Shown here: positions 1 to 64,000 of the stretch, piece by piece
How the letters are laid out: each line of letters starts with the position of its first letter
How positions within the stretch are numbered: the first letter of the stretch is position 1
Sequence record: MH494197.1
Source of the DNA: Escherichia phage CMSTMSU
Length of the DNA: 64,000 nt
Reading direction: 5' to 3' (one strand)
The notes under the pieces: generated by a model
The model's database searches: none
What the model saw: the letters and a program-made list of their open reading frames with translations, nothing else
What the model was told of the DNA's origin: nothing
Program-made: the position numbers and the translations under genes

Positions 1-267
1 ACTTTCAGTATCCATAACAGTGACCGAACCGCGTTTAGTACTTGCATCGTAATAAATTGTCGTGCTACCTTTTTCGTCTTCTTCATGGAACGGCCCGTTT
101 TTAAATGCTTCTGGCTGGATCTCTAAATCCTTTAAAACAATCTCGCCAGTACTTTCATTGGTCATCGCTACAGTGCACTGAATGAATTTTTCACTACTTA
201 CATCTAACGACGCATTAACAGCGAAAGAGGAAACAGATAAAGCCGTGGCGATGATTGCAATTTTCAT
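1..267 (-). CDS. secreted hypothetical protein, 3' end outside window
   Basis: Minus-strand ATG (A at 267) preceded by AAGGATAATCAA; N-terminus MKIAIIATALSVSSFAVNA resembles a cleavable signal peptide; frame open to window edge, so absent from ORF track. Confidence 0.5.
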   Translation of the reverse strand, partial: MKIAIIATALSVSSFAVNASLDVSSEKFIQCTVAMTNESTGEIVLKDLEIQPEAFKNGPFHEEDEKGSTTIYYDASTKRGSVTVMDTES

Positions 268-310
268 TTGATTATCCTTAGTTACGGGAACCGCTCTTGC
301 GATGTAAAAT

Positions 311-338
311 ATTATACAGTACTAAAAACTATTATCAA
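311..338 (-). promoter_or_regulatory. sigma70-type early promoter (read on minus strand: TTGATA-16-TATAAT)
   Basis: Member of the repeated element GATGTAAAA(C/T)ATTATAC...TTGCAAGTACTTT seen 7-8 times in 0.3-5 kb; lies just upstream of CDS 1..267. Confidence 0.5.
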
Positions 339-677
339 GTACTTTATGATTTTTATAAAACATTTCAGCAGTGATATTTTACCCGTTGGCTGTACTTTAT
401 CCAGAATTTTTGATGTCCGGCCGTCCAAATGAATATGATCCGTAAACCGTAAACCAGTAGTTACCCTCAGTGTTTACATGTACAGCATAATAGGGAACGC
501 CCGCGATTCATCACTAGTAAAGTGTGCTACCGTTCCGTTACATTCGCAGACGTTGATTTGATTTGTTCAAGCATTTTATTATTCCTTAGTTACCGTGGGA
601 ACTGCTCCTATGCAAAACATTATACGCGTTTAAAACTAATTGCAAGTATTTTAATAAAAGTATTTGAAAAATAGTTG

Positions 678-706
678 TTGACAAGTGCATCCAGTACTGG
701 CATAAT
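678..706 (+). promoter_or_regulatory. sigma70-type promoter, plus strand (TTGACA-17-CATAAT)
   Basis: Hexamers at 678-683 and 701-706 with CAGTACTG in the spacer; no ORF of 60 aa or more downstream before hairpin at 784-817. Confidence 0.45.
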
Positions 707-783
707 TACTACATCAAGACGAAACAGTCACTAACCCACCGGGTGCATAGATCCGTCTATTAAATGATTCAGTACTGAAAAGT

Positions 784-817
784 AACGGGAGTTATTATCT
801 CCCCGTTGTTATTTTGT
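784..817. terminator. hairpin terminator, probably bidirectional
   Basis: ACGGGAG-TTATTAT-CTCCCCGT stem-loop flanked by T/A runs; follows minus-strand ORF 909..1013 and a short plus-strand transcript. Confidence 0.45.
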
Positions 818-908
818 GGTATAAACAGAAGTCGCCTTTATTTGCTACGCCGCCAGTGTAACGCGAGGAATAGTCACCCGACTTCTGCTATTACCAGTGT
901 ATCATCAT

Positions 909-1013
909 TCAATTCGCGCAAACGGCTGGATCTTGTACGCCGATTTTGTCGGCATGTTCCCGCATAGATTTAACCAGTGCTTCCAGTTGGGAAAGAGTAG
1001 TGATATTAGCCAT
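909..1013 (-). CDS. small hypothetical protein (34 aa)
   Basis: Minus-strand ATG directly downstream of promoter 1063..1090; translates MANITTLSQLEALVKSMREHADKIGVQDPAVCAN; below ORF-track length cutoff. Confidence 0.3.
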   Translation of the reverse strand: MANITTLSQLEALVKSMREHADKIGVQDPAVCAN

Positions 1014-1062
1014 TGTATTTTCTCATTACCGTGGAGAACCATTTCTCCCTTTGATGTAAAAC

Positions 1063-1090
1063 ATTATACAGTACTGAAAACTAATTGCAA
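1063..1090 (-). promoter_or_regulatory. sigma70-type early promoter (minus: TTGCAA-16-TATAAT)
   Basis: Plus-strand ATTATA at 1063-1068 and TTGCAA at 1085-1090; followed on the transcript by conserved leader hairpin GGAGAA..TTCTCC. Confidence 0.55.
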
Positions 1091-1097
1091 GTACTTT

Positions 1098-1355
1098 TTA
1101 ATATTGTTTGTCGTCGTCTTCCTCGATGAATTGACCGACGAAATGATCTACTTTCGCTTTGAGGCTTTTATAATCTTCTTCTACTTCCTTTAAACGTTCC
1201 GTAGTATTCCAGTGCCTCAACATATGCGGCCTCAGCCGTTTTCTCACGCATAGCTAAATTCATTCCACGCGTTTCATCAAATAGCCAAAACCATCGGTGC
1301 ATTCACTGATAGACAATGATTTGTTTAACACATTGTACTTTATTACTTTACTCAT
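1098..1355 (-). CDS. hypothetical protein, frame breaks
   Basis: Minus-strand ATG at 1355 after promoter 1405..1432; translates MSKVIKYNVLNKSL...; continues in shifted frames to stop near 1098. Confidence 0.3.
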
Positions 1356-1404
1356 TAGATAACCTCAGTAAAGGCGGGAACTATTACCCGCCTCGATGTA
1401 AAGT

Positions 1405-1432
1405 ATTATACGCTTTTAAACTTAGTTTGCAA
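1405..1432 (-). promoter_or_regulatory. sigma70-type early promoter (minus: TTGCAA-16-TATAAT)
   Basis: Same conserved element; followed by leader hairpin GGCGGGTAATAGTTCCCGCC. Confidence 0.55.
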
Positions 1433-1443
1433 GTACTTTTAAA

Positions 1444-2034
1444 TTAATATTCGATTGATTCTACTACGCCATCAATAACATTGAATTGATACTCGTTTCA
1501 ATCAGTGCCGTAATGTTTTCCAGTAGTGAATTGATCCTCATATGCATTCTCTAAATCACGGTACAACTTGCGGGACAATTCACGAATAGTGTCAGTGAGT
1601 AGTTCCTCAAGCTCATTAACTAACGTTTTTGTTTTGCGGTTAAATCCAGTGTAAGCCGATTCAATGTACCCGCTTACAGTATTCTTGAGTAGTGGGAGTG
1701 CGAACGCTTTACACTCATCGCCAAACCATCTTCATTCAGCAAGTGACGGATTGAGCGATTAGTTAATGCTTTACCTTGCGTAAAACTTCACTGCGTCAAC
1801 GTGGTCAGTACTGATTGATGCACCGTCCCCGGGACCAAAAGCCACTGAATCGTAAATCAGCGTCATTAATGCCATATTCCGGTAGTACTGTTTCAGTATT
1901 CATTTCACTTTCAGAAAAATAATCATCGTTTAAGTTTTTTCACGTTCCCGAACCAGTTCGATAGCTGACGTTTGTTGTTCTGCGTTCAATTCAGAAAAAT
2001 CCATAACGAAAGTAGTAGTAGTGATAGTTTTCAT
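1444..2034 (-). CDS. hypothetical protein (~195 aa), several frame breaks
   Basis: Minus-strand ATG at 2034 behind GAGGG; N-terminus MKTITTTTFVMDFSELNAEQQ; open frames continue in alternating frames to about 1444. Confidence 0.3.
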
Positions 2035-2171
2035 TTTGTAACCCTCATTCAGTAGTTGATGTAAGTATTATACGCTTTAAAAACGTCAAACTATTTTATC
2101 AGGGAGTTTTGTGCCTATTCCTCGGCTACTTAACGGAAGTTACTTATTTGTTCCCCGTCCTGATGTAAAAC

Positions 2172-2199
2172 ATTATACGCCTTTAAACATAGTTTGCAA
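2172..2199 (-). promoter_or_regulatory. sigma70-type early promoter (minus: TTGCAA-16-TATAAT)
   Basis: Conserved element copy. Confidence 0.5.
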
Positions 2200-2241
2200 G
2201 TACTTTTAAAAATAGTTTTCAGTACTGAATATTAAAAAGTA

Positions 2242-2269
2242 TTGACAGCATTATCAGTACTAATATAAT
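2242..2269 (+). promoter_or_regulatory. sigma70-type promoter, plus strand (TTGACA-16-TATAAT)
   Basis: Consensus hexamers; CAGTACT in spacer; a 40-codon Cys-rich ORF (MTTANPRCNCNCN...) follows. Confidence 0.45.
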
Positions 2270-2695
2270 TCCCATGACAACAGCTAACCCACGGTGCAAT
2301 TGTAACTGTAATAAACTTTTTCTAGATACACTTCCGCACCCTATGGGCTACGGCTTATCTGCCAATGAATACATTATGCCAGTACTGACAAAATAAGTCA
2401 ATACCGGCAATTGTAAAGATTTGTAAACTGCTTATACTGCAATCGCGTCCGTGCTATAATAATAATAAGTGCTATGGTGTGACTTACCTTTTATTTCAGT
2501 ACTGAATGAATCCGAACGATTTGCATATGATGTTAATTTAAAGTACTTTGATTTGTTGATACGTTACACCACAGATCCGCGTAAGTAGTTTTATTAGTGG
2601 TAGTATCTTTACGGTTTTAACTTCAGTCATATACATATTAGTCATTTTTATTACTCCGAGTTATAGGGGAACTATTCCCGCTCTCGATGTAAAAC

Positions 2696-2723
2696 ATTAT
2701 ACGCTTTTAAACTTAGTTTGCAA
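2696..2723 (-). promoter_or_regulatory. sigma70-type early promoter (minus: TTGCAA-16-TATAAT)
   Basis: Conserved element copy; followed by leader hairpin GGGAATAGTTCCCC and a 35-codon ORF (MTNMYMTEVKTVK...). Confidence 0.55.
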
Positions 2724-2750
2724 GTACTTTTATTCAAGTACTGCAATCTT

Positions 2751-2991
2751 TTAGTACGGTACACGGTCACGCGGTTGCTTTCGGTCGAGCTTTATTTCTA
2801 CCACTCGACGCGATACACTATCAGGACTTTTCAACGCCGCTAACCAGTACTGTAATGATCTGGCTGTACTACGCTTTACAATGGCCCAACGTTTACCACG
2901 TTCCGATTGTACGCCCATATCTTTAAACGTTGCCCGTCCGGCGTGCTGCGATCCGAGCTTGTTCACGCGTCGCAAAATACTTAATATTCAT
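2751..2991 (-). CDS. hypothetical basic protein in a locally GC-richer segment
   Basis: Track ORF 2751..2975 plus upstream ATG at 2991 (MNIKYFATREQARIAARRTGN...) joined by one frame break; Arg/Lys-rich. Confidence 0.4.
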
Positions 2992-3347
2992 GTTGTTCTT
3001 ATCGTTGGTGTATGAATAAACACTATTATAAAGTACTATCATCGTGCAATAGTACTTTAAATCTATTCTATTACATTCCAACCATTGCAGCACGGATCGA
3101 TAGTGCTATATTTGAATCCGTCCGGTGTTTTTCTTGTCCAGTCTGTTCTAAAAAATAACATCATATGACGGGCCGCATCATTGCGATTAGTGCTATCGTT
3201 AATAAAGTCCCAACTGGTATAATGATTCATCGTTATTAATCCAAAGGCTTACATTCCAATGAGTTTTGTTTTTGTGACCTAAGAACATTTTGATTTAGCC
3301 ATTTTTAATCTTATATAGTGGGGAACTATTTCACCCTGATGTAAAAC

Positions 3348-3375
3348 ATTATACGCTTTTAAACTTAGTTTGCAA
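3348..3375 (-). promoter_or_regulatory. sigma70-type early promoter (minus: TTGCAA-16-TATAAT)
   Basis: Conserved element copy; followed by GGGTGAAATAGTTCCCC leader. Confidence 0.55.
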
Positions 3376-3576
3376 CTTTATTAAACTTATTTGTAATTTT
3401 GCACTGTCAGCCCATACTGTGAAACGATGCATATTATCCCATGCATCTTGTTTTAAATTTAAACTGTGCAATTCCTCAGTAGTTGCTATCCCCATTGGCT
3501 TACTACACACCGCGAAATTTTTCTCCATGTACTGATAAACCATCGTTAAATCATTTGAGATCATTACATGGATCAT
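3349..3576 (-). CDS. hypothetical protein (75 aa)
   Basis: Track ORF on the early strand; a 47-codon ORF (3599..3742) upstream may be the same gene split by a frame break. Confidence 0.35.
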   Translation of the reverse strand: MIHVMISNDLTMVYQYMEKNFAVCSKPMGIATTEELHSLNLKQDAWDNMHRFTVWADSAKLQISLIKLQTKFKSV

Positions 3577-3774
3577 TGAATCAGCTATGAAGTAGCGTAT
3601 TGTTCACGCACGGCAACGGTTCCCGATAAGCTGTAAATGTGAATTTTACAGTTTCAGCCGGAAGACCTTTCATTTCACGGAAGTTAACCGTGTTAAGCAT
3701 GATTTTATTGATTTGAGTCGCCATCGTTTTAATCTCTTAATGTAGCGGGAAGTGTTCCTGCCTCGATGTAAAAC

Positions 3775-3799
3775 ATTATACGCTTTTATCAGTATGCAA
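3775..3799 (-). promoter_or_regulatory. sigma70-type early promoter variant (13-bp spacer)
   Basis: Conserved GATGTAAAACATTATACGCTTTT element with ATGCAA in place of TTGCAA. Confidence 0.35.
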
Positions 3800-4063
3800 G
3801 TACTTTCTACAAATACTTTTAAAATAGTTTTCTCTATATAGGGAACTATTATTCAGTACTGCAACCATCCGTGGGAACTATCTTTCTATAGTAGTACTAT
3901 TATTCAGTACTGAATCAATCCACCAAATCATCCTGATACCCGTAAAACGGCCTCAGACGCATTCTAACGCATTAATACACCTAAGCTATACATTTGCACC
4001 ATTCCAATCTTGGCTGGGCCGTTTAAACGCGTTAAATTATTTTCAATTATTTTGTTTTAGCTA

Positions 4064-4090
4064 TTGACTCAGTACTAAAAAGCGTATAAT
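4064..4090 (+). promoter_or_regulatory. sigma70-type promoter, plus strand (TTGACT-15-TATAAT)
   Basis: Consensus hexamers; downstream transcript has 9-bp inverted repeat AGGGTGCGG...CCGCACCCT and no long ORF. Confidence 0.45.
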
Positions 4091-4096
4091 TACACA

Positions 4097-4270
4097 TAGA
4101 CGCGAGAAAGGAAACCAGAGGGTGCGGAATTACGCCCAAAATTCAAGATATAAAAAAAGGATACACCGCACCCTAGCAGGTTAACGCACTTTCTAGTACT
4201 GAAATATAGTAACATAGTCCGCTGATAGCAAGCAATTAAAACTTTTTCATCCGGTATTGCTTTATTTTTC
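4097..4270 (+). ncRNA. candidate small RNA
   Basis: No ORF between promoter 4064..4090 and stem AGCAAT..ATTGCT followed by TTATTTTT; contains TACGCCCAAAATTC motif. Confidence 0.2.
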
Positions 4271-4284
4271 CAGTACTGTATAAT
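4257..4284 (+). promoter_or_regulatory. promoter, plus strand (TTGCTT-16-TATAAT)
   Basis: ATTGCTTTA upstream also matches my recollection of the T4 MotA-box core; TATAAT at 4279-4284. Confidence 0.4.
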
Positions 4285-4379
4285 AGTTCCATCGTCGAGA
4301 AAGACTCAGCCCACCGTATAGTTACGCCCAAAATTCAGTACTGAAAATTTTAAAAATATCCGTCCGTGCGCGTTGTTCC

Positions 4380-4640
4380 CCCAGTTTATAAGATAATGAT
4401 TCCAGACTCCAGAACGGTTCATCCCACGCGGTAGGGGAACTATTGGAAAACAAAATAAAATTTTGATTTAGCCGTCTATACTTCCAGACGTGTAACCATC
4501 TAGCCGTTTAGCTGTCCAAACGTCAGCCATCCAGCCATCCAGAAATCTAGCCGTTTAGCCGTCCAGATGGATAGCCATTTCCAGACTTCTGAGGGCTAGA
4601 CATATCTACGTCCAAAATCCATCCGTGGTAACTACGCCCA
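4380..4640. repeat. cluster of short direct repeats (TCCAGA; TAGCCGTTTAGCYGTCCA)
   Basis: TCCAGA five times and TAGCCGTTTAGC(C/T)GTCCA twice in ~200 bp; locally GC-richer; no ORF. Confidence 0.5.
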
Positions 4641-4949
4641 AAATCCGTCAGTACTATACCATAGATCATCTTTGGAGTATTCAGTACTGCCATCAGCCCC
4701 TCACATGTTACCCTAGGAGGATGAAGATCACCGCGGTACTGAATACTGTTAGAGGGAATCCACCAGCTTGGTGGTATAATCGTTTAGATTAAAATCAGTA
4801 CTGACACCATTCTGTTAATATCAGTACTGTTATTGATTTTCATATGAGGTTCAAAAAGATGTACCCACCACAGGAGGAACTATCTTTTCTGTACTGTCTC
4901 ACAGGAGGTAGAGTAAATGAATCGTTCGCAACTCATCTCTATGTAGAAC

Positions 4950-4977
4950 ATTATACAGTACTGAATCATAATGTCAA
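4950..4977 (-). promoter_or_regulatory. sigma70-type early promoter (minus: TTGACA-16-TATAAT)
   Basis: Matches the conserved early promoter element; transcript runs leftward into the ORF-free repeat region. Confidence 0.5.
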
Positions 4978-5189
4978 TAGCTTTCTTTCATTATTCAGTA
5001 CTGATATTCTTGAGAACTACCCGACTACAAACATCATTATATCCCACAAATCATAAACGTCCCAACGTAAATTTCAACTTTCGAAGATCCAACTTTATTT
5101 CATAGGTACTCCAAAATTTTAGGATCGAGATTTAGGATGGAGTACTAACCAACTTTTGCTGAGCTCTGGATATTAAGGTGAAAGTAATA

Positions 5190-5500
5190 ATTCAGTAATT
5201 AATCATTGGTGATTACTTTTGATTACATTTGATGTAATTTGCAAAATGGAAAAGGAGCTTGAAACTAGTACGGCAGACTTCCTCTGCCTACTAGGTGCTG
5301 GTTTCATCTATCGGAGGGAAATGGATTAACCTTAGCAATACGTAACTGAATACGTTCTTGATTAAACGTGCACATTCCTGTACTCTATTACACTCTAGTA
5401 CACTCTAGTACTCAATACTGATCACTACAATGATTATAAATGATTACTTAAATGTTTATATATGATTACTTATGACTACATATGATTAGGGTTTACTGGG
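5190..5500. repeat. TGATTAC short-repeat cluster with adjacent direct repeat
   Basis: TGATTAC recurs about seven times in two sub-clusters; TACACTCTAGTAC is duplicated in tandem at 5390-5415. Confidence 0.4.
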
Positions 5501-5816
5501 AGAATCTAGTGATCGCATTTGTCCAGCTGAATTTTAACATATATAACATATGTTAAAGCCTGTCCAATGCTTCTGCGGAGCTTCTGTCTATATGTTGAAT
5601 TACTTCCTATATATAAGCATTAACATATAGTAGTACTGATTATGCTGTACATTCTCTTTAATATTATAAGGGTCTATAGCAATCTCGGTACATCTGTTAA
5701 ATGCATATCTATTAAATGCCAGTACTATTATAGATCTAATCCATGCTTGGTCAGTCGGTGGTAGTTTACTTATATAGTACTCTTTATAGTTTTTATGTTC
5801 TGCATAGTATACCTTA

Positions 5817-5996
5817 TTATTTCAAAGTACCATATAGTACTCTTAATAGGAAGTAGTACGTATTAGAGATATCATTACTAGTTAAAACAATCTTTGTACA
5901 CATATTAAATTCGTATTGAGTCATTGCTGGGATTAAATTGTTAACCCATGCTTGTTCGTTTTCTTTGAGTTTACTTATATAGAAGTCTTTATACAT
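5817..5996 (-). CDS. small-ORF array member
   Basis: Translates MYKDFYISKLKENEQAWVNNLIP...; below ORF-track cutoff; degenerate copies lie further left. Confidence 0.35.
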   Translation of the reverse strand: MYKDFYISKLKENEQAWVNNLIPAMTQYEFNMCTKIVLTSNDISNTYYFLLRVLYGTLK

Positions 5997-6228
5997 AGTA
6001 TTATCTCTATTAATATGATAGTACTAGTGTTAGTACTGAGCACAATTGTTCTTTATAGTTCTTAGGGTATATAGAATCTTTTATGCACTCATTGAAGTGC
6101 CATAGGTATAATCTTGGGTCGCATTCTTTATATATTTTACGCCATAGGTATATATCTTGGGTCGCATTCTTTATATATTTTTTACGGGGACGAATGTTAG
6201 TTTTCTTATATAGAAGTCTTTGTGTTCT

Positions 6229-6438
6229 TTATTCATATAGGAATAGTATACCTATGATGCCTGAGTACATGTTAGTACTGTTATTATTGGCGTTTGCGTT
6301 TAAAGTCATTTGAATACAATTGTTGTAGCATAATCTGCCGAAATATGTATCAGTACTTAAAGGTGCAGTAGTCCTTAGAAACATTTGTTCTGTGGGGCTG
6401 AGGTGTTTGGAGTAGAATTCTTTATGTTCATTATTCAT
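6229..6438 (-). CDS. small-ORF array member (69 aa)
   Basis: Track ORF MNNEHKEFYSKHLSPTEQMFLR...; close paralogue of 7020..7226; start overlaps upstream stop. Confidence 0.5.
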   Translation of the reverse strand: MNNEHKEFYSKHLSPTEQMFLRTTAPLSTDTYFGRLCYNNCIQMTLNANANNNSTNMYSGIIGILFLYE

Positions 6439-6634
6439 AGATATATAGGAGTGCCATTATGTTGGAGTATAGTTTATTGTTGTCATTTTCTTGCAGTGCT
6501 TGTATAGTACTACGTATACAGTTATTATAGCATATTTTTGTGAAATTATTTTGTAATTTCATTTTCATTGGTTTTGCTTTATAGAATGATTGTTTTGTGG
6601 GACTAAGATGATTTATGTAGAACTCTTTATACAT
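6431..6634 (-). CDS. small-ORF array member (67 aa)
   Basis: Track ORF MYKEFYINHLSPTKQ...; shares CYNNCIR and C-terminal hydrophobic YE motif with neighbours. Confidence 0.5.
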   Translation of the reverse strand: MYKEFYINHLSPTKQSFYKAKPMKMKLQNNFTKICYNNCIRSTIQALQENDNNKLYSNIMALLYIYE

Positions 6635-6651
6635 GTTAGTACCTTAGTGCT

Positions 6652-6837
6652 TTAGTGTCTGTATATAAGTAATAGTAAGAATACGTACTGCACCTGTTCA
6701 TCTTTAGTATTGAGTACTGTACGTATTGCGTCATTAAACAAAAATATAGTACTTGGGTCATTAGAATTTAAGGGGTTTACGGGGACGGCGTGTTTGTAGT
6801 TCCCTTTAACAAATTGTATATAGTATTCTCTATGCAT
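6652..6837 (-). CDS. small-ORF array member (61 aa)
   Basis: Track ORF MHREYYIQFVKGNYK... Confidence 0.45.
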   Translation of the reverse strand: MHREYYIQFVKGNYKHAVPVNPLNSNDPSTIFLFNDAIRTVLNTKDEQVQYVFLLLLIYRH

Positions 6838-6838
6838 A

Positions 6839-7027
6839 TCAGTACCTATATATTAGGGCGAGAATGTAGTACAGTTCATATGGAATGTAATTTGGGGTGA
6901 TAGCACACTGTGTATGGTAAATGAATTGTTGGGTATTTTTCTTATCCTTGATATCTATTGGGTTTAGTGGTATAAGCATTTGGGAGTTTAGTTCCAGATG
7001 GTTTAAGTAGAATTCTTTGTTATTCAT
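6839..7027 (-). CDS. small-ORF array member (62 aa)
   Basis: Track ORF MNNKEFYLNHLELNSQ... Confidence 0.45.
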   Translation of the reverse strand: MNNKEFYLNHLELNSQMLIPLNPIDIKDKKNTQQFIYHTQCAITPNYIPYELYYILALIYRY

Positions 7028-7226
7028 AGAAGAATATTAGTCCCATTACGCCTGAGTACTGAATATTTTTGTTATTGTTTTCTAAAGCTTCTAGAGTAAT
7101 ACGTATACAATTATTAAAGCAATCTCTGGCGTGTGGTGTATCTAAACGTAAAGGTGATACACTCCTTAGAAACATTTGTTCTGATGCACTGAGGTGTTTG
7201 GTGTAGAATTCTTTCTGTTCGTTCAT
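7020..7226 (-). CDS. small-ORF array member (68 aa)
   Basis: Track ORF MNEQKEFYTKHLSASEQMFLR...; AAGAGG 6 nt upstream of ATG; paralogue of 6229..6438. Confidence 0.55.
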   Translation of the reverse strand: MNEQKEFYTKHLSASEQMFLRSVSPLRLDTPHARDCFNNCIRITLEALENNNKNIQYSGVMGLIFFYE

Positions 7227-7236
7227 ATTGGCCTCT

Positions 7237-7425
7237 TTAGTACACGAAAGCTAGGTACAGTGTATGATACAGTACTCGATGATAGCTATCAAAATCTAGT
7301 ATACATGCTTTAGTGCACATAGTAAAGTACACTTTATCGTTTTGAGCATTGATACCGCGAGGTTTATCTAATAGATTAGTACTGAGGTACATTGGGAAAT
7401 ATTTTGTGTAGTATTCTTTATGCAT
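7237..7425 (-). CDS. small-ORF array member
   Basis: Track ORF 7237..7470 trimmed to internal Met giving family-type start MHKEYYTKYF. Confidence 0.45.
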   Translation of the reverse strand: MHKEYYTKYFPMYLSTNLLDKPRGINAQNDKVYFTMCTKACILDFDSYHRVLYHTLYLAFVY

Positions 7426-7807
7426 ATTAGTACCTGAATATAAGTAGGATAGTGTTATATAATTGGTCATAGCTACTACTATTTTCTATACTGCGTTCTA
7501 TGCAATTATTGAATCCCAGTACTGCCAAATCGTTATCCGGGGGACTTTATATCTGGCGTAGTGTTCAAATATACTGGGAGAAATTGTGTGTAGTATTCTT
7601 TGTGCATATTAGTACCTATATATTAGTAAAAGGATGTGATACAGTACTCGATTATAGTCTTCAATATATATCGAGGATTTAGTGCACTGAATGAAGTAGT
7701 CTTTTTCGTAGTTTTTTCTATACCCAATGGTTCTGTTGGTAGAAGGTGTTGGAGATACATTGGGAGTTTCTCTATGTAGTATTCTTTGTGGTTATTCATA
7801 TTATGTG

Positions 7808-7981
7808 TTATTTCGTGAAAACAAGGGTTAGTACTGCATAGTACAAGTCATACGTATCTTTAGGGTTAATAGCACCTTTAATACATTCTTTCATTACTTC
7901 ATTATAGATAATTTTAGTACTGAATGTATTGGATGTTACTATATCGGAATTAAGGTACGAGAGGTAGAATTCTTTATACAT
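7808..7981 (-). CDS. small-ORF array member
   Basis: Track ORF 7808..8044 trimmed to internal Met giving MYKEFYLSYL; longer form also possible. Confidence 0.4.
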   Translation of the reverse strand: MYKEFYLSYLNSDIVTSNTFSTKIIYNEVMKECIKGAINPKDTYDLYYAVLTLVFTK

Positions 7982-8080
7982 AGTTTGAAATATACGTAAT
8001 GAGGTGATGAAATTTCTTATCAGTACTGATAAGTTCCTGTACATGTTTTGTTAGTTTGTACGCGTTTTATAGAGTCCGGA

Positions 8081-8458
8081 TTATCGATTACAGTACTGTA
8101 CATGAATAGATCTTCTTCTGATAATTCTTTGCCGGTAATTCTTTGAGGAATTGCAGTACTGTATCAGTTTCGTTAGTACGTTGCTTTTGGAAGAAGTGCA
8201 TGTTATCGTGTATTTTTCTGAACCCATGCAGTACATATCTCCGATTTGGAATTGTGCAGTACTGATATCATGGGTGCTATTACAATTCCCGAAGAAGTAT
8301 ACATTCCCGAAAGATAGAATTATAGTGCACGGGATATTATCCATGTGTATATAGATAGATGCATTCTTTAGTGCTTTTGTGCTGGTATTAGTACTCAATA
8401 CTTTTAAATCAGTATTATAGATATTAATAAAAGCAAGAGCTATATTATTTTTCTTCAA
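8081..8458 (-). CDS. hypothetical protein inside the array (125 aa)
   Basis: Track ORF only; lacks the family motif and is low-complexity. Confidence 0.2.
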   Translation of the reverse strand: MKKNNIALAFINIYNTDLKVLSTNTSTKALKNASIYIHMDNIPCTIILSFGNVYFFGNCNSTHDISTAQFQIGDMYCMGSEKYTITCTSSKSNVLTKLIQYCNSSKNYRQRIIRRRSIHVQYCNR

Positions 8459-9207
8459 GTACGATTTGAGGTTCTTAGATACGAGAACATTTCTGGATTT
8501 TTCTTTTTATTTCGTTTCTTTAGTATATTCGGGTGATACGTATAAGATGATGTAACTGATTCTGCTTGAATACTGTTGAGGTATTTAAAGTGCTTAAGGT
8601 ATTGTTTGCTGTGTGCATTAAGTTTCATTTGGTTTCCTTTATACAGATGCGAGTGCGAGGATTTCCCTGAAGGGATTATCTTTTGTTAGTGCGTGATGAA
8701 TGCAGCTATTGAGATTAATATTTTTAGTACTGTTAGTTGCCGTTGTAGTACTTCACGAAGGTGTCGTACATGAAACGGTCTTTAATGCTTATGTGTTCTA
8801 TATAGTATTCTTGCATATTATTCCTTACATAGAGATGAGTTTCAGTACATCAATATACATATAACGTTCAGATGACTGTACACGGGTAGTGATAATCTCA
8901 ATCGATATATTTTAATTCCATGTGCAGATGATTGATGGTGCTGAATAAATGAGTTGTGCATACTTTGTTCTATGTGGTTTAGTTTATTGAAGTAGTACTC
9001 AAAAGTGTTCATGTCTACCTTAGATTGAGATTAGTTTAAGTACTTCTCTGTATGTGTACTTTTCGTTTTGTGCTTCTACTGTACATGATAGTAGGTATCG
9101 TTTTTTATCTCTTTTGTTCCCGACTGTGTAGTACCTTTGGAATTTATTATAGTTGTATCTATCTTTGTGCTGGAGTTTATAGATATAGAATTCTTGCATA
9201 GAGTACC

Positions 9208-9393
9208 TTAGATTGCTATCAGTTTCAGTACTTCAATATATGTGCGGTACTCTGCTTTAATTAAATTTGTACACACTGTAAGGGAATTTCTTTGTATAAG
9301 TTTATTGCCGCTTTTATACGCATTTCTCCACACATAGAGATGAGATCTTTCAGGCATAGATAGTTTATTTGTATAGTACTCAAATGTATTCAT
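9208..9393 (-). CDS. small-ORF array member (61 aa)
   Basis: Track ORF MNTFEYYTNKLSMPERSHL...; similar broken copy at about 8990. Confidence 0.45.
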   Translation of the reverse strand: MNTFEYYTNKLSMPERSHLYVWRNAYKSGNKLIQRNSLTVCTNLIKAEYRTYIEVLKLIAI

Positions 9394-9995
9394 ATATTAC
9401 CTCAAATAGAGATTAGTTTAAGTACTTCTCTGTATGTGTACTTTTCGTTTTGTGCATCTCTTGTGCTTGTATATAGGTATCCTCGACGATATTTGTTGCT
9501 CCCGTTCTTGTAGTTGAATTCGAACTTATTGTAGATGAATCTATCGCCGCTGTAATTTACTTAAGTACAATTCAATGCTCATAGTATTCTCTTTACATAT
9601 CAATAAGTTTCAGTACTGCTCTGTACGTGTACTTAGTTGTTAGTGCTTCTTTATAGCAATACAGAAGTAATGTTGTTTGTCTCTTATACTACCGCGTTTG
9701 TAGTACCATACATTGGAGTTGTGGGTGTACTTGTCCCTGTCGGATAGATTTTGGTAATAGTATAATATATGATTCATGGTAATGTAATTAGCCTTATTAT
9801 GTTAAAGTACTCGGTCCCCGTACACCTTGTAGAATATTATCAACTACATTTTCTTGGTGCAGGATTAATACATTCGGTGCGGTTCTTTTAAGGTTTTTAA
9901 AGTACTGTATTCTTGTTTAAGGATGAACTGTACATCTTTAGGGAGAATATCTAAGTAGTACTGGTGTATGTTCATAGTTTTCATATAGTACTCTT

Positions 9996-10181
9996 TTAGA
10001 ACTTAAAGATGAGGTTCATGATAGATAAGTACTTAGTTTCAGGAAATTGATGTTCTATTGCATAACGTGTCTCCAGTCTGAAGTCAAATTTATAAAAGGG
10101 ACTATTCATATCCATAGGTTCATTGGGAAATGAATCTCTGTATTGTTTGTGCAGCTTACTACAGTAGAATTCTTTATACAT
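9996..10181 (-). CDS. small-ORF array member (61 aa)
   Basis: Track ORF MYKEFYCSKLHKQYR... Confidence 0.45.
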   Translation of the reverse strand: MYKEFYCSKLHKQYRDSFPNEPMDMNSPFYKFDFRLETRYAIEHQFPETKYLSIMNLIFKF

Positions 10182-10182
10182 A

Positions 10183-10395
10183 TTAGTGCTCGATTAAAAG
10201 GGTTAGGATGTAATAGTATTGCATACTTTCTACCCCTTGTACAGCATTTCTTATTTTATTATTCCTGTACGAGTTCAAGAGTTTAGGACAATGTTTGAAG
10301 TTTATATAATTATTTTGTGTATACAGTAGGCTTTCTCGTAGACCTTTTGTTGGTAGTGCATCGATGTAGTACTGTTCAATGTTCATAGTGTTCAT
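10183..10395 (-). CDS. small-ORF array member, first unit (70 aa)
   Basis: Track ORF MNTMNIEQYYIDALPTKG...; abuts 9996..10181. Confidence 0.4.
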   Translation of the reverse strand: MNTMNIEQYYIDALPTKGLRESLLYTQNNYINFKHCPKLLNSYRNNKIRNAVQGVESMQYYYILTLLIEH

Positions 10396-10719
10396 AGAGC
10401 TACCAGTACTAAGATTTTTGATAATTGTTTGTTTCTATCCCGCAGATGTTGTTGTGTAAAATGCTCACTACAAGGGTATCAAGTGCATTGTTCAGCATAA
10501 GGTTACATCCAGTACTGTTATATTTTTTAGCTCAATTAGCCACGAACAATCCGCGAGAAATTTCCCGTACTCTAGTTCATTTAGCGTATTAATGTAGTAC
10601 TTAAGTGCATTTGTCATGTACAGTTCTCCTTATATTCCTTCTATAGTACATCAGTACTGAAAGGTTGTCAAGGGTTTTCTTTTTGGGGTAAATATGATAT
10701 AATGAATAAAGGAGGAAAT

Positions 10720-11866
10720 ATGTTACCTTTTGTAAGAATGGTTAAGTACGGGAATATTGCACCAGTACCGAAAAAATAAAGAAAGTTATAGCAGGATATG
10801 ATAATTTATATGTACTATATGGTGATGGTTCGCTATATGGTTGTGGAATCAATAACTATCAACAGTTAAATATTGATGGAACTGCTACACAAAATAATTG
10901 GGTACTAATTACCAATGGTGTTAGTAATGCATGGGCTGGTGGATACAATATTTTATATTTGAAAGAAGATAAATTTATAATGCACGGAACTAATGTCTCA
11001 TTAGGTTTAGGAAATACTACAATTCCATTAGGTGGAGTAGATGTAACTTCTTCATTCCCAGATATCTCTAATATTAAAATGATATCCATTGGTTTTGATT
11101 CAATGCACTATGTTAGTGCTGATGGTACAACTGTATATGGAAGAGGTATGAACACAAATGGTTCTGTTGGTTCAGGTAGTACTTACTCACAGAGTACTTT
11201 CACTTCAGTACTGAATAATGGAACTAATCAGGTTATTGATATATTTGGTAACGTTAATAATACAGTGCTTCTAACATCGAATGGTGAGCTTCGAGCATGT
11301 GGGACAAGTGCTTATGGTTCTATAGGAAATGAAACTGGTAAGTGGACATCGTTTGGTTTAAAATTATCTGGCACTAAAATAATGGGTGGTAATGGGTATA
11401 GTACGCTTGCATATACAAATTCGGGAATGTACCACTCAGGGTGGCAGTTAAATGGGGAACTAGGAAATGGTTTAGATACTAACGTACAGGTATATCCATT
11501 TCAATTTAACTCTAAAACGATAGATAGCAAGATAGATAAAATTGCCAAATCATCATCTGGGTCATATGTTAACATGTACTCAACAACAGAAGGAAAGATA
11601 TATACGACAGGTTCGTTTGGTAAAACGGGTCAACTACTGCATTGAATTTGTTCACCAATACATTAACACTTATAAATTACAATCCAGATACCGCCTCGTT
11701 GTATACGTGCACAAACTTCAGTGTTGTGTATGATGGTAATGAAACTATTGCTGTAAGTGGTAGTCCTACATATGTACCGAGGGCGTTGCCGCTAATAGAT
11801 GGACTACAATTCCATTACCCAAGTAATACTATGCCAGTACTTGATGCTGGCTTTTCTTTTGATTAA
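10720..11866 (+). CDS. leader-tagged RCC1-like repeat protein F1 (frame breaks)
   Basis: AAGGAGG then ATG; N-terminus MLPFVRMVKYGN; stop after 19 codons at an A-run (10766-10772), one extra A restores a reading colinear with paralogue 24753..25907; body = track ORFs 10959..11645 and 11642..11866. Confidence 0.7.
11833..11860 (+). terminator. intrinsic terminator between F1 and F2
   Basis: Hairpin GCCAGTA-CTTGA-TGCTGGC followed by TTTTCTTTT; same element recurs after most array genes. Confidence 0.6.
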
Positions 11867-11893
11867 ATATAGTATAATGAATAAGGAGGAATT

Positions 11894-13017
11894 ATGTTAC
11901 CTTTTGTTAGAATGTTTGATTATGGGAATATAATCGAAGTTAATAATATAAAGAAAAGTGTTGTTAGTTACACTCTTGAAATGTTTCTAATGCAAGATGG
12001 CACTGTATATGCACACGGTGAAGATTCAAACTATAATGCGGGTTTAAGTACACAGTTTGTATCGTTAGGAGCAGTTCAACAAATCACAACTGAAGTTGAT
12101 GACTTATGGTTAGGATCGTTTTCCGTTGTTATTAAAGGTGATAAAATATATGGTTCAGGTTCAACATATGCATTCACGAATTCTAATACTTTCCAACAAG
12201 GATATACTGACTGGGCTGTGTATTTCACTGGTATAGATGTTACCCAAATTAAAAAATGTTATGTGGTTATACAGCATTTATATTAATGAAAGACGGAACA
12301 CTTTATGGAAGAGGATGGAATCGAAGTGGTACATTAGGTTTAGGACATAAAAATTATGTTTCAGCGTGGACTGTACTTGACACTAATGTGGATAATATAT
12401 TTGGCGGTTACCTTGGCGATACATTGTTTAAGATTAAAAACGATGGAACTGTATATGGTTCAGGTTCAAATAACAGCTTTCAAGTTAAAGCAACATCGGG
12501 TGATGCAACCACATTTGTTCCGTTGTTTGATGATATATCTTATGATATAAAATGCAGTTTTGTTTCTGGTGTTGGTTTTGTAATGATAACATCTGATAAT
12601 AAAATATATGCAACTGGAACTACTTTTGCTGGTAGTGGTGCACATAGTAAAGTTTTTGATGTTGGTTTTACTATAGGTGATATGAGTAATATATATCATC
12701 CTGATTCGTTGGACTATTCGACTAGTGTTGTATTTTTAATTAATGCAGATACAAACAAACTAATAGCAACTGGGCATACCCATTTACGGAAGTAGTTCAA
12801 GTTCCTTCCATATTTTACAGCATTTCAAGAATTCAATTTTACATCGTTCAATTCGAATACACGATATAGTGGGTCTTTATACTGGAATACATTTTACGAA
12901 GGTAATAATGTATGGATGAATGGATATAATCCTGAAAATACGGGTGGAAAGAATTTCTCATTGTGTTCAATACCGTTAGATACTATTATTACTAAGCAAA
13001 TTGATTTACCTTTTTGA
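11894..13017 (+). CDS. leader-tagged RCC1-like repeat protein F2 (frame breaks)
   Basis: Track ORFs 11894..12286 and 12256..12795 plus tail; N-terminus MLPFVRMFDYGN; C-terminus ...TKQIDLPF matches ...FTKIDLPK of F7. Confidence 0.7.
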
Positions 13018-13087
13018 ATACTATGCCAGTACTCAAGTACTGGCTTTTATTTTATTAAATATAGTATAATGAATAAAGGAGGGAAAT

Positions 13088-14273
13088 ATGTTACCTTTTG
13101 CAAGAATGGTTAAGTACGGGAATAAACAGCCTATTCCTGAACCAGTTGAGTTCACTGATGTTTTACAGCAACATTATACTAATGCTATGTATCTACATAA
13201 GCCCACGAATACACTATACGGTTATGGTGGTAATAACTTGAGCCAATTAGGTCTAGGGAATCAATCGACAGTTTCTACTTTTACAGTACTGGCAACGCAC
13301 TGTGCAGCCTTTTGGTTAGGCGTTCATGGCTCATTGATGATTGACTTGGATAATAGAATATATTTCACAGGGAATACAGTAGCATTCCCCGATTATGGAG
13401 ATGCAACTCCAGTTAATGGTTATTTTAGAACATGGACTGATGTTACTGCCGCATTTGACAAAATAAATGTACACGCTAATTTAATCAAGAGTGTACATAT
13501 AGGTGAAAGTACTAGAATATTACTACACGATGGAAGAGTAGTTGTTTGTGGTAAAATGCAAATGCCGAATGTGGAACAGGTAACCAAAATCCCATACCAG
13601 TACTAACAGTTGTTACTGGTATGGGTGAAGTTCTCAATTGGCGTGTTCATTACAGGGTACGCACTATCTCAAAACAAATAAAGAAGCATGGTTTTGTGGT
13701 AAGGATAACTTTGGTGAAAGTGGTGCTGGGACTAGCTCATACGTTTTACTAATAAGTTAATACGATCCAACGTCGATTATATAAGTGCTACTTATGATGT
13801 TACGGTGGTTCACTGCCGGTAGGGTGTACTGGAGTGGTAGAAACAATTCTGGACAAGCTGGGAATGGTACTACTTCAACCACAAACCAATTAACTACAGT
13901 TCAGAATTCACAGGTTATAGTGAATATTAGTGATGGTTTCCTGTGTCCTAGTAATATGGGTAACTCAACAATTGGTGCACCTATGGCTCAATACCCATCA
14001 TATGTCAGAGTGCAGGCATCAATACATATGGTCAAGAAGGGACGGAAATACAACAGTAATTACTTCGTGGGGGCGTTTTCTTTAAGTGCGATACAGGGTG
14101 GATATGACAATGTTCTTATGGCATCCAAAGACTGGTCCAGAACAATAATTATAACTAAAGATTATAAATTATATGCATGTGGGGGCTTTAACGGTTCAGG
14201 TGGTAACTTACCGGATGGTACTTCCGTAATTAAAACATTAACATTAATGCCAACGCAGTTATGGCAATCATAG
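13088..14273 (+). CDS. leader-tagged RCC1-like repeat protein F3 (frame breaks)
   Basis: Track ORFs 13088..13606 and 13785..14273; N-terminus MLPFARMVKYGN; repeats of type YGxGxNxxGQLG. Confidence 0.7.
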
Positions 14274-14282
14274 GAGAAAATC

Positions 14283-15404
14283 ATGTTACCTTTTGTTAGA
14301 ATGTTTGATTATGGAAATGAAGCACCTGATCCTAGTTCGGGATTTCGAATAATAAGTACAGGAGACGCATTACTATTAATTACTAAGAGTGGTGATTTGT
14401 GGGTGCGTGGTTATAACCGTTATGGCAAGTTAGGTATAGGTAATAACACCACTACCTATGTACTTGATTGGACGAAGGTTAGAAGTGATGTAAAGTTTGC
14501 GTGTGGTAGTGGATTGGTAACAGTTATCTTTACTAAGGGTAATCGCATATTGTACTGTGGTGACAAATGGTTTGAAACGGGTGGTGTTGGTAGTGCACAG
14601 ATTTTCACATGGACAGATGTTACGCACCAATTTGGGGCAGTAGATTTGAGTACAGTAAGGGATATGAAAATGTCTTATTACACGATTGGATTATTGACTA
14701 CTAATAATCAATTATACGCTAAGGGATATGATAATAACCTATCATTTGGTGGGGTTAGTAATAAGGCGACTGCTGTGTTTATTGCGAATAATGTACAAGA
14801 GTTGTATACGAGTTTAGTTAGTACAATCTACGTTGATACAAGTGGTATATTACATCGTTGTGGCATGAGTGATAACGGTTCGTTGGGTAATAATGTTAAT
14901 TTAACTTCGTATCTAAGTTATTCACAGACTGGTATGACGATTAAGGACATTGGAATGATGACTACGAACACTGGGTTATTATATACTGATTCTAGTGCAC
15001 GCACGAGATATTTTATTGCTGGACAGAACTTGAATAAACAGATGGGTAATGCGGCGGCTGCGAGTGCCATTACGAGTACTTACACAGAGCTTTCTGGTAG
15101 TGTTGATAAGTTTTCTTCTTTATGGGCGAATGATGGGATATTGATGACATTTGCTGTGGGTAAGAACACTAATCAGTTATTTTATGCTGGGATGAATACT
15201 TTTCATGCGAGTGGTGGTGTATCTTCATATGCGGATACATATGAGTTAGTCCCGATGGTGTTTAATGACATACAGGAAGTGTTATGTGCACAGCGTTTAT
15301 CGGTGGTACATGATTCTACGAAGTGGTATTACTGTGGTGATGCTAATTCAATGTATGGTTTACCGGACGTAAGTACTTTTACTGAGTTACCGTTGCCCTT
15401 TTAA
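14283..15404 (+). CDS. leader-tagged RCC1-like repeat protein F4 (intact, 373 aa)
   Basis: Uninterrupted track ORF; N-terminus MLPFVRMFDYGN; GGAG upstream; about seven repeats of (D/N)GxhYxxGxNxxGxLG; starts 9 nt after F3 stop with no terminator. Confidence 0.85.
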   Translation: MLPFVRMFDYGNEAPDPSSGFRIISTGDALLLITKSGDLWVRGYNRYGKLGIGNNTTTYVLDWTKVRSDVKFACGSGLVTVIFTKGNRILYCGDKWFETGGVGSAQIFTWTDVTHQFGAVDLSTVRDMKMSYYTIGLLTTNNQLYAKGYDNNLSFGGVSNKATAVFIANNVQELYTSLVSTIYVDTSGILHRCGMSDNGSLGNNVNLTSYLSYSQTGMTIKDIGMMTTNTGLLYTDSSARTRYFIAGQNLNKQMGNAAAASAITSTYTELSGSVDKFSSLWANDGILMTFAVGKNTNQLFYAGMNTFHASGGVSSYADTYELVPMVFNDIQEVLCAQRLSVVHDSTKWYYCGDANSMYGLPDVSTFTELPLPF

Positions 15405-15412
15405 TAATAGGT

Positions 15413-15440
15413 CAGTACTGAAATATGTACTGGTATTTTT
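15413..15440 (+). terminator. intrinsic terminator after F4
   Basis: CAGTAC-TGAAATAT-GTACTG hairpin followed by GTATTTTT. Confidence 0.55.
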
Positions 15441-15476
15441 GTAAATACTATATAATTTAATTACGGAGATTTTATT

Positions 15477-16653
15477 ATGTTACCTTTTGTTAGAATGTTT
15501 GATTATGGGAACGTCGTTGAGCGACCTGTGGGTACACGTTATACCTGTAGTGACTATAGTGCGACTTATAGTTTAATAAAGGATGGTGTGTTATATGTAT
15601 CTGGGATGAATAACTATTATCAGTTAGGTAATAACACTAACGTAACACGTTACAACGAGTGGTTAAAAGTTCCAGAGACTGATAGTGTTAAGTTTTGTAG
15701 TACTGGTTATAGTCAGACAATGTATATTACTAACAATGGGAGGATAATGATAGCTGGTGAAGATCCTACTTCCAGTGCGACGGCGGTAAGTGTTAAGGTA
15801 TGGACTGATATAACTTCTAGATTTAGTGCAGTTGATACAAAGAAGATTGTTTATATTTCAATAGAACGCTTTGGTGTAATGATGATCATGCAAGATGGTT
15901 CAGTATGGGCGTGTGGAGTTGATAATACTGGTTGGAGTGGGCAGGAAGTAAAACTGTTGGTTTCTTTACTTTCAGACAAATATACACCGGAAGTGCAGGA
16001 AGTGCAGTTGCTGGTACTGCTGGTACTGGTACTGCGAGAATTCTGTTAGCTAATGGAACAATCTTGTCCGCTGGTACTAATACATATCATCAATGTAATG
16101 CTAGTACTGATCCGGCTGTTCTAACATTCACTGAATCATTCCACGGGTTGATCCTTCATTGATATATCAAATCAAGATGTGTAATAACAACTGTATTATA
16201 TTTTGAGTGATAAGAGATATTACGGTACTGGCTGGGAAGTTTTGGTGCATTGGGTGATGGTGATATTACGGGTTCGAATAATAAATTCTATGCAGGTACA
16301 TTGTCAGTTGCTCCTAAAACATGCGTGCTTATATGTCGTATCTATGTAGTTCTTCTGGGGATTCTAGTATGTACATAGGCGATGATAATTTCATATACAC
16401 CTGCGGTTATCGTGGGAGGAACTTAATAAATGCCACTACAGATATTGGTACGTTCACGAAATGCATTCAAAGTGCACAAGGATACAAGAATGGACTTATA
16501 TATAGTGGGAATTATTGTGCTGTAGTTTTTGATCCAGATTTGGGTTCAGGAATGTCATATGCGGTTTCATCACCAAAATTGAATGCACCAGCACCACAGG
16601 CGAGTGTTCCAACATTGGGTATGAGTTCGTTACAAGCTATTATTTTACCATAA
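15477..16653 (+). CDS. leader-tagged RCC1-like repeat protein F5 (frame breaks)
   Basis: Track ORFs 15477..16049, 15932..16162, 16321..16653; N-terminus MLPFVRMFDYGN; variant promoter TATATAAT and GGAG. Confidence 0.65.
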
Positions 16654-16736
16654 CATTATACCAGTACTGAAATATGTGCTGGTATTTTTTTAAATACATT
16701 ATAATTATTATATGGAGATTTTAGTTATGTTACCTT

Positions 16737-17851
16737 TTGTAAGAATGTTTGATTATGGGAATACAGTGGCTGCTCCCACTGGTATAAAGGATTTCAAGCA
16801 AATGGAAGCCACTGTATGGCACTAACATATAGTGGTGAGATGTGGGCTTATGGTACAAGTACAAGTGGATCAATGGGAACCGGATTCACGGTGGGTGCTG
16901 CTGATAAGGGTTGGTACAAGTCTAACATTAGTAATGTTAAATCATTCAGTTCTAATATGCAGACTAGCACAGTGGCTTTGACAAATGATGATAGAGTGCT
17001 AGTTTGTGGCTCAACTAGATTTGACAAATTCAGTACTCCAGATATTGCATCATCTAACCTTGATTGGTTGGATGTTACTGATCATATTCCACAGGAAGTT
17101 ATTGATGCTGGGATGAAGCAAGTTATTAACCACGTATATTATGTTGCCATTTTACTGAAAACAATCTATTATATAGTGTGGCATTATCTTTGGGTAATAC
17201 TAGTACTATAATAGATAGAACATGGAGAAGAAATACATTTGGTGATATACAAGTTGAACGTGTTGTTTCGTTGACACAAACCCCAAGTGGTCCTTTGTGT
17301 ATAGTTCAAGATGCAGACGGATACCAGTATGGTATTGGATATAATGGTAATAAGATTATTGATAATACTTCCACTAATTCATATTCTGTATATACCAAAA
17401 TGGGTACACTTCCTTACAATGAATTTGCCATATCGAATAGCGGGAAATTCAGTTCAGCGGTATTATCAGATGGGAGAAGTGTTTATAGTGGTACATTTCC
17501 AAAGTCATTCAATAATAGTTTTGGTTCATTTTGAAAGTTGGTGCGGTATCAGATACTGTGTTTGGTTTAGATGCAAAAATATGCGTGGTCAATATGGTCA
17601 AAATCAATTACCAATTGCGTCGGCTGATAACAATGCAAGTAATGGCGTTGTGAACCTTCGTAATGTTCCAGCGGGAACACAAACGAAAGACATTCGATTT
17701 ATATGCGGAAATGATGTAAAGAACGTTTATATCATATACACAAATGAAGACGGCATTAGCTCATTTTATGGATTGGGACCAAACTTTGATCAAAATTCCT
17801 CAACATATGCACAATTCGTCAAAGTGGATTTGCGGGGCATTATCAAATTAA
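16737..17851 (+). CDS. leader-tagged RCC1-like repeat protein F6 (frame breaks, 3' end approximate)
   Basis: ATG at 16737 after terminator 16661..16690; N-terminus MLPFVRMFDYGN then early stop; body = track ORFs 16816..17211, 17178..17534 and 5' part of 17311..18324. Confidence 0.6.
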
Positions 17852-17861
17852 GGAGAGAAAT

Positions 17862-18960
17862 ATGTTACCTTTTGTTAGATTGTTTGATTATGGGAATATC
17901 ACACGGTCCTAAAAATATAATTAAAGTTGGTGCTTCTACACAGGGTCAATTCTTATTGACAGATTCACATGATTTATATTACATAGGTAGAAATCAAGGT
18001 GGTGAATCTGGAAATGGAAATACCAACACAGTATCCTCATGGATATTAGTAAGTACAGATGTTTCTAATTTTTTCGTGGGTGATCGTACACTTGTTATTA
18101 TTAAAAATGATAATACGATATGGTCATCAGGTCAAACGTACTGGTTCACATCTTCCACAACTACTTCTTACAGTACTGTATTAGTTGATAGAACCAGTTG
18201 GTTTACCAATGCCATACCAGTAAGTGAAATTGCTGATATAGTATGTTCGTATGGTTTAATATTTGTACTTAGCACTAGTTCAGTACTCTATGGTGCAGGG
18301 CTAATGGATATCGTGGTGCTTTAGGTATTGGTTCATCATCAATTTACACATTAACTCAATGTGCTACTAATGTGCGTAAAGTAATGACGAATGCAAATGA
18401 CAGTATGTATATTACATTAGATAATAAGTTATATAGTTCTGGGTGGAATGACCGTGGATTACATGGCACAGGAACAGAACACAAGTTAACATTTGGGGAC
18501 TGCGTAGTTCTGGTGTAATAGATGCAGCTATTGGTGGACATACACTCAATTACTATAATGGTACATCATATTTCACATGTGGTACAACTCCAAACTTTCT
18601 TAGTTCAGATTCAACTACATTCAAAGCAGTTCCTGTAAGTACTTTACCTAATAATTCACCTTTGTTTATGACAAATTCAGAGGCAACAAGCACGGCTACG
18701 CAAATTATATTAACTAGTGCATATCAGAAAGGTATTGGAAACCGTGGTTTGGGATTAAACAATTCTCAAACGGTGCTATCTATAGTGCTGCTAATTTACA
18801 ATTACCTGTAGAAGTTAGTGAGATTAGTGATGTTGCTTTTAGTGACGGATTAACATCATTATTAACCAAAGACGGAATGTATATAGTACTGGATCGTATT
18901 ACGCCATTCCGTGCAAGTGCAGATGTTGCAGTCTTTACTAAAATTGATTTACCAAAATAA
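17862..18960 (+). CDS. leader-tagged RCC1-like repeat protein F7 (frame breaks)
   Basis: AGGAGAGAAAT then ATG; N-terminus MLPFVRLFDYGN then stop; body = 3' part of track ORF 17311..18324 plus downstream frames ending ...FTKIDLPK. Confidence 0.6.
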
Positions 18961-18966
18961 CATAAT

Positions 18967-18993
18967 GCCAGTACTTGATACTGGCTTTTCTTT
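18967..18993 (+). terminator. intrinsic terminator after F7
   Basis: GCCAGTA-CTTGA-TACTGGC hairpin plus TTTTCTTTGG. Confidence 0.6.
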
Positions 18994-19000
18994 GGTTAAA

Positions 19001-19023
19001 TATAGTATAATGAATAAAGGAGG
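19001..19023 (+). promoter_or_regulatory. conserved array promoter/RBS module (-10 TATAAT at 19006-19011, AAGGAGG at 19017-19023)
   Basis: Block TTAAATATAGTATAATGAATAAAGGAGG nearly identical upstream of 12 of the 17 array genes; no convincing -35 hexamer. Confidence 0.5.
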
Positions 19024-19028
19024 GAATT

Positions 19029-20198
19029 ATGTTACCTTTTGCAAGAATGGTTAAGTACGGGAATATTGCACCTGTTCGCCCTGAAATAAAGAAATTGGAT
19101 GGTAGTCAATTACATGTCGGATTACTATATAGTACTGGTAATATGTATATGCGTGGTTCTGGTTCGAACTACAAGTTAGGTACAGGTGATGCTAGTGATG
19201 TATTAGATGGTTGGGTACATGTACCCTATGAAGTTGATGATTTTTGGGCGTGTGTGTCCGGTACATTAATAAAGACTAAAGACAATAAGTTATATTGTGC
19301 AGGACTATACATGGGTGGATATTTTGGTGCTAGTGGTTCATATGTTAACTGGACTGAAGTAACTTCATTATTTGTGGGTATTAACGTCTCACAAATAAAG
19401 AATATAGAATTTACATCAGCGAGTACTTCCGGTAGTACACTAATATTGATGTTAGATGGTAGTTTATATGGGTTCGGTATGAACAGTAGGTCGGAGTTAG
19501 GTGTTAATAACAAAGTCGTATCTCCTATTCTTATAGATACTGGGGTAAGTTCAATAGGAGCACATAAATTAGGTGGTTCATCGTTCCATTATATAAAAGA
19601 CGGTAAGTACTACAGATGTGGGACCGCGATTGGTAGTAATATAGGAAGTTCTTCTTTAACTACATTTACTGAATTGAGTATTGCTGATAATGTTATATCT
19701 ATGCAAATATTATTTGACAACGTACAGTTATTATGTTTTGGTAGTACTGGATATAGTATCTATATGGCTGGTTCTAATGATTATGGTGGAAGAGGTGTTG
19801 GTGGTAGTACTGTTTACACTACATTCAGGAAAATAGATCTTACTGGATTTGGTGTTGTTCCCAGTGAAATACTATTTGAAAATGCAGGGAATGGTTATGT
19901 TAATATATCAACTGATAGTACTGGCATATATACATGTGGTGGTGGTGCTGGTGTTAATGGTTTAGGTAGACCGAGTAATGTTATATCAAGTTCACAGTTG
20001 GGTTTGATTGAGTTCAGTACAGGATTATACCCAGCAAATATAAGTCGTGTATTTTCACAGAGTTCATCTTCTGTTATATATTGTATAGTTAATAATGAAT
20101 TGTACTGGGCTGGGAGTAATTCATATTTTACTGATCAAACTACAAATACTGGTACACAATTTTCATTTATTAAGATGAAGGATATGCCTTCTGCTTAG
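19029..20198 (+). CDS. leader-tagged RCC1-like repeat protein F8 (intact, 389 aa)
   Basis: Uninterrupted track ORF; N-terminus MLPFARMVKYGN; Gly/Ser/Thr/Asn-rich repeats. Confidence 0.85.
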   Translation: MLPFARMVKYGNIAPVRPEIKKLDGSQLHVGLLYSTGNMYMRGSGSNYKLGTGDASDVLDGWVHVPYEVDDFWACVSGTLIKTKDNKLYCAGLYMGGYFGASGSYVNWTEVTSLFVGINVSQIKNIEFTSASTSGSTLILMLDGSLYGFGMNSRSELGVNNKVVSPILIDTGVSSIGAHKLGGSSFHYIKDGKYYRCGTAIGSNIGSSSLTTFTELSIADNVISMQILFDNVQLLCFGSTGYSIYMAGSNDYGGRGVGGSTVYTTFRKIDLTGFGVVPSEILFENAGNGYVNISTDSTGIYTCGGGAGVNGLGRPSNVISSSQLGLIEFSTGLYPANISRVFSQSSSSVIYCIVNNELYWAGSNSYFTDQTTNTGTQFSFIKMKDMPSA

Positions 20199-20205
20199 AT
20201 TTTAT

Positions 20206-20235
20206 GCCAGTACTCTGTACTGGCATTTCTTTATT
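20206..20235 (+). terminator. intrinsic terminator after F8
   Basis: GCCAGTAC-TCT-GTACTGGC hairpin plus ATTTCTTTATT. Confidence 0.6.
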
Positions 20236-20265
20236 AAATATAGTATAATGAATAAAGGAGGAAAT

Positions 20266-21470
20266 ATGTTACCTTTTGTAAGAATGTTTGATTATGGGAA
20301 TGAAGCACCTGTGCCAGTTGGTATAAAGATGGTAAAAGTTTTACAGAATAATGTGTTTATTTTATTAGAAGACGGAAGATTATATGGCAGAGGGCATAAT
20401 TTTTACTATCAATTAGGTACTGGTAGTAGTTCTCCTACTATAGTTGAAGAGTGGGTTTTATGTTTAACTGATGTAAAGGAATTTTGGACTACTGGTGATA
20501 CACAAGGAATATTAGTACGTAAAAATGATGGCACATGGTGGAGTACTGGTACTCAAATCTATCGTGGTGTTAATACTACTTATCGTGTATGGACAGAAAT
20601 ACTTGGTATTTTTAATGATGTGAATGACACATATAGTAAAATAGTTATAGGAAGCGGCGTTACATTATTATTAACAATAGATAATAAATTATATAAGATG
20701 GGTGACAATAACAACGGTGAAGTTTTACTGGGGCTGTTGGTCAAAGAGTATCAGTACTGACATTGACACCAGAAGTTAATGTTAAAGATATTGGTGTAAC
20801 CGCGAATAATGCTTCATTTGTATTATACAATGATGGAACATTAAAGTACAGTGGGAATAAATCTAGTATTGGTTCGACTGGTACGACTAGTACAACTCCC
20901 ACATTGACTACTGTTACTACTGGAGTATTACAGATAAATTCGGAAAATGCATATAGTGCTAATTACGTATTAAAGAGTGATGGGCTATATGTATTCGGTT
21001 CACAAATAGATGGACAGTTGGGTGATGGCACTGATGGCACTATTAACAGTCTTAGAACAATCACAAAGATACCAGCTTCTAGTATTCCTAGTACTGCTAT
21101 TGATTACATAGGTGGTTCTAATTTTGAAGCACACGTTAGAGCAGGTGGTATATGGTATTTCGCTGGGCGTGGAAACGCTTCTGGAGATGGAATAACGAAC
21201 TCTAATGTTATTAAAACATGGCGTGCATGTACTAATATAACTGAACCAGTTCCATATGATAAAATGACACATGGTTATATGATAACATTCATGTTAAAAA
21301 CGGTGAATTATATGGTTCAGGGAATGGTGGTAGAACTGCTGGTATGGGTACAATTCCGTATGAAGAAGAAAATGCCGGAAATACAGGATTATTTAAAAAA
21401 TAGTTACACCGAGTTAAAATTAAAAGCCAGTACTCTGTACTGGCATTTCTTTGTATTAAATATAGTATAA
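20266..21470 (+). CDS. leader-tagged RCC1-like repeat protein F9 (frame break)
   Basis: Track ORF 20248..20760 trimmed to MLPFVRMFDYGN Met, plus track ORF 20763..21470. Confidence 0.65.
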
Positions 21471-21488
21471 TGAATAAAGGAGGGAATT

Positions 21489-22595
21489 ATGTTACCTTTT
21501 GCAAGAATGGTTAAGTACGGGAATATTGCACCAGTTCCGGTAGTTCCTACAATAAAAGATTTTAAGATTGGATTTTCACATGAAGTGTTATTGGACAGTG
21601 CAGGTGATGTATGGGGTATTGGATACAATACAGATGGGCAGTTGGCTTTTTGGATGCAAACACCAATTCATTAGGTGCGTGGTCTAAGATATATACTGAT
21701 GTTCGATTAATTGGAGTTACTGCTAGATATACAGTGGTAGTTACTAATAATAATAGAATACTATACGCAGGAAATAACTTAATTTCTAGTACTACCACTC
21801 TTGGGTGGACCGATATAACTACCAGTATGGGTCCGGTTGCGGTGGATAGCATCGATGCATTATATTGTACAGAGGGTATGATGCATATTAAAACTTCAGA
21901 TGGTTCTTTATATGCATATGGTCGTAACATGAACGCAAACAGTGGTGTTACTGGTGGTGTTATTAGTGTTGCAACTAAGGTTAATTTGCCTTCTGCTGTA
22001 AATGACATGCGATATACGTTTAGTTATGGTTCAGTACTATGTAGATTGGATACGACTTCTATATACGCATGGGGACGAAACATAAATGGTGAATTAGGTC
22101 AGGGTAATGCAACAGCCATTGTTACTCCAAAACTATTGTCTGGTTCTTCTATTGCAATGGGTACTTCGTATAATGCTACTGCAATTGTTTCTGGTTCTGC
22201 ATTGTTGCTTACATGTGGTGGACAAAACAGTGGGCAGTTAGGTAATGGTATTACAACTGATGGTAATGTATACACCTTTGGTGTCAGGACATACCAGCGA
22301 TCTTAATACAATAAGAAGTCCAGTGGATTGCAGTACAACGTACACCTCTGCATTTATGAGTCCAGATGGTATATATTACACTGGTGCTAACCGAAGTATG
22401 TTTGGTGGTATTAGTGGTGGTGCTACCGTTGGAATATATACTAAATGTAGTGATTTACCAATAACATATTCTAATATAATTCAGTGGAGTAGTGGTACTA
22501 TTGGTGGTGCTATATGTAGTAGTACAGAGTTATACCAATGTGGTATAGGTAGATACATTGCTGGTGATGGTGCGAGCACAACCGTATGGATTTAG
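21489..22595 (+). CDS. leader-tagged RCC1-like repeat protein F10 (frame breaks)
   Basis: Track ORFs 21489..21674, 21611..22306, 22245..22595; N-terminus MLPFARMVKYGN; break near a T-run. Confidence 0.65.
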
Positions 22596-22695
22596 GAAGA
22601 CACCATTACCTTGGGATACTTATTGACATTACGCCAGTACTTGATACTGGCTTTTCTTTTGATTAAATATAGTATAATGAATAAAGGAGGGAATT

Positions 22696-23884
22696 ATGTT
22701 ACCTTTTGTTAGAATGTTTGATTATGGGAATATCACACCTGAACCTCTTCAAATTAAGAAAATAATACCAACTGATACTGAGGTTGTTGTACTTTATACC
22801 GACGGTCAACTATACGCACGAGGCAGTAATAGTTATGGGAAGTTTGGTAGAGGAAATAATAATGCAGTAAGGTCGTGGACATTAATTAGAGAAAATGTCA
22901 AAGATTGCTGGATGACACAAGGAACTTTGTTAGTTCAAGATAAGGACTTAAATTATTTTTATTGTGGATATGGTAGTCATATTGGTTTAGAAACTAGTAC
23001 TACATCATTTTTAAGTTATAACCAATATATTGAAAATTTGTACACACAAAGTTCAGGTACTTCAATTAAACAGATGTATGCAGGTACTACTTGGTTTACT
23101 TTCTTAATGGATAATAATACAATATGGAGTACTGGTTGGAGTGGGGCTAGACAATTCGCTGATGGTACTGGTAGTACTCAACAAATAACAGATGGATCAT
23201 TTGTAAAAGCTGTCACGCCTAATGTTGATATTGCACGAATACAGTCAACAAATAGCTGTGTAATGTTTTATGATACACAAAATAATTTATATATTGGTGG
23301 TAGTACATCAGGTATAAGTACTACTGATACATGGACTCCATACAATCAATATACTTTATATCAGCCAAGTACAACATATACAAAAACATTACAATATGTT
23401 GTATGTACAATTGGTGCAGTCAGTGCTTTAGTGGAGAATCCAAGTACAGGAGCACGTCAGTTCCTAGTGGGTGGGAACGCCAATAATGGGGCATGGGGTA
23501 ATAACACTACGTCTAGTACAGCACGAGCAGTATTAGGAAATAATAGTACAACCTTACCACCGTACTTTGTATTCAATTCATACTGGATACCCAGCACAAT
23601 CTAGTATACTAGTTACGAGTTCTGGTGTATATGCAACAGGTTTAAATGCGAGTAGTTATGCTGGTTCATTGGGTGTTGGTTCTAATGTTACCATTGGTAA
23701 ATTTACTGCATGTCCATTGCCGTCAGAAATAACATATTCTATGTATGATAAAATAAAAATATATCGAGGGTCGTTACGTACTTTCCTAACTGCTGATATG
23801 AAAAATATATATTCAACCGGAACTTATGATGATGGTGGTCCTAGTACAAATAGATATGTACTGGATACACCTAGACAATTGTAA
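22696..23884 (+). CDS. leader-tagged RCC1-like repeat protein F11 (frame break)
   Basis: Track ORFs 22696..23604 and 23567..23884; N-terminus MLPFVRMFDYGN. Confidence 0.7.
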
Positions 23885-23948
23885 AAAAGCCAGTATCAAG
23901 TACTGGCTTTTCTTTGTTAAATATAGTATAATGAATAAAGGAGGAATT

Positions 23949-24683
23949 ATGTTACCTTTTGCTAGAATGGTTAAGTACGGGAATAAAATTGAATATAAGC
24001 CACATGGTGAACAATTAATCACGACAATAGGAACAACACAATTTACAGTTCCTGCTGGCGTTACCGAAATATCAGTATGTGTTATTTCGCCGGTGGTCAA
24101 CGTGGTGCTGGCGGCGGCTTATCGTGGCGTAATAATATTCCGGTTTCTGGTGGTGAGTACTTAAGTGTTTCTCTTACATCCCAACACTACTACAGCAGTT
24201 GAAAACGGTTTATATCGTGGAACTGAAAAACTATGTGTTAGCTTCACTGGTGCATATACGGTTGGTGGACTAGGTGGAAAAGCTGCTAACGCTATTAATG
24301 ATGGTGGTGGTAATGGTGGCAACACTGGTTTAAGTGGTGGTGCAGTCATTGGTGGTGGTGCTGGTGGCTACACTGGTAAAGGTGGTAACGGAAATGCAAT
24401 CACTGGTGAAAATGGTGCTGGGGGCGGCGGTGGTGGTGGTGCATTCTATAATACCTCGTTCATTGGTACGGGTGGTGGTACTGGTATCATTGTTCAAGGT
24501 GCTAATGGTATTGGTGGTAGCTACGATGGTTCATATAATGGTGGTGCTGGTAGTGGTGGTGCTGGTAATAGGTATGGTGGTGGTGGTAGTATATGGGATA
24601 ATTCTTCTTATACGGCGGCTGGTGGTGGTGCTGTGCGAATAATATGGGGACGTGGGAGATATTATCCTAATAATTCAGTCTAA
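23949..24683 (+). CDS. leader-tagged glycine-rich domain protein F12 (frame break)
   Basis: Track ORF 23826..24164 trimmed to MLPFARMVKYGN Met, plus track ORF 24165..24683 (GGGNGGNTGLSGG..., GAGGGGGGGAF); alternative frame across the break gives FAGGQRGAGGGLSWRN. Confidence 0.65.
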
Positions 24684-24752
24684 AATATAGGCCAGTACTT
24701 GATACTGGCTTTTCTTTGAATTAAATATAGTATAATGAATAAAGGAGGAAAT

Positions 24753-25907
24753 ATGTTACCTTTTGTTAGAATGTTTGATTACGGGAATATTGCACCTGAA
24801 GCTCCAAAGATAAAGAAAGTACTGTGCGGTCTTGATAATTTGTACGTCCTCTATGACGATGGCTCACTTTATGGTTGTGGGGTTAATTCGTATTTTCAGT
24901 TAAACGTTACAAATACAGCAACAAGAAATACTTGGATATTAATTTCAGAAGGTGTTACTGATGCATGGGCTGGGGCGTACAATATTCTTTATATCAAGGG
25001 TGAAGAATTCATAATGCATGGAGTTACCACACAATTAGGCACAGGAAATACTATGATTCCGTTGGGTGGTTTGAATGTTACTTCTTCATTTCCACATATA
25101 TCTAATATTAAAATGATATCAATCGGTGCAGATACAATGCACTACGTTGATGCTAGTGGTTCGATTGTTTATGGTAGAGGCATGAATGGTAACTATTCAC
25201 TCGGTGGTGGGTATTCCACGGCTCAGAGTACTTTTGTTTCAGTTATTAATACCGGAGCTAATACAGTCCTTGATATATTGGGTACACAGAATAACACATT
25301 AATATTAACATCAAATGGTGAACTTCTCGGTTGTGGGAGTAGTGAGTATGGCTCACTTGGCGTAAGTCAAGGACAGTATACTACACTAGTAAGCAGGTTA
25401 ACCAGTGTTAAACTGTTTGGTGGTAACAGTACTGGTACTCTTGCTTATTCAGCCAGCAATATATACAACGCAGGTTGGCAGTATGTTGGTCAACTTGGTA
25501 ACGGTATTACAACGAACACACTAGTATATCCATTTGCATTTAACTCCACTACTATTGATAGTAACATACATAAAATATCAAAATCAAGTACATCTTCACG
25601 TGTTAATATGTACGCAACAACCGAAGGAAAGATATATAGTACTGGTGAATTTGGTAGAAATGGTTCTGGTGGTAGTTTGAGTAGATTCACCAATACACTA
25701 ACTTTAGATAATTACAACCCAGAAAAATCAGCATTATACACATGTGCACATTTTAGTATAGTATTTGATGGTAATAATCAAATTTATGCTTGTGGTTCTT
25801 TTTGTATGTGCGTTCTATTACCACGAACTCATGGTCTGCAATTACAATGCCGAAATGATACTATAAAACTATGCCAGTACTTGATGCTGGCATTTCTTTT
25901 GTATTAA
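24753..25907 (+). CDS. leader-tagged RCC1-like repeat protein F13 (intact, ~384 aa)
   Basis: Track ORF 24735..25907 trimmed to MLPFVRMFDYGN Met; colinear paralogue of F1. Confidence 0.8.
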   Translation: MLPFVRMFDYGNIAPEAPKIKKVLCGLDNLYVLYDDGSLYGCGVNSYFQLNVTNTATRNTWILISEGVTDAWAGAYNILYIKGEEFIMHGVTTQLGTGNTMIPLGGLNVTSSFPHISNIKMISIGADTMHYVDASGSIVYGRGMNGNYSLGGGYSTAQSTFVSVINTGANTVLDILGTQNNTLILTSNGELLGCGSSEYGSLGVSQGQYTTLVSRLTSVKLFGGNSTGTLAYSASNIYNAGWQYVGQLGNGITTNTLVYPFAFNSTTIDSNIHKISKSSTSSRVNMYATTEGKIYSTGEFGRNGSGGSLSRFTNTLTLDNYNPEKSALYTCAHFSIVFDGNNQIYACGSFCMCVLLPRTHGLQLQCRNDTIKLCQYLMLAFLLY

Positions 25908-25936
25908 ATATAGTATAATGAATAAAGGAGGAAAAT

Positions 25937-27070
25937 ATGTTACCTTTTGCAAGAATGGTTAAGTACGGAAATAAAAGACCATCTAATAATATCAAAAGAT
26001 TTCATGTACAACCAATAACAGTGTTTTGGTGCTCACCGAAAGTGGAGATTTGTATGGTTTTGGATTCAATTCAGGTGGTGAACTTGGCACTGGTGCAAAA
26101 CTAGTGTTACTTCAGTTATTCAAATTGACACTGGAGTTGATGATGTATGGGGTGGTAGTCTATGTGCAATGTACAGAAAAGGCGATGAATTCTTTGGCAG
26201 CGGGACGGTTCTTATTATGGTTCAAGTGCTGTTAACTCAACCACATTTGTAAATGTAACACACATATTCCAAGATATAGATATTCTTAATATTAAGAAAA
26301 TTAAAATGACAACAGGTTTGTTTATATTAATGCAAAACGGCAACTTATATGGATGTGGGGTAAACACCAATTGTCAATTTGGTACTGGTGAGGCAGTGAA
26401 TTTTCGTTATCCTATAGCTACATTAACACAAACGGATGTTGTTGATTTTGATATTTTAGGAAACTCTAGTATAATATTAAAGACCGATGGGTACATGTAC
26501 AGTGCGGGTGATAATGGTCGTGGACAACTTGGTAGTTCTACTGCAACCACACTTCTGGTATATACACAAATTAGTAAATTTCCAAACGTAACCAATTTGG
26601 ATCTGTTCGGACACTCACAAGTTACTTCATTATTCAAAGATAGTGATGGTAAAACGTGGTTGAGTGGTAATAGTTATGGTATTGATTACCCAGTAGTAGC
26701 TACAACATTATTCAGTAAAGAAGCACCAGTACCTGAAGGTACATTTCGTTTTATCAACACAAGGGCAGGGTCAAATACACCAATAATATGTACACCCACT
26801 GGGTATTATGTTGCTGGTACTAACCCTTATGGTGCATATGGTATAGGTACGAATGTAACTCTGACAACATTCACAAGAATGGATTCTATGGATAGATACA
26901 TATCTGATTATAATAATGTTCCTGTTTTCGATGGATGTTTCTATGGGACATATTTTGCAGTTGGGGAACGTCTGTTTGGTGCAGGTAATGGTAATACTGG
27001 TAATGTTCCGGATATACTGGATCACAGCGTAACTATGTGGAAATTAATTATAAAAATAATTAAACCTTAA
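25937..27070 (+). CDS. leader-tagged RCC1-like repeat protein F14 (frame breaks)
   Basis: ATG at 25937 behind AAGGAGG; N-terminus MLPFARMVKYGN; body = track ORFs 26026..26235 and 26306..27070. Confidence 0.65.
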
Positions 27071-27138
27071 TACTATGCCAGTACTTGATACTGGCTTTTC
27101 TTTGGTTAAATATAGTATAAAGAATAAAGGAGGGAATT

Positions 27139-28308
27139 ATGTTACCTTTTGCTAGAATGGTTAAGTACGGGAATACTATACCCAAACCCGCTGGTGTGAA
27201 GAAAATTAGTACTTCCATTAATCACGTTGGGATGTTATTCGATAATGGAAATTTATATCTACGTGGGGTGGTGGTGAGTATAAGTTAGGAAATGACAGTA
27301 CTGGATTCGTACAGAATGGTTGGGTTAAGTGTCCATATAGCGTTGCTGATGTTTGGTGCTTCACTTACGCGACAATTATACTTACTACAAGTGGTGAATT
27401 ATACTTAGCTGGACAATTGGGTTATGTTGGTGTAGTTGCAGCGAGCGTACGGATGGACTAATATTACATCTAATTTATCCTCAATACCTGCACTTAGTAC
27501 TATACAAAACATAGCTTATACTGAGACTACAATTTACAATGGTGCTATATTAATTTTGTTAAGCAACGGGGACTTATATGGTATAGGTCGTAATGGTGGT
27601 GGTGTATTAGGCGTTTCTGGAATCCAATCAACTGCACTTAAGATTGACACAGGTGTTACTTTAATTGCTGGCACAGACCGTTCAGCGGCGTTACATTATG
27701 TGAAAAATGGTCAATACTACAGATGTGGGAATAATTCTCGCTACAACCTAGGAACAAGCTCTTCTGTTTTATCTACATTTACGGTAAGTACAGATATCAC
27801 AGGAACCGTACTGGGATTGCATGTACTACAAATGCGACTTCAGTACTGACATCATATAATGGTACTATTAGAGTGTATAGTGCTGGGACGAATACCGATT
27901 ATACGTTAGGTATTGGTTATGGAGATACCAGTATAATAATGAGTCCATTTAGTGCTACACCTCCAATTTATGGTATTGTACCAGATGCGGCATCACTGAA
28001 TAATTCTTGTATTAATTCTAATATGATTGCGATGACACAGGGTGGTAAATTGTATACATGTGGTAATGGTGTTGCTCTTGGTAGAGAAATCACTGCATCG
28101 ACACCTAGAACGGCGTACTATCCAGTACTATTTGAGGATTCAAATACTGCACTTGATGTTAATGCTTTTGCAGTGCAGGGGGTTCCGGTGTGTTATACGC
28201 ATTAGTGGGGGCAAATGAGGTTTACTGGTGTGGTAGTGGTTCTATGTTCCGGAACAGAGTGCAGGTACACAACAAGTTAAAATGAAGAAAATGATTTTAC
28301 CAGAATAG
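27139..28308 (+). CDS. leader-tagged RCC1-like repeat protein F15 (frame breaks)
   Basis: ATG at 27139; N-terminus MLPFARMVKYGN; body = track ORFs 27436..27849 and 27873..28205; upstream -10 is TATAAA. Confidence 0.6.
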
Positions 28309-28317
28309 GAGGAAAAT

Positions 28318-29449
28318 ATGTTACCTTTTGCAAGAATGGTTAAGTACGGGAATATAAAAGTAAAGAGTACTATCCAAAAAGTTATCCTTGGTGGTGGTGG
28401 TCAATGTGTGGTAACATTACTCAGTGATGGTAGAGTGTATGGACGTGGATACAATACAACATATGGGTTGGGTACTGGTACAACAACATTCGTAAGTGAT
28501 TGGGTATTAATGGGCGATAATATTGTTGATATCCATTCAAATGGTGTTACTGGCACATTCCTTATTACCAAAGAAAATAGAATTTTGTATTCTGGTTTTG
28601 CGACACCAATCAATGGCACAACATCACATTATACACGTTTCACTGATTTAACATCAACTGTATTTGCTGCGGTGGATGTTAGTAATATTAAAACAATTAC
28701 GGGAAATGGTAATGTTACAATGGTTCTTTTGAATGATGGTTCACTTTATGGGAGTGCAAATACAGGGTTATAGGTAATGGTAGTAACGTTGCATTATCAA
28801 CACAAACATATGTGACTAATGATGTGCGTGATGTGAAAACATATCCATCAATGAACACTATAACAAAAATAATAATCAAATATTGGCTAGTGGTATTTTA
28901 TACCAAGGCGTGAACGGTACAAATTCATCAATAAACACGTCTTCATATACATTACTGTACACATTACCGAGTTCTGATTGTTTTCAATTTGCATTTGATA
29001 CATATACATTTGGATATGTTGACCCTAGTACTAACACTTCTTATATAAGAGGTATACCAATAAATGGTTCATTAGGTAATGGCGTTACTAATAATACAGC
29101 AGTTACAACATGGGTTACTAAAGTTTGGAATACACCAATTGATAGTTCTATACCTAATAAATCATATACAACTAACCATGTCTCCTTGTTCAATGATGGA
29201 AACTTATGGACAACTGGTGCATCTAGTGTCGGCTATTCCAATGGTACAAATAGCACAACAGCTAATACATGGACCAGTTCATCTAATTTACCATTCAACA
29301 CTAATAACATAACAGACTATGCTTTTGGTGGTAGTATTACTGTGGTGGTAATCGACTATAGGACTATGTACATACTAGCTAACAACGCCATTGCTGGTAC
29401 TGCTACGACAACTTATAAATTTGAGCCATATAATTCTCCACCAGTTTAA
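28318..29449 (+). CDS. leader-tagged RCC1-like repeat protein F16 (frame break)
   Basis: Track ORFs 28318..28773 and 28883..29449; N-terminus MLPFARMVKYGN; starts 10 nt after F15 stop behind GGAGG. Confidence 0.65.
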
Positions 29450-29479
29450 TATAATGCCAGTACTATGTACTGGCTTTCT

Positions 29480-30128
29480 TTACATATTATATAATGTGAA
29501 TGCTGTCACTTTACCAGTTGTTGTTAGTTCATTATAAAGATACTCCAATATTCTCGCACACTCTAAGTATATCTCGATATCATCATGAATAAGTGAGTAC
29601 TGAAATAGCTGTTCTTCAGATAATTTGTATTGACTTCCTTTTAATGAATTGAGAATATCTTTCACATCATCAAGTACTGGGTAAAGTACGAAATCTTCAT
29701 CATATTTTGAAGCAATAAATTCAAATCCACCACCATCAGTACTAGATATACCAATCAGTACTTTATCAACCAAGTTAATGTTTATATAACGGTTGTGATT
29801 TGGGTGAATTGAAATCTCAAACATACGAGTACTGTTACAATCAACATCAATATACAAATATACATCGTTGAATTTATAAGTTAAGCAACCGTACTCAAGA
29901 AAATCAGAGCAAATAATTGATGAGTTTTTCTCGTCTCTGCGTAATGCATCTTGATATTCTTTTCACGCATAAGTAATTCGAACTTTGCACTAAACTTGCC
30001 ACCAGTAAGATAATTAGTATTAGGACGTTTGTAACTTGCAACTGGTCGGTGGGATGATGTAAAGTATTTTTTGTGAATCGTTTCTGTTTAGTGAAATATT
30101 CTTGATAGAACTTACTTCTTTTATTCAT
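29480..30128 (-). CDS. hypothetical protein encoded antisense within the array (frame break)
   Basis: Track ORFs 29904..30128 and 29480..29857 joined by a shifted frame (GGKFSAKFELLMREKNIKMHY...); sits between F16 and F17. Confidence 0.4.
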
Positions 30129-30205
30129 GAGTACCTCAATTAAATCGCTGTAAAATTGTACATTATAAAATGATTAAATAAAGTATAACACAAGGAGATT
30201 TTATC

Positions 30206-31324
30206 ATGTTACCTTTCGTATTGTTATTTGATTATGGGAACGAAAAACAAGAAAGTTCTTATGATGTTAGTGTATATGGAAACAATAACTACATTTTAAA
30301 TAAACAAACTGGAAACCTTTTTGCATCCGGTGCTGCGCATTCATGGGTGATAACACAGTTAAGTATTATATTACCCAAATAGAATCAAATGTTCATAGCT
30401 GTGAGATAGGTTTCCTATCATCATGGATAATTAAGAAGGACAAAACTGTTTTCATTTTAGGAAACAAAAGCAGTATTGGATTAACTGATTCGACAACATC
30501 ATGGTTCGAAATTACAAACTTATTTTCTGCTGTTCCTGAAATATGGGACAACCTATTTGAATGTAAAGTTCAATTGGGATATAACTGCATACGTGTTATG
30601 ACACCACTAGGATCAATATATGCGATTGGTACAAACACTTATGGTGCATTGGGTACTGGTACTACATCCTCATCCACTTCGTTCGTTAAAAGTGGTGCTG
30701 TGGATGCTGTACGCATGGAATCAACAGAACGTTCAGTGTTCTATCAAAACAGTTCTGGACAATGGTTTGGATGTGGTGATAACACATATGGTATACTAGG
30801 TCTAGGAACTACCGCTAGTCGTGTAAACTCATACACCGCACCAGTATGGACTAATGCAGAAGCTGTTAGCTTCTCTAACCGTGGATCATATACAGCCTCA
30901 ATGGTACTCTATACTCATGTGGTGACAAAGTTAATGGTCAGCTAGGGATGGATATACACAAAGCATAGACGCTGCCGAGCACACCATACACCATAGGAAC
31001 CGCATTCCAAATTGGTAAGGCAATAACATCAGCTACACAAGCATCAGCCAACGTATTCATTGGTAAAGATAATAAGTTCTATGGTACTGGTAGTATTGCT
31101 GCTGGTATAAATGGTAGTACTAGTGCTGCATTAAGTAAAGTTACTGCGTTATCAGCATCACTACCACCTGACATTACATACAATGATATTATATCATTTA
31201 ATACAGGGACCGTAACTTTTATTCAAGCAAAGGACAACTATATTATGTTGGTAGAAGAACTTACATAGATAATAGTTCAGACGTTACCACACAGTTCAGT
31301 GTAATTGGTGGATTAGATAATTAA
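30206..31324 (+). CDS. leader-tagged RCC1-like repeat protein F17, divergent leader (frame breaks)
   Basis: ATG behind AAGGAG; N-terminus MLPFVLLFDYGN; body = track ORF 30343..30945 plus downstream frames ending ...VIGGLDN. Confidence 0.55.
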
Positions 31325-31729
31325 AATTAATCCAGTACTATTATAGTACTGGATTTTTATTATAACATACGTTTTTACGAATAGTATTGTGGATATTTTT
31401 AAGTAGTTCACACCTTTACACAACCCATAAAATACACCAGCACATACACCAAATGCAGGTATCATACATGCAAACATCGTTATCAATTCCCACATCTCCA
31501 TACCATCTTGATTCGGTCCAAGGTCAAAGATAACAACCAAAACCAAACCTGTGATACTTAGCATATAATATGCCATGAAGATAATAAAAGAAACAATACC
31601 AACATCAGAGCGAACTGAATTTAGCATATTATATACTGGGGTTACACAGAAGTAATACAATAACCAAATCAAAGAACCTAAACTAAACACAATAATAGTA
31701 ATGATTGAAAATATTTCACGATAACTCAT
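31313..31729 (-). CDS. small membrane protein (WYFK-motif family)
   Basis: Track ORF with predicted TM helices; start of minus-strand block. Confidence 0.5.
   Translation of the reverse strand: MSYREIFSIITIIVFSLGSLIWLLYYFCVTPVYNMLNSVRSDVGIVSFIIFMAYYMLSITGLVLVVIFDLGPNQDGMEMWELITMFACMIPAFGVCAGVFYGLCKGVNYLKISTILFVKTYVIIKIQYYNSTGLILII
31322..31360. terminator. bidirectional terminator closing the array
   Basis: Perfect 13-bp inverted repeat AATCCAGTACTAT-TA-TAGTACTGGATT flanked by A/T runs. Confidence 0.6.
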
Positions 31730-31730
31730 T

Positions 31731-32093
31731 TTAGTCCCTCGTACCTAAACGATCATGGATTTCGGAAATCTTATGATACAACCACGCCATCAACTCAACT
31801 GATGCACAGAGAATAACCACACACAGTGTTAGTGAACATATCATAATACCAAATGTTATAAAATTCAAACTCGATGTTAATAATGCAACCAGCATTAGAA
31901 TAAAACCAAAATTGAATGCTATACTCAACACAGTATATGCTGGACTATATCTCCTTTGTATTACATCATATATATTTGATAATGGTCGCTTATGGAAGTA
32001 CTTCCCAATGCACACGAATGCATTCAGTGAGAAGATAAATGTATACGCCATTACCATTAATTGACCAATAAAAGATAATTCAATATTATTCAT
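31731..32093 (-). CDS. small membrane protein (WYFK-motif family)
   Basis: Track ORF; hydrophobic; KYFHKRPLSNIY resembles WYFKRQFYKR in 33139..33453. Confidence 0.5.
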   Translation of the reverse strand: MNNIELSFIGQLMVMAYTFIFSLNAFVCIGKYFHKRPLSNIYDVIQRRYSPAYTVLSIAFNFGFILMLVALLTSSLNFITFGIMICSLTLCVVILCASVELMAWLYHKISEIHDRLGTRD

Positions 32094-32249
32094 GTTATCC
32101 TCGTTTGCGGTATTTGATGCTTTGGTGCATTCTCTGAAAATGTGGAACTAATACATATTGTACGGTTTGCCAAATTACCATCAGATTATGGACAGCACCA
32201 CCGAGTAGACCAAACACTACACAGATAATTGCCAGTACTGGATCACCAT

Positions 32250-32465
32250 CTACCATACCCCATTTGAATATATGTAAAATCCATACAGTGATAAGTAGTA
32301 ATAAACTAATCCAATACGTAGTAAAAATCCTGCATGTAATTCATAGTCATCAGCAATTTCATCGTATACGGTTTCCAAGAAGGATACACAGAAGAACTTG
32401 CCAATAATAACAATTGTACTAATAAACAACATAGCAGTTAATATAATAAGTGCAATTTCCATCAC
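32250..32465 (-). CDS. small membrane protein
   Basis: Track ORF; hydrophobic N-terminus then KFFCVSFLETVY. Confidence 0.4.
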   Translation of the reverse strand: MMEIALIILTAMLFISTIVIIGKFFCVSFLETVYDEIADDYELHAGFLLRIGLVYYYLSLYGFYIYSNGVW

Positions 32466-32526
32466 ATCCCTCGTTTACGCTTTTGATTGCGTCTAAATTC
32501 GGTTAGCCCACGACTAATCGGTGGCA

Positions 32527-32775
32527 TCAGACTACATAAAAAATAACAGTTGTTGGCAATAACATGAAATCAATCATAGCTGTATCATCAGGTGGATCAC
32601 ATACCAAATAATACAAACAAGTAATACTAATAATGGTTGACCCAATAAAAGGAATACAAAATTCTTTTATCTGTTTTTCAACATAATCAAACATCTTCAG
32701 TACAAATAAAAATCCAACCCAACACATAATAAAATAGAATGAATACAACGTGTAAATCAATGTTAAGATATCCAT
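32527..32775 (-). CDS. small membrane protein
   Basis: Track ORF; hydrophobic. Confidence 0.4.
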   Translation of the reverse strand: MDILTLIYTLYSFYFIMCWVGFLFVLKMFDYVEKQIKEFCIPFIGSTIISITCLYYLVCDPPDDTAMIDFMLLPTTVIFYVV

Positions 32776-32907
32776 TAGTACCTCGCATCAGGAACTTTAG
32801 CACGTAATTTATGAACGACTGGGAACAACAACAAACTTACATATGCAATAGTTGAACCCCAATAGAATACTAATATAATTGGTTCACCATTGGAACGGAA
32901 CCCTCTA

Positions 32908-33138
32908 CTAATCATTGAGTAGTGAATAATAGGCATAAACATCGCCATAAAACCATGCGTGTAATTTTAATTGCAGCATGTTATCAGAGATGAATACTGA
33001 AATTGGTCGTTTGAAGAACCACATCAGAAAGTAGAATCCAGCACTAAGAATATAGTACATAGTACTAACTTTCATATACCACGGCAGTAAGTGTAAAAAT
33101 ATTCCATCATTCCTCCGGTATCTTGTTTCGAAGTTCAA
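32908..33138 (-). CDS. small membrane protein
   Basis: Track ORF; WFFKRPISVF motif. Confidence 0.4.
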   Translation of the reverse strand: MNFETRYRRNDGIFLHLLPWYMKVSTMYYILSAGFYFLMWFFKRPISVFISDNMLQLKLHAWFYGDVYAYYSLLND

Positions 33139-33453
33139 TCATAACACAACAAAGTTTAATGGCCAAGTAAAAACTACACATATCATACCCAATGTACCGT
33201 AAACTGCGGAGAATGCTGGCAGTACCTTTCCTGTGAGTGTTGCTACAATACATGCTATCAATGTTGATGCAAACAACGATTGATTAATGAAAGAATTCAT
33301 AAAATCTTCACCATTACGCTTATAGAATTGTCGTTTAAAATACCATCCTAGAAACATAACTACCCAAAATGTTACATAACCTGTTAGAATAATCCCTGCA
33401 ATTGAATGTGCAACAGAACTACTCTTTAAAAACTCAAGATAAGCTTCAATCAT
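33139..33453 (-). CDS. small membrane protein
   Basis: Track ORF; several hydrophobic segments; WYFKRQFYKR motif. Confidence 0.5.
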   Translation of the reverse strand: MIEAYLEFLKSSSVAHSIAGIILTGYVTFWVVMFLGWYFKRQFYKRNGEDFMNSFINQSLFASTLIACIVATLTGKVLPAFSAVYGTLGMICVVFTWPLNFVVL

Positions 33454-33856
33454 TAGAAATCTCCACGAATTTTTGCTCTACCATTAATGATGAGATTAAA
33501 CAAGTATATCAGCACCCAAATTAGTAATCCAAGGAATACAATATATTGTGATATTGAGTTCAAGTGAGGATTAGCACAATAAATTAAGTGTGCGATAAGA
33601 CCAACAATTGCAAACATACCTTGGATAATAGTGAAAAGAAGTAGTGAAATGTTTCCATCAGGATACAGTTTGAAAACGATTTTCTTTTTAAAATACCATA
33701 GTACTACAACTAGTGCATGATAAAAGAAAAACCAAACAGATAAATCAAAGTAATACTAAGCATTGTATCTGAATTAAAAACTCAAGCATATCGTATCTCC
33801 GGTGGTGAATATTAAGTTATAGTACTACACTATGGTAGTACTGTCAATACATGTAA

Positions 33857-34626
33857 TTAAATTTTCTCAAGGAACATGTTTTCTGCCATTGACTCCCAAT
33901 CATATGGAAATTTATTATACAGACCAGCGATCAGTACTGGCATACGCAGAGAAGGTGAACGCAGCTTTTCTTCGTTGTTCAGCATCCAGTTTAAGATAGC
34001 TTTACAACCATTTTTATTAACCCCATTGTTCTCAAGAATATTAGTCTTGTTCATGATGTTCTCAATGTGAATCATAACTTCTTCGTTAGTGAACAGTTGA
34101 AGATCAACAAAGATACTACGAGTAATCAGTGCATCAATGTGTGGTGCTAAACTGCTTTTACCTTTAGCAATCTGTGACAGGTTTTGTTCGTCAGGAAGAT
34201 TACCTTCCCACGGAATTCAAACTGCTTAGGAATACCCTGCTGTTCCGTACTTCCCAGAAGTTGCATAAGATACAACCCGCTTCTCTGACGTGTCCAACAC
34301 GGCTTTAAGTAAATCAATATTGGTTTCATCACTGAAGATATCAACGTCATCAAGTAACAGTACTGATGCGGCATGACGTGAACGATACAGTGCTTCGTAC
34401 AGACCCATAGTGGTTACTTTACCGCTGATCTTTTGTAGTCGATTTCAAAGTTATCATCAGCTTTCTGCAAACGCTGGTCAACGTTGTAAGTTTTTCCAAC
34501 ACCACCTTTACCAGATACAATCAGGGAATTGATTGAATTAGCTTGGGTATCAAGTAAACATTCCAAAGCTGCCATCATGCTGTTGAAGTTCTTTTCGATT
34601 TGGATTGCTTTCTCTGTACGGGTCAT
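33857..34626 (-). CDS. P-loop NTPase (frame breaks)
   Basis: ATG at 34626 behind AGAGGA; Walker A SGKGGVGKT, Walker B-like VLLLDDVD, IFLTN; assembled from track ORFs 34414..34773, 34226..34408, 34147..34374, 33857..34075. Confidence 0.55.
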
Positions 34627-34654
34627 GTCTTTATCCTCTTGAGTTGATGAAATG

Positions 34655-34686
34655 ATTATAGCAAAAGGGCTGACTAGTGTCAACCC
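34655..34686 (-). promoter_or_regulatory. composite hairpin terminator with embedded promoter (TTGACA-17-TATAAT)
   Basis: Minus-strand GGGTTGACACTAGTCAGCCC hairpin then TTTTGCTATAAT; -35 lies in the stem. Confidence 0.55.
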
Positions 34687-34813
34687 TTTTGTTTTAGATA
34701 ATTTGTACTTCATCATAGATCTTGCACGATTTGCTTTCCGGGTTATTTGTAAATTTATACCTAGTGGAATCAAGAATTATTTTAAATCTTCTTTCACATA
34801 GTACTCATATAAT

Positions 34814-35011
34814 TTAATTACTTTTGTATATTGAATCACATTGTCTACGCAATAGTTTATAGTATGCTTTACCACGAGGAAATAGTTTACGTGTATGTTC
34901 TCCTTTTCCCCACGGTCCTAAATATGTTTTACGCGTGTCGTGATTATTAAAGTTATTTGATACAGTTGATTTTGTACCAATCGGATCTTCCTTACTAAAA
35001 TAGATAGACAT
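34814..35011 (-). CDS. hypothetical protein (65 aa)
   Basis: Track ORF on early strand. Confidence 0.3.
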   Translation of the reverse strand: MSIYFSKEDPIGTKSTVSNNFNNHDTRKTYLGPWGKGEHTRKLFPRGKAYYKLLRRQCDSIYKSN

Positions 35012-35332
35012 TATAAAGTTCTCTCTTCACTAAGTTTTTGTATTAAACTATTTCGGTAGCTCCATACTTAAAGTAAATTTCCTTAATCATTTCAAGATTA
35101 TGGATGCTTGTAGTTTCAGACCAACCATCCTCCATCAATTCACGTTCAATAATACCTTTCGTATTATGGATTTTAATATTTTCAGTTTGAAACAGTTTCT
35201 TACATTCAGTTTCGGCAGCAATACAATCAACTGGATTTTCAAATTTAAAAGAGCTAATACGTTTTATATCATAATAACATTTTAAGTTTTGTTCATATTC
35301 ACGACGACCGAGGATTGTTTCAATTCCATATT

Positions 35333-36611
35333 TTAGCCCAATATATTCACCTGCATTACATATACCACTAATATATGCAATTTTTGATTGCGATGTGCCT
35401 TACGAGGATTGCCACATCCACGCAAATGTATAGATGGTGTTTGCCAGAATTCATCACCACTTTCTGGATCAATAATACACACATTAGTACGGGCATCAAT
35501 ATACTCTACTTTACTGTAATCATATTGTTCATCGTGAATTTCGTTAGCCCTGTTGATAAATTCATCAATTGACATTTTATTTTTCAGGCCAGTTGATATA
35601 TTAGCACGATCATTATTACCACATCCCATCAAATGTGATGATGGTGTTTGCCAGAATTCACCATATACTGGATCTATAATACATACCTTAGTACTGTTGT
35701 TTACGTATACGACCTTACTATAATCATACAGATTATCATGCACCAAATTGGCCTTCTCGATAAATTCATCAAGTGTTAAGCGTTTACTCTGTGCCGTTTT
35801 TCAAAACCACGGATTGGGTTTCCATGACCTTTCCAATGGTAGATTGGTTCTTGCCAGAATTCACCATATACTGGATCTACAATACATACCTTAGTCCATG
35901 CACCAGTATACTCCACTTTACTGTAGTCATATAAATGACCATGTACTGCACGAGAACGTTCAATAAAACTTCGTTGGTGAATGTTTTATTTACTGAAGTT
36001 CCTATACGCCCACGTTCCATGTTACCATGCTTGGATTTTAAATGGTCATATGGCGTTTGCCAGAATTCACCATACACTGGATCAATAATGCATACTGGAG
36101 TTTTACTATTAACATATTCTACGTTTGAATAATCGAACGTATTTCCAAAACGTTCGATAGCTTCAGCTATAAATGTTTCAGTTGTTTTTGATTTAAGTTT
36201 TTACCATTTTCAATGGCACGTTGTGGGCTACCTGCACCTTTTAAATGGGAGCTGGGTTCTTGCCAGAATTCACCATACACTGGATCAATAATACATACCT
36301 TAGTGCTATTATTTTTATAAACAACTTTACTATAATCATAGAGGTTGTTATGAACTTTTTCTGCTCGTTCTATAAACGTTTGGGTGGTTAATTTGCCAAC
36401 ACCTGAACGATATGGATTCCTGACCGCGAATGTGATGTGACGGAGTTTGCCAGAATTCACCATACACCGGATCAATAATGCATACTGGTTCTTTAGCTTT
36501 TACATACACTGCTTTTTCGTAATTATAGAGATCACCATGTACATTTCGTGCAGCAATTAAAAAGTTTCTTGGTCGGTAACACGCATTTTCTTTATCCCTA
36601 GTACGTTTCAT
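35333..36611 (-). CDS. tandem-repeat protein(s), ~45-aa module repeated at least six times (frame breaks)
   Basis: Track ORFs 35333..35746, 35877..36077, 36167..36475, 36348..36611 and shifted frames repeat the module (F)IxRAxxVHxNLYDYSKVxYxxxxTKVCIIDPVYGEFWQTPxxHLxGxG. Confidence 0.5.
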
Positions 36612-36875
36612 TTCGATAGAGCTATAATAGCAAAGGGCTGACCGAAGTCAACTCTTTGATATGATAATATAATCATTCCATAAATTATATATATTGTTTT
36701 CAACACAATCATCATCGCTTAATTCTATAATTGACGAGATAAGTTCTGATAAGGTTTGTGTGTTCAAAACCGTATCACGATGTCTCAACCACCATTTCAT
36801 GGTGAGTGTTCGGATTTTGTACGGATTGTTTGAAAACTTGTATCTAGAAGTGTCAAGTATCATTTTAATCTCTAT

Positions 36876-37310
36876 TTACTTAATCATCTCGGTATAGTAC
36901 TCAGGTAACTCAACATCAGTAAATTTATACCACTTAGGCTTCATTTGGAGCTTCTCAATCAAGCGTTCACGAGACATTTTAATCTCTGAATCAGATGGTA
37001 CATAGTCCGCAAAACTCCGCAGGAAGCCGCTAATGTCGTTTAATTCAATGTTTTGAATCTTCATACCACGACGCAAACATTCGTTAACAATTTCAATATG
37101 ACGCTTCTGTAAGTACAATAACTTGTTGTAGAAGAATGTTACATGACCTGAACCTAACAGGTAAGTACTGTTAATTTTGAAATCACGTACACGCTTACGT
37201 GCTTGAACATGTTTTTGTACAGCACCAAATACACGTGGAAGTTCACGATATTCAGCCATCAGATGTTGGTCAGCAAGTTCTTTAACGTGTACTAAGTTAA
37301 TGCGGGTCAT
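36876..37310 (-). CDS. denV: pyrimidine dimer DNA glycosylase (T4 endonuclease V-like)
   Basis: Track ORF 36876..37367 trimmed to Met behind GAGAGGA; [35 protein letters not shown]...VRDFKI...GHVTFFY closely parallels T4 DenV as recalled from memory. Confidence 0.85.
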
Positions 37311-37314
37311 GTAT

Positions 37315-37533
37315 TCATCCTCTCGTCTTGATGAAATAATTATAGCAAAAGGGCTGACCGAAGTCAACCCGTTTTGAAAGGATTTTTAATGGTTTTCGTA
37401 CTGTATGTATTTTGCTTTGTAGTTCTTCTTCCCACAAAACATTTATATTATAAACTAAATCATTGTAGTCACTGTTCACAAAGATAAAATCATACTTCTC
37501 ATTAAAAGTATGAGAAATCAATTTCATTTTCAT
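37315..37533 (-). CDS. hypothetical protein (72 aa)
   Basis: Track ORF; 3' codons overlap the hairpin element, true stop uncertain. Confidence 0.3.
37339..37370 (-). promoter_or_regulatory. composite hairpin terminator with embedded promoter (TTGACT-17-TATAAT), promoter of denV
   Basis: Minus-strand GGGTTGACTTCGGTCAGCCCTTTTGCTATAAT. Confidence 0.65.
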
Positions 37534-37720
37534 AAGTATTATTGAACTTTTAAATTTATATGTTTCTTTTTCTTCTCCAGTTTTTGAACTTTGTATATTT
37601 TTATAAATTCCATGAATTCATCATTGGTCATTGTTTCAGCATCCAACAATACCCAACTTCACAATCTCATACCCGTCCAGATATCCGTAGGAACACTCAG
37701 GTGTTTCATAAGATGAACCA

Positions 37721-37907
37721 TCATAGATGCCCGCATTGGCTTTTGGAATTCTCAAGCAATCGTTGCAGTACTGATACGTCATCAAGAACGTAATACAAGT
37801 TAGCATATAAATCCGTTACAATACAGTACTCCAACATGTCAAATGTATCAATCGAAATTTCAACCTTAGCAAATCGTTTCTTTTCTTTATTATACAATGC
37901 GTACATA
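37721..37907 (-). CDS. hypothetical protein (62 aa)
   Basis: Track ORF 37721..37972 trimmed to internal ATG (MYALYNKEKKRFAKVE...). Confidence 0.3.
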
Positions 37908-37908
37908 T

Positions 37909-38278
37909 TAATCTCCATAATCAAGTTTAACCAACTTACCACACAGATACCCAAAGTTTTCTGGCTTCGCATCTGAATAGAAGAAGTCAGTACTCAACTC
38001 TGAATCCAATGCTAAAGCACACAACTCCACCCAAAATAAACCCTATGTTGTACTGGCTTACAACGTTTCTGTACAGTTACTAGTCCAGTACATGATGACC
38101 ACAACGTAGGGCAGATACCACTATCACTACGCTTGGAGTACTGCATCCAAGAACGTTCATTGAGGTTAGCTATCATCCCTGTTAAGAATAGCTTCCAACT
38201 TTTAAAGGTTGGAATCTTGATAGCATATTCCCCAATGAGTATGACAGTTCGTGTTGCACCTTTCAAATCTATATTCAT
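37909..38278 (-). CDS. small protein-kinase-like protein (frame break)
   Basis: Track ORF 38012..38323 gives Gly-loop/Lys region (NIDLKGATRTVILIGEYAIKIP); shifted frame gives catalytic-loop-like DAKPENFG and DFG-like KLDYGD. Confidence 0.4.
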
Positions 38279-38286
38279 ATTTTTAA

Positions 38287-38538
38287 TTAGAAGAACACAA
38301 ACCAAGTCCAGAATAAATTCCACACTACAAATAAAGACATAGTGGTTTTATGTACAATATCAGCAGTACTGGTCCATCCTCCACCGTGTCCTATTCCATT
38401 TATGAATAGAACTAAGAACAAGATACCATTTACTACAATAGTACATAGTAAGTACACAAACACATTCCATGCAAGTTCAGGAGATACTAACGTAAATGGT
38501 AAAACAATTAGTAGTATTAGAACTAATAAAATTTTCAT
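38287..38538 (-). CDS. small membrane protein (83 aa)
   Basis: Track ORF; strongly hydrophobic. Confidence 0.45.
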   Translation of the reverse strand: MKILLVLILLIVLPFTLVSPELAWNVFVYLLCTIVVNGILFLVLFINGIGHGGGWTSTADIVHKTTMSLFVVWNLFWTWFVFF

Positions 38539-38571
38539 TTATCGCCTCACTTAATTAACGTGACAATTAGT

Positions 38572-38751
38572 ACGAATCAGATTCCCAGTACTCGATTGCT
38601 TCTTTCAGCAATTCTTTAGCACGTTGTTTTGCAATGCGAGCGGGTAACAGATATGTGTACATTAACTGACGCTTCACTTCATTCAGTGAAAGCTGTTCAT
38701 GGTACAGTGCATCCATCAGTCGATTACGAGTACGTAGTTTCATATAAGTTA
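38572..38751 (-). CDS. hypothetical protein (59 aa)
   Basis: Minus-strand ATG to TAA, below track cutoff; translates MKLRTRNRLMDALYHEQLSLNEVKRQLMYTYLL... Confidence 0.4.
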
Positions 38752-38754
38752 TCC

Positions 38755-39309
38755 TTATTTCAAAGAATCATAGTAAGCAGTGTCAAAGATTGGAGTCATA
38801 ATAACATAGTCAATACGGTCAATGTAAGTTGAACTCCACATTTCTGGTTTGTCATAAAATTGACGCTCGCGTTCATTCATACGAGTCAGTACTTCTTCCA
38901 ATTTACTACGTGAAGCCATCAATGTATTACGCGATCCATAAGTGAAGTACTCAGTCCATTGATATTCATATTCAGTACTGATAGATTGAATAGTACCATC
39001 TTTGAAATGAGCTAAGGCATATCCTTTCTCTACAAAGTTATCAGGTGGAAGAACACCATCTGGATTAGTTTTCAATGCTTTGGTTAACTTTTCTTTAATT
39101 TCAGTTAACGTGCATACTGAACGAATGTTCTTCAGGTTTGATACTTGAAAATCACTGTACTTTCCAAAGAAAAATACACGCCAATCTTTAGGTTCATTAT
39201 CAGATACGGTAATATTCGGATGATGGGCGAGTAAACGAAGAAGGCCAGCTTTGTGACCGTTAATGTAGATCTCATGGATGTGGTTAGCAGTTTTCTTAAA
39301 AGTAATCAT
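38755..39309 (-). CDS. hypothetical protein (184 aa)
   Basis: Uninterrupted track ORF; no motif recognised. Confidence 0.6.
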   Translation of the reverse strand: MITFKKTANHIHEIYINGHKAGLLRLLAHHPNITVSDNEPKDWRVFFFGKYSDFQVSNLKNIRSVCTLTEIKEKLTKALKTNPDGVLPPDNFVEKGYALAHFKDGTIQSISTEYEYQWTEYFTYGSRNTLMASRSKLEEVLTRMNERERQFYDKPEMWSSTYIDRIDYVIMTPIFDTAYYDSLK

Positions 39310-39384
39310 GACAATTCCTCGATTGTGGGGATGAGAAGTTCATCCCTTGATAAACATTATACAGTACTGAATGAGTTTGTCAAC

Positions 39385-39762
39385 TCAAAATAAATTCATT
39401 TCATGTGCGTATTGTGGTTCAAGATGCGATAAGTTTTTGAAGCTTTCTTTCAACTCAGCATCATCTACATACACCGTGCGTACATTCCCCATAGTGAAAC
39501 CTACCCACACAGTCATGTCACCAGTCCCTAAGCGTGGCATTGATAGCGAACCATCAGGTGAAACATCAAACGCTACACTGAAGTCATCAGTAACAACGTC
39601 TGAACCATTTTCGAGAATAATACATCCACTATCTTTAAGCTTCTGAATGTGGATAGCAGCCTCTACAGCACGTTTGAAGTTATAGTAAGACTCTTTATCC
39701 TCAAACATTGATTGTTTAATCAGACGCTTGTTTAGCTCGGTTACTTTGTGCATTTGACGCAT
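39385..39762 (-). CDS. hypothetical protein (125 aa)
   Basis: Uninterrupted track ORF. Confidence 0.55.
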   Translation of the reverse strand: MRQMHKVTELNKRLIKQSMFEDKESYYNFKRAVEAAIHIQKLKDSGCIILENGSDVVTDDFSVAFDVSPDGSLSMPRLGTGDMTVWVGFTMGNVRTVYVDDAELKESFKNLSHLEPQYAHEMNLF

Positions 39763-39792
39763 TACTTATCCATCTCCCACAGTTGTAGAATT

Positions 39793-40017
39793 TCATAAGA
39801 GCCGGTGGTGCTGGATTCCTGATCTCAGGAATTGAGTACTTTTAGGATTACCACCAGCATTAAATTCGTCAAGTAATGATTCCAGTTCGCGACGATCCTG
39901 AACAACATAAACACAATCACCTGAACCTTCTTCGAGAATCATTTCACTTCCTGCACAATCCCATACTGTTGAGATACATAGAATCTCTTTTGTATTTTTA
40001 TTACGCAATGCAAACAT
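39793..40017 (-). CDS. hypothetical protein (74 aa)
   Basis: Track ORF. Confidence 0.4.
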   Translation of the reverse strand: MFALRNKNTKEILCISTVWDCAGSEMILEEGSGDCVYVVQDRRELESLLDEFNAGGNPKSTQFLRSGIQHHRLL

Positions 40018-40025
40018 AGTAATCC

Positions 40026-40229
40026 CTATCGATTTGGCATTTTATCTCGTAATTTCACAAGATAATCAATCACGGTACATCCTGAAATAAAGGTAATATA
40101 AGTACTGAAAAATCCTACCAGAATAAAGGCAACAAGCGTACTCCCATTTGGTTCTTCAGCTTTAATACCAATGATACCATCAGATGCAGTGAAAAATGTA
40201 GACATAAACGTTAGACAGATGTACATCAC
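40026..40229 (-). CDS. small membrane protein with basic C-terminal tail
   Basis: Track ORF; ends ...LVKLRDKMPNR. Confidence 0.5.
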   Translation of the reverse strand: MMYICLTFMSTFFTASDGIIGIKAEEPNGSTLVAFILVGFFSTYITFISGCTVIDYLVKLRDKMPNR

Positions 40230-40369
40230 TAATAAGAATTCATGTTCTAATGACGGATAAAACGGTCAAAAGTTTATAAAATTTAAAGTACAGTAGGAGT
40301 ATACCAACAAAGGCATAGAAAGTAAACAGTGTTGTTATGATATATGATATTAAATTTAAATTATACATC

Positions 40370-40660
40370 TCAACGCTCCGGTAGATTATCACGTAATGTT
40401 TTGATTCGATTATACAATTTCATTGCTACATTCCCAAATAAACCAGAACCCATTACTAAAATGTATGCGATGATCATAGTAATAATTACAATAGTACCTA
40501 GACTGTAATGTACTGCACTGATACCCATTATTGTTTCTACAATGATGTGAGCAACAGAAATCACCAAAAGTACTACTACAATTGGATGATTTGGATACAT
40601 TCGGTTAAACAATGTTTTGTACTTAAAGAAGTACAGTACTCCACCAAATAAGAAGTACAC
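40370..40660 (-). CDS. small membrane protein with basic C-terminal tail
   Basis: Track ORF; ends ...YNRIKTLRDNLPER. Confidence 0.5.
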   Translation of the reverse strand: MYFLFGGVLYFFKYKTLFNRMYPNHPIVVVLLVISVAHIIVETIMGISAVHYSLGTIVIITMIIAYILVMGSGLFGNVAMKLYNRIKTLRDNLPER

Positions 40661-40719
40661 AATGTAGATTGATGCAACGGCATAAGCAAACGCATTAGTG
40701 TAAAAATCATTATCAATCC

Positions 40720-40983
40720 TTACTTTTCAGGGATTTTATTACGCCACTCATCGATGCGATGAAGCAGTTTAAAGAGCAAAAATATTGGAACTGTAGCTAT
40801 CATAGTAGCAATTGTTAGTAATGTCAACACCGATACGAGATTTAATTCGTCCGTACTATATCCACATACCAGTGCTTCAATTATCCCCACGTACATGCAC
40901 AGAACATCAAAATGAAATTGGTGCATCGTAGTATATGCGTTGATACAAGGTCGTGTATCGGAAGAATGCAATAATGTAACCAA
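40720..40983 (-). CDS. small membrane protein with basic C-terminal tail
   Basis: Track ORF; ends ...LLHRIDEWRNKIPEK. Confidence 0.5.
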   Translation of the reverse strand: MVTLLHSSDTRPCINAYTTMHQFHFDVLCMYVGIIEALVCGYSTDELNLVSVLTLLTIATMIATVPIFLLFKLLHRIDEWRNKIPEK

Positions 40984-41063
40984 ACATGTAATACACCCAA
41001 ACTAACGATACTATATAAAATGATACCTTATTAATTAATTCAAAATGATGTTCCATTTTACCC

Positions 41064-41366
41064 CTACATATATTCTAAGAATAATGTATTAGCTTCGTCT
41101 ATGTTCTTAAGATAATACATGTAATACAGATTTGGTTGTCCGTCTTTTGAACTCAAATCAAAGTACTTTAAACTATGCACCTTCATGACAAAAACAAATA
41201 ATGACTTAAAACCAATCTCACCGTACTTAATAAACAGTTCATCTAAATGAATGTAACTCTTAGTTTCAGATAATTCCTTCACATCAGCTTCAATTTCTTG
41301 TAAGCGAAGTTTACCGATTAAGTTTTCAAATGAACGCATGATCTTGTTCCTTATGCTGGTACACAA
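41064..41366 (-). CDS. hypothetical protein (100 aa)
   Basis: Track ORF. Confidence 0.45.
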   Translation of the reverse strand: MCTSIRNKIMRSFENLIGKLRLQEIEADVKELSETKSYIHLDELFIKYGEIGFKSLFVFVMKVHSLKYFDLSSKDGQPNLYYMYYLKNIDEANTLFLEYM

Positions 41367-41520
41367 TTTTTTATAATGAATACACGTTTCATGAATGAAC
41401 TTTCATATACGTACTTCAGTTTACCATTTTCACGCATACGATGAAACACATCTTTACCGCTAGTACTCCATGTTGAACCAGTCTCTGCATCAACATTGTT
41501 CATTACACCAGATGTTACGT

Positions 41521-41763
41521 TTACCCGTACTTGAAGCTAAAGGTACTACCTTCTTCTACCAGAGGGATTGGTGTACTACGTTCATGTTCCAGTACAAGTT
41601 TACTGCCGATGATGTTGTACGAAGTTATCTTGCATTTTAAAACACCCATCTCTTGTGCAGTTGGGTAATTCTTCTCAAACAAATCAGATACTTCATTTGC
41701 ATAACAAACTGAACTAATCATAAGAAGTAATGAACTGATAGAACGGAAAATAACTTTTAACAT
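41521..41763 (-). CDS. secreted hypothetical protein (80 aa)
   Basis: Track ORF; signal-peptide-like MLKVIFRSISSLLLMISSVCYA; GGAGG upstream. Confidence 0.55.
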   Translation of the reverse strand: MLKVIFRSISSLLLMISSVCYANEVSDLFEKNYPTAQEMGVLKCKITSYNIIGSKLVLEHERSTPIPLVEEGSTFSFKYG

Positions 41764-41789
41764 GTTTGCCTCCAGTAGTTGATGAAATG

Positions 41790-41821
41790 ATTATAGCAAA
41801 AGGGCCGACCGAAGTCAACCC
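41790..41821 (-). promoter_or_regulatory. composite hairpin terminator with embedded promoter (TTGACT-17-TATAAT)
   Basis: Minus-strand GGGTTGACTTCGGTCGGCCCTTTTGCTATAAT upstream of 41521..41763. Confidence 0.6.
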
Positions 41822-41842
41822 TTTTCTTTTATATTTTACATG

Positions 41843-42440
41843 TCATGTCTGGTTTTGGCTTTTCATTCTTTGGCTTTTCAAATGGATTTGGCTTAGGGAC
41901 TTTTTATCTTTGTCATCTTTAGCTTTCTTTTTGTTTTCTTTTTTATCCGATTTGTCAGCTTTGTCTTTCTTATCTTTTGAATCTTTGTCAGCTTTAGATT
42001 GTGGTTCCTCACATACAGCAGCTTTTGGCTCCGGCATATCACATGAGTTATCCACAGGTTTAATGAACTCTTTACAGTTGTAGAAGTATAAACTTTCATT
42101 GGTAGTAAGATTGTGGAATCTAAAGGTATTTTCACCATTAGTATATACTTTCTTAGTACTCTCAATATCATTACACATTGCAACCGTGTCACCGGAATTC
42201 ACGCTCGATACCTATTACATCCGACTTACGTTCAGATAGTATTCCAGACGTATATCGATCTTTGTTATCAAATGCATTGAACCCTATAGTTTTATTATTG
42301 TCATGTACCAATCCTCTAGTGTAAGACTTCGTATAGAACTCACCGTTTCTAAACTCCTGTCTAGCAATGGAGCACTGGTATTCAGTACTATAAACTATAT
42401 CAGTAAACAATACAAGTGAAAATAAAACATATTTAAACAT
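41843..42440 (-). CDS. secreted protein with Lys/Asp-rich tail (frame break)
   Basis: Track ORF 42189..42440 (signal-peptide-like MFKYVLFSLVLFTDIVYS) continues by one frame break into 41843..42202 (..KDSKDKKDKADKSDKKENKKKAKDDKDKK). Confidence 0.4.
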
Positions 42441-42480
42441 TGCATTACCTCTTATAAAACCCTCAACAATATTTACAAAA

Positions 42481-42498
42481 GGTTGACCGAAGTCAACC
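42481..42498 (-). terminator. hairpin terminator (GGTTGAC-CGAA-GTCAACC)
   Basis: Palindromic copy of the recurring hairpin flanked by A/T runs. Confidence 0.5.
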
Positions 42499-42849
42499 TT
42501 TTAAATGTTTATTTTTATCTTTTCCAACACCACGGTCGTACTCTTTGAATGAGTTATCAAGTGTAGTTAGTGCATACTCATATGCTTCTGGTGATTCAAT
42601 GTCAACATCATCTGCACCATTTACTAAATCAGCCCACGCCTTTTGAAGTTTACGAGCATTGTTACCAACATTATCTTTAATCCAACTAATGTTTTGTTGA
42701 TACTTTTACTATCAGCACCTGCTTTTTACCAATCTCGGATATCCACATCATTAGCTTTTGAAGTTCATGAATTGATTTATCGGTCATTTCAAGATGTTCT
42801 TCTTCCATACCTTCGGAATCAGATGAACTAACGTCAATTCCATGTTTAG

Positions 42850-44014
42850 CTAATAGTTTACCAAGTTCAAAGAATGCAGCTTCAGCAGGAAGTCATAACC
42901 TTTCTCTTTGTAGTTATTCCATGCACTATCAAACTCGTCAACAAAACGGTTAGCATAATCTGGATTTTTAACTAATGCTTTATATACTGCCATTGCATGT
43001 TCAAAACCTTCTTTATCTGACCCAAACTCTTCCATCTCAGGACGATGAATGTATCCATCCATATCAACGGTATCAGGTAGATCTTCTTGCTCAGGCTCAA
43101 CATCTTTCTGTTCAACTGCACCTTCTTCATCTGCACGCTTTAGATAACCATCTGGTGTTACCTTCTCACCATGTTCGGCTTCATACTTTTTCATAGTGTT
43201 GAATGCAGCATCCATAGCTGTTACGAAGCGACTTTTCTCACCTTGTACATAAGATTTAAGTGCACTGTTAACTGCATCTGATACGAGCTTAACCTTATCG
43301 TCTTTACCTTCTAAACGGTTTTCAAGTTTAGCCAGTACATTCTTGACTTGCTGGGCATTAGCACGGTCTGCTTTACCAATACTATCAAAAGTTTTAAGAA
43401 TACCATCAAGACTTGCTTCACCCTGTTCAGGTTCTTTGGAATCTTCTTTGTGTGTACCTTCAAGTGCACGCATGATAGTACTGAATACTTCAGTAGGTTC
43501 AGTGCTCTTATTACCTTTCATTGCATCAAGTACAGCTTGTGCTTTACCTTTGAGTTCTTCTTTAGGAACTGCCTGTAGTGCTTTGACAATACCCTGAATC
43601 AACTGTGGTTTGTTAGCAAAGATCTTACCTAAGTTATCAGATAACTCTTTAACAGGGTTAGCTGCTTTAGGAGCTTCTGGTTTTGGTTCTTCTTTAGGAA
43701 CTGCTTGTTCTTTCTCAGCACGTTCCATATCAGCAAGGCGTTGTTTCTGTGTTGCGTTAAGAAGACCTAATGAGTTAACATAACGTAGCTTTTCTAGCTC
43801 AGTCATGTTCTCAGTACTCTTAACTTCACCTGCTTCTGCGTTTGCCTTACCAGCTAAACCTGTCCCTTGATTACGTGAACCACGTGACCCTGTCCTGCTT
43901 GGTAGCTATTTTGACGACGATTGCGTTCACTCCATTTATCAGAGTGACCTGCCATGTTCCCGCCATTTTTATCAGTAAATTGACGGCATTTGATTTCTCT
44001 CCATAGATTTCATA
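42850..44014 (-). CDS. highly charged Lys/Glu-rich protein (frame breaks at 5' end)
   Basis: Track ORF 42850..43806 extended upstream through shifted frames to ATG near 44014; contains LRYVNSLGLL. Confidence 0.45.
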
Positions 44015-44041
44015 TTGTTTATTCTCTATGACTATATTTAT

Positions 44042-44073
44042 AGTATAAAGAAAAGGTTGACCGAAGTCAACCC
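44042..44073 (-). promoter_or_regulatory. composite hairpin terminator with embedded promoter (TTGACT-17-TATACT)
   Basis: Minus-strand GGGTTGACTTCGGTCAACC hairpin then TTTTCTTTATACT. Confidence 0.5.
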
Positions 44074-44094
44074 TATTTTCACTGTACTATACCA

Positions 44095-44391
44095 TTAGTA
44101 GTTACAGTCAGCTTTCGCTGTGAATGTTTTACTTTCTCCGCGTTGTGTGGTGATTCGTCCGAGTAAAGTAGTTTTGTCAATAGTCATTGTAGTTAGTACT
44201 GGAACATTACCTTCAAAGTCAATAGCTTTGAAATTGTAGGTGGTTTCATTCTCCACTACACTTGGACCAAAGAGTTCATATGTGTTGATTTCAAGTGTGT
44301 CACCATCCGAACGCATCAGTGTACAGTCCAGATTAGGAGTAGCCAGTACAGGGAAAGCCAAACACATCATCATTGCAATAATTAATTTCAT
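44095..44391 (-). CDS. secreted hypothetical protein
   Basis: Track ORF 44095..44421 trimmed to MKLIIAMMMCLAFPVLA signal-peptide-like start. Confidence 0.5.
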   Translation of the reverse strand: MKLIIAMMMCLAFPVLATPNLDCTLMRSDGDTLEINTYELFGPSVVENETTYNFKAIDFEGNVPVLTTMTIDKTTLLGRITTQRGESKTFTAKADCNY

Positions 44392-44810
44392 TTCACTTCT
44401 CCTGTTTTTTCTTAGGATCAACCAATGACCAAATGAAGAATCCGAGAATTACAAGTACCCACAGAATCATGATAAAGAAAGCAAACAGTACAATAGTATT
44501 TGTCAAAAGAAATACAATAGAATGTTCGACCCAATACTACATACAATCAATGCAGCTTCATGTTTAACAACACGAATGGCTGTAATGAGTGCGGGAAGAA
44601 ATCCGACAAATAACAGTACTAACGCATATAGTGATAATGTTTCAGCCATGATATCCCTTATTTGGTTTGTTCAGCACTAGGTGTATTGATATAGGTGTCA
44701 ATTGAATAACATACTGTACCCACTACAACAGCAGCGATTAGGGCAGCGATGATGAATTTAGTACCTTGCATAATTTAATACCTCACGTTGTTTGTATTTT
44801 GTATCACTTG

Positions 44811-44843
44811 ATGAAAATATTATACGACAAAGGGCTGACCAAA
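44811..44843 (-). promoter_or_regulatory. composite hairpin terminator with embedded promoter (TTGACT-18-TATAAT)
   Basis: Minus-strand GGGTTGACTTTGGTCAGCCCTTTGTCGTATAAT; small membrane ORFs follow. Confidence 0.55.
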
Positions 44844-44936
44844 GTCAACCCTTTTAATTATTTTTAAACTTATGTTTTTCGCCTTCAATAGAGTTCACGA
44901 TGTCATCATGAATCTTGCGAAGGTTATGAGTTTTCT

Positions 44937-45239
44937 TTAGTGCTTCATGTAGTGCACGGAATGCTGCGTGTACTGTTGCCTTGAAGTGCTCTTTAGAGTC
45001 ACTTTAAGTTTCTCAATGATATCACGTACATAAATTGGATGTTCTTCAAATACACGATTCAATTCATGGCCTAGTGATTCTAAACTGAAAGCTTTTTCGC
45101 GTGAAGGACGATCATGTGCAAGACTTTGGTCAGGCTTTAGTAGACCTAGTGAATCAAGATACTTATGCTTATGTGCATTATCAATTCCAGAAATATCCAC
45201 ATCATGCGATGGATCTTTCTTATTCCATTTATCAACCAT
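44937..45239 (-). CDS. hypothetical charged protein (100 aa)
   Basis: Track ORF; contains YLDSLGLL, as in 42850..44014. Confidence 0.5.
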   Translation of the reverse strand: MVDKWNKKDPSHDVDISGIDNAHKHKYLDSLGLLKPDQSLAHDRPSREKAFSLESLGHELNRVFEEHPIYVRDIIEKLKVTLKSTSRQQYTQHSVHYMKH

Positions 45240-45354
45240 TTCATACTCCTTAAAGAGATAAATTACTTTAATATTTATACTTCATGTGCTGTTTATTTCT
45301 ACAGACACTTAAGATTATATCACGTAAGAAATGGTTGTCCCAAAGTCAAATCAG

Positions 45355-45790
45355 TACTGTTTAAGTTCTGAACTGAAGATAAAGGAATCCATATCTTCTA
45401 GTGTTAACTTCAAGTCCGGTGTGTACTTTAATATCACACATTCAGGTTTCTTAATGGCAGCTTGATAGGCAGCAATTGCCAACTGTTGAAGCTGCTCTGG
45501 CGTGTAGTTCATGCGTTCTGCATTGAATACGATGTTCTTAATATCACCACCGGCAGCTTCTCGAACTCACGCATAACAGCAGCCATCACATCATCAGATG
45601 TATTCTTATAAGCCCAATGAGGTAGTTGCATAACGTCATAAATCTCGCCATTGTCGTTCATAAGAGAGATCCATTTTTACCGTCCGATGAACTAAACAGA
45701 CGACCTTTAATAGCAATGTTCTCTACCAAATTAACAAAGGCAAATATGTCTTGCTCATTTAGCTCAATGCTATTAACGTTAATCCAACCC
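45355..45790 (-). CDS. hypothetical protein (frame breaks)
   Basis: Minus-strand ATG at 45790 (MGWINVNSIELNEQDIF...) continuing through two shifted frames to ...SSELKQY. Confidence 0.3.
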
Positions 45791-46375
45791 ATACTACATC
45801 TCCAGTTATAAATCACGAACGACATTCATTAAACACAATTTGGGCTTTATCGCATTCAAAACCCATATGCATTCTTTGTAAGTTGCTATTATAGCATCTA
45901 AATGCTCAGTTACAATGCTTTCTTGAAAATATTCTTCTTCATTGAGCTTTGCTAAATTAGTCACATCACATGTAGGTACTATAGTTCTGGATTGTACACC
46001 CATTCCATTATTGATATTGGTAAAATGTAAAATTTGTACTTCACCACACCGTTATCTACACTTATGATACATGTCAAATGTTCCAACTCAGTTAGTTCGG
46101 TATTACAAGTGACATGGATGAATCCAGCATTATAGGCTCTATAATCATCTACTAATATCTCAAAATCATTACGTTCAAATATAAGTGAAATGAGTTTGTC
46201 TTGTGGTTTAACCTTCTGAAATTTTAACGAATTTACGTATGATACTTTAATCTTAGATGAAATTATCTTTTACTAAGTGCAGTTAATTCTTCTTTAGCCT
46301 TAAAAGTTAAAGTTATAGGTCTAAATCTAGAACTTTTGTTCTTCTTTGATACTTTGAACTTACCTTTTCTATTCA

Positions 46376-46666
46376 TTAATTAAACCCCACATAAAGTAAA
46401 AGGGATGGCATATTACCAACCCTATATCTTTTATTTTTAATAGATTCATAAAGCAGAAACAACCAAATAAACATTGATGAACAAACTACTACTGGGATTA
46501 ATGTAAATTCAGTAAAGAATAAAAGTATTCCATAAGTTAGTATGCAACATAAGTTTACGTACATAATTGCTTCTGCATTTTTATTTTTCATTTTATATGC
46601 AATGAATGTTGGTGACCACATTACCAAAAATGCAAACAACGCACATATGATGATTATAGTTTCCAT
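46376..46666 (-). CDS. small membrane protein
   Basis: Track ORF; hydrophobic. Confidence 0.45.
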   Translation of the reverse strand: METIIIICALFAFLVMWSPTFIAYKMKNKNAEAIMYVNLCCILTYGILLFFTEFTLIPVVVCSSMFIWLFLLYESIKNKRYRVGNMPSLLLYVGFN

Positions 46667-46746
46667 ATTACACCTCCGTAAAATAATGTTCTGTACTGCT
46701 ATTATTTACAGAGAATATCTGAAAAATTGATCTGATCAATTTTTAG

Positions 46747-46959
46747 TCACTTTACAATTTGAATCTTTTTGTACTGAACAATCACATTGTTCTTAAGGAA
46801 GATGATGGTCCCATAGGAACCTTGGGCTGCAACTTCAACAATATGGTTCTTATATGTTTCAGTATATCCTTCCATCTCGTTGATACACACTACATGATAC
46901 TTTGGTTTAGCACATACAACAGTACTCAAGAATAGCAGTACTAGTACTAGATATTTCAT
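46747..46959 (-). CDS. secreted hypothetical protein (70 aa)
   Basis: Track ORF; signal-peptide-like MKYLVLVLLFLSTVVCA. Confidence 0.5.
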   Translation of the reverse strand: MKYLVLVLLFLSTVVCAKPKYHVVCINEMEGYTETYKNHIVEVAAQGSYGTIIFLKNNVIVQYKKIQIVK

Positions 46960-47009
46960 TTTATTACCTTATAAACAAGAACAGGAATCCTTTTACGGAT
47001 TCCTATAAT

Positions 47010-47303
47010 TTAGTCCTTTAATGTACCATTGTGTAAACGATTATACACATCATTGCGACGCAACTCAACAATATCTTCAGCGTACTTCATTGTAAACGCC
47101 CATGCTTTTGGATGCACATTAAGCTTCATACGAATGCGATTCTTCATCAATTCACCGCTTAGGCGAACAAACTCATGAACACCACGACTTCCGTACTCTG
47201 AAATCAAATCATTGATGTACATGTTGCGAAGGGTTTCGTCTGTACATTCTTTAACCATTTCTACGTCTGCCACGATGCTTGCATTTACTGAAGTACTGAT
47301 CAT
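47010..47303 (-). CDS. hypothetical protein (97 aa)
   Basis: Track ORF; AAGGT upstream of ATG. Confidence 0.5.
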   Translation of the reverse strand: MISTSVNASIVADVEMVKECTDETLRNMYINDLISEYGSRGVHEFVRLSGELMKNRIRMKLNVHPKAWAFTMKYAEDIVELRRNDVYNRLHNGTLKD

Positions 47304-47349
47304 TTTAAGTTACCTTATTTGAATTGGACTGTAATTTTATCACCTTCAA

Positions 47350-47577
47350 CTACGAACTTACAGTCGTAGCGACGGCCATATCCATGTACATATGCTCAGA
47401 ATACCACGGAACATCAATCTCAGGATGCTCTGCGTATTGTAGCACTTCACGGTCACCAACAGTAGTGATGACAAAGGAATGTTCATCTCTCGCAAAACAA
47501 CTCAGCACCGGTGAACGATTGACAAACTCAGTGTCGTTACGCAAAGTAAAACCATTGTATTGTAATTTAAGCTTCAT
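47350..47577 (-). CDS. hypothetical protein (75 aa)
   Basis: Track ORF; AGAGGA upstream of ATG. Confidence 0.45.
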   Translation of the reverse strand: MKLKLQYNGFTLRNDTEFVNRSPVLSCFARDEHSFVITTVGDREVLQYAEHPEIDVPWYSEHMYMDMAVATTVSS

Positions 47578-47591
47578 GATTATCCTCTAAG

Positions 47592-47825
47592 TTAATACCA
47601 TTCTTTTAAACCATCAAGTTCGGCTATGTGAGTAATTATAACACAGATAACACTCAGGTCAAGCATTATTTGCTCATAATTTAATTTTATTCTATCATCA
47701 TTGTATGCTCGAAAAACAACATCAAAGTCAAAGTAGTTATCGTTTTCATCATTCATTGGAATGATTCTATATCTACGTCTACCATCATCATTGAATACAG
47801 TCAAACACTGTTTGAATTTCTTCAT
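47592..47825 (-). CDS. hypothetical protein
   Basis: Track ORF 47592..47840 begins at a TTG; trimmed to first ATG (MKKFKQCLTVF...). Confidence 0.35.
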   Translation of the reverse strand: MKKFKQCLTVFNDDGRRRYRIIPMNDENDNYFDFDVVFRAYNDDRIKLNYEQIMLDLSVICVIITHIAELDGLKEWY

Positions 47826-47927
47826 TAACTGTGTAGTCAATGCATTGTAATATGCAACATCATATTGTGTACAACGTGGGTCATTGGGTAGATAAAACGA
47901 TACAAATTTTTTAATTCTATTTGAGTC

Positions 47928-48368
47928 TTATCCATATACAGCCTCATGTATTACTCTTTTACTTTGGCGGTACTCATCCTTTGCTTCTTTCACTGACATG
48001 ATACGAACCAGTTTAGCACTACCACAATAGTACTGAACCTGACTACGACCAATGTCAACATGACTATCAGGAACTTCATATACTGATACAGCAAACCCTG
48101 CACGATGTAATTTACCCAAGTCCATAGTAAAGAACTTAAACAAATCATTCAAACTCTGACAGCCAAATGCCCAGCCACGTTTGATTGAATAGATTCCATC
48201 TTCAGTTGGTTCTGGTTGGAATTGCGAAGGCGTGGTCATGCACAAACGGTCAAATCCATTTTTAGTACTGTATCGTGAAGAGTACCGTGCGAACGGACCT
48301 ACTGTTTTGCTGGATCTAAGTTAGGTTCAATATAACTGAATTTAAGTTCAAAACGATATACGTACATA
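47928..48368 (-). CDS. hypothetical protein (frame break)
   Basis: Track ORF 47928..48245 plus upstream ATG at 48368 (MYVYRFELKF...) in a shifted frame. Confidence 0.35.
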
Positions 48369-48395
48369 ATTAAAATCCCAGTATTTGATGAAATA

Positions 48396-48427
48396 ATTAT
48401 AACAAAAAGGCTGACCGAAGTCAACCT
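48396..48427 (-). promoter_or_regulatory. composite hairpin terminator with embedded promoter (TTGACT-17-TATAAT)
   Basis: Minus-strand AGGTTGACTTCGGTCAGCCTTTTTGTTATAAT. Confidence 0.55.
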
Positions 48428-48928
48428 TTATTTTGAAGTTCTTGAACTAATTGTCGTACTTCTTTGATGTTACGACACTGCTTTACAGTGAAGTAATCAT
48501 ACTTACGACCATAGGTTCTTGGATCATCACCTTCCATATACTGCTGCACATCAAAGATTTGTAAGTAGGGATGCTGCATAACACGAATGTTACCACATTG
48601 ATAAATCAACATATGTTTAGTCCTCATATTTACACAAGCCACCGAATGTTGCCTGTTTTGCTGCCTTACGCATCATCACAAGTTTAACATACTGTTCGCC
48701 ATTACTATCTTCATATACATCAACTTGAAGAAATGCAAGCATATTGGGATCAGTATCGTTCGAGTACTGCGTAAAACTAATGTCACCTACGGTATGTTCT
48801 TTAACAAAATTATACACTTCACCGTCGATATAAACGATAGTATGGTCATCGCTATCACCTTGGTAAATGTGTTTAATATCACCTTCAGTACAGACTAGTC
48901 CGTAATGGTTCTGCATAAGACATACCAC
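48421..48928 (-). CDS. hypothetical protein (frame break)
   Basis: Track ORFs 48617..48928 (starts at GTG) and 48421..48642 overlap in different frames and probably form one gene. Confidence 0.35.
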
Positions 48929-49018
48929 ATATAATCATACAAACAAAAACAAAATTACTTTCATGATTTGTTTCCTTTGGATAAAATGGATTTCTTCACT
49001 TTGTACTGCTTGTAGTTA

Positions 49019-49342
49019 TTATACCAAACATCGGTTACATAAATCAAGTACCAAAGTGATGGATATAATGATAGACCAATAAAACTGAAAAATACTTGTA
49101 TTAATAAAACCAATACAGTGCAGTGTAAATGCAACGATTAGAATACCAATCGTAATCATACTAGCTGAATATGGTACACTATCAGATGCGAACCATGAAT
49201 CAACCTTACTAATTAAAGTATACTTTCCAGTACTGACAGCATAAACAATTGCTGCTATACCAAATAATGCCATTGAAATAGTTATTACTGAGTTAATAAG
49301 AATCGGAGTAATTAATACATAAAGCATTACATCGTTTATCAT
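49019..49342 (-). CDS. small membrane protein (107 aa)
   Basis: Track ORF; multiple hydrophobic segments. Confidence 0.5.
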   Translation of the reverse strand: MINDVMLYVLITPILINSVITISMALFGIAAIVYAVSTGKYTLISKVDSWFASDSVPYSASMITIGILIVAFTLHCIGFINTSIFQFYWSIIISITLVLDLCNRCLV

Positions 49343-49525
49343 TTGTTATACCTTACAGTTCACAATGAATATTCAATTTATCAATGTCCTGATCGCGTTT
49401 ATTCGACGAATCTTGATAAATGACTATGTAAATATCCCCATCCTTTGTCTTGGGGTCCACTATCAATATTACATTTGCTATTATACCAGCATCTGATTTA
49501 TATGTCGATACCTTTTTATTCCCAA

Positions 49526-49747
49526 TCAAACTCTCGGCCTGAAACGGTAAACCTCATCATCTACGACAATATTGTTTCCATTTTGTGGGTCATTAGAAAG
49601 TACATGCCATGTTCCATCGTTTCCCATACAATCAAGGTAAGCAGGTACGGCTGTACTGAACCTTGAATAAAGCATGAATACTACAAACACCATTATCATT
49701 CTTATATATTTTTTCATTATAACCTCTAACGAGCAATACTTCTGCAC
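49526..49747 (-). CDS. secreted or membrane-anchored hypothetical protein (73 aa)
   Basis: Track ORF; hydrophobic N-terminus MKKYIRMIMVFVVFMLYS. Confidence 0.45.
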   Translation of the reverse strand: MQKYCSLEVIMKKYIRMIMVFVVFMLYSRFSTAVPAYLDCMGNDGTWHVLSNDPQNGNNIVVDDEVYRFRPRV

Positions 49748-49794
49748 ATATTATTTGTACAGAAGTATTTAATACTATTAGAGACTTTTGAACG

Positions 49795-50121
49795 TTACTT
49801 CTTACTAGTTAGTTTATCTTTCAAGATATCAACCCAAATGGAAACTTTACCAGCAAACAATGCATTAGTAAACCATACAATACCAACAATGTTCTCAACT
49901 AAATTCATAATTGAAACAAATGGTCCAATTGGTAATACAAAACTTACTAACCATGACAGTACTGAAATAAGTACTACAACGAAGAAGATTCGTGCAATGG
50001 GTGAGTCTAACATAAACAACTCACGAAACTCATCACGCTCGGTTTCGTCTTTAATGAAGAATTCGAAAACCATAACCCATAACAGAATTAGAGCAGGAAT
50101 TGAAATTAGAACTGATAACAT
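49795..50121 (-). CDS. small membrane protein (108 aa)
   Basis: Track ORF; hydrophobic. Confidence 0.5.
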   Translation of the reverse strand: MLSVLISIPALILLWVMVFEFFIKDETERDEFRELFMLDSPIARIFFVVVLISVLSWLVSFVLPIGPFVSIMNLVENIVGIVWFTNALFAGKVSIWVDILKDKLTSKK

Positions 50122-50179
50122 GTTTTATATCCTCAAGTTTAAGTGTTAAGTTTCAGACTACAAGAACCATTATACAGTA

Positions 50180-50422
50180 CTACAAACGTTTGTCAACAGG
50201 TTTTTCTTCAATAAGCATAAGATAACTGAAGACGAATAGTAATACAGATGCCATGTCAATAACCGTAAAGTTCACGGGAATGATAATAGACACTAGAACG
50301 AGTGCCACGTTTAGCAAGAATACCGTAGTGATATCCACCAGCTTTCGTTTAGTGGCTACTGCTACTAGTGTAGGGTAGAACATAAACAATAATGCGACTA
50401 CAAAACTCAATACTAGATACAT
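50180..50422 (-). CDS. small membrane protein (80 aa)
   Basis: Track ORF; ends ...LIEEKPVDKRL. Confidence 0.45.
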   Translation of the reverse strand: MYLVLSFVVALLFMFYPTLVAVATKRKLVDITTVFLLNVALVLVSIIIPVNFTVIDMASVLLFVFSYLMLIEEKPVDKRL

Positions 50423-50429
50423 TTCTTTT

Positions 50430-51072
50430 CACCTTAAGAAAATTATAACATAAAACAACCTCAACATCTGGCTCATCATACAAGTACTCAAAGCGTTCTT
50501 TACTACGCTTAGTACCGATGTACTCACCATTCTTATGCCAACGCCACCCACCACTCTCTGGTTGGTCAGACTTCAGTACTGGATGATAGCACAAGACAAT
50601 TTCTTCTGGACCTTCAATAAGGTTCTTGTACTTCGTCAAAATCTGTTCAAGCGTATCTGCTACACCATAAGATGGGTGCATAAGATAAGACTCAGGGCGT
50701 GCACGACCACTTGGTAGAATGTCATCAGTACTATTAAAGATAGCACGGAAGTCTTCTGACGTGTATAAACTTCCATCTTCATGGATCATGGGATACTCAT
50801 CCACTACATCATAATCAGTGAAGTGTTCAATCGCATGTCCGGTCTGTAACCTGCGAGGATACCTGTATGTTTCGTCTGTACAATAGTCATAACAGATGTA
50901 CTATTGTTTACATTAGGATCATGAATTTCAGCCCAAAAGGATGATGAGGATCAAATGTAGCATTAACTAAAGTACAATCACCAATGTAGTCGAAATTAGT
51001 TTCTTTAAAGTTTAAAGAAACACCACGCAATGCCCAATCAGGAGAAGTGATGAAATTAAGATTAACTAACAT
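50430..51072 (-). CDS. hypothetical protein (frame break, 3' end approximate)
   Basis: ATG at 51072 behind GAGGA (MLVNLNFITSPDWALRGVSL...) continues by frame break into track ORF 50349..50804. Confidence 0.4.
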
Positions 51073-51310
51073 AGTATCCTCAGTTGCGGTTGTTTTGATA
51101 CAGTTATTATATCAAAGACGTGTCAATTTGTACAACATTTATTGTAACTATTTCGTACATAAAATCAATTGCATTGAACTCTGCATACCACTCTACAATC
51201 TCACAAGCAGCATCAACTTGGTTTTCGCATTAACACGTCTGGCATAGGTGCTGCTCATTTTGAATCTACCATATTCATAGACATTGTAGACACCATGACA
51301 CCACCACATT

Positions 51311-51529
51311 TTAGTCATTAATGCTAGGCCATACAGTGAATTGTAAGTTCTGGTATTCGAATTTACCAATATCATTCTTCTTACGGAATGATTCTTCAAC
51401 CTGAATTTCTGCGTCGTACTGACCATCGGCCTTTACTACGTACTTAAAATTTTCTACATGTGAAAAACGATACCCGTCTCCGTCTTGCTTGGATACTTGA
51501 ACTGACCCTTCAACTAGATATAAATTCAT
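51311..51529 (-). CDS. hypothetical protein (72 aa)
   Basis: Track ORF; overlapping track ORF 51193..51426 may be its continuation. Confidence 0.4.
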   Translation of the reverse strand: MNLYLVEGSVQVSKQDGDGYRFSHVENFKYVVKADGQYDAEIQVEESFRKKNDIGKFEYQNLQFTVWPSIND

Positions 51530-51558
51530 TTGTCATTCTCCATCATATTCAGTGAGTA

Positions 51559-51753
51559 TTACACTATGTACTGTTTCAACATAGCGTTGTGTTTTGGTGT
51601 GTTGTACTTAGTTACTTCATCAAACAATTTAAATAGTGCATGTGTTGGACTTAATGCACGAACAAACACATCAATCTTCTGTACTTCTTTCTTATAGCCA
51701 CGTACATTATTAAACTCAGACACATGCTCATAAACAATGTAGTAACGATTCAT
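51559..51753 (-). CDS. hypothetical protein (64 aa)
   Basis: Track ORF. Confidence 0.4.
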   Translation of the reverse strand: MNRYYIVYEHVSEFNNVRGYKKEVQKIDVFVRALSPTHALFKLFDEVTKYNTPKHNAMLKQYIV

Positions 51754-52007
51754 ATATTAAGTAGTTCCATAAATTCATCGATCAAGGAAGTTCTAATGCA
51801 CATAACAAATTCAAAATCAACATCGATAGTATCGAGTAGTTTGAACAACTTTGGTACATTTGGGTCATTCAACTGGAAGTTATGAATCAAGCTCTGTTGA
51901 AACACACTTTCTTCAGTACTGTAATCAATAACAAAATATTCAGCTACACGGTGGTGAATAAACATCATATAATATCTGACGTTTATTGTGTGTTTCTGAA
52001 CCGACAA
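51750..52007 (-). CDS. hypothetical protein (85 aa)
   Basis: Track ORF; start overlaps upstream stop. Confidence 0.4.
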   Translation of the reverse strand: MSVQKHTINVRYYMMFIHHRVAEYFVIDYSTEESVFQQSLIHNFQLNDPNVPKLFKLLDTIDVDFEFVMCIRTSLIDEFMELLNI

Positions 52008-52261
52008 TATATAAGTTCTATTTCATACGAACCTGCCGAGGATCTATCATAAAACACAATTTCAGTACTGATTATTTCACTACCATCACTTCGTTCATGA
52101 AAACATACATCGGCATATCGTTTACCATTGGGCTTCAAAATCTCATGAGTTGTTTTACCATAACATTTATCAGTTTCAATGTGAATTTTGTCTTGATATT
52201 CAGAACGTCTTACATCATTTCCACGATTAAACAATAAGATCAACAACTCATTAATATCCAT
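51983..52261 (-). CDS. hypothetical protein (92 aa)
   Basis: Track ORF. Confidence 0.4.
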   Translation of the reverse strand: MDINELLILLFNRGNDVRRSEYQDKIHIETDKCYGKTTHEILKPNGKRYADVCFHERSDGSEIISTEIVFYDRSSAGSYEIELIYCRFRNTQ

Positions 52262-52515
52262 TATTTCGCCTCGATAACCTTAAGGTTAACAAAATCACCT
52301 TTTACTTTCATGCATTTGAATTCAGTGCGAGTTTCATCCCCACTATCGCGAGGCCAATGAGTAGCAGAGTAGCACTGGTCAGGCGTTTTATATACACCTT
52401 CACCAATAGTACGAGTGATCTCACCATTGGTGAGAACTACTGCGAGATATAAAGTAAGCATGGGAATTCCTATAAAATTTATTAATAATAATAGCACCCA
52501 AACCAAGTACTGCAA
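52261..52515 (-). CDS. membrane-anchored hypothetical protein (84 aa)
   Basis: Track ORF; hydrophobic N-terminus. Confidence 0.45.
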   Translation of the reverse strand: MQYLVWVLLLLINFIGIPMLTLYLAVVLTNGEITRTIGEGVYKTPDQCYSATHWPRDSGDETRTEFKCMKVKGDFVNLKVIEAK

Positions 52516-52610
52516 TAATTGAAGATACCCACATTACCGCATTCACTGCACCAGTAAGTTCTTTATCAAACTCCTGCACTTCTTGCGGTAATCTTCCCAC
52601 TCTTTGTTAT

Positions 52611-52826
52611 TCACACTGCCACTCCTAATAGGTCGGTAGCTTTCTTCAGTACTACGTCAATTGTTTCCAGTACTGCACCTTTGTGTTCAATTGATACAAT
52701 ATTATTATAAGTATCAAGGTCCAAGTACTCCATGTATTCAGTTTTGAATACACGAACATCAGTACTAGTGATTTTAATATCACAACCTTTATCCCAAATA
52801 ACCTGCATCATTTCATTGGTAGTCAT
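52611..52826 (-). CDS. hypothetical protein (71 aa)
   Basis: Track ORF. Confidence 0.4.
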   Translation of the reverse strand: MTTNEMMQVIWDKGCDIKITSTDVRVFKTEYMEYLDLDTYNNIVSIEHKGAVLETIDVVLKKATDLLGVAV

Positions 52827-53083
52827 TATTCAACCTTATCATAAACAAGTTTGTGTGTGCTTAGTACTTTGTTGAGATGTCGGGCATTCATATACATACA
52901 ATCGCTCTGACGTTTTTCCCAACCACCACAGATACGACCTGATTGTGTACATATTTCATACTCGTTAATAAAAGACTTACCTGTGAATGTACAATCCTGA
53001 CGAACTAAGTCTTTTGCACTAAACCTGCCGTCATCATTACATGCTGTAAGAAACATTGTACAGAATACAAAGACCACAGTCAA
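52826..53083 (-). CDS. putative lipoprotein (85 aa)
   Basis: Track ORF; N-terminus MTVVFVFCTMFLTAC has a lipobox-like LTAC. Confidence 0.45.
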   Translation of the reverse strand: MTVVFVFCTMFLTACNDDGRFSAKDLVRQDCTFTGKSFINEYEICTQSGRICGGWEKRQSDCMYMNARHLNKVLSTHKLVYDKVE

Positions 53084-53460
53084 TAGTTTTTAATCATTGA
53101 ACATCACCCCAACGGAAGCCCTTCATATAATTCAAATTCACCTCAACTAGTTCATGTGTTTTGTACACCAAATTGAGAGAGTTTTTGTAACATCACCGGT
53201 TCAGATTCATAATTCACACAATACCCTTCGATTCGGAGAACATTGTTAGTCCATGACTCCACTCAATCCAAATTTCATTTGGATAATAAACCATATCTTC
53301 GTTGAACGTATGGAATTGGTCCATTGGTAAGTGACCTTCAACTTCAATTACTTCAGCACTTCGTGCCAGTTTTCAAGCTTGTACTTTATTTCAGCAAGAA
53401 ATTCTTCATTATTCAGACGAGTTAAATCACCTGCTACACGTGTTGTATCAAGGCTCATTG

Positions 53461-53706
53461 TTATTCTCCATGAATTACGGAAGTGTTGATTCGTGTTTTA
53501 CCGCTAGTGTATCCAGTACTTGTATTTGCATTAGGACAATAAACTGTATACAAGGTTACGTCAGCACCGTCCTTTTGCATACGATAAATCTTACATCCGG
53601 CTTCTTTTAATTCAGTCGGGAGAATAAAATCACTTGTGCGTTCTTTGGTTGAAGCATCACATGCAGTGAGTAAAAATGCGACGAGTACTGCTACGATATA
53701 TTTCAT
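53461..53706 (-). CDS. putative lipoprotein (81 aa)
   Basis: Track ORF; N-terminus MKYIVAVLVAFLLTAC has a lipobox-like LTAC. Confidence 0.5.
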   Translation of the reverse strand: MKYIVAVLVAFLLTACDASTKERTSDFILPTELKEAGCKIYRMQKDGADVTLYTVYCPNANTSTGYTSGKTRINTSVIHGE

Positions 53707-54014
53707 TAACGAACCTCCACTTCTTGAGAAAGAGCATGAGTCAGTGCATTTGAATTCGAACCATTCATTTCACGCTGACATACAAACATAATGGCATCTT
53801 GTACTGAACCTGCGATTTCATACTCACGACCTTCTGGATCAGTTACCAGATGTTCAACGATACAACCACCTCTCAGTACAGAAGCACCAGTACTTACACT
53901 AATTCTGTAACCTAAGAAATCAAACTGCATACATGCGTCAGTAGGTTTCATCCAATAACCGCTGTTTTGATTCAAATCGATGATTACAAAACCTTGAGTG
54001 TTAGTTTGAAACAT
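53706..54014 (-). CDS. hypothetical protein (102 aa)
   Basis: Track ORF. Confidence 0.45.
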   Translation of the reverse strand: MFQTNTQGFVIIDLNQNSGYWMKPTDACMQFDFLGYRISVSTGASVLRGGCIVEHLVTDPEGREYEIAGSVQDAIMFVCQREMNGSNSNALTHALSQEVEVR

Positions 54015-54230
54015 AGTTAATTCCTCATTTAATTTAAAGGGCGGGAACGCAGTGACGAGTACGATTATGCTGTCTTTCCTTTCACTGCATTCCCTTTGAT
54101 ATAAACATTATACAGTACTGATATCTTATGTCAAGTATTAATCACCAAAAATCATCAGATACCCAAACCAACCCACACAGATGACTAAGCTAACAATACC
54201 AAAGATAATCTCTAAAGTCATGTTACATCC

Positions 54231-54431
54231 TTAATCAATGATTTTATATTCACGATGACCATAGAATCCAGCCTCAAGGATGCGATTACCGTCAGCATCT
54301 TCTAAATCCCACCCACGGGATGTTTCGGCAATAATAGTCATGATGTGACCTCTTGGGAAAATTCCACTCAAGGTGGATACATCCTCAAGTAATTGAACCT
54401 TCTTACCAACATTCGAATTTGATTTAAACAT
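54231..54431 (-). CDS. hypothetical protein (66 aa)
   Basis: Track ORF. Confidence 0.4.
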   Translation of the reverse strand: MFKSNSNVGKKVQLLEDVSTLSGIFPRGHIMTIIAETSRGWDLEDADGNRILEAGFYGHREYKIID

Positions 54432-54635
54432 ACTTTACCCTTATTCGTTGATTACGTCAAGTACTTTGTCCAGTTTCTTACCAATACTATCCTTTGGTTT
54501 ATCACTATTCTGGAATACATTAGTACTGCAATACTCAGGACGGGTATTAGGAAACTTCTCGTTCATCCGAGTGACCATATACACCAAGAATGATACCTAC
54601 GATAAGAATGATGATTTGCATGATATATCCTCTAA

Positions 54636-55428
54636 TTAAATTACATACGGTTTATAGTAATGAATCTCGTTTGCGATTGCAGTGAAAACTTTATTATTAA
54701 ATCTTTCACCATAATCACGAAGTGATTCACCTTCTTCGCTTTCAATGAAGTAATTATATACTGGTAGACGTGCGGTGTCAACACCTATAAATGATTTCAT
54801 GTAAATTTGTACTAAACGATTCATTCCTTCATTTAAGCATTGCACCTCAAAGTGCTTGATACCTTTGTCTAAGTGTTTGAATGCATTCATGATACCACGT
54901 TTAAAATCACGCTGCATAGTACTGAATAGATTCTCAGGAACACTGTAATAGGTGACATTGATTTAAGAATGTATGTATCTTTAGCATTCTTAATATACTC
55001 AATAAAGCAGTAGTTAACGTCAGGCTCGATAGAACGATCAGCGTTATGATACCAGTGTTTAAACTCACTGTACTCAGCGAACTTATGCTGGCGTAATGCG
55101 TTACAATCTTCACACAGTGCAGTCATGTTCTCTTTATCATTACCGCCCTGAAGACAGTCCAGTACATTATGGTCTAACGTCATGCGTACAAGGCGTTTCC
55201 TTTAAGTACATAAGGTCTGAATTTATAACGGTCTTTAGTACTGTGTTTATGTAAAGTGAATACCACATTGGATTCACCACAACAATCACATTTAAAGCCA
55301 TCACGTGACATTACATGAATGAGTTTTCGAGTATTTGGGCCGAACTCAGATTTAGTAATGTTGCCAACAATTTCTGATGGGTCGTAGTATTTTGAATTCC
55401 GGCGAATCAATTCATCTATAGTGCTCAT
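54636..55428 (-). CDS. HNH endonuclease (frame breaks)
   Basis: Track ORFs 55180..55428, 54887..55183, 54636..54917 are consecutive; contain KCDCCGES...HKH and DHNVLDCLQGGNDKENMTALCEDCN. Confidence 0.55.
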
Positions 55429-55964
55429 TTTATATTATTCCTTCTATGTTACAACCTATAATTATTTTTGTAACTTCGATAACTCTTACCAAATGGTATC
55501 CGTGAAAAAGTTAAAACCATACATTTGTGCTAATGCATCGGCTTCAGATTTTGCACGGATACATGATAGATATAGTTCTCGTATATCGTCATCCAACGAT
55601 GCTTGTTTCTCGTCATTGATAACAATAGAACGAATCTCAAAACGAACACCATAACTCATTTAGTTTGTCCAACAATTAGTTTCTCTCTAGTATTACTATT
55701 GTAACACCACATTAATTCTTCACCAACTGTTCTAAGTGAAACGCTGTTTACTTGTTCATAAGTACTGTCACGTACTGCAATGCATTGATTCATTGAATTC
55801 ATTGGGGTGATTTGTACACCAGATTGTGGTGAAAGAGCAATAATTAAAAGATTACTGAATTCATTAGATATTCCTTAGTGGTTAATCATCCATCTCTTCG
55901 AGATGTCTGTTCGCTTCTAATACTACGTATTCTACGCGAATGAATCATAACTGTCAAGGACTTT

Positions 55965-56490
55965 TAATATTGACGGGATTTGAGGAAGGATTTTTCTTCC
56001 CCACATGGAGGGAATTTGACGCTGATGGTATCAGAGCTATTGCATTGAAGATTACTCATAATGAGTGCGAAAGCGGGTCATCCTGTTTCTCTCTACTTCA
56101 GTTTCATATGACGGTCTACACTTTTAAACATAGTGTATCTTCATTAAGTATCTATGCAATCAAATACTTAATGTGAGTACTCAAATTTTGGACGCAACTT
56201 TCCTGTACAAAATTCGATAACTCTCCTTAGATAATTCGTAAGGTGTTATCCTTATATGTCTATCGAGGAACCATCAGCTATCCTAACGTGGTTCTTTATA
56301 CAGCCGCATTGCCGTGAGGGGTTCAAACTATGCCCACATCTAACGGGTTTCTTTTGCTGTTCGCTACAATGAAAAGCTCATCTATCCTTTACATTTTCAA
56401 GTGAAGTAGGGGAAGATTGTCAGTACCAGTACTGTCATTGTGATTGTACATAGATCATTGTATCACCATTAATAAATTTGTCCCATAAAA
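55965..56490 (-). ncRNA. candidate structured non-coding region
   Basis: ~500 bp with no minus-strand ORF over 30 codons between terminator 56488..56515 and a TTGACA-17-TAGAAT promoter at about 55935-55963; locally GC-richer; 9-bp stem CATTAAGTA..TACTTAATG. Confidence 0.25.
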
Positions 56491-56515
56491 AGGCTGACCG
56501 AAGTCAACCCTTTAA
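56488..56515 (-). terminator. hairpin terminator after the sigma factor gene
   Basis: Copy of the recurring GGGTTGAC-TTCG-GTCAGCC hairpin with T-run; no TATAAT here. Confidence 0.5.
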
Positions 56516-56517
56516 TC

Positions 56518-57480
56518 TTAAAAATCTTCGAACTCGTAACCTTGCATCTTCACCATCTTACGCAGTCGTTCCATTGCTTCAGAGTACTTACGGTGCAATG
56601 AAGAACGAGCAGTCATGACCTTACCCTTCTCATCTTCAAAACCACTCTCAATGATTTCTCGTAGCGTTTCTGGTTCAGAATAAGAACCAATACCATGTAC
56701 ACGTTCAATCAATTCACGGTCTTTGGCAGATAGGTTACTCATCATTTCTGCAATACTTTGTACCAGTGGGTACTGACAGTTTCTACGCCTAAGTTGTAAT
56801 CAGGTTCAACTGAAGTAACAATGTCAGATAATGTACTTTCTGAATCATTACTCATTTTCATATTCAATGCTACATAAGTGTTATTGTAAGTTAGACAATT
56901 CTTAACGTGTTGAATCTCAATACCAGTCTCTTTTGACACCATCTCAGGAGTTGGGTATTTACCATGTTTCCTTTGATACTCTTCTACACAACGTTTCACA
57001 TAAATGTTATTAACACTCATATAACGTGGGAAATGCACTAGATAATTAGCATCTGCACTTTCGTTATAGATTGTCATGTACACAGTTGTTGTTGCATATG
57101 TAATGAACTTAACATTTTGGTAGTGTCGAACGTATGAATTGCTCGCATTAAACCTTCAACACCATAAGAAATCTTATCTTCAAATGGGATGAAACATGTA
57201 CACTTACGTGCAACACTTACTACCATTGGATAGTTGTAGCGAACCAAAAGGTCAATATTCTTTTCAACGTCAATACCATCACGCACTGCTTGGATGAGCA
57301 TTTCATTCGTTATCCCTTTAGGGCGAGTTAAGCTGATACCTGTTTTGGTTTCTCAAACTTGTGACCGTCATGTTCTTCTTCTTCGACGGAATCAAGAGCC
57401 TCTAATACGTTGACTTCTTCACTAGCAAAACACTCATCCAGTACTTCTTCAGAAATTGCATTTAAATCAAGCTTTTTCAC
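56518..57480 (-). CDS. sigma-70 family sigma factor (frame breaks)
   Basis: Track ORFs 57074..57301, 56742..57083, 56518..56745 plus a GTG-initiated N-terminal piece behind GGAGAAG; region-2-like YGVEGLMRAIHTFD, region-4-like LSAKDRELIERVHGIG...TLREI...ARSSLHRKYSEAMERLRK. Confidence 0.6.
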
Positions 57481-57602
57481 TTACTTCTCCTAATGAATGA
57501 AATCAAAAACGGTATACATTAATATTATCATCGGTATAGATATCATGGTTATGAACATCCATGAAGGTATCAAATACCTTATCAAGAAGAGTATTATACT
57601 CT

Positions 57603-57860
57603 TCATGTACTGCTATCAAGCATGTATTCACCACCACTACCCATAAAGAATGTATAATCATTATGGAGATAATCAATCTTCTTGGTAAACTTACCCTTAT
57701 TAACGATTAAGTGAATGATGTAATCTTTTGACACAAGAACACAGTGACAACTCGCCTTGCGGTCTGGTATCACAGTCTCTTGTGAAATCAAGTATCTCAG
57801 TACTTTGTTAATTTCACTAACCTCACCGCAAGCACTAAACAGTCGGTCGTGTACATACAA
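57603..57860 (-). CDS. hypothetical protein (85 aa)
   Basis: Track ORF. Confidence 0.35.
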   Translation of the reverse strand: MYVHDRLFSACGEVSEINKVLRYLISQETVIPDRKASCHCVLVSKDYIIHLIVNKGKFTKKIDYLHNDYTFFMGSGGEYMLDSST

Positions 57861-58416
57861 TGTTTTTGTGAAACTACACCATAACTAAGTTTTGGTTTCA
57901 ACGGGAATAGGTTCAAAATGAACGTTGCTCAGTTGATGTCACTTTTGAATCAGTAAGTAATACTCCCAAGCGTTTATCAATATAAACAGTCGTCATATTA
58001 AACCTTATCTAAAATTTATCATAGATATAATATTCTTTATCGTTGAATACATTAATTCCGGATCGAAGCGTTGAAGTGTATTCATGTATAATGAACTTTT
58101 AAATAAAAATACAATGCAACAAATTCAGATATATGCATATTCTTTTTATTATTACATAAATTCTTTAGCATTTTAATGCTATCAAAATCATCTTTATCAT
58201 ATCTGTACTGGTAAAATTATATCTATTGAACTGACACTCATAGATACGAAGTGCCATTATGTCAATACATGCTTTAGATTTACAGTACTTATTCAATACG
58301 TCATAATCACCCACACATAATGCTACAAAGATTTTATGCAAGCGTAGCTTTACCTTCAATAGTATAATAACCAAAGAACTTACTGATTAAGTAATGTATA
58401 AATCTAAGCATTGGAT

Positions 58417-58674
58417 TTAGAATTTCTCCGAAATTACCAGTGTATCATCATAGTCATCAGCAACCGTATTCAGTACTTCCAAATTACTTTCACCAGAAAT
58501 ACTTTGTACTTCGTTCAAAAGATAGTTTAGATCAACTTTAGTTACTTTTTCTGAATCAAACACACAGAAAGTCAATTCAGCGTTTGGACAGATCTTCTTC
58601 AGATTATCAGCAACAACTTGTTTGAAGTTAAAAGATGGGAAGCAACGGTTAACTGCAACGAGAATAGATTTCAT
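58417..58674 (-). CDS. hypothetical protein (85 aa)
   Basis: Track ORF. Confidence 0.45.
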   Translation of the reverse strand: MKSILVAVNRCFPSFNFKQVVADNLKKICPNAELTFCVFDSEKVTKVDLNYLLNEVQSISGESNLEVLNTVADDYDDTLVISEKF

Positions 58675-58748
58675 AATGTTTTCCTTTTTAGCTGATAATT
58701 AAATTAGGAGCACATTGTACTCCATGTTATTGGTTAAGTCAAATACTT

Positions 58749-59000
58749 TTAGATACCGAGTGCCGAATTTAATTCTTTACGCTTATTGTATGAATCAGAT
58801 TCAATCTTACTTTTCTTGTTGAAAAGGGATTCGATATCCTTATAGATTGCTTCGATAGATTTAGTTACTACCCATTCGGATTCCTGAAGCATAGCTTGAA
58901 GACGTGCGTACTCAACTTTGATAGTACTGCGAAGTTCTTCACAAGCTTCTTCGTTCTTAATTAGTGCTTCACTAAGTTCTTTGACCTTATCGATGTTCAT
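58749..59000 (-). CDS. hypothetical protein (83 aa)
   Basis: Track ORF; charged, helical-looking (MNIDKVKELSEALIKNEEACEELR...). Confidence 0.45.
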   Translation of the reverse strand: MNIDKVKELSEALIKNEEACEELRSTIKVEYARLQAMLQESEWVVTKSIEAIYKDIESLFNKKSKIESDSYNKRKELNSALGI

Positions 59001-59054
59001 AAGTTCCTTACCATTTCCCAGTTTTGATGTAATAATTATATATCTCTCAATAAC

Positions 59055-59378
59055 TCACGTCAACTGTTTTCCGTACCTTTCTCTGCCATTTTTGTGATGT
59101 GCCATTTGAGTACTGATTTGTGTACCATAAAAATGTGAATGCAAAGACTGTAATGGCTGCTGAAGTAACACTATTAGATAAAGACCAAGTTGGATGTTAG
59201 TACCTAAAATAACAATAAATGGATATAACACAATCAATCTACTGTAAGGTTCGTCTCCAGTATCACGGATAAATCCAAGCCTTTCATGATCAGTATCCAT
59301 AGTGACAATTGGACAGAACATAAGTGCAGACATAACAGCAATACCAATTTGTGCTACATTGGCAATTGTAAACCACAA
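59055..59378 (-). CDS. small membrane protein (107 aa)
   Basis: Track ORF; hydrophobic. Confidence 0.4.
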   Translation of the reverse strand: MWFTIANVAQIGIAVMSALMFCPIVTMDTDHERLGFIRDTGDEPYSRLIVLYPFIVILGTNIQLGLYLIVLLQQPLQSLHSHFYGTQISTQMAHHKNGRERYGKQLT

Positions 59379-59478
59379 AGGATTTAAACCATATGAAATG
59401 TTGTTTTCAGTACAGTAATACCCAAATGTATTGATTGCACAAACTAAAAATACAAAAATACAAATCTTATTGTATCCC

Positions 59479-59754
59479 TCATTTGTTTAGCTCCGTTAAT
59501 TTTCGTTTAACTTCAAGATCATAATACTCATCAGCATATGAGTTTTGAACAGTTCTTGTATATTCCAACATAACAAACATAGAACCACACACCCACAGAT
59601 AAGTATAGTAATCAAATACAAAAGCATAGATAATACATGGTATTAAAATAAATGTAAACACAAAACTATATCTCTTAGTACCGAATACTTTAACAAAAAG
59701 CAGACGGCGGCAATCACGTGCAAATGTATGAATACATATAGAAAATATAATCAA
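59479..59754 (-). CDS. small membrane protein (91 aa)
   Basis: Track ORF; hydrophobic core. Confidence 0.4.
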   Translation of the reverse strand: MIIFSICIHTFARDCRRLLFVKVFGTKRYSFVFTFILIPCIIYAFVFDYYTYLWVCGSMFVMLEYTRTVQNSYADEYYDLEVKRKLTELNK

Positions 59755-59899
59755 TGAATACCATGAAATGCCCGGATTACACCTGAAACATTTACAAGTT
59801 TATGTCCGTCTGAAACCCCAGTGCATTAAGCACTGGAGCCATAACCCAATAATAGCAATAAGAAATAGATACTTTGCATTGCTAAGTGTGAACATTATT

Positions 59900-60351
59900 T
59901 CAGTCCCCATGCCTTTTAATAGCATCCACTGCGTTCTGGTCTACGACTTCCTGTTTAGTAGCACTGGTTTGTAGTTTATCAATTACATAGTTCTTAGCAT
60001 CTTTTTCAATCATAAACTTACCATCAACTAAACACCCAAATACTTTAGAGTTACGTGCTGGATATGTCCCGATTTCATCAAGAGTACGAACTTTCTTATC
60101 AACTACAATTGCTTTGATGTAACCAGTTTCCAGTACTGTAGTAATGACAGTCATTTCGATTGCAATTGGTGACTCTTCCCAGAATGCAATCCACTTGGTG
60201 AAGCTGCGATCCGGTGAATCTTTGTTGGCTTCAGTTTAATTGCACTGTTGAAAATGTACTGCTTGAATCCATCTTCAACCACTTCACTGATACTTAGGTA
60301 TCCTTCACGTTCTTCTGCGTTGCGTTTGAATTGAGTAGCTAATACGTCCAT
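59900..60351 (-). CDS. hypothetical protein (frame break)
   Basis: Track ORFs 60151..60351 and 59900..60154 abut in different frames. Confidence 0.4.
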
Positions 60352-60404
60352 CGTTAAATCCTCTTGTCAGTTATTGCGGTACGAAGCTATTATACTGCCA
60401 TTTA

Positions 60405-60716
60405 CTATTTGGAGTCAACACATTTCAACAAGTATTTTTCTATGTATCTTATATGTGATGGTGGTAACAGTAAGTTTTCGTATCTAACCCTGTACACACT
60501 ACAATCGCCTAGATGAAAGTGACTGGTAGGATACAAGTCAGTTCTAATACTAACACGTTTACGATTATCAGTAAAGTTAATTAATGATTTTGGATTGTTA
60601 TTAGCATGAGTTCTTACAAAGTATTCAATTTCATTGAGTGCTTTTTCGTCGTATACATACTTGTCAAACACACCTAGTGTAAAGTACCTTGGATGGTACA
60701 TATATGAGAATAACAA
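60405..60716 (-). CDS. hypothetical protein (103 aa)
   Basis: Track ORF. Confidence 0.45.
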   Translation of the reverse strand: MLFSYMYHPRYFTLGVFDKYVYDEKALNEIEYFVRTHANNNPKSLINFTDNRKRVSIRTDLYPTSHFHLGDCSVYRVRYENLLLPPSHIRYIEKYLLKCVDSK

Positions 60717-60843
60717 TGCAGGAATATACTTCTTTATCCTTCGTGTTTTGCAATAGCTGACGCATATGCAAAATGTGATGCATCAGAGAAGATGTTAAGA
60801 AAAATGAAATATGACACTAATAAACCTAGAATCAGCAAAAGTG

Positions 60844-61301
60844 TCATTCAAAACCTCTGTATTTTTCATATACTTCAACACATTCCATGATCTTGTCATC
60901 ATCGGTCATGTCATAACCCTGAAGAAATTCTTCTTTATCAACCTTAGCAGCCATCATGTCACCATCCGAGATCCTCGAATCATAGAATGTGTACATATCT
61001 TTATAGTACTGCTTGTTGTGCTGTTCATCCTTAACCTTAGCATACCCAGCACAAAACGATGGCGATTTGACTACATTCCATTTATGCTTTTTGATAGGCT
61101 TATCATTAGCATGTTTTTCACGGTATTGCTGGCGGTAACGTTCACGCATCTCAGGCATGTATTCTTCAGCAGTACGTTTTGGTTGGGCTTTCCTGTTCCA
61201 ATCGTCTTGATTGTTTGACGCTGGTCTTCCGCATGTGCTGGTGCAACAAAGCAGGAAGTACTGAATACAACAGCAGTGATTACTAGAAAGTGTTTAAACA
61301 T
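60844..61301 (-). CDS. secreted hypothetical protein (frame break)
   Basis: Track ORF 61071..61307 gives signal-peptide-like MFKHFLVITAVVFSTSCFVAPAHA, continuing by frame break into 60844..61158. Confidence 0.45.
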
Positions 61302-61893
61302 AATCAAACCTCTTTTACAATAATGTCGATTTGCACAGGAATAGCAATCTCACTGTTGCATGAATAAACATCTGCACAGTACTCAATATCTAGTACTTCA
61401 TAGTATTTTTCAAAGCCACAGATTGTAAGATTCAACGTAGCACCAATAGCTGGCAATACGGGAAAGGATAAAATGCAATTTTAGAATTAAATTCTTCATT
61501 AATATCTTGATATACAGTTGCTTGAATCATAATGGTAACTCCTGAAGTGGTTTAATAATACTCAGTACTGGGTGATTTTCAATCATTGGTCGCCCGTACA
61601 CCTGTTAGCACAACTGGAATCGAACTAATGTCTTTTACATAGTTGAATCCCTCAAATGTGAATTCTTGCTTTTTCTCATTATACAATACCCACAGAATAA
61701 CGTCAGCTTTTTTCTGTATATTTTTAACTGTCGAGTACTAACACATGGTCCAAAGTCGGTCCACGATTTGTACTTGATACCTTTCACTTCAATTCTTAAG
61801 TTGTTTACTTTGATATCACATTCCCCATCACGTCCATCACTTTGGAACGCTGGATCGATGTTAAGTGCAATACCTGAATAGTTTTCAATTTCA

Positions 61894-62103
61894 TTAAAAG
61901 TACAAATGACGCATGTTCACATACCATACCAACAAAATGACTGTGAGCGTGATTAAACCCATACGGCGATTTGCAGGTGCAAGAATTTTATATCGTTCGG
62001 ATTTCTCAATTGCTTTAGCCATAAAAGAATCAGCTTCATCTTTGTATAGCTTAACAGTCATTTTACCATTTTTCAGTACTAAACGTTTTTCTACAACACT
62101 CAT
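61894..62103 (-). CDS. small tail-anchored membrane protein
   Basis: Track ORF 61894..62157 trimmed to Met after AAGGGA (MSVVEKRLVLKNGK...); C-terminal hydrophobic helix; TTGACT-16-TATACT upstream. Confidence 0.45.
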   Translation of the reverse strand: MSVVEKRLVLKNGKMTVKLYKDEADSFMAKAIEKSERYKILAPANRRMGLITLTVILLVWYVNMRHLYF

Positions 62104-62216
62104 AAAATCCCTTATTGATATTCCATTTAAGTATACGTCAAAACACAACTCAGTCAAGGTGCTTTTTACCTATCTAGAATAAATACGTTATAATAATTAT
62201 ACCAATGGAGGGATGA

Positions 62217-62489
62217 ATGTCAAGATCGATTGCTGCTGCTGGACGATATAAGTTCGGTGAATGTGGTTATATAGTCGATGGTGCAATTCTCAACGATGGG
62301 ACTAAACTCAAAAATGTTCGAATCTATCGTCAGAGAAGCCATAGATTATATGATTTACTTGATCCTGTAAGTAATGTAATTTATCGTAAAGTACAAATTA
62401 CAACAAAGGATATACAAGGATATCAATTAAACTACAACAAAACTAATGACCAAATCCTAAGTGAAATAAGAAAGAACTCTTTTTCGTAA
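62217..62489 (+). CDS. hypothetical protein (90 aa), plus strand
   Basis: Track ORF; GGAGGG upstream of ATG; AATAAATA and TATAAT-like boxes just upstream. Confidence 0.5.
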   Translation: MSRSIAAAGRYKFGECGYIVDGAILNDGTKLKNVRIYRQRSHRLYDLLDPVSNVIYRKVQITTKDIQGYQLNYNKTNDQILSEIRKNSFS

Positions 62490-62548
62490 GAGGATACTCA
62501 GATGCTAAACTTGAATCAGATCCTACTGGGTTTGTTTATAAGTTTCTT

Positions 62549-63373
62549 TTGCACAAAACAATTCTAGGTAGTTCACAAACACTATATAATATGTACACCC
62601 CTGAATGCGGGATTATAGATAGAGATATAGACAACATCCTTATGTTCCCAACGTTCGTAGGTGATGATTTGGTAGGTGGTCGCCTATTCAACGCAGGTTC
62701 AGCCATTGATACAACTGGAATGCGTATTACCGTTATACTTCCTGACGGAACCGAGTACTTCACAACTGAAATAATTGATGATGTTTTTAGTATTCCAGTT
62801 GATCCAATTACTCAATCCGGTAAAGGAACCATCATACTCACTTCTGACATATATAATACCAAAACTATTGAATTTGATATACTAGAAAGCGGCGAAGATA
62901 TTGACTTCGTTACTTCAGTACTTCTATCTCAGTTTGAGTACACGTCTGATGGTATGTACATGGCAACTGTACCAGCTACTGTGCATGAACGTGGTGAGTA
63001 TCTTGCTCTACAAGCATACAGTGGTGATTTATTCCAAATTGGAGTAGACCTCATTGTAGATCCTAGCGGTAATATTACTGTGTACCAAACTGATGATGCT
63101 CCAATCTCATTGAGTATTATTGGTAAAACCTTACACACCACTCCATATCACAACACGTATACTGATAGTGATTGGGTAGATGATGGTGATTCTATGTACA
63201 CACTGTCCATTCCTGCCAGTGAACATGGTAAAATCCTCCCACAAGTTCAAGTCTATGCTGAAGACAATCACGTTGTACTAAGTGAAGTTGAACTAGATGC
63301 CGATGATAATGTTGTATTAAAAGTTGTTGAACCATTTGGCTGTACTGTAGTCATTGTTGGTTATAACGCATAA
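62549..63373 (+). CDS. hypothetical protein (274 aa), plus strand, possibly structural
   Basis: Uninterrupted track ORF, acidic and Thr/Val/Asp-rich; followed by terminator 63379..63408. Confidence 0.6.
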   Translation: MHKTILGSSQTLYNMYTPECGIIDRDIDNILMFPTFVGDDLVGGRLFNAGSAIDTTGMRITVILPDGTEYFTTEIIDDVFSIPVDPITQSGKGTIILTSDIYNTKTIEFDILESGEDIDFVTSVLLSQFEYTSDGMYMATVPATVHERGEYLALQAYSGDLFQIGVDLIVDPSGNITVYQTDDAPISLSIIGKTLHTTPYHNTYTDSDWVDDGDSMYTLSIPASEHGKILPQVQVYAEDNHVVLSEVELDADDNVVLKVVEPFGCTVVIVGYNA

Positions 63374-63378
63374 CAAAA

Positions 63379-63408
63379 AGCCACTACATTGTAGTGGCTT
63401 TTCTTTAT
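63379..63408. terminator. bidirectional hairpin terminator
   Basis: AGCCACTAC-ATT-GTAGTGGCT then TTTCTTTAT; lies between converging plus and minus genes. Confidence 0.55.
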
Positions 63409-63419
63409 CTATATCTTAT

Positions 63420-64000
63420 TTGAAGTTTTACGTAGAACTTCTTCCAGTGTTTGTTCTGGATTAGCAATTGCAACAGTGTAAATCAAATCTTTGAATGCCT
63501 GTACTGCTTGCTCAGTTGCTTCTTTACCGAAGTTAGCTGAAATACTGCTAAACATATTTTCAGCACGTTCAGAACTAATTAGTTCATTAACAAAGGTATC
63601 AATCTCTTTTTGAGTTGACCAGTGGTCATGTCACCAATTAGCATTTCATCAACTTCTGGCTTTTCATCAGTACTAACACGTACATTTGTAAAACCAAATA
63701 CATCATCCAGTGAACCAAAACTATGTTTAACTTTAGTAACAATAGATGGCTTAGTGCGTTCTACTGGTTCTTCTTGTTTCTCTTCAGAATCAGTACTTGA
63801 TTCGTATGGCTTGTGAACATATGAGTGAGAACGTCATCAATGTTTTTAATCATACCTTCAACACGTTCTTCAGTTTTCTTAGTAACTTCTTTGAATGCTT
63901 GCTCAAGTAGACGATCTTGAACTGTAGTACGTACATCACCAACAACACCACGTAATTTTTCATTACACTGGTCTAGAATTGATAATAGTTCACCACTTTT
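63420..64000 (-). CDS. hypothetical protein, 5' end outside window (frame breaks)
   Basis: Minus-strand frame ends ...AIANPEQTLEEVLRKTSNK with stop at 63420; open frames continue to window edge. Confidence 0.4.

What the first reader, a model, noticed from the sequence alone, without database searches (positions are those of the whole stretch)
22633..22695. Array-specific promoter module lacking a -35, possibly read by the phage sigma factor
Upstream of 12 of the 17 array genes the block TTAAATATAGTATAATGAATAAAGGAGG is almost invariant; the remaining genes use a TATATAAT variant (F5, F6, F17) or are coupled directly to the preceding stop (F4, F7, F16). There is a -10 TATAAT with an AAATA box before it, but no TTGACA-like hexamer at -35. 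This contrasts with the full TTGACW-17-TATAAT promoters of the minus-strand early genes. The window also encodes its own sigma-70 family factor (56518..57480), so the array may be a separate temporal regulon.
Basis: inference. Interest (0 to 1): 0.6.

Follow-up and report, generated by a model that had tools for sequence, protein, structure and literature searches.

The report
Late-gene promoter cassette between repeated phage genes
The repeated block in front of the tandem RCC1-like genes of this jumbo coliphage is real, but it is most likely an ordinary T4-style late promoter sitting just behind a transcription terminator. The same signal precedes the phage's other virion genes, so it is not a private promoter read by the sigma factor encoded in the window.

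Summary
The window comes from an Asteriusvirus-type jumbo coliphage (121Q/PBECO4 group, ~97% identical to fEgEco12).

**Observation.** The 28-mer is real: 10 matches within three mismatches, none expected by chance. It precedes 11 of the 17 array genes, not 12.

**What is conserved.**
- TAAATA lies 30-36 nt upstream of all 40 array genes that have an intergenic spacer, across four phages.
- It persists where TATAAT has become TATAAC or TATAAA.
- It persists upstream of the homologues examined in GAP32, Serratia BF and XaC1 that have an intergenic spacer, which lack TATAAT.

**Not array-specific.** In fEgEco12, ATAAATA is the most enriched upstream 7-mer outside the array. TAAATA precedes capsid, sheath, tube, baseplate and fibre genes, and is about fourfold depleted elsewhere in the genome. 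This matches the T4-type late promoter (TATAAATA, no -35).

**Who reads it.** The relative encodes a gp55 homologue outside the window. Array proteins are virion components in phAPEC6. The window's own sigma factor aligns across regions 2-4 of sigma-70-family factors, and a separate GGGACA-N16-TATAAT class suits it better.

**Why the block is nearly invariant.** This probably reflects whole-gene cassette recombination at these junctions. No transcript data exist.

The parts
22633..22651 (+). Hairpin GCCAGTA-CTTGA-TACTGGC, 37 nt after the stop codon of the preceding array gene (TAG 22593-22595). It is the stem-loop of an intrinsic terminator.
   Evidence: Terminator scan. RNA fold -10.2 kcal/mol. 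The equivalent hairpins in phage G17 are annotated as terminators.
22652..22660 (+). T-run TTTTCTTTT, the terminator tail. It occupies the position where a -35 would lie.
22664..22669 (+). TAAATA, the proposed core of a T4-type late promoter (aligns with TATAAATA, -13 to -6). The predicted transcription start is about 22674-22676.
   Evidence: Present before all 40 array genes with an intergenic spacer in four phages. Shared with structural genes. Depleted genome-wide. T4 consensus from PMC2988020.
22673..22678 (+). TATAAT box 3 nt after TAAATA. It resembles a sigma-70 -10 element but has no -35 and no TGn. It is probably the A+T-rich opening and initiation region of the late promoter.
   Evidence: It becomes TATAAA or TATAAC in 4 of 38 distinct modules and is absent at that spacing in a fifth. 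It is absent in the GAP32, BF and XaC1 homologues.
22685..22690 (+). Shine-Dalgarno sequence AGGAGG, 5 nt before the ATG at 22696 (array gene F11, MLPFVRMFDYGN...).
11833..11893 (+). Same cassette before F2: hairpin 11833-11851, TAAATA 11864, ATG 11894. It has a 1-nt deletion before the Shine-Dalgarno sequence.
13025..13087 (+). Same cassette before F3: hairpin 13025-13044, TAAATA 13056.
15411..15476 (+). Variant cassette before F5: hairpin 15411-15434, GTAAATACTATATAAT, TAAATA 15442.
16658..16726 (+). Variant cassette before F6: hairpin 16658-16685, TTAAATACATTATAAT, TAAATA 16691.
18967..19028 (+). Same cassette before F8: TAAATA 18997.
20204..20265 (+). Same cassette before F9: TAAATA 20235.
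21426..21488 (+). Same cassette before F10: TAAATA 21457.
23885..23948 (+). Same cassette before F12: TAAATA 23918.
24689..24752 (+). Same cassette before F13: TAAATA 24722.
25871..25936 (+). Same cassette before F14: TAAATA 25905.
27077..27138 (+). Same cassette before F15: TAAATA 27107. The second box is TATAAA.
10689..10719 (+). First array promoter, before F1: GTAAATATGATATAAT. It has no canonical GCCAGTAC hairpin.
30175..30205 (+). Last array promoter, before F17: TTAAATAAAGTATAAC. It has no hairpin.
62180..62216 (+). Non-array late-type promoter GAATAAATACGTTATAAT before a structural-protein gene (homologue of fEgEco12 g507).
44035..44040 (-). Non-array TAAATA (CTATAAATATAGTCATAG) before the homologue of virion structural protein g555.
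56518..57480 (-). Sigma-70-family factor gene (regions 2, 3 and a divergent region 4), broken in the window by homopolymer indels.

Best explanation
**What each unit is.** Each intergenic unit of the array is a compact three-part expression cassette.
1. An intrinsic terminator (GCCAGTAC-loop-GTACTGGC plus a T-run) ends the transcript of the preceding gene.
2. A T4-type late promoter follows. Its only required element is the -10-region box TAAATA, related to the T4 consensus TATAAATA. It is followed by A+T-rich DNA, here TAGTATAAT. It needs no -35, which is why the terminator tail can occupy that position.
3. A strong Shine-Dalgarno sequence and the ATG follow.

**Who reads it (inferred).** Host core RNA polymerase carrying the phage's gp55-like late sigma, which is encoded outside the window, would start transcription about 6 nt after TAAATA (around 22674-22676). 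Each RCC1-like virion protein gene would then be made as its own late, monocistronic message, together with the other structural genes.

**Why the 28-mer is almost invariant.** Including the TATAAT box, it is far more uniform than a late promoter needs to be. The best account is concerted evolution. The ~110-bp junction, from the hairpin to codon ~13, is where whole-gene cassettes recombine.

**Shown versus inferred.** Shown: the sequence anatomy, the sharing of the motif with structural genes, its genome-wide depletion, its conservation across genera, the presence of a gp55 homologue, and the recombination breakpoints. Inferred: the start site, the dependence on the gp55 homologue, and late timing.
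For: 1. **Invariance of TAAATA.** All 40 MLPF genes that have an intergenic spacer, in the window, fEgEco12, G17 and UE-S1, carry TAAATA 30-36 nt upstream of the ATG. The other 8 are translationally coupled.
2. **TATAAT is less constrained.** It is TATAAC or TATAAA, losing the T at -7 that sigma-70 depends on most, in 4 of 38 distinct modules, and it is absent at that spacing in a fifth. In one module it is shifted by 2 nt.
3. **Conservation across genera.** Among homologues in other genera, GAP32 gp001, Serratia BF gp374 and XaC1 gp556 have TAAATA about 30-55 nt upstream of the ATG. In GAP32 and BF it again follows a terminator. None has a TATAAT.
4. **Not array-specific.**
   - With array genes excluded, ATAAATA is the most enriched upstream 7-mer in fEgEco12: 31 genes against 2.8 expected.
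   - TAAATA precedes 61 non-array genes, including the capsid, sheath, tube, neck, portal-region, baseplate, long-tail-fibre and endonuclease VII genes.
   - By my hand tally from the annotation tables, 26 of the 61 are annotated as structural, against 32 of 516 other genes (Fisher p = 4e-13).
5. **Genome-wide depletion.** TAAATA occurs 186 times on both strands against about 818 expected from composition. Hexamers of the same composition occur about 280-360 times per strand.
6. **Start-site signal.** Position +11 from the T of TAAATA, which is the T4-type +1, is a purine in 50 of 61 non-array sites.
7. **Late sigma.** fEgEco12 g336 is a gp55 homologue. It matches phrog_12791 at 1e-152 and phrog_234 at 1.5e-16. 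T4 gp55 hits both families, and pairwise BLASTP gives 3e-4. The gene lies next to recombination-endonuclease genes (g337 and the SbcC-like g338).
8. **Virion proteins.** Eight array proteins are in the phAPEC6 virion proteome (PMC7247149), and GAP32 gp001 is a virion protein (PMC5259590).
9. **Strand.** In fEgEco12 the array lies on the minority strand, together with the baseplate and fibre genes. T4 late transcripts likewise run in either direction.
10. **Prior in-silico motif.** An ATAAATA late motif was already proposed for CBB and GAP32.
11. **Terminators.** Hairpin folds average about -12 kcal/mol. G-U variants favour the sense strand. The G17 record annotates them as terminators.
12. **Junction recombination.** Identity among paralogues is 1.0 across the block and 0.25-0.34 on both sides of it. 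All 27 internal alignment ends between the window and three relatives fall in the junction blocks, which make up 9.8% of the array.
Against: - No transcript 5' ends, timing data or in vitro transcription exist for any Asteriusvirus.
- The base before TAAATA is T in most array copies. In non-array sites it is A in 31, C in 14, G in 9 and T in 7 of 61. The array version therefore departs from the T4 consensus at both -13 and -12, and it is the least common variant.
- A perfect TATAAT at a fixed 3-nt distance is not a general feature of this phage's late promoters. Only about 31% have any TATA at that position. It could be a second, independent signal.
- The gp55 homologue is seen only in relatives, because the window does not cover that part of the genome.
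- No gp33 homologue was looked for.
- The tally of structural genes was made by hand.
Confidence: 0.65

Rival explanations
1. Dual promoter. TAAATA is read late by the gp55-like factor. The adjacent TATAAT is separately read earlier by a sigma-70-family holoenzyme, either the host's or the phage factor encoded in the window. The array would then be expressed in two phases.
For: - TATAAT is a perfect -10 hexamer at a fixed distance in most copies.
- About a third of other late sites also have a TATA 3-6 nt downstream, against 6% of control upstream DNA.
- At least one window gene, the g551 homologue, carries both a GGGACA-N16-TATAAT site and a TAAATA.
- From my own knowledge, not checked here: many T4 genes have both pre-replicative and late promoters.
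Against: - There is no -35, no TGn, and no A-tract UP-like element. The upstream DNA is a G+C-rich hairpin.
- Every strong sigma-70-type promoter in the window has a -35.
- T at -7 is lost in four modules, and TATAAT is absent in the homologues from other genera.
- A start 7 nt after TATAAT would leave only a 10-12 nt leader that begins at the Shine-Dalgarno sequence.
Confidence: 0.15
2. This is an array-specific promoter without a -35, recognised by the sigma-70-family factor encoded at 56518-57480, making the array a private regulon.
For: - The full 16-mer TTAAATATAGTATAAT, with at most one mismatch, occurs only in the array in fEgEco12.
- The window does encode a sigma-70-family protein expressed from an early-type region.
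Against: - The conserved core is shared with about 60 other genes, mostly late ones.
- The sigma factor aligns over regions 2-4 of SigB, RpoS and RpoD.
- A distinct class, GGGACA-N16-(TGA)TATAAT, has a specific -35 and fits that factor better.
- The array-wide identity is explained by recombination at the junctions.
- According to the fEgEco12 paper, the gene product annotated as this sigma factor (Gp519) is absent from the otherwise very similar phage Ecwhy_1 (PMC13070987), although Ecwhy_1 still carries array homologues.
Confidence: 0.07
3. The invariant 28-mer is not under promoter selection at all. It is kept identical only because the junction is a recombination or gene-conversion tract, and transcription enters from further upstream.
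For: - There is a sharp island of identity flanked by random-level similarity.
- All breakpoints fall in the junctions.
- Three genes per array do without any cassette because they are translationally coupled.
Against: - Each cassette begins with a terminator, so read-through would be blocked and a fresh promoter is needed.
- TAAATA sits at the same distance in diverged variants (F1, F5, F6, F17) and in the GAP32, Serratia BF and XaC1 homologues, where gene conversion cannot act.
- TAAATA is otherwise avoided in the genome.
Confidence: 0.05

Closest known systems
Bacteriophage T4 late promoters (TATAAATA, read by gp55 with gp33 and the gp45 sliding clamp)
   Same: - A single A+T-rich box in the -10 region with the core TAAATA.
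- No conserved -35.
- A+T-rich DNA downstream.
- Placement before virion genes, on either strand.
- A gp55 homologue and a sliding clamp are encoded by the close relative.
   Different: - The first two positions differ: xTTAAATA instead of TATAAATA.
- A perfect TATAAT follows 3 nt downstream.
- The promoter directly abuts an intrinsic terminator.
- No gp33 homologue is known. None was found in the related phage CBB according to PMC5259590.
- Nothing has been tested experimentally.
In-silico late promoter motif ATAAATA of Rak2-like jumbo phages CBB and GAP32 (PMC5259590)
   Same: - The same phage group.
- The same core motif upstream of structural genes.
- GAP32's single RCC1-like gene carries GTAAATA after a terminator.
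   Different: That motif was described for other genera and for structural genes in general. It was not described for Asteriusvirus or for the RCC1 array, and not as a repeated terminator-promoter-Shine-Dalgarno cassette.
Sigma-70 extended -10 promoters (TGnTATAAT) that work without a -35
   Same: A consensus TATAAT with no -35 hexamer.
   Different: The TG motif is absent: the sequence is TAGTATAAT. The T at -7 is not conserved across modules.
Cassette exchange at conserved junctions in phage tail-fibre and receptor-binding gene clusters
   Same: Highly diverged gene bodies are flanked by short, nearly identical junctions. Gene order and content differ between close relatives.
   Different: - Here the junction is a ~110-bp terminator-promoter-N-terminus block.
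- It is repeated up to 14 times in one array of RCC1-like propeller proteins.
- No dedicated recombination enzyme has been shown.

Membership tests
T4-type late promoter (gp55-dependent) | TATAAATA-like box in the -10 region | tested here: met
   The TAAATA core, 6 of the 8 positions, is invariant in 40 of 40 spacer-bearing array genes. The first two positions deviate (mostly tT), as they do in some T4 relatives (A at -13 in T4; a/gC in Aeh1).
T4-type late promoter (gp55-dependent) | No conserved -35 element | tested here: met
   The -35 position is occupied by the terminator T-run and the 3' arm of the hairpin. There is no TTGACA-like hexamer.
T4-type late promoter (gp55-dependent) | A+T-rich segment immediately downstream of the box | tested here: met
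   TAGTATAATGAATAAA follows the box.
T4-type late promoter (gp55-dependent) | The same motif precedes the phage's other late (virion) genes | tested here: met
   Enrichment among annotated structural genes gives p = 4e-13 (hand tally).
T4-type late promoter (gp55-dependent) | The phage encodes a gp55 homologue | tested here: met
   fEgEco12 g336 matches phrog_12791 at 1e-152 and phrog_234 at 1.5e-16. T4 gp55 hits the same families. Pairwise BLASTP gives 3e-4. The gene lies outside the window and is seen only in relatives.
T4-type late promoter (gp55-dependent) | Transcription starts about 6 nt after the box, depends on gp55, and occurs late in infection | not testable with these tools
   No transcript data for this phage group were found in the literature searched.
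T4-type late promoter (gp55-dependent) | gp33 co-activator and gp45 clamp | not tested
   A sliding clamp (g359) and a clamp loader (g425) are annotated in fEgEco12. gp33 was not searched for. It is reported absent in CBB.
Sigma-70 extended -10 promoter | TG at -15/-14 (TGnTATAAT) | tested here: not met
   The sequence is ATAGTATAAT in all canonical copies.
Canonical sigma-70 promoter | -35 hexamer 16-18 nt upstream of the -10 | tested here: not met
   One module (F9, -35-like hexamer at 20220) scores CTGGCA-18-TATAAT, using the hairpin arm.
Intrinsic (rho-independent) terminator | G+C-rich hairpin followed by a T-run on the transcribed strand | tested here: met
   12 of the 14 window cassettes meet this. 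G-U wobble variants are more stable on the sense strand. G17 annotates them as terminators. Termination itself was not measured.

The most novel reading that the evidence does not exclude
The ~110-bp junction (AGTACT-bearing hairpin, late promoter, Shine-Dalgarno sequence and the first ~13 codons) may be more than an expression signal. It may be a maintained cassette-exchange site. Recombination there, possibly stimulated by a phage nuclease acting on the palindromic hairpin, would shuffle, delete and import whole RCC1-like virion-protein genes. This would make the array a combinatorial diversity system for a virion surface component.
Probability: 0.2. Interest if true: 0.55.

Novelty: new member of a known kind. 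Interest (0 to 1): 0.3.

Why it matters
- **Timing and function.** This assigns the largest paralogue family of these jumbo coliphages, 15-17 RCC1-like genes, to the late, virion-building programme. It moves them away from a private regulon and from the "DNA condensation regulator" role suggested by their annotation.
- **Promoter map.** It provides an in-silico three-class promoter map for Asteriusvirus. The classes are TTGACA (early), GGGACA-N16-TATAAT (candidate middle) and TAAATA (late). I found no published map for this genus.
- **Testable predictions.** It predicts start sites that a single 5'-end mapping experiment can check.
- **Array evolution.** It shows how the array varies between near-identical phages, by whole-cassette recombination at the junctions. 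That matters if these proteins affect host range or defence evasion.

Tried and rejected
- **Rfam.** A scan of the whole window found no known RNA family, so the cassette is not a known leader or riboswitch.
- **Solved structures.** A sequence search with the gp55 homologue returned only chance hits and no gp55. Homology was instead established through PHROG profiles and a direct comparison with T4 gp55.
- **Middle-promoter motif from CBB.** The TGAAACG -35 reported for CBB does not occur at the -35 position of TATAAT boxes in fEgEco12. TGAAAC and GAAACG each scored 0.
- **Transcript data.** Searches covered fEgEco12, phAPEC6, Sharanji, PA5oct and "Asteriusvirus transcriptom". None reports promoters or transcript data for this genus.
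- **CAGTACTG.** A literature search returned only primer sequences.
- **A TATA box as a general second element of late promoters.** It is enriched (31% against 6%) but far from universal. I therefore treat it as optional and not as part of the core.
- **Broken array ORFs as pseudogenes.** I considered this and rejected it in favour of sequencing error. The window differs from fEgEco12 mainly by single-base losses in homopolymer runs.

Full report
**Origin of the window.**
- Megablast places the window in the Asteriusvirus group of jumbo coliphages (121Q, PBECO4, G17). The non-array part is about 97% identical to vB_Ec-M-J and fEgEco12.
- The window corresponds roughly to the reverse complement of fEgEco12 positions 299.6-363.6 kb.
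- Compared with fEgEco12, it carries many single-base losses in homopolymer runs. This explains why many of its ORFs, including the sigma gene and several array genes, appear broken.
- I fetched the whole fEgEco12 genome (374,733 bp) as a reference.

**The observation.**
- The 28-mer TTAAATATAGTATAATGAATAAAGGAGG occurs eight times exactly, once with one mismatch and once with three. None is expected by chance. One more copy has a single-base deletion.
- All copies lie 5-6 nt before an ATGTTACCTTTT start. The window has 17 such MLPF genes, so the block precedes 11 of 17, not 12.
- F5, F6 and F17 have diverged versions. F4, F7 and F16 are translationally coupled, with the upstream stop codon inside the Shine-Dalgarno sequence.
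- There is no -35-like hexamer and no TGn. By contrast, the minus strand carries 32 strong TTGACA-N16-18-TATAAT sites.
This terminator shape is found before 12 of the 14 promoter-bearing genes. The G17 record annotates the equivalent hairpins as terminators.

**Which part is the signal.**
- Across the window, fEgEco12, G17 and UE-S1 there are 48 MLPF starts. All 40 with an intergenic spacer have TAAATA 30-36 nt upstream. The other 8 are coupled.
- The diverged versions keep TAAATA: GTAAATATGATATAAT, GTAAATACTATATAAT, TTAAATACATTATAAT and TTAAATAAAGTATAAC.
- TATAAT is TATAAA or TATAAC in four of 38 distinct modules, is absent at that spacing in a fifth, and is displaced by 2 nt in one.
- Among homologues in other genera, GAP32 gp001, Serratia BF gp374 and XaC1 gp556 have TAAATA at a similar distance. 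In two of them it follows a terminator. None has a TATAAT.

**Not array-specific.**
- With array genes excluded, the most enriched 7-mer in the 90 nt upstream of fEgEco12 genes is ATAAATA, in 31 genes against 2.8 expected. TAAATAA, TAAATAT and CTAAATA come next.
- TAAATA lies 12-90 nt upstream of 61 non-array genes. These include the neck, sheath, three tube genes, the portal-region genes, prohead protease, major capsid protein, fibres, baseplate wedge and hub, endonuclease VII and several proteins annotated as virion structural.
- By my hand tally of the annotation tables, 26 of the 61 are structural, against 32 of 516 other genes (p = 4e-13).
- TAAATA is otherwise avoided. It occurs 186 times on both strands against about 818 expected. 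Hexamers of equal composition occur about 280-360 times per strand.
- The position that would be +1 in T4 numbering is a purine in 50 of 61 sites.
- In the window itself, TAAATA also precedes non-array genes at 62180 (+), 44040 (-) and 45277 (-).

**Comparison with known systems.**
- T4 late promoters are an 8-bp TATAAATA box at about -10. They have A+T-rich DNA downstream and no -35, and they are read by gp55. Variation at the first two positions is documented in T4 and its relatives, and late transcripts run in either direction (PMC2988020).
- For the related jumbo phages CBB and GAP32, three in-silico promoter classes were proposed: RpoD-like early, a variant -35 class, and ATAAATA late. 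A gp55-like gene was noted there too (PMC5259590).
- fEgEco12 g336 lies next to recombination-endonuclease genes (g337 and the SbcC-like g338). It matches the late-sigma PHROGs that T4 gp55 also matches, and it aligns directly with gp55.
- Eight array proteins are present in the phAPEC6 virion, and GAP32 gp001 is a virion protein.
- The array proteins are RCC1-like propellers.
- In fEgEco12 the array lies on the minority strand, together with the baseplate and fibre genes.

**The window's sigma factor.**
- It has Pfam regions 2 and 3. It aligns with SigB, RpoS and RpoD through region 4.
- It sits in the early-promoter region.
- A separate class, GGGACA-N16-TATAAT, usually with TGA before the -10, occurs at 9 exact and 2 near-exact sites in fEgEco12. 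One lies at the start of the gp55-like gene, and two lie in the window.
- This suggests a cascade: host sigma-70, then the phage sigma, then the gp55-like factor. That is inference only.

**Why the block is so uniform.**
- Array paralogues share only about 27-29% amino-acid identity.
- Pairwise nucleotide identity among ten canonical units is 1.0 from TAAATA to the Shine-Dalgarno sequence and 0.8-1.0 to codon ~13. It is 0.25-0.34 on either side of that block.
- Alignments of the window array with fEgEco12, G17 and UE-S1 are mosaics of whole genes, in different orders and with different content.
- All 27 internal alignment ends fall in the junction blocks, which are 9.8% of the array. One caveat applies: alignment ends naturally run into any shared block. 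The informative point is that no breakpoint lies inside a gene body.
- The uniformity therefore reflects concerted evolution of a recombination-prone junction, on top of functional constraint.

**Verdict.**
- The feature is real and functional-looking.
- It is best read as a terminator, late-promoter and Shine-Dalgarno cassette of a known kind (confidence 0.65).
- The main rival is a dual promoter that also uses TATAAT (0.15).
- No transcript data exist. The two readings predict 5' ends 10 nt apart, so a single mapping experiment can decide between them.

Noticed in passing
Whole window, e.g. 52 CAGTACTG sites; fEgEco12 genome (L004-L011): AGTACT is about 8-fold over-represented. There are 976 copies in 354 kb against 119 expected, and 231 in the window. 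It occurs in all three reading frames and in intergenic DNA, with preferred flanks giving CAGTACTG. It forms the stems of the array terminators and sits just before the -10 of many early promoters (TTGACA-N9-AGTACTG-TATAAT). Unexplained.
   Followed up: partly
fEgEco12 genome (L004-L011): The genome shows an extreme purge of palindromes. 25 of the 64 palindromic hexamers are completely absent, for example GGATCC, CTGCAG, CCATGG, GGTACC, GTCGAC and CTCGAG, with 11-37 copies expected for each. The tetramer GCGC is absent, with 354 expected.
   Followed up: partly
Window minus strand 45341-45314 and 56484-56457; fEgEco12 65910, 75046, 87137, 89393, 110597, 122745, 141751, 190988, 318282: A third promoter-like class, GGGACA-N16-TATAAT, usually with TGA directly before the -10. 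One site lies at the start of the gp55-like late sigma gene. It is a candidate middle class and a candidate target of the window's sigma-70-family factor.
   Followed up: partly
Window minus strand, -35 starts at 48424, 44848, 44070, 41818, 37367, 36651, 34683: Early promoters are fused to hairpins. The -35 hexamer TTGACT lies inside the stem of a terminator-like hairpin (GGGTTGACTTCGGTCAGCCC). The hairpin's T-run forms the spacer before TATAAT. This is another compact terminator-promoter design.
   Followed up: no
Window 56400-57700 and array ORFs (e.g. 10720, 21489, 23949, 25937, 27139): Compared with fEgEco12, the window has many single-base deletions in homopolymer runs. These break the sigma gene and many array genes into short ORFs. 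They are probably sequencing or assembly errors and not pseudogenes. T-run lengths in the cassettes may be affected too.
   Followed up: partly
Window 10600-30300 vs fEgEco12 330-349 kb, L003, L002: Array gene order and content differ between near-identical phages. In the window, the bodies of F2, F6, F8 and F15 have no close counterpart in fEgEco12, g595 is missing, and the g591-like gene has moved. Every breakpoint lies in a junction block.
   Followed up: yes
Array proteins, N-terminal ~150-190 residues (e.g. window 24753-25300): The N-terminal part of the array proteins gives tblastn matches to proteins annotated as "tail protein" in PVP-SE1/4MG/SSE121-type phages. The first 12 residues (MLPFxRxxxYGN) are conserved as far as GAP32 and Serratia BF. 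This suggests a virion-attachment module.
   Followed up: no
Window 29456-29474: A GCCAGTAC...GTACTGGC hairpin with T-runs on both strands lies between F16 and a convergent minus-strand ORF, just before the last array gene (F17). It is likely a bidirectional terminator.
   Followed up: no

What the first reader, a model, noticed from the sequence alone, without database searches (positions are those of the whole stretch)
23949..24683. Same leader grafted onto a glycine-rich domain (F12)
F12 carries the MLPFARMVKYGN leader and cassette but its body is a glycine-rich domain (GGGNGGNTGLSGG, GAGGGGGGGAF) rather than RCC1-like repeats. It is also shorter, about 245 aa. This argues that the leader and cassette are a portable module.
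Basis: partly seen in the sequence, partly recalled or inferred. Interest (0 to 1): 0.55.

Follow-up and report, generated by a model that had tools for sequence, protein, structure and literature searches.

The report
Leader-tagged glycine-rich phage virion protein
In a jumbo E. coli phage, this gene joins a 12-residue N-terminal tag shared with its neighbours to a glycine-rich 'brush' domain like those at phage tail-fibre tips; the tag is probably a ticket into the virus particle, and the copy in this window is broken by two probable sequencing errors.

Summary
The window comes from an Asteriusvirus (121Q/BF17-like jumbo coliphage). F12 carries the MLPFARMVKYGN leader, the upstream hairpin/promoter-like/RBS cassette and a glycine-rich body. 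As written, though, it is not an open 245-aa frame. A 1-nt and a 2-nt deletion break it, with a stop at 24162-24164. The whole window has about 5.8 small indels per kb against BF17, so these are almost certainly assembly errors. Seventeen related phages carry an intact 245-aa ortholog.

The leader is portable. I found 65 ORFs starting M[LI]PF in nine Rak2-like jumbo-phage genomes or contigs. Most continue xR[MIL]xxYGN, the rest PIIS. Their bodies include RCC1, Kelch, LamG and glycine-rich domains. The peptide stays conserved through synonymous changes and without the cassette. Published virion proteomes detected many of these proteins, including the F12 homolog CBB_144.

Best reading: F12 is an accessory virion adhesin whose flexible leader acts as a docking or incorporation tag. 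That mechanism is inferred, not shown.

The parts
10720..30241 (+). Array of 17 genes that all begin with the MLPF leader, measured from the first leader start to the last leader end. F12 is the 12th and the only one with a glycine-rich body.
23885..23916 (+). Terminator-like hairpin (GCCAGTATCAAGTACTGGC) plus T-run after the stop of the upstream RCC1 gene F11. This is the first part of the repeated cassette.
   Evidence: Its loop is the reverse complement of the loop in the other units.
23917..23932 (+). Conserved promoter-like box TTAAATATAGTATAAT, with TATAAT at 23927-23932 and no sigma-70 -35 match.
   Evidence: Conserved in 11 of the 16 units, with a divergent variant in F5 and F6. The sigma-70 scan did not call it. 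It only resembles the ATAAATA late motif reported for Rak2-like phages. Function untested.
23937..23944 (+). Ribosome-binding site AAAGGAGG, 4 nt before the ATG.
   Evidence: Read from the sequence.
23949..23984 (+). Leader MLPFARMVKYGN, the 'VK' flavour shared with F1, F3, F8, F10, F14, F15 and F16.
   Evidence: Low-confidence and unstructured in the AlphaFold models of both F12 and an RCC1 paralog.
23949..24683 (+). F12 coding region. It is 245 aa once two indels are repaired. In the window as written it is split into 23949-24164 and a second frame running to the stop at 24681-24683.
24092..24093 (+). Site of the 1-nt deletion (GGG to GG) relative to BF17 and 121Q. It shifts the frame.
24162..24164 (+). 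Premature TAA created by the first frameshift.
24176..24178 (+). Site of the 2-nt deletion (ACAC to AC). It restores the original frame.
24006..24245 (+). N-terminal beta-sandwich (TNF-like) part of the body, residues about 20-100, containing the family motifs FTVPAGVTEI and GGGLSWRNNIPV.
24264..24629 (+). Glycine-rich region, residues about 107-228, 43% Gly, with NDGGGNGG and GGGAGGY motifs.
24689..24718 (+). Terminator-like hairpin plus T-run after F12. It is the start of the next cassette, for F13.

Best explanation
F12 is the window's copy of a conserved 245-aa Asteriusvirus gene (121Q gp243, BF17 QXN76566). It encodes a small accessory virion protein with two parts.

Part 1 is a flexible N-terminal leader of 12-19 residues (MLPFARMVKYGN plus a short linker). 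The same leader heads every gene of the array, whatever the body. It most likely serves as the peptide that docks or incorporates these proteins into the virion.

Part 2 is a TNF-like beta-sandwich carrying a glycine-rich 'brush'. This is the fold that forms the receptor-binding distal part of the Pam3 tail fibre and the Bxb1 tail wing brush. F12 would therefore add one more binding specificity to a repertoire otherwise made of RCC1 propellers here, and of Kelch propellers and LamG lectin-like domains in relatives.

Each unit is transcribed separately from a hairpin/promoter-like/RBS cassette. The conserved cassette and leader also act as homology for shuffling whole units between genomes.

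Shown: gene identity, domain family, fold similarity, distribution of the leader, and virion presence of homologs. Inferred: that the leader is the incorporation signal, where on the particle the protein sits, and that it binds a host surface ligand. The two frameshifts in the window are assembly errors.
For: Identity. The window is 97% identical to BF17 over this stretch. The ortholog is an intact 738-nt CDS in BF17 and 121Q and is intact and single-copy in 17 Escherichia phage records.

Errors. There are 5.8 indels per kb across the window, mostly 1-nt homopolymer deletions. Repaired F12 differs from BF17 at 3 of 245 residues, with 7 synonymous and 3 non-synonymous differences.

Leader.
- In 25 RCC1 or Kelch paralogs that are 17-30% identical, the only invariant columns are M1, P3, F4 and one Gly.
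- Codons vary synonymously among paralogs and phages.
- The leader is present without the cassette in BF, CBB and window units F4, F7 and F16.
- In 65 leader ORFs from nine genomes or contigs, positions outside the search pattern are conserved: R6 in 44, Y10 in 51, G11 in 50 and N12 in 53.
- The strict DNA pattern hits only 348-378-kb jumbo contigs plus one 24-kb fragment in IMG/VR.
- The leader is unstructured in the models of both body types.

Virion association. CBB_144, a full-length F12 homolog (hhalign probability 99.7%, E 5e-26), was detected in CBB virions with 5 peptides and 34% coverage. Seven of nine leader proteins in the CBB cluster were detected by MS. GAP32 gp001 was MS-detected according to the CBB paper, and gp002 is annotated 'virion structural protein'. 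Six phAPEC6 array proteins were detected by MS.

Shuffling. The order of units around F12 differs among BF17, UE-S1 and 121Q. Homology with other phages breaks at the cassette or leader.
Against: - No experiment links the leader to incorporation. The argument rests on correlation: every MS-detected member has the leader.
- F12 itself has never been shown in a virion. In phAPEC6 the ortholog was left out of the annotation, so the MS search could not find it.
- Peptide counts for array proteins are low, at 1-4 in phAPEC6.
- F12 lacks the helical trimerising shaft of the Pam3 fibre, and no chaperone gene is adjacent.
- CBB has whiskers but no RCC1 gene, so a simple equation of the array with the 'hairy' fibres fails.
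- F12 itself scores below every Pfam threshold.
- The profile found no sequence-level match to any solved structure, so the link to Pam3 and Bxb1 rests on fold alone.
- dN/dS against 121Q is 0.5-0.8, but on only about 20 substitutions.
Confidence: 0.6

Rival explanations
1. The leader is a capsid-targeting sequence like the one on phage T4 internal proteins. Leader-bearing proteins would be packed inside the head through the scaffold, perhaps trimmed by the prohead protease, and injected with the DNA. There the propeller, lectin and brush bodies would bind host proteins, for example defence factors.
For: A short N-terminal tag shared by unrelated bodies in a variable tandem locus is how the T4 internal-protein locus is organised (own knowledge: Mullaney and Black 1996; Repoila et al. 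1994). Rak2-like phages are distant T4 relatives. phAPEC6 has an inner body, and its authors proposed the RCC1 proteins as inner-body candidates. MS shows virion association but not location. The low peptide counts would fit minor internal components.
Against: The leader has no Glu and no (L/I)xE cleavage motif of the T4 type, as the sequence shows directly. Every solved relative of the F12 body is an external tail-tip or fibre component. In other phages the Gly_rich_2 domain is the distal end of tail-fibre-like proteins. LamG, Kelch and RCC1 bodies are typical surface-binding folds. No processing data exist either way.
Confidence: 0.2
2. The leader has no function as a peptide. Its conservation is a by-product of DNA-level processes: gene conversion spreading from the conserved intergenic cassette, or a requirement of the mRNA around the start codon for translation or regulation.
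For: Within Asteriusvirus the first 12 nt (ATGTTACCTTTT) are identical in all copies, third codon positions included, and are contiguous with the conserved cassette. Whole units recombine at this junction.
Against: The peptide is conserved through synonymous changes in BF, L009 and CBB: TTA/CTA, CCA/CCC/CCT, TTT/TTC, GCA/GCG, AGA/AGG. It persists where there is no cassette and only 9-15-nt gaps between genes. It is conserved across genera whose bodies share only about 20-35% identity. Y10, G11 and N12 were not part of the ORF search pattern, yet they are present in 50-53 of 65 ORFs.
Confidence: 0.1
3. F12 is a genuine pseudogene in this particular phage. It would be an accessory array member in the process of being lost.
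For: The frame is broken and contains a stop. F12 is absent from some Asteriusvirus genomes such as Ecwhy_1, so it is dispensable.
Against: The same indel density and type affect the whole window, including non-array genes and 13 of the 16 array genes. No viable phage could carry that load. Apart from the indels, F12 has only 10 substitutions against BF17, 7 of them synonymous.
Confidence: 0.05
4. The glycine-rich body is an out-of-frame reading of a degraded RCC1-like gene.
For: None found. The only support is that the window copy does contain frameshifts.
Against: The repaired frame is the conserved one in 17 phages. It has 186 homologs with conserved motifs and folds with pLDDT 93. No frame of the region resembles RCC1 beyond the leader. 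The unit is 804 nt long, against about 1.2 kb for RCC1 units.
Confidence: 0.01

Closest known systems
Orthologs 121Q gp243 (YP_009101830) and BF17 QXN76566, annotated 'hypothetical protein'
   Same: Same gene: 94-99% amino-acid identity after repair, same position inside the RCC1 array, same leader and cassette.
   Different: Those copies are intact. The window copy has two indels. None of the 17 records carries a functional annotation.
Pectobacterium phage CBB structural protein CBB_144
   Same: Full-length homolog (hhalign probability 99.7%; BLASTP 36% identity over residues 1-120). It starts MLPFSPLIVYGNKI and is about the same size, 254 aa. It was detected in virions by MS.
   Different: It stands alone between anaerobic ribonucleotide reductase genes rather than in an array. 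Its C-terminal family motif VRIIWG has diverged.
Pfam PF21722 Gly_rich_2 ('glycine-rich domain-containing protein')
   Same: F12's homologs match the whole profile. The motifs VPxGVT, GGGLSWRNNIPV, NDGGGNGG, GGGAGGY and VRIIWG are shared. BFVD structural neighbours carry this name.
   Different: F12 itself gets no Pfam hit at E<=1. Most stand-alone family members begin MxE[LM][LM] rather than MLPF.
Cyanophage Pam3 tail fibre gp24 (PDB 7ypx)
   Different: 17% identity and no sequence-level match. Pam3 gp24 has an N-terminal alpha-helical trimerising and baseplate-docking domain and a dedicated chaperone gp25. F12 has a 19-residue unstructured leader, and no chaperone gene is adjacent.
Mycobacteriophage Bxb1 tail wing brush gp33 (PDB 9d93)
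   Different: Different phage type and host. It has no MLPF leader, and its mode of attachment was not examined here.
Phage T4 internal proteins with their capsid-targeting sequence, and the variable IP locus (own knowledge)
   Same: A roughly 10-residue N-terminal tag shared by unrelated bodies, in a tandem, highly variable locus with repeated regulatory sequences that promote recombination.
   Different: The T4 tag ends in a Glu cleavage site and the proteins are small, basic and internal. The MLPF leader has no such site, and its bodies are folds seen on virion exteriors. Membership is not supported.

Membership tests
Pfam PF21722 Gly_rich_2 | Match to the family HMM at or above the gathering score (24.3 bits) | tested here: not met
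   F12 (BF17 version) gets no Pfam family at E<=1. The closest homologs P0010 and P0017 also get none.
Pfam PF21722 Gly_rich_2 | Significant homology to proteins that do pass the HMM threshold over the full domain | tested here: met
   F12 to P0038: E 1.2e-15, 88% coverage. P0038 to PF21722: 32.7 bits, profile positions 5-225 of 226. Many hits carry precomputed PF21722.
Pfam PF21722 Gly_rich_2 | Conserved family motifs and domain extent | tested here: met
   In the 61-sequence alignment, P35, G69, G121, GGAGGY (137-142), W234, G235 and P241 are invariant.
Pam3 gp24-type tail fibre | TNF-like beta-sandwich plus glycine-rich lattice | tested here: met
Pam3 gp24-type tail fibre | N-terminal alpha-helical trimerisation and baseplate-docking domain | tested here: not met
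   The model has no helix before residue 111. Residues 1-19 are coil with pLDDT 50-70.
Pam3 gp24-type tail fibre | Adjacent dedicated fibre-assembly chaperone gene | tested here: not met
   Both neighbours are RCC1-like array genes. A chaperone encoded elsewhere was not searched for.
RCC1-like array proteins of Asteriusvirus | RCC1 / RCC1-like domain repeats | tested here: not met
   No RCC1 hit for F12, while 24 of 25 array paralogs hit PF25390. Similarity to paralogs ends by residue 26.
RCC1-like array proteins of Asteriusvirus | MLPF leader and the repeated upstream cassette | tested here: met
MLPF-leader virion proteins of Rak2-like jumbo phages (a grouping defined here) | N-terminus M[LI]PF, usually followed by xR[MIL]xxYGN, then a single beta-rich globular body | tested here: met
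   F12 reads MLPFARMVKYGN. Consensus from 65 ORFs. Body model.
MLPF-leader virion proteins of Rak2-like jumbo phages (a grouping defined here) | Presence of the protein in purified virions | not testable with these tools
   Shown by published MS only for the homolog CBB_144 and other members. The phAPEC6 ortholog was not in the search database.
T4-type capsid-targeting-sequence internal proteins | Short shared N-terminal tag on unrelated bodies | tested here: met
T4-type capsid-targeting-sequence internal proteins | Prohead-protease cleavage motif (L/I-x-E) at the end of the tag | tested here: not met
   Residues 1-14 of F12 contain no Glu. In the 65 ORFs, position 9 is E in only 10. The cleavage specificity of the Rak2-like protease is unknown.
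T4-type capsid-targeting-sequence internal proteins | Location inside the capsid and injection with the DNA | not testable with these tools
   The MS data do not give location.

The most novel reading that the evidence does not exclude
The MLPF leader is a general 'plug-in' tag for Rak2-like jumbo phages. Any protein carrying these roughly 12 residues would be docked onto a common site on the particle, possibly the unassigned fibres on capsid hexamers and the rings of tail 'hairs'. On this reading the phage displays a shuffled, strain-specific repertoire of small adhesins (RCC1, Kelch, LamG, glycine-rich brush) from one tandem locus. One hint: five of the six MS-detected structural proteins that whiskered CBB has and GAP32 lacks carry the leader.
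Probability: 0.35. Interest if true: 0.7.

Novelty: new variant of a known kind. Interest (0 to 1): 0.5.

Why it matters
The gene and its domain are already in databases, as a hypothetical protein and as PF21722. By itself F12 is a new member of a known kind.

What appears to be undescribed is the leader. My text searches found no paper that mentions it. It is a conserved peptide of about 12 residues that heads at least five unrelated body types. Many of the proteins carrying it have been detected in virions, across several genera of jumbo phages.

If the leader is the incorporation signal, three things follow.
- It explains why these phages keep 10-17 tandem 'RCC1' genes, which are currently annotated as DNA-condensation proteins on weak grounds.
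- It gives candidates for the unexplained hairy appendages of phAPEC6 and CBB.
- It offers a short tag for displaying foreign proteins on jumbo phages.

There is also a practical warning. This window is an error-rich assembly, so ORF-based reading of it is unreliable. The phAPEC6 annotation misses this gene as well.

Tried and rejected
- Pfam, NCBIfam and PHROGs on F12 gave no Pfam or NCBIfam hit and only PHROG 4474 of unknown function. Family assignment had to go through homologs.
- The profile of the family against PDB sequences returned only a spurious galectin hit at E 0.014. The links to solved structures rest on fold alone.
- The search for related loci with the 61-sequence alignment failed for lack of a conserved stretch. 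A 15-sequence alignment worked but gave only 12 loci.
- I considered equating the array proteins with the 'hairy' tail whiskers. I rejected this as a firm claim, because CBB has whiskers but no RCC1 gene, the hairs are about 119 nm long and these are 25-45-kDa globular proteins. It is kept only as the novel case, in weakened form.
- I considered a sigma-70 promoter in the cassette. The scan does not call one, because there is no -35 element. The resemblance to the ATAAATA late motif is imperfect.
- I looked for N-terminal peptides in the CBB supplements to test leader retention. No peptide lists are held there.
- PVP-SE1 gp19, a distant family member, stands alone beside replication genes and says nothing about the leader.
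- dN/dS among the three orthologs rests on too few substitutions to interpret.
- No tRNA genes were found in the window.

Full report
WHAT THE WINDOW IS. The stretch around F12 is 97% identical to Escherichia phage BF17 and 92-95% identical to fEgEco12, 121Q, phAPEC6 and other members of the genus Asteriusvirus. These are jumbo myoviruses of about 350-380 kb, the 'Rak2-like' phages. The leader DNA motif ATGTTACCTTTTGYTAGAATG occurs 16 times on the + strand between 10720 and 28338, at about 1.2-kb spacing, against 0 expected in shuffles. A looser scan adds a 17th copy at 30206. F12 is the 12th unit.

CHECKING THE OBSERVATION. However, 23949-24683 is not an open reading frame in the window as written.
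- The frame that starts at 23949 ends at a TAA at 24162-24164 after 71 codons. The glycine-rich part is read in another frame.
- Alignment with the intact 738-nt CDS of BF17 (QXN76566) and 121Q (gp243) shows two deletions in the window: 1 nt in a G-run at about 24092-24093 and 2 nt (ACAC to AC) at about 24176-24178.
- This is not special to F12. Over 30.4 kb aligned to BF17 the window has 178 small indels (5.8 per kb). Of these, 120 are single-base deletions, most in homopolymers, and they lie inside and outside the array. Thirteen of the 16 array genes have early stops.
- No viable phage could carry that load, so the window is an error-rich assembly and the F12 frameshifts are almost certainly artefacts.
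- After repair, F12 is 245 aa, differs from BF17 at three residues, and shows 7 synonymous against 3 non-synonymous substitutions.

WHAT THE BODY IS. It is not a frameshifted RCC1 gene.
- Similarity to the other array members stops after residues 13-26. F12 has no RCC1 signal, while 24 of 25 array paralogs hit the RCC1-like domain PF25390.
- A search of the large protein collection found 186 homologs. Most are stand-alone proteins of about 240-300 aa, and many carry Pfam PF21722 (Gly_rich_2).
- F12 itself falls below every Pfam threshold. Its homolog P0038 (E 1.2e-15 to F12) matches PF21722 across the whole profile and above the gathering score.
- A 61-sequence alignment shows the family motifs FTVPxGVT, GGGLSWRNNIPVTPGE, NDGGGNGG, GGGAGGY and VRIIWG.
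- F12 is 29% glycine overall and 43% in residues 107-228.

Foldseek agrees on the same targets. BFVD neighbours are named 'glycine-rich domain-containing protein', tail fibre or baseplate component. In Pam3 the TNF-like sandwich and the glycine-rich lattice form the distal part of the fibre that recognises the receptor, while an N-terminal helical domain docks to the baseplate (PMC9608196). Bxb1 gp33 is a small, dispensable protein held on the tail through gp30 (PMC12646305). In other phage contigs the same domain ends long proteins in tail-fibre gene clusters, often next to LamG-like or collagen-like proteins. No sequence-level match to any solved structure was found, so these links are by fold.

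THE LEADER IS A PROTEIN-LEVEL, PORTABLE MODULE. Four lines of evidence support this.
1. Conservation far above the body. In 25 RCC1 or Kelch paralogs from BF17, 121Q, Serratia phage BF and a metagenomic contig, pairwise identity is 17-30%. The only invariant columns are M1, P3, F4 and one glycine.
2. Synonymous variation. The peptide is kept while codons change: TTA/CTA, CCA/CCC/CCT, TTT/TTC, GCA/GCG, AGA/AGG.
3. Independence from the cassette. Window units F4, F7 and F16 have the leader but no hairpin or promoter-like box. In Serratia phage BF and in CBB the leader genes are 9-15 nt apart with no cassette.
4. Many bodies.
- BF17 has one Kelch-propeller member among its RCC1 genes.
- Serratia phage BF has an array of RCC1 genes interleaved with two glycine-rich genes, plus a LamG-like gene, all starting MLPF.
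- CBB has three Kelch propellers, at least two LamG_3 proteins and several unassigned ones.
- GAP32 gp001 (RCC1) and gp002 (LamG-like) both carry it.
- Metagenomic jumbo contigs add an RCC1+Kelch fusion of 667 aa.
In all I collected 65 leader ORFs from nine genomes or contigs. Positions that were not part of the search pattern are strongly conserved: R6 in 44, Y10 in 51, G11 in 50 and N12 in 53. A minority have MLPFPIIS instead. A degenerate DNA pattern for the leader hits only contigs of 348-378 kb, plus one 24-kb fragment, in the IMG/VR collection. In the AlphaFold models of both F12 and an RCC1 paralog the first 19 or so residues are unstructured and of low confidence. They lie outside the globular body.

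LEADER PROTEINS ARE VIRION COMPONENTS.
- The CBB paper (PMC5259590) lists CBB_536, 537, 548, 549, 551, 552 and 553 among MS-detected structural proteins. These are seven of the nine leader genes in that cluster.
- CBB_144 begins MLPFSPLIVYGNKI and is a full-length homolog of F12 (hhalign probability 99.7%, E 5e-26; BLASTP 36% identity over the first 120 residues). It was detected with 5 unique peptides and 34% coverage, even though its gene lies among ribonucleotide reductase genes.
- GAP32 gp001 was MS-detected according to the CBB paper, and gp002 is annotated as a virion structural protein.
- In phAPEC6, six array proteins were found in virions (PMC7247149).
- The phAPEC6 ortholog of F12 is intact (7325-8059) but was not annotated. 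A wrong-frame 'gp004' was annotated instead. Its absence from that proteome is therefore uninformative.

THE CASSETTE. Upstream of F12 lie a hairpin with a T-run (23885-23916), a box TTAAATATAGTATAAT (23917-23932) and AAAGGAGG (23937-23944). A second hairpin follows the gene at 24689-24718. F12 therefore looks like its own transcription unit. The box has no sigma-70 -35 partner and only loosely resembles the ATAAATA late motif reported for these phages. Its activity is untested.

The cassette and leader also mark recombination junctions. Homology between the window and other phages begins or ends at them, and the order of units differs:
- F10-F11-F12-F13 in the window and BF17;
- F10-F12-F11 in UE-S1;
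- F15type-F11-F12-other-F10type in 121Q.
F12 is intact and single-copy in 17 Escherichia phage records and missing from others such as Ecwhy_1. It is an accessory unit.

HOW IT MOST LIKELY WORKS. Shown: F12 is a leader plus a TNF-like, glycine-rich body; homologs are in virions; the leader is shared by unrelated bodies and conserved as a peptide. Inferred: the flexible leader is what docks or incorporates these proteins into the particle, and the body binds a host-surface ligand. On this reading the array is a shuffled repertoire of small adhesins.

I rate this at about 0.6. The main rival (about 0.2) is a T4-style capsid-targeting sequence that delivers internal, injected proteins. The architecture of the locus fits that rival. 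The leader, however, lacks a T4-type cleavage motif, and all structural relatives of the body are external. A purely DNA-level explanation of leader conservation (about 0.1) is contradicted by the synonymous changes and by the cassette-free arrays. A true pseudogene (about 0.05) and a frameshifted RCC1 gene (about 0.01) are unlikely.

An older layer may exist. Most stand-alone Gly_rich_2 proteins begin MxE[LM][LM]. In a PhiTE-like 150-kb phage a LamG-like neighbour begins the same way.

NOVELTY. The gene and the domain are known, though unannotated. In the literature I could search, nobody has described the leader as a shared tag. Short N-terminal targeting or anchoring modules are a known kind of device, so I class this as a new variant of a known kind, of moderate interest.

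Noticed in passing
whole window (aligned blocks 5-43911): The window has about 5.8 small indels per kb relative to BF17. Of 178 indels, 120 are 1-nt deletions, mostly in homopolymers, and they affect array and non-array genes alike. Thirteen of the 16 array genes have early stops. ORF-based reading of this window is unreliable.
   Followed up: yes
window 30206-30241 (+): A 17th leader-bearing gene (MLPFVLLFDYGNEKQESS...) lies beyond the 16 found with the strict motif. In BF17 it is separated from the main run by a gene on the opposite strand.
   Followed up: partly
window 14283, 17862, 28318 (units F4, F7, F16); 15477, 16727 (F5, F6): F4, F7 and F16 keep the leader but lack the hairpin/promoter-like cassette, so they may be co-transcribed with the preceding gene. 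F5 and F6 have a divergent version of the cassette.
   Followed up: partly
window 10720-28353, leaders of all units: The leader comes in two flavours: MLPFVRMFDYGN (F2, F4, F5, F6, F9, F11, F13, with F7 a RLFDYGN variant) and MLPF[A/V]RMVKYGN (F1, F3, F8, F10, F12, F14, F15, F16). Whether they mark two docking classes or two gene-conversion groups is unknown.
   Followed up: no
window 23889-23907 versus 24691-24709: The hairpin upstream of F12 has the same stem as the other units, but its loop is reverse-complemented (TCAAG instead of CTTGA), as if the palindromic element were flipped.
   Followed up: no
L010 (phAPEC6 MK817115) 7325-8059: The phAPEC6 ortholog of F12 is intact but unannotated. 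The record instead annotates a wrong-frame 100-aa 'gp004' (7716-8018) made of Val/Leu runs. The published virion proteome therefore could not have detected this protein.
   Followed up: yes
L003 (BF17) 31609-32514, minus strand: The BF17 array includes a 301-aa Kelch-propeller protein with the same leader (QXN76575). The window has no counterpart beyond the leader.
   Followed up: partly
L027/L028 (CBB NC_041878): Six MS-detected structural proteins are present in whiskered CBB but absent from GAP32. Five of them (CBB_144, 536, 537, 551, 552) carry the MLPF leader. The CBB authors expected such CBB-specific proteins to account for the whiskers.
   Followed up: partly
L004 6134-8744; L013 7879-9372 (PhiTE-like phages of about 150 kb): A second leader type, MxE[LM][LM], heads two tandem glycine-rich proteins and a LamG-like neighbour. 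They lie just upstream of spanin-like genes and the terminase. Most stand-alone Gly_rich_2 proteins share this N-terminus.
   Followed up: partly
protein P0002 (206 aa, from a 26.7-kb Logan contig): This is a close relative of F12 (73% identity) that lacks the leader (it begins MNKGGNKIEYKPHG...) and part of the glycine-rich region. It could be a natural deletion variant or an assembly artefact.
   Followed up: no
L006/L007 (metagenome contigs ERZ724085/ERZ724084): Three consecutive genes share an MLPFPI-type start: a LamG_3 protein (MFPLPIINQ), a 69-aa protein (MLPFPIISQ) and a glycine-rich protein (MLPFPIMIH). The 69-aa protein and the fragment upstream of the LamG gene share a C-terminal motif (R..G.IW.(T/S)NF...(T/N)IY).
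   Followed up: no

What the first reader, a model, noticed from the sequence alone, without database searches (positions are those of the whole stretch)
29480..30128. Antisense gene embedded in the array
A ~215-codon minus-strand gene sits between F16 and F17, sharing the F16 terminator hairpin in reverse. It is the only interruption of strand polarity in the 20-kb array and may be a mobile insertion or a regulator.
Basis: seen in the sequence. Interest (0 to 1): 0.4.

Follow-up and report, generated by a model that had tools for sequence, protein, structure and literature searches.

The report
Ordinary conserved phage gene, mis-sequenced
The "antisense gene" is a real 216-codon gene of unknown function found only in one genus of giant E. 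coli phages; it marks the edge of the neighbouring gene block rather than an insertion, and looks broken here only because of nanopore sequencing errors.

Summary
A minus-strand gene does lie at 29480..30128, but the window holds no intact ~215-codon ORF. The reading frame is split over three frames by two 1-nt deletions in T-runs. Restoring one T in each run gives a 216-aa protein identical to a protein present in many related phages.

The window matches the MinION-only draft of E. coli jumbo phage CMSTMSU. It has 0 CCWGG sites in 64 kb, and 114 of 120 indels against relatives are deletions. The breaks are therefore assembly errors, not decay.

The gene is intact in nine ~99% relatives, under purifying selection (dN/dS 0.2), and restricted to Asteriusvirus-like phages (three 50%-identity clusters among 1.84 billion representatives). 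It has no Pfam, NCBIfam, PADLOC or PDB match and no convincing fold match.

In 121Q, phAPEC6 and JNE01 its homologue is the last or next-to-last gene of the opposing block of small genes and abuts the RCC1-like array. In this lineage one extra lineage-specific RCC1 cassette (F17) lies beyond it, which makes it look embedded.

It is not a mobile element. A regulatory role is untested. The shared hairpin is confirmed. My best reading is a fast-evolving, non-virion accessory protein in a variable slot. Low interest.

The parts
29480..30128 (-). Gene X. It has 216 codons once two assembly deletions are repaired. Orthologue of fEgEco12 g581, WPEC3 CDS114, 121Q gp233 and phAPEC6 gp011c; member of PHROG 34359, function unknown.
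   Evidence: Three-frame translation. Intact 651-nt CDS in relatives. The repaired product equals P0001. phrog_34359 E=1.3e-56. dN/dS 0.195.
30067..30072 (.). T6 run (T7 in relatives): first frameshifting 1-nt deletion inside gene X, at codons 20-21 (Lys-Lys).
   Evidence: Alignment to L001 and L002. Repair test.
29925..29929 (.). T5 run (T6 in relatives): second frameshifting 1-nt deletion inside gene X, at about codon 68.
29456..29474 (.). Palindromic hairpin GCCAGTAC-TAT-GTACTGGC between the stops of F16 and X. It is a good intrinsic terminator for F16 (followed by TTTCTTT; TTTTCTTTT in relatives). It is weaker for X, where the tail is ATTATATTAA.
   Evidence: both strands; 2 found against 0.2 expected. 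Sequence.
30129..30205 (.). 77-bp divergent intergenic region between X and F17. On the minus strand: Shine-Dalgarno GAGGT at 30137-30133 and a candidate -10 TATAAT at 30167-30162. On the plus strand: a degenerate array-type module ATTAAATA-A-AGTATAAC at 30173-30189 and Shine-Dalgarno AAGGAG at 30192-30197 for F17.
   Evidence: Sequence. Comparison with the upstream modules of all RCC1 genes. The X-proximal part is conserved in L010, but TATAAT is TGTAAT there. Promoter assignment is inference only.
28318..29449 (+). F16, an RCC1-like paralogue (orthologue of fEgEco12 g582). It is fragmented in the window by the same kind of deletions.
   Evidence: It has no orthologue above 32% identity in 121Q or JNE01 and is replaced by a different paralogue in L010.
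30206..31324 (+). F17, an RCC1-like paralogue (orthologue of fEgEco12 g580). It is a lineage-specific cassette lying between X and the rest of the leftward block, and is fragmented in the window.
   Evidence: Pfam RCC1 50.2 bits. Found only in the 9 close relatives and at 88% identity in L010. At most 26% identical to any other paralogue.
31330..31354 (.). Hairpin ATCCAGTACT-ATTAT-AGTACTGGAT followed by a T-run, between F17 and the gp232-like gene. The same stem lies directly between gp232 and the X homologue in 121Q and phAPEC6.

Best explanation
Shown:
- 29480..30128 (minus strand) is a real, conserved protein-coding gene of an Asteriusvirus-like E. coli jumbo phage, almost certainly phage CMSTMSU.
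- Its true length is 651 nt (216 aa). Its apparent fragmentation comes from two homopolymer deletions typical of the unpolished MinION assembly this window derives from.
- It is not an insertion into the RCC1-like array. Its homologues in 121Q, phAPEC6 and JNE01 are the last or next-to-last gene of the opposing block, which consists of an NrdC.10-like NTPase followed by about eight paralogous small membrane-protein genes. That block converges on the array.
- In the window lineage, and in a 73%-diverged metagenomic lineage, one extra RCC1 cassette (F17) with its own array-type upstream module sits between this gene and the rest of its block. The gene is therefore flanked by RCC1 genes on both sides.

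Inferred:
- F17 cuts X off from its former operon. X must then be transcribed from a promoter in the 77-bp region it shares divergently with F17, and it ends at the hairpin it shares with F16.
- The protein has a conserved basic amphipathic N-terminal helix (invariant F7, Y8, Y11, F12, F18, K20, K21, Y22), a disordered Lys/Arg-rich linker, and an acidic alpha/beta domain of 6-7 antiparallel strands plus four C-terminal helices with no recognisable fold relatives.
- It was not detected in the phAPEC6 virion proteome, although eight RCC1-like proteins were.
- It evolves fast: 45% and 30% identity across the genus, against 96% and 59% for the NTPase at the other end of the block. In phage A4 the slot holds an unrelated DUF1190 lipoprotein.
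- I therefore read it as a non-structural, dispensable accessory (host-interaction) protein. It probably works through protein-protein contacts of the acidic domain, anchored to membrane or nucleic acid by the basic helix.
For: Gene reality:
- intact in 9 relatives.
- repair gives P0001 exactly.
- dN/dS 0.195.
- PHROG 34359, E=1e-56.

Assembly artefact:
- 114 of 120 indels are deletions in the window, 53 of them in homopolymers of 4 or more and 17 at CCWGG. The window has 0 CCWGG in 64 kb against 0.6-2.0 per kb in relatives.
- the 125-aa fragment was deposited as CMSTMSU AXC38998.1.
- PMC6256653 describes MinION reads, Albacore base calling and Canu assembly, with no polishing mentioned.

Boundary position:
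- in 121Q and phAPEC6 the order is gp232, hairpin, Shine-Dalgarno, X, converging on RCC1.
- in JNE01 the X start overlaps the stop of the upstream gene.
- the same ATCCAGTAC hairpin follows the gp232 homologue here, with F17 inserted after it.
- F17 occurs only alongside the window-type X, always about 77 bp away.

Variable slot and divergence gradient:
- identity to 121Q runs 96, 81, 90, 91, 91, 83, 73, 63, then 45% towards the junction.
- F16 and F17 have no orthologues in 121Q or JNE01.
- phage A4 carries a DUF1190 lipoprotein instead.

Protein features:
- invariant columns.
- two AlphaFold models with the same topology (pLDDT 69.5 and 73.8, pTM 0.71).
- pI 10.4 for residues 1-58 and acidic for the rest.

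Non-virion:
- PMC7247149 Table 1 lists gp003, 005, 006, 007, 009, 010, 549 and 551 but not gp011c.
Against: - The functional part is inference from context only. No homologue has a known function and there are no expression data.
- Absence from one mass-spectrometry virion list does not prove absence from the virion.
- The history (F17 gained rather than X moved) rests on parsimony over three or four lineages. F16 and F17 have no orthologues elsewhere that could polarise it.
- In 121Q the T-run of the gp232 hairpin points in the RCC1 direction. It could be a relic of a lost F17-like gene.
- The proposed -10 TATAAT is TGTAAT in the L010 lineage, so the promoter call is weak.
- Source identity (CMSTMSU) is inferred from one identical truncated protein and the genome description, not from a nucleotide match.
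Confidence: 0.7

Rival explanations
1. The gene is a mobile insertion (homing endonuclease, transposable or moron cassette) that landed inside the RCC1 array.
For: Opposite orientation within a same-strand array. It is flanked by palindromic hairpins that recur through the array and could mediate recombination. The slot is variable across the genus.
Against: - No nuclease, integrase or transposase signature in Pfam, NCBIfam, PADLOC or PDB.
- One copy per genome, and present in all 9 close relatives.
- Homologues keep the same position relative to the gp232-like gene in every lineage examined.
- Divergence of 45% and 30% follows the local gradient, as expected for vertical descent.
Confidence: 0.03
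2. The gene is a genuine pseudogene in this phage: the two frameshifts are real and the gene is decaying.
For: As given, the sequence has no intact ORF.
Against: - Both lesions are single-base losses in T-runs.
- The same error type occurs about every 300-500 bp across the aligned parts of the window, and every CCWGG site is destroyed.
- Apart from the two deletions, the coding sequence gives a product identical to P0001.
- The probable source is an unpolished MinION draft.
Confidence: 0.04
3. X is functionally tied to the RCC1-like virion proteins. It could be an assembly chaperone for them or a regulator of the array, co-regulated with F17 from the shared divergent intergenic region.
For: - X always abuts the RCC1 array.
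- X and F17 form a conserved divergent pair in two lineages, while F16 is replaced.
- X diverges as fast as the junction-proximal RCC1 genes.
- Fibre chaperones are typically non-virion and encoded next to their clients (general phage knowledge).
Against: - X lies on the strand of the non-structural block and is translationally coupled to it in JNE01.
- X exists without F17 in most genomes.
- Phage A4 keeps an RCC1 array but has no X.
- Salmonella phage Munch has an RCC1 array and no X homologue.
- No DNA-binding or chaperone domain was detected.
Confidence: 0.15
4. X is a very divergent DUF402 (Ntdp, FomD, RNase W) domain protein, either a nucleotide phosphatase or RNase, or an inactive derivative of one.
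For: - UniRef names the fEgEco12 protein 'DUF402 domain-containing protein'.
- The best hhalign local alignment pairs X 98-125 (CNSTRMF...YININLVDKVL) with Ntdp 89-114 (CNLSSPF...YIDYDLDIKVY), which is the catalytic motif region.
Against: - PF04167 does not hit any family member even at E<=10, whereas Ntdp itself scores 68.9 bits.
- hhalign probability is 0.2%.
- The model has 6-7 strands, not the 12-strand barrel described for the family (PMC11602121).
- The metal-binding Asp positions are Asn in X, and the motif is not conserved in the 121Q or JNE01 clades.
Confidence: 0.06
5. Alternative history: an F17-like gene is ancestral at the array end and X was transposed inward, or F17 was lost in the 121Q, JNE01 and A4 lineages. 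In that case F17 was not gained in the window lineage.
For: In 121Q the hairpin between gp232 and X has its T-run on the RCC1-direction strand, as if it once terminated an RCC1-direction gene. The junction is a hotspot of cassette gain and loss.
Against: It needs independent losses in at least three lineages (121Q/PBECO4, JNE01, A4) against one gain. F17 has no relative above 26% identity in those genomes.
Confidence: 0.15

Closest known systems
PHROG 34359: hypothetical proteins of Asteriusvirus phages (fEgEco12 g581, WPEC3 CDS114, BF17 QXN76560, Ecwhy_1 528)
   Same: Full-length HMM match at E=1.3e-56. 96-100% identity, same length and same neighbours.
   Different: Nothing biological differs. 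The window copy carries two sequencing deletions and was deposited as a 125-aa fragment.
121Q gp233, phAPEC6 gp011c and JNE01 WOL23019 (divergent homologues)
   Same: Same length (213-219 aa), collinear alignment with 36 invariant columns, same predicted topology, and the same position downstream of the gp232-like membrane-protein gene, facing the RCC1 array.
   Different: Only 45% and 30% identity. There is no RCC1 gene between them and their block. In 121Q they are preceded directly by the hairpin and Shine-Dalgarno sequence, and in JNE01 the start overlaps the upstream stop. They can therefore be co-transcribed with the block, which is not possible in the window lineage.
DUF402 / Ntdp (S. 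aureus Sa1684, PDB 7d8g), FomD, RNase W
   Same: An automatic UniRef label, a beta-rich domain followed by C-terminal helices, and a short collinear motif resemblance.
   Different: Fails the Pfam model, the profile-profile comparison, the strand count and the conserved metal ligands. It is not a member on present evidence.
Variable accessory slots at block junctions in large lytic phages (moron-like or exclusion genes; here the DUF1190 lipoprotein A4_235 in phage A4)
   Same: Same genomic slot, replaceable content, rapid divergence, non-virion.
   Different: X has no signal peptide, lipobox or transmembrane segment. No exclusion or anti-defence activity has been shown for X or for A4_235.

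Membership tests
PHROG 34359 (Asteriusvirus hypothetical protein family) | Full-length match to the family HMM | tested here: met
   E=1.3e-56, 192.8 bits, residues 3-216 against profile 5-214/220.
PHROG 34359 (Asteriusvirus hypothetical protein family) | Conserved as a coding sequence across members | tested here: met
   36 invariant columns over 9 sequences. dN/dS 0.195-0.5 between clades.
DUF402 (PF04167; Ntdp, FomD, RNase W) | Match to the Pfam model at or above its gathering score (23.9 bits) | tested here: not met
   No hit at E<=10 for 16 family members. The positive control Sa1684 scores 68.9 bits.
DUF402 (PF04167; Ntdp, FomD, RNase W) | Profile-profile similarity to Ntdp orthologues | tested here: not met
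   hhalign A1 against A3: probability 0.2%, 26 aligned columns.
DUF402 (PF04167; Ntdp, FomD, RNase W) | 12-strand beta-barrel plus three C-terminal helices (PMC11602121) | tested here: inconclusive
DUF402 (PF04167; Ntdp, FomD, RNase W) | Universally conserved Asn and Asp metal ligands (N404, D420, D424 and D437 in PfRNase W; N90, D106, D108 and D110 in the Ntdp motif) | tested here: not met
   In the only alignment obtained, the Asp positions are N117 and N119 in X. The C98-N99 pair and the motif are not conserved in the JNE01 or 121Q clades.
MAM33 / p32 (gC1qBP) fold | N-terminal helix, seven antiparallel strands and C-terminal helices, with significant structural similarity | tested here: inconclusive
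Mobile genetic element (homing endonuclease or transposon cassette) | Encodes a nuclease, recombinase or transposase domain | tested here: not met
   No hit in Pfam, NCBIfam, PADLOC or PDB sequences.
Mobile genetic element (homing endonuclease or transposon cassette) | Presence/absence polymorphism among close relatives, or several genomic locations | tested here: not met
   One place per record in 34 phage records. Present in all 9 near-identical genomes at the same site.
Rho-independent (intrinsic) terminator, bidirectional | GC-rich stem-loop followed by a U-tract on each strand | tested here: met
   8-bp stem with 5 GC pairs and a 3-nt loop at 29456..29474, scored on both strands. The tail is T-rich on the plus strand (TTTCTTT) and only AT-rich on the minus strand (ATTATATT). 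Actual termination was not testable with these tools.
RCC1-like repeat proteins (the flanking genes F16 and F17) | Pfam RCC1 repeat or RCC1-like domain match | tested here: met
   F17 orthologue: PF00415 at 50.2 bits (cut-off 21.7). F16 orthologue: only sub-threshold PF25390 and PF13540 hits, but it shares the array N-terminus MLPF and the same upstream module.

The most novel reading that the evidence does not exclude
X founds a structurally new alpha/beta fold family confined to Asteriusvirus. On this reading it occupies a hypervariable 'junction slot' whose occupants (three X subtypes at 100%, 45% and 30% identity, or the DUF1190 lipoprotein of phage A4) are interchangeable host-interaction factors, for example superinfection exclusion or anti-defence. 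Alternatively X is a dedicated partner of the lineage-specific RCC1-like virion protein F17.
Probability: 0.15. Interest if true: 0.4.

Novelty: already known. Interest (0 to 1): 0.12.

Why it matters
It matters little biologically. The gene is already annotated as a hypothetical protein in at least nine GenBank phage genomes and belongs to an existing PHROG.

The follow-up has three practical uses:
1. It shows that the fragmented ORFs throughout this window, including the RCC1-like array, are nanopore artefacts. No gene in it should be read as a pseudogene, a recoded gene or a programmed frameshift.
2. It corrects the picture of the locus. The array boundary lies at this gene, and F17 is the out-of-place cassette.
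3. It marks the junction between the small-membrane-protein block and the RCC1 array as a recombination and replacement hotspot in Asteriusvirus genomes. That could guide anyone studying host-range or accessory functions of these therapeutic-candidate jumbo phages.

Tried and rejected
- **Stop-codon recoding (TGA read as an amino acid).** I considered this because the first ORF ends at TGA (29904-29906). Rejected: the downstream ORF is in another frame, and relatives differ by single-base indels.
- **Programmed frameshifting.** Rejected: relatives have an uninterrupted ORF, and the same deletions occur window-wide.
- **Sequence homology.** Pfam, NCBIfam, PADLOC and PDB by phmmer and by profile gave nothing. 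An exhaustive HMM search of 1.84 billion representatives found only the family's own three clusters.
- **DUF402 lead from a UniRef name.** Tested with a verified Ntdp sequence and profile, and rejected.
- **Syntenic candidates in other genera.** Munch_534, RaK2 gp218 and A4_235 are not homologous.
- **Orthology of F16 and F17.** This could not decide which gene moved, because neither has an orthologue outside the lineage.
- **Rfam scan of 28500-32000.** Nothing relevant.
- **Literature.** No Asteriusvirus transcriptome. The fEgEco12 authors' BLASTP and HHpred annotation also left Gp581 hypothetical.

Full report
**What is in the sequence**

The ORF finder shows no 215-codon ORF on the minus strand of 29480..30128. 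It gives a 74-aa ORF (29904..30128, ATG start) and a 125-aa ORF (29480..29857) in different frames. Three-frame translation shows a coherent protein that passes from one frame to a second near 30067 and to a third near 29925. The interval is 649 nt, two short of a multiple of three.

The flanking plus-strand genes are RCC1-like and are themselves fragmented. The 30-nt gap between the F16 stop (29447-29449) and the minus-strand stop (29480-29482) contains the hairpin GCCAGTAC-TAT-GTACTGGC at 29456..29474. It is scored as terminator-like on both strands, with 2 sites found against 0.2 expected in shuffles. The "215-codon gene" was a mental reconstruction.

**Where the window comes from, and why the gene looks broken**

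Megablast places the region in nine E. coli jumbo phages at 95-99% identity: WPEC3, fEgEco12, EC.P1, WPEC5, Ecwhy_1, Turkey3, BF17, vB_Ec-M-J and TH47. In WPEC3 and fEgEco12 the same interval is an intact 651-nt CDS annotated "hypothetical protein".

The window differs from them inside the gene by two 1-nt deletions in T-runs: T6 against T7 at 30067-30072, and T5 against T6 at 29925-29929. Adding one T to each run yields a 216-aa product identical to protein P0001.

The pattern holds across the window.
- In blocks aligned at 95% identity or more, 114 of 120 indel events are deletions in the window.
- 53 of them lie in homopolymers of 4 or more bases and 17 lie exactly at CCWGG.
- The window has 0 CCWGG sites in 64 kb against 0.6-2.0 per kb in seven related loci.
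- Homopolymers of 6 or more are about four-fold depleted.

This is the known signature of uncorrected nanopore base calling at homopolymers and Dcm-methylated sites (my own knowledge).

The 125-aa fragment is deposited as AXC38998.1 of "Escherichia phage CMSTMSU". That draft was produced from MinION reads (Albacore, Canu) with no polishing described (PMC6256653). The frameshifts are therefore assembly artefacts. I also considered recoding, programmed frameshifting and pseudogenisation, and rejected each.

**Is it a real gene?**

Yes.
- It is intact in nine phage genomes.
- Its 90%-identity cluster has 36 members on 32 contigs.
- It matches PHROG 34359 over its full length at E=1.3e-56.
- Homologues at about 45% identity (PBECO4, 121Q, phAPEC6 and others, 23 records) and at 30% identity (JNE01, Turkey5) align collinearly with 36 invariant columns.
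- Against a 73%-identical metagenomic homologue, dN/dS is 0.195 at dS 0.76.

The family is narrow. A profile search of 1.84 billion representative proteins returned only its own three clusters.

**Why it is "antisense in the array"**

In 121Q and phAPEC6 the homologue (gp233, gp011c) is the last gene of the block that runs opposite to the RCC1 array. That block consists of an NrdC.10-like P-loop NTPase followed by about eight small, mutually related membrane-protein genes. The homologue lies directly after a hairpin (ATCCAGTACTTGATAGTACTGGAT) and a Shine-Dalgarno sequence, and it converges on the last RCC1 gene.

In JNE01 its start overlaps the stop of the upstream gene, and one small ORF follows before the array.

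In the window lineage the same ATCCAGTAC hairpin follows the gp232 homologue (window 31330-31354). Next comes F17, an RCC1 gene on the array strand with a degenerate copy of the array's upstream module (ATTAAATA-A-AGTATAA...AAGGAG). Only then comes X.

F17 is found only in the nine close relatives, always 77-78 bp from X and divergent from it. It is also present at 88% identity in the metagenomic lineage L010/L011, which has the same layout even though its "F16" is a different paralogue. F16 and F17 have no orthologue above 32% identity in 121Q or JNE01.

The most parsimonious reading is that X marks the old boundary between two convergent blocks and that one RCC1 cassette was added beyond it. 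The alternative is loss of an F17-like gene elsewhere. That is hinted at by the orientation of the T-run of the 121Q hairpin, and I give it about 0.15.

No genome examined has F16 and F17 adjacent. Nothing about X suggests mobility: it has no nuclease or recombinase domain, one copy per genome, a fixed position and a vertical divergence pattern.

**What the protein might do**

No homology-based function could be obtained.
- Pfam, NCBIfam, PADLOC and PDB sequence and profile searches were all empty.
- Two AlphaFold models, one of the window-type protein and one of the 121Q protein, agree on topology at moderate confidence (pLDDT 69.5 and 73.8, pTM 0.71). The topology is an N-terminal helix, a disordered basic linker, a short helix, 6-7 antiparallel strands and four C-terminal helices.
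- BFVD returns only the protein's own fragment.
- The AlphaFold-database libraries were not available.

One lead came from UniRef, which labels the fEgEco12 protein "DUF402 domain-containing". I verified an Ntdp (Sa1684) sequence against PDB 7d8g and confirmed that it hits PF04167. I built a 20-sequence Ntdp profile and compared it with the X profile, which gave probability 0.2%.

The only aligned stretch pairs X 98-125 with the Ntdp catalytic motif. However, the Asp ligands are Asn in X, and the stretch is not conserved in the other X clades. The predicted strand count also falls short of the 12-strand barrel that defines the family (PMC11602121). I do not file X under DUF402.

**Context-based inference**

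- X was not among the 62 virion proteins of phAPEC6, whereas eight RCC1-like proteins were (PMC7247149).
- Identity between the window clade and 121Q falls steadily along the leftward block towards the junction: 96, 81, 90, 91, 91, 83, 73, 63, then 45% for X.
- In phage A4 the slot holds an unrelated DUF1190 lipoprotein.
- Salmonella phage Munch and Klebsiella phage RaK2 have no homologue at the corresponding place.
- The N-terminal 58 residues are strongly basic (pI 10.4) with invariant aromatic and Lys residues arranged as an amphipathic helix. The rest of the protein is acidic.

I therefore commit, at modest confidence, to a non-structural, dispensable accessory protein that acts through protein contacts and is tethered to membrane or nucleic acid by its basic helix. 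The main rival is an RCC1-related chaperone or regulator role (about 0.15).

Expression in this lineage must start in the 77-bp region shared with F17. A TATAAT lies on the minus strand at 30167-30162 and a Shine-Dalgarno GAGGT at 30137-30133. The -10 is not conserved in L010, so the promoter is an inference only. No transcriptome exists for this genus in the searched literature.

**Verdict**

The feature is an already-annotated hypothetical gene of an orphan family, seen here through an error-rich assembly. Interest is low (0.12). The most novel surviving reading, a new-fold accessory factor in a hypervariable junction slot or a dedicated partner of F17, has about 0.15 probability and moderate interest if true.

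Noticed in passing
whole window (1-64000); examples at 30976, 34246, 22583, 8741, 9548: The window has 0 CCWGG (Dcm) sites in 64 kb, against 0.6-2.0 per kb in relatives. CCAGG and CCTGG are systematically turned into CC--G or CC-GG, and homopolymers are shortened. 114 of 120 indels against relatives are deletions. All fragmented ORFs in the window, including the RCC1 array, should be read as nanopore assembly artefacts. The probable source is the MinION-only draft of phage CMSTMSU, MH494197.
   Followed up: yes
window about 11000-31350; fEgEco12 locus L005 900-19300: Nearly every RCC1-like gene is preceded by the same roughly 75-bp module: the hairpin GCCAGTACTnnnGTACTGGC, a T-run, then TATTAAATATAGTATAATGAATAAAGGAGG, then ATGTTACCT. 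The array is thus a string of self-contained terminator-promoter-gene cassettes. The module is well suited to cassette shuffling. TATTAAATA resembles the T4 late-promoter box TATAAATA (my recollection, not tested).
   Followed up: partly
RCC1 arrays: L005 (fEgEco12), L006 (121Q), L007 (JNE01), L010: The array is a mosaic. Some paralogues have 82-99% orthologues across clades (for example g590 and j28 at 99%, g592 and j26 at 97%, g585 and q236 at 96%). Others (g580, g582, g583, g584, g589, g593) have no relative above about 34% identity. The junction-proximal members are the most variable. Eight RCC1-like proteins are virion-associated in phAPEC6 (PMC7247149).
   Followed up: partly
window about 31355-34000 (minus strand); L002 6573-9012: There is a run of about eight tandem small genes (104-123 aa) encoding hydrophobic, multi-transmembrane-looking proteins. 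They are weakly similar to one another (21-46% identity) and are conserved in order in 121Q, JNE01, A4, RaK2 and Munch. The run lies downstream of an NrdC.10-like P-loop NTPase. Function is unknown.
   Followed up: partly
L009 12465-13016 (phage A4, ON286972): In phage A4 the slot occupied by X holds a 183-aa DUF1190 protein (E=4e-32) with a lipoprotein-type signal and lipobox (LVLSSTFIMTGC). This is a bacterial-type lipoprotein in a lytic jumbo phage and a possible superinfection-exclusion candidate.
   Followed up: partly
window about 33870-34640 (minus strand); WPEC3 CDS123 against fEgEco12 g572: The P-loop NTPase at the far end of the block exists as two alleles within otherwise ~99%-identical genomes. 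fEgEco12, EC.P1 and WPEC5 carry a 121Q-like allele (96-97% to 121Q). WPEC3, and by its 98% alignment to WPEC3 probably the window, carries an allele only 59% identical. This is evidence of local recombinational replacement.
   Followed up: partly
L003 5940-5965 and 6620-6660 (121Q): In 121Q the X homologue and the last RCC1 gene overlap 3' end to 3' end by 20 nt with no hairpin between them. The only nearby hairpin, upstream of X, has its T-run on the RCC1-direction strand. Late RCC1 transcription may therefore read antisense across X in that clade.
   Followed up: no
window 21562-22008 (minus strand): A 148-aa minus-strand ORF lies inside the array. It overlaps a plus-strand RCC1 ORF and is not annotated in relatives, so it is most likely spurious.
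   Followed up: partly

What the first reader, a model, noticed from the sequence alone, without database searches (positions are those of the whole stretch)
31313..33800. Cluster of paralogous small membrane proteins (WYFK motif)
Six or seven consecutive minus-strand genes encode 70-140 aa polytopic proteins sharing a juxtamembrane motif (WYFKRQFYKR, WFFKRPISVF, KYFHKRPLSNIY, WYFKKKIVF). A second family at 40026..40983 shares a basic C-terminal tail ending R-D-x-h-P-x-R/K. These could be superinfection-exclusion, lysis-timing or envelope-remodelling factors.
Basis: partly seen in the sequence, partly recalled or inferred. Interest (0 to 1): 0.45.

Follow-up and report, generated by a model that had tools for sequence, protein, structure and literature searches.

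The report
Tandem family of three-pass phage membrane proteins
A giant E. coli phage carries ten copies, in two gene clusters, of one previously undescribed family of small three-pass inner-membrane proteins; the family is real and conserved but its function is unknown, and its genes look broken in this sequence only because of sequencing errors.

Summary
The window is an Asteriusvirus (121Q/PBECO4-type) jumbo coliphage. It has systematic one-base deletions in homopolymers and at CCWGG sites, so its ORFs are artificially broken.

After correction against three relatives:
- Cluster 1 is seven tightly packed minus-strand genes, G-F-E-D-C-B-A, of 104-123 aa (31360-33789).
- Cluster 2 is three genes, J-I-H, of 112-114 aa (40026-41055).

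All ten belong to one family. Each has three predicted TM helices, N-terminus out and C-terminus in. Each has a cytoplasmic juxtamembrane [L/G][W/K][F/Y]F[K/C] motif with an invariant Phe, and a basic C-terminal [R/H]-x-[K/N]-[I/L]-P-E tail. Conservation is concentrated in these two cytoplasmic motifs, not in the hydrophobic segments.

An exhaustive search of 1.84 billion proteins finds only 55 clusters, all 89-128 aa. The four metagenomic contigs inspected (for two of the distant hits) carry the same ATPase-array-RCC1 synteny, with arrays of 6-12 copies.

The family has no Pfam, PADLOC or fold match. PHROGs splits it into seven unknown-function families. dN/dS is 0.10-0.48.

Its position, a conserved sigma-70-type promoter and distance from the endolysin argue against a holin. 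The most likely role is early inner-membrane host-takeover or exclusion; this is inferred, not shown.

The parts
31329..31355 (.). Perfect 12-bp-stem hairpin (AATCCAGTACTA-TAA-TAGTACTGGATT). It looks like a bidirectional terminator just after the true stop of gene A, between the array and the convergent RCC1-like gene.
   Evidence: The core palindrome AGTACTA..TAGTACT occurs 4 times in the window against 0.01 expected.
31360..31729 (-). Gene A (121Q gp232 orthologue), 123 aa after correction. Type II member: YYFC motif, tail IHNTIRKKRML. The raw ORF 31313-31729 reads through because of 1-base deletions near 31371 and 31395.
   Evidence: family HMM 1.4e-14 on the raw ORF; A4_234 orthologue, 1.3e-27.
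31731..32093 (-). Gene B (gp231 orthologue), 120 aa, intact in the window. Motif GKYFHKRP, tail IHDRLGTRD.
   Evidence: B-C E=9e-6; 5.9e-22.
32095..32462 (-). Gene C (gp230 orthologue), 122 aa. Split in the window into ORFs 32095-32256 and 32250-32465 by a deletion near 32322. Motif GKFFCV, tail MHQSIKYRKRG.
   Evidence: (AF2 pLDDT 94: TM1, short cytoplasmic helix, TM2, loop, long TM3 plus tail helix).
32462..32775 (-). Gene D (gp228/229 orthologue), 104 aa. The C-terminal part is frameshifted in the window (deletion near 32537). It is the most divergent member: GFLFVLK, tail FRRNQKRKRGM.
   Evidence: best links only E=0.013; family HMM 2.4e-13; A4_231 hits D at 7e-19 and A at 1.4e-3.
32775..33107 (-). 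Gene E (gp227 orthologue), 111 aa. Split in the window (deletions near 32949 and 33094). Motif MWFFKRP, tail LRAKVPDARY.
   Evidence: E-F E=3.9e-6 over 89 columns.
33107..33453 (-). Gene F (gp226 orthologue), 115 aa. The C-terminal 10 residues are frameshifted in the window (deletion near 33168). Motif GWYFKRQFYKR, tail LRNKIPEE.
   Evidence: AF2 pLDDT 80, three TM helices; links to E, G, H and J.
33453..33789 (-). Gene G (gp225 orthologue), 112 aa and first gene of the array. The N-terminal half is frameshifted in the window (deletions near 33726 and 33775). Motif LWYFKKK, tail GRAKIRGDF.
   Evidence: (A4_228, 3e-27).
33819..33847 (-). Sigma-70-type promoter-like site (TTGACA, 17 nt, TACTAT) followed by GGAG and ATG of gene G. 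The spacer holds the AGTACTA..TAGTACT palindrome.
   Evidence: (both hexamers conserved in 121Q, UE-S1 and phAPEC6 while flanking intergenic sequence differs).
33857..34626 (-). AAA ATPase homologous to T4 NrdC.10, fragmented in the window by deletions; coordinates are approximate. It lies immediately upstream of the array in every lineage seen.
   Evidence: (in metagenomic contigs the ATPase stop lies 1 nt from the first array gene).
40026..40368 (-). Gene H (gp209 orthologue), 114 aa. Split in the window (deletions near 40258 and 40270). Motif LLYFKFYK, tail LRDKMPNR.
   Evidence: (H-J 1.5e-6, H-I 8.9e-6, F-H 2e-4).
40370..40710 (-). Gene I (gp208 orthologue), 113 aa (deletion near 40701). 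Motif LYFFKYK, tail LRDNLPER.
   Evidence: (I-J BLASTP 3.9e-13).
40720..41055 (-). Gene J (gp207 orthologue), 112 aa. Split in the window (deletions near 40884, 40908 and 41055). Motif IAFFRYT, tail WRNKIPEK.
   Evidence: A-J 5e-4 over 102 columns, F-J 9e-5; A4_217, 8.5e-18.
41790..41818 (-). One copy of the repeated promoter-like element TTGACTTCGGTC(A/G)GCCC..TATAAT. It heads the transcription unit that contains J-I-H.
   Evidence: 11/12 match with TG; 8 copies, all on the minus strand, 0.08 expected.

Best explanation
What it is (high confidence): one lineage-specific family of roughly 110-aa inner-membrane proteins.
- The family was amplified by ancient tandem duplication. It now has ten copies in this phage: array G-F-E-D-C-B-A plus the satellite cluster J-I-H.
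- Each protein is predicted to span the membrane three times, N-terminus in the periplasm and C-terminus in the cytoplasm.
- The only strongly conserved parts are two cytoplasm-facing motifs. One is [L/G][W/K][F/Y]-F-[K/C] at the exit of TM1. The other is [R/H]-x-[K/N]-[I/L]-P-E at the end of a basic tail.
- TM2, the periplasmic loop and TM3 are free to vary.

How the genes are organised:
- They form a compact unit with 0-1 nt gaps or overlaps between genes.
- The Shine-Dalgarno sequence of each gene is written into the last codons of the previous one.
- The unit is bounded by a conserved sigma-70-type promoter and a hairpin terminator.

How it most likely works (inferred, not shown):
- Host RNA polymerase transcribes the array early in infection.
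- The proteins insert into the E. coli inner membrane.
- The conserved cytoplasmic face serves as a common structural clasp or partner-binding module.
- The diversified membrane and periplasmic parts give each paralogue its own target. That target could be a host envelope component, or the DNA-entry route of a competing phage.
- The net effect would be early envelope takeover: superinfection exclusion, and possibly the cell-division block and bulging seen in Asteriusvirus infections.

It is not the phage's holin.
For: Shown by computation:
- Gene models come from correcting the window against three relatives.
- Paralogy: 20 of 45 profile-profile pairs score above all reversed controls. Examples are E-F 3.9e-6, B-C 9e-6, A-J 5e-4 and F-J 9e-5.
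- Cross-paralogue phmmer hits from phage A4 link the groups. Bridging metagenomic members hit the G, F, I and E models together.
- A family HMM finds 12 consecutive untrained members in contig L008.
- The exhaustive search gives 55 clusters, all full-length and 89-128 aa. They keep both motifs.
- Topology: K+R averages 7.2 in loop 1 plus the tail, against 0.65 in the N-terminus plus loop 2, and the bias holds in 54 of 54 sequences. AF2 models with pLDDT 80 and 94 have the same helix order.
- Conservation is concentrated in the two cytoplasmic motifs.
- Purifying selection: dN/dS is 0.10-0.48, and the genes evolve faster than their neighbours.
- Colinear orthologues are present in A4, JNE01, 121Q and UE-S1.
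- Each gene has an SD sequence, embedded in the preceding gene's tail codons.
- The promoter is conserved and the terminator hairpin is present.

Supporting the inference of early, non-lysis, non-virion function:
- The same minus-strand block contains a T7 gp0.7-like kinase, denV and 8 copies of a consensus sigma-70-like promoter element.
- The 121Q endolysin is gp532.
- The family is absent from the 62-protein phAPEC6 virion proteome table.
- Asteriusvirus Sharanji causes filamentation and bulging, and no division inhibitor has been identified for it.
Against: - There is no expression, localisation or phenotype data for any member.
- The promoter is only a consensus match, and the promoter classes of Asteriusvirus are uncharacterised.
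- Strict retention of all seven orthologues in fixed order, under purifying selection, fits non-redundant subunits of one complex at least as well as a battery of independent exclusion factors. An arms-race battery would be expected to show more turnover.
- The conserved P-E end of the tail is partly explained at nucleotide level, because CCG-GAG carries the next gene's ribosome-binding site.
- Profiles are shallow, and D is only weakly linked pairwise (E=0.013).
- The distant members were selected with a profile that already contained the motifs, so part of the conservation measure is circular.
Confidence: 0.5

Rival explanations
1. The paralogues are subunits of one hetero-oligomeric inner-membrane assembly. 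It would be made in fixed stoichiometry by translational coupling, and possibly driven or assembled by the NrdC.10-like AAA ATPase encoded immediately upstream. It could be a membrane scaffold, conduit or remodelling machine for a non-nucleus-forming jumbo phage.
For: - ATPase-then-array synteny holds in every lineage. The gap is 1 nt in metagenomic contigs L008 and L009.
- The G-F-E-D-C-B-A order is fixed, and all orthologues are retained across divergent phages.
- Stop and start codons overlap, and SD sequences are embedded in tails.
- The shared conserved cytoplasmic face could be a common assembly interface.
Against: - The ATPase occurs in more than 1,300 T4-like and other phages without any such array.
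- Cluster 2 is 6 kb away from the ATPase.
- Copy number varies: 7, 8 or 12 in the main array, with extra G' or D' copies.
- 121Q gp228/229 is split.
Confidence: 0.12
2. They are holin, antiholin or pinholin-like lysis-timing proteins. In this view they are class I-type (three TM helices, N-out/C-in, charged C-tail) and control release of the SAR-type endolysin.
For: - Size, predicted topology and the basic C-terminal tail match the class I holin description.
- The endolysin of this phage group has an N-terminal TM/SAR-like domain and so needs a membrane-depolarising partner.
- Cells bulge before lysis.
Against: - No Pfam holin family matches at E<=1.
- hhalign against lambda S (sequence recalled from memory) gives probability 0.5%.
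- The genes are not adjacent to the endolysin, which is gp532 against gp207-232 in 121Q.
- There is no dual-start motif.
- The promoter is sigma-70-type and the block looks early. No TATAAATA lies nearby.
- Seven to thirteen colinear paralogues would be unprecedented for holins.
- A separate holin is annotated in fEgEco12.
Confidence: 0.1
3. They are specifically cell-division or elongation inhibitors that bind inner-membrane divisome components. This would be analogous in effect to SPO1 gp56 or Kil, and would cause the filamentation seen in Asteriusvirus infection.
For: - Sharanji carries the same clusters (H18) and filaments its host. No known division inhibitor has been identified for it.
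- The proteins are small, predicted to be early, and predicted to sit in the inner membrane.
Against: - Ten copies are far more than one target would need.
- No sequence similarity to any known inhibitor was found.
- Filamentation could have many other causes, such as DNA damage or nucleoid effects from the RCC1-like proteins.
Confidence: 0.1
4. They are not functional genes. On this reading they are chance hydrophobic ORFs in AT-rich DNA, or decaying pseudogenes, as the broken frames in the window might suggest.
For: - The raw window shows split ORFs.
- Pairwise identity between paralogues is only 11-29%.
Against: - Every frame break is a window-specific homopolymer or CCWGG deletion. The same kind of deletion also breaks the highly conserved ATPase.
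- The genes are intact in Turkey3, BF17, Ecwhy_1, A4 and JNE01.
- dN/dS is below 0.5 for all of them.
- Every gene has an SD sequence.
- There are 55 full-length clusters among 1.84 billion proteins.
Confidence: 0.02

Closest known systems
Class I holins (lambda S105 type)
   Same: About 105-120 aa with three predicted TM helices, N-out/C-in, and a charged, basic cytoplasmic C-terminal tail. Encoded by a lytic phage of E. coli.
   Different: - No sequence or profile similarity.
- Not next to the endolysin or spanin genes.
- No dual start.
- Predicted early promoter.
- Present as 7-13 colinear paralogues.
- Conserved juxtamembrane WFFK and C-terminal RxKIP motifs are not a holin feature.
T4 Imm and Sp (early superinfection-exclusion membrane proteins of T-even phages)
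   Same: Small inner-membrane proteins of a large lytic coliphage, encoded among early genes. This is the functional class I consider most likely.
   Different: - Imm has two TM segments and 83 aa, and Sp has one (own knowledge).
- No sequence match; Pfam, which holds a superinfection-immunity family, gave no hit.
- Imm and Sp are single-copy, not an array.
- Exclusion activity is untested here.
PHROGs 27618, 19285, 19454, 26405, 27396, 33258 and 19046 (unknown function), with a weak hit to 16874 'membrane protein'
   Same: These are the orthologue groups of the ten proteins (E-values 1e-47 to 1e-60), so the sequences themselves are already catalogued.
   Different: PHROGs treats them as seven or more unrelated families with no function. 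Here they are shown to be one family with a common architecture, common motifs and a conserved array.
Small membrane-bound phage inhibitors of host division (SPO1 gp56; lambda Kil and T7 gp0.4 as soluble analogues)
   Same: Early, small, host-directed proteins. The Asteriusvirus infection phenotype (filamentation) is what such proteins cause.
   Different: No homology. gp56 is single-pass (own knowledge). These inhibitors are not multigene families. The link to filamentation is purely circumstantial.
RCC1-like paralogue array of the same phages
   Same: This is another large tandem gene family in the same genome region (11 copies in phAPEC6). It abuts the array convergently and shows that this lineage readily expands families by tandem duplication.
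   Different: The RCC1-like proteins are soluble beta-propeller proteins of about 380 aa on the opposite strand, unrelated in sequence.

Membership tests
The family defined here (Asteriusvirus three-pass 'FFK / RxKIP' membrane proteins) | Length about 100-128 aa with three hydrophobic helices and a positive-inside pattern that gives N-out/C-in topology. | tested here: met
   - All ten corrected proteins are 104-123 aa.
- Hydropathy plus K/R counts support the topology (54 of 54 sequences).
- AF2 models of F and C have the same helix order.
The family defined here (Asteriusvirus three-pass 'FFK / RxKIP' membrane proteins) | Invariant Phe in [L/G][W/K/Y][F/Y]-F-[K/C/H/R] directly after TM1. | tested here: met
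   It is the single invariant column in alignments of 10, 29 and 54 sequences. It carries 3.0 bits against family composition.
The family defined here (Asteriusvirus three-pass 'FFK / RxKIP' membrane proteins) | C-terminal basic tail with [R/H]-x-[K/N/R]-[I/L/M/V] five to twelve residues from the end. | tested here: met
   R or H occupies this column in 100% of 54 sequences. The motif is present in all ten window proteins. The final P-E residues are partly dual-coded with the next gene's SD.
The family defined here (Asteriusvirus three-pass 'FFK / RxKIP' membrane proteins) | Statistically supported homology among all members. | tested here: met
   - The hhalign network is connected for A, B, C, E, F, G, H, I and J.
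- D is weak pairwise (E=0.013). It is still recovered by the family HMM (2.4e-13 on the raw ORF), and its A4 orthologue hits A at 1.4e-3.
Holins (class I, lambda S-like; all Pfam Phage_holin families) | Match to a holin sequence family. | tested here: not met
   The Pfam-A scan of all ten at E<=1 lists no holin family. hhalign of the 54-sequence profile against lambda S gives probability 0.5%.
Holins (class I, lambda S-like; all Pfam Phage_holin families) | Small protein with three TM helices, N-out/C-in, and a charged C-terminus. | tested here: met
   This is prediction only.
Holins (class I, lambda S-like; all Pfam Phage_holin families) | Gene located in a lysis cassette beside the endolysin or spanins. 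| tested here: not met
   The flanks are an AAA ATPase and RCC1-like genes. The 121Q endolysin is gp532, against gp207-209 and gp224-232 for this family.
Holins (class I, lambda S-like; all Pfam Phage_holin families) | Late expression and a dual-start (holin/antiholin) motif. | tested here: inconclusive
   No Met-Lys/Arg-Met dual start is present in any member. The upstream promoter is sigma-70-type and conserved. No transcript data exist, and the late-promoter consensus of this phage group is unknown.
Holins (class I, lambda S-like; all Pfam Phage_holin families) | Triggered lethal permeabilisation of the inner membrane. | not testable with these tools
   This needs induction and energy-poison experiments.
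T4 Imm-type superinfection immunity proteins | Sequence membership (Pfam superinfection-immunity family / T4 Imm homology). | tested here: not met
   No such Pfam hit at E<=1. PHROGs hits all have unknown function.
T4 Imm-type superinfection immunity proteins | Early-expressed small inner-membrane protein. | tested here: inconclusive
   Membrane location is predicted. Early timing is inferred only from promoter type and gene neighbourhood.
T4 Imm-type superinfection immunity proteins | Blocks DNA entry of superinfecting phage. | not testable with these tools
   This needs plating-efficiency and DNA-injection assays.
Known anti-phage defence proteins (PADLOC-DB) | Match to any defence-system protein model. 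| tested here: not met
   No families at E<=0.1 for any of the ten.

The most novel reading that the evidence does not exclude
The colinear, translationally coupled paralogues are distinct subunits of a phage-built hetero-oligomeric inner-membrane machine. It would work with the adjacent NrdC.10-like AAA ATPase, using the conserved cytoplasmic FFK/RxKIP face as the docking surface. It could be a membrane scaffold or conduit that organises replication, DNA entry or envelope remodelling in a jumbo phage that lacks a protein nucleus.
Probability: 0.1. Interest if true: 0.8.

Novelty: new variant of a known kind. Interest (0 to 1): 0.4.

Why it matters
- About ten genes per genome in every Asteriusvirus examined, and up to 12 in a row in uncultured relatives, belong to one family that no database recognises as a family.
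- Describing its architecture gives experimenters a defined target set. That set includes an invariant Phe, an invariant R/H, and seven orthologue groups in fixed order.
- The target set bears on two open questions about non-nucleus-forming jumbo coliphages: how they take over the envelope, and what causes the filamentation and bulging already observed.
- If the members turn out to be exclusion factors, the array would be a rare example of a diversified battery built on one scaffold.
- If they form a complex with the ATPase, it would be a new phage membrane machine.
- Practical lesson: this window carries nanopore-type deletion errors. ORF-based readings of it, here and in other findings from the same window, must be checked against polished relatives.

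Tried and rejected
- Pfam-A: only sub-threshold noise (DUF973 at 19.9 bits against a 26.4 cutoff).
- PADLOC: nothing.
- lambda S comparison: no similarity.
- Word-indexed protein search: only 9 close relatives.
- tblastn of I and F against 50,697 phage records: only Escherichia and Salmonella Asteriusvirus.
- Megablast against 5,426 complete E. coli genomes: no match, so the cluster is not host- or prophage-derived.
- Literature on Sharanji, fEgEco12, UE-S1, CBB, phAPEC6, spanins and T4-like diversity: none mentions these genes.
- NrdC.10 neighbourhood in a T4-type phage: no comparable array. The NrdC.10 literature gives no function.
- Search for the T4 late-promoter box TATAAATA near the clusters: none.
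- GxxxG-type packing motifs: not shared by the members.
- Rejected: that the frameshifts are biological pseudogenisation.
- Rejected: that the tail motif is purely a ribosome-binding-site artefact. J, H and L008_4 keep P-E/N with the SD placed elsewhere, and the R/H-x-K-I core lies upstream of any SD.

Full report
**Identity of the window and quality of the sequence**

Megablast of 30000-42000 finds 43 phage records, all jumbo myoviruses of the genus Asteriusvirus (121Q, PBECO4, phAPEC6 and similar). The best are Ecwhy_1, Turkey3 and BF17 at about 97% identity.

Aligning 31200-33884 with these three relatives shows 12 bases missing from the window at 11 sites. Every site lies in a run of A, T or C. 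The three relatives have no indels among themselves, only 32-50 substitutions.

The same holds for 37641-42993 when aligned with Turkey3: 29 missing bases at 22 sites. Most are homopolymers, and several are at CCTGG, CCCGG or AGGG. From my own knowledge, deletions in homopolymers and at Dcm (CCWGG) sites are the signature of unpolished nanopore assemblies.

Two further observations agree with this. The whole window has only 30 ORFs of 130 aa or more in 64 kb. The strongly conserved AAA ATPase next to the cluster (dN/dS 0.04) is also broken into three pieces. I therefore treat the frame breaks as artefacts and restored the missing bases from the relatives.

**What is really there**

Cluster 1 is seven genes on the minus strand. 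In transcription order:
- G 33453-33789, 112 aa
- F 33107-33453, 115 aa
- E 32775-33107, 111 aa
- D 32462-32775, 104 aa
- C 32095-32462, 122 aa
- B 31731-32093, 120 aa
- A 31360-31729, 123 aa

These match the annotated genes of Ecwhy_1, Turkey3 and BF17 one for one, and 121Q gp225-232.

Cluster 2 is J 40720-41055 (112 aa), I 40370-40710 (113 aa) and H 40026-40368 (114 aa), equivalent to 121Q gp207-209.

Neighbouring genes abut or overlap by one base. Each has a Shine-Dalgarno sequence 5-9 nt before its ATG.

Upstream of G lies TTGACA-17 nt-TACTAT. Both hexamers are conserved in 121Q, UE-S1 and phAPEC6, although the surrounding intergenic sequence differs. Just after the stop of A there is a perfect 12-bp-stem hairpin, between the array and a convergent RCC1-like gene.

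**One family, not two**

Pairwise BLASTP is clear only for some pairs: I-J (3.9e-13), H-I (5e-5), and marginally F-G, F-J and B-C.

I then built small orthologue profiles from the window, 121Q, UE-S1 and the divergent phage A4. Profile-profile alignment gave:
- E-F 3.9e-6 over 89 columns
- B-C 9e-6
- H-J 1.5e-6
- A-C 1.2e-4 over 114 columns
- A-J 5e-4 over 102 columns
- F-J 9e-5, F-G 1.4e-4, F-H 2e-4

In all, 20 of 45 pairs score above 19.1, which is the maximum reached by any comparison with a reversed profile. D is the weakest member (best E=0.013).

Other evidence ties the groups together:
- phmmer from A4 proteins gives cross-paralogue hits: A4_229 to B at 5e-7, A4_232 to A, B and F at 5e-6 to 5e-5, A4_228 to I at 3e-4, and A4_231 (the D orthologue) to A at 1.4e-3.
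- A single family HMM recovers every member and nothing else in the 64-kb window.
- Metagenomic members hit several subfamily models at once. L008_4 hits G at 9e-7, F at 1e-6 and I at 4e-6. L009_1 hits J at 9e-6, I at 5e-5 and G at 9e-4. This bridges clusters 1 and 2.

The 'WYFK' motif is visible in cluster 2 (YFFKYK, LYFKFY, AFFRYT).

**Architecture**

Hydropathy gives three TM segments in each protein. In a 54-sequence alignment, K+R averages 7.2 in loop 1 plus the C-tail, against 0.65 in the N-terminus plus loop 2. The bias holds in all 54 sequences. By the positive-inside rule this means N-terminus out and C-terminus in.

AF2 models agree:
- F (pLDDT 80): TM1, a short cytoplasmic helix, TM2, a 13-residue loop, then TM3 running into the tail.
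- C (pLDDT 94, pTM 0.79): the same order, with a 46-residue TM3-plus-tail helix.

I measured conservation against the family's own composition, so that hydrophobicity cannot inflate it. It is 1.63 bits per position in the juxtamembrane motif and 1.77 in the tail, but 0.57-0.70 in the TM helices and periplasmic parts. One Phe is invariant, and one position is always R or H.

Two subtypes are apparent:
- Type I (G, F, E, H, I, J) has W[F/Y]FK and LRxKIPE.
- Type II (D, C, B, A) has GK[F/Y]F[C/H] (LF[V] in D) and [I/L]HxK[I/L]..R[K/R].

Type I genes lie nearest the ATPase and type II genes furthest from it, both here and in the metagenomic arrays.

One caveat applies to the tail. Its last two or three codons (CCG GAG GAA, CGA GGA, GGG GAC, TGG GAG GAA) are the ribosome-binding site of the next gene, and CCG is otherwise a rare Pro codon here (6 of 47). 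So the P-E end of the motif is partly a nucleotide-level constraint. On the other hand, J, H and L008_4 keep P-E/N with the SD placed elsewhere, and the R/H-x-K-I core lies upstream of any SD and uses varied codons.

**Distribution and evolution**

- tblastn of I and F finds the family only in Asteriusvirus isolates of E. coli and Salmonella (33 and 35 records).
- There is no match in 5,426 complete E. coli genomes.
- An exhaustive HMMER search of 1.84 billion representative proteins returns only 55 clusters at E<=1e-3. All are 89-128 aa, nearly all are matched end to end, and they keep both motifs.
- I looked up the contigs of two distant hits (four contigs). They come from uncultured relatives with the same synteny: NrdC.10-like AAA ATPase, then the array, then convergent RCC1/WD40 genes. 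L008 has 12 consecutive members and L009 has 6. L007 has no second cluster between the kinase and the ATPase, so cluster 2 probably derives from the main array.
- In cultured lineages the order G-F-E-D-C-B-A is fixed: A4, JNE01 with an extra D copy, and 121Q and UE-S1 with an extra G-like copy that is 50% identical to G.
- Between Turkey3 and 121Q, dN/dS is 0.10-0.48 and amino-acid identity is 62-91%. Most neighbours are at 92-98%. The genes are therefore functional but fast-evolving.

**What it is not**

- No Pfam family reaches threshold; this includes the holin and superinfection-immunity families that Pfam holds.
- There is no PADLOC hit.
- PHROGs places the ten proteins in seven separate families of unknown function.
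- Fold searches return nothing informative.
- lambda S, entered from memory, shows no profile similarity.
- The endolysin of 121Q is gp532, far from gp207-232 (PMC5259590). A separate holin is annotated in fEgEco12 (PMC13070987).
- None of the phAPEC6 orthologues (gp012c-017c, gp028c-029c) appears in the parts of that phage's 62-protein virion proteome table that I read (PMC7247149). Small hydrophobic proteins are easily missed by mass spectrometry, so this is weak evidence.

**Most likely mechanism**

Shown: the gene models, the family relationship, the predicted topology, the location of conservation, selection, synteny and the operon-like layout.

Inferred: timing. The array lies in a long minus-strand block that also encodes a T7 gp0.7-type kinase and denV. 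That block carries eight copies of a consensus sigma-70-like promoter element, and the array has its own conserved sigma-70-type promoter. In T4-like phages such promoters drive early genes (own knowledge).

Inferred: function. The proteins are small, probably early, and sit in the inner membrane. They have a conserved cytoplasmic face and variable membrane and periplasmic parts. The most economical reading is a set of envelope-directed takeover factors on one scaffold, working like T4 Imm/Sp-type exclusion proteins and/or inhibitors of envelope processes. Asteriusvirus Sharanji carries the clusters and makes its host filament and then bulge, and no known division inhibitor has been identified for it (PMC11895373). 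That phenotype is a candidate for these proteins.

I put about 0.9 on the structural description and about 0.3-0.35 on this functional reading. The single confidence of 0.5 reflects both.

Strict retention of all seven orthologues in order, with translational coupling and constant adjacency to the ATPase, keeps a hetero-oligomeric-complex model alive (about 0.1). A holin-type role is unlikely (about 0.1).

**Verdict**

The finding is real and can be sharpened considerably, but it is of moderate interest. It is an uncharacterised, lineage-restricted membrane-protein family with an unusually orderly tandem array and two clear cytoplasmic motifs, and there is no functional evidence for it yet.

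Noticed in passing
whole window; documented at 31200-33900 and 37640-43000: There are systematic single-base (sometimes 2-3 base) deletions relative to three near-identical relatives. All lie in homopolymers or at CCWGG/CCCGG sites. Only 30 ORFs of 130 aa or more exist in 64 kb. This is probably an unpolished long-read assembly, so any ORF-based finding from this window needs checking against relatives.
   Followed up: yes
36635-36651, 37351-37367, 41802-41818, 42480-42496, 44054-44070, 44832-44848, 48408-48424, 56491-56507 (all minus strand): Eight copies of a promoter-like element, TTGACTTCGGTCAGCCC(T)TTTGCTATAAT, against 0.08 expected. The -35 box is embedded in a short GC hairpin. It is probably the phage's standard early promoter, perhaps combined with a terminator or processing hairpin.
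   Followed up: partly
3032-3056, 6020-6037, 31334-31350, 33821-33842: The palindrome AGTACTA-N(3-11)-TAGTACT occurs four times (0.01 expected). Two copies bracket cluster 1, one inside the promoter spacer and one forming the terminator hairpin. It could be an operator or a hairpin family.
   Followed up: partly
about 34800-36650, minus strand: There are at least five repeats of a roughly 45-aa module (..YDYSKVxYxNxxTKVCIIDPVYGEFWQxPSxHLxGxGxPxR..). Relatives annotate it as a DUF4379, endonuclease or HNH protein. The region differs in length and content between close relatives and accounts for the uncovered 23%.
   Followed up: no
about 10900-31250, plus strand: A long array of RCC1/WD40-like paralogues ('DNA condensation proteins' in relatives; 11 copies reported for phAPEC6). 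It converges on the membrane-protein array. In the window-type phages one RCC1 gene is inserted between gene A and the gp233 orthologue.
   Followed up: no
33857-34626, minus strand: An AAA ATPase homologous to T4 NrdC.10, with more than 1,300 phage records. Various records mis-annotate it as thioredoxin, clamp loader or FleQ. It is always the gene immediately upstream of the array.
   Followed up: partly
tails of genes G-B and J-I (for example 33107-33125, 40370-40385): The Shine-Dalgarno sequence of each downstream paralogue is encoded in the last 2-3 codons of the upstream one (CCG GAG GAA = P-E-E). This dual coding constrains the C-terminal residues.
   Followed up: yes
L004 (121Q) 3474-3815; L013 (JNE01) 4694-5331; L004 2139-2454: Copy number is polymorphic. 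121Q and UE-S1 have an extra G-like gene (gp224, 50% identical to gp225). JNE01 has two D-like genes. 121Q gp228/229 is a split D, either a frameshift or a sequencing error. UE-S1 and phAPEC6 leave the B orthologue unannotated.
   Followed up: partly
L008 4614-4742 and L009 1817-1945: A conserved 42-aa soluble ORF (MKPEQWIIDDMR..) is embedded at the same place inside the metagenomic arrays. It is absent from the window's array. A 102-aa hydrophobic protein lacking the family motifs closes both arrays.
   Followed up: no
38287-38538, minus strand: An 83-aa hydrophobic protein (121Q gp214 orthologue) lies between the two clusters. The family HMM does not detect it, so it is an unrelated small membrane protein.
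   Followed up: partly
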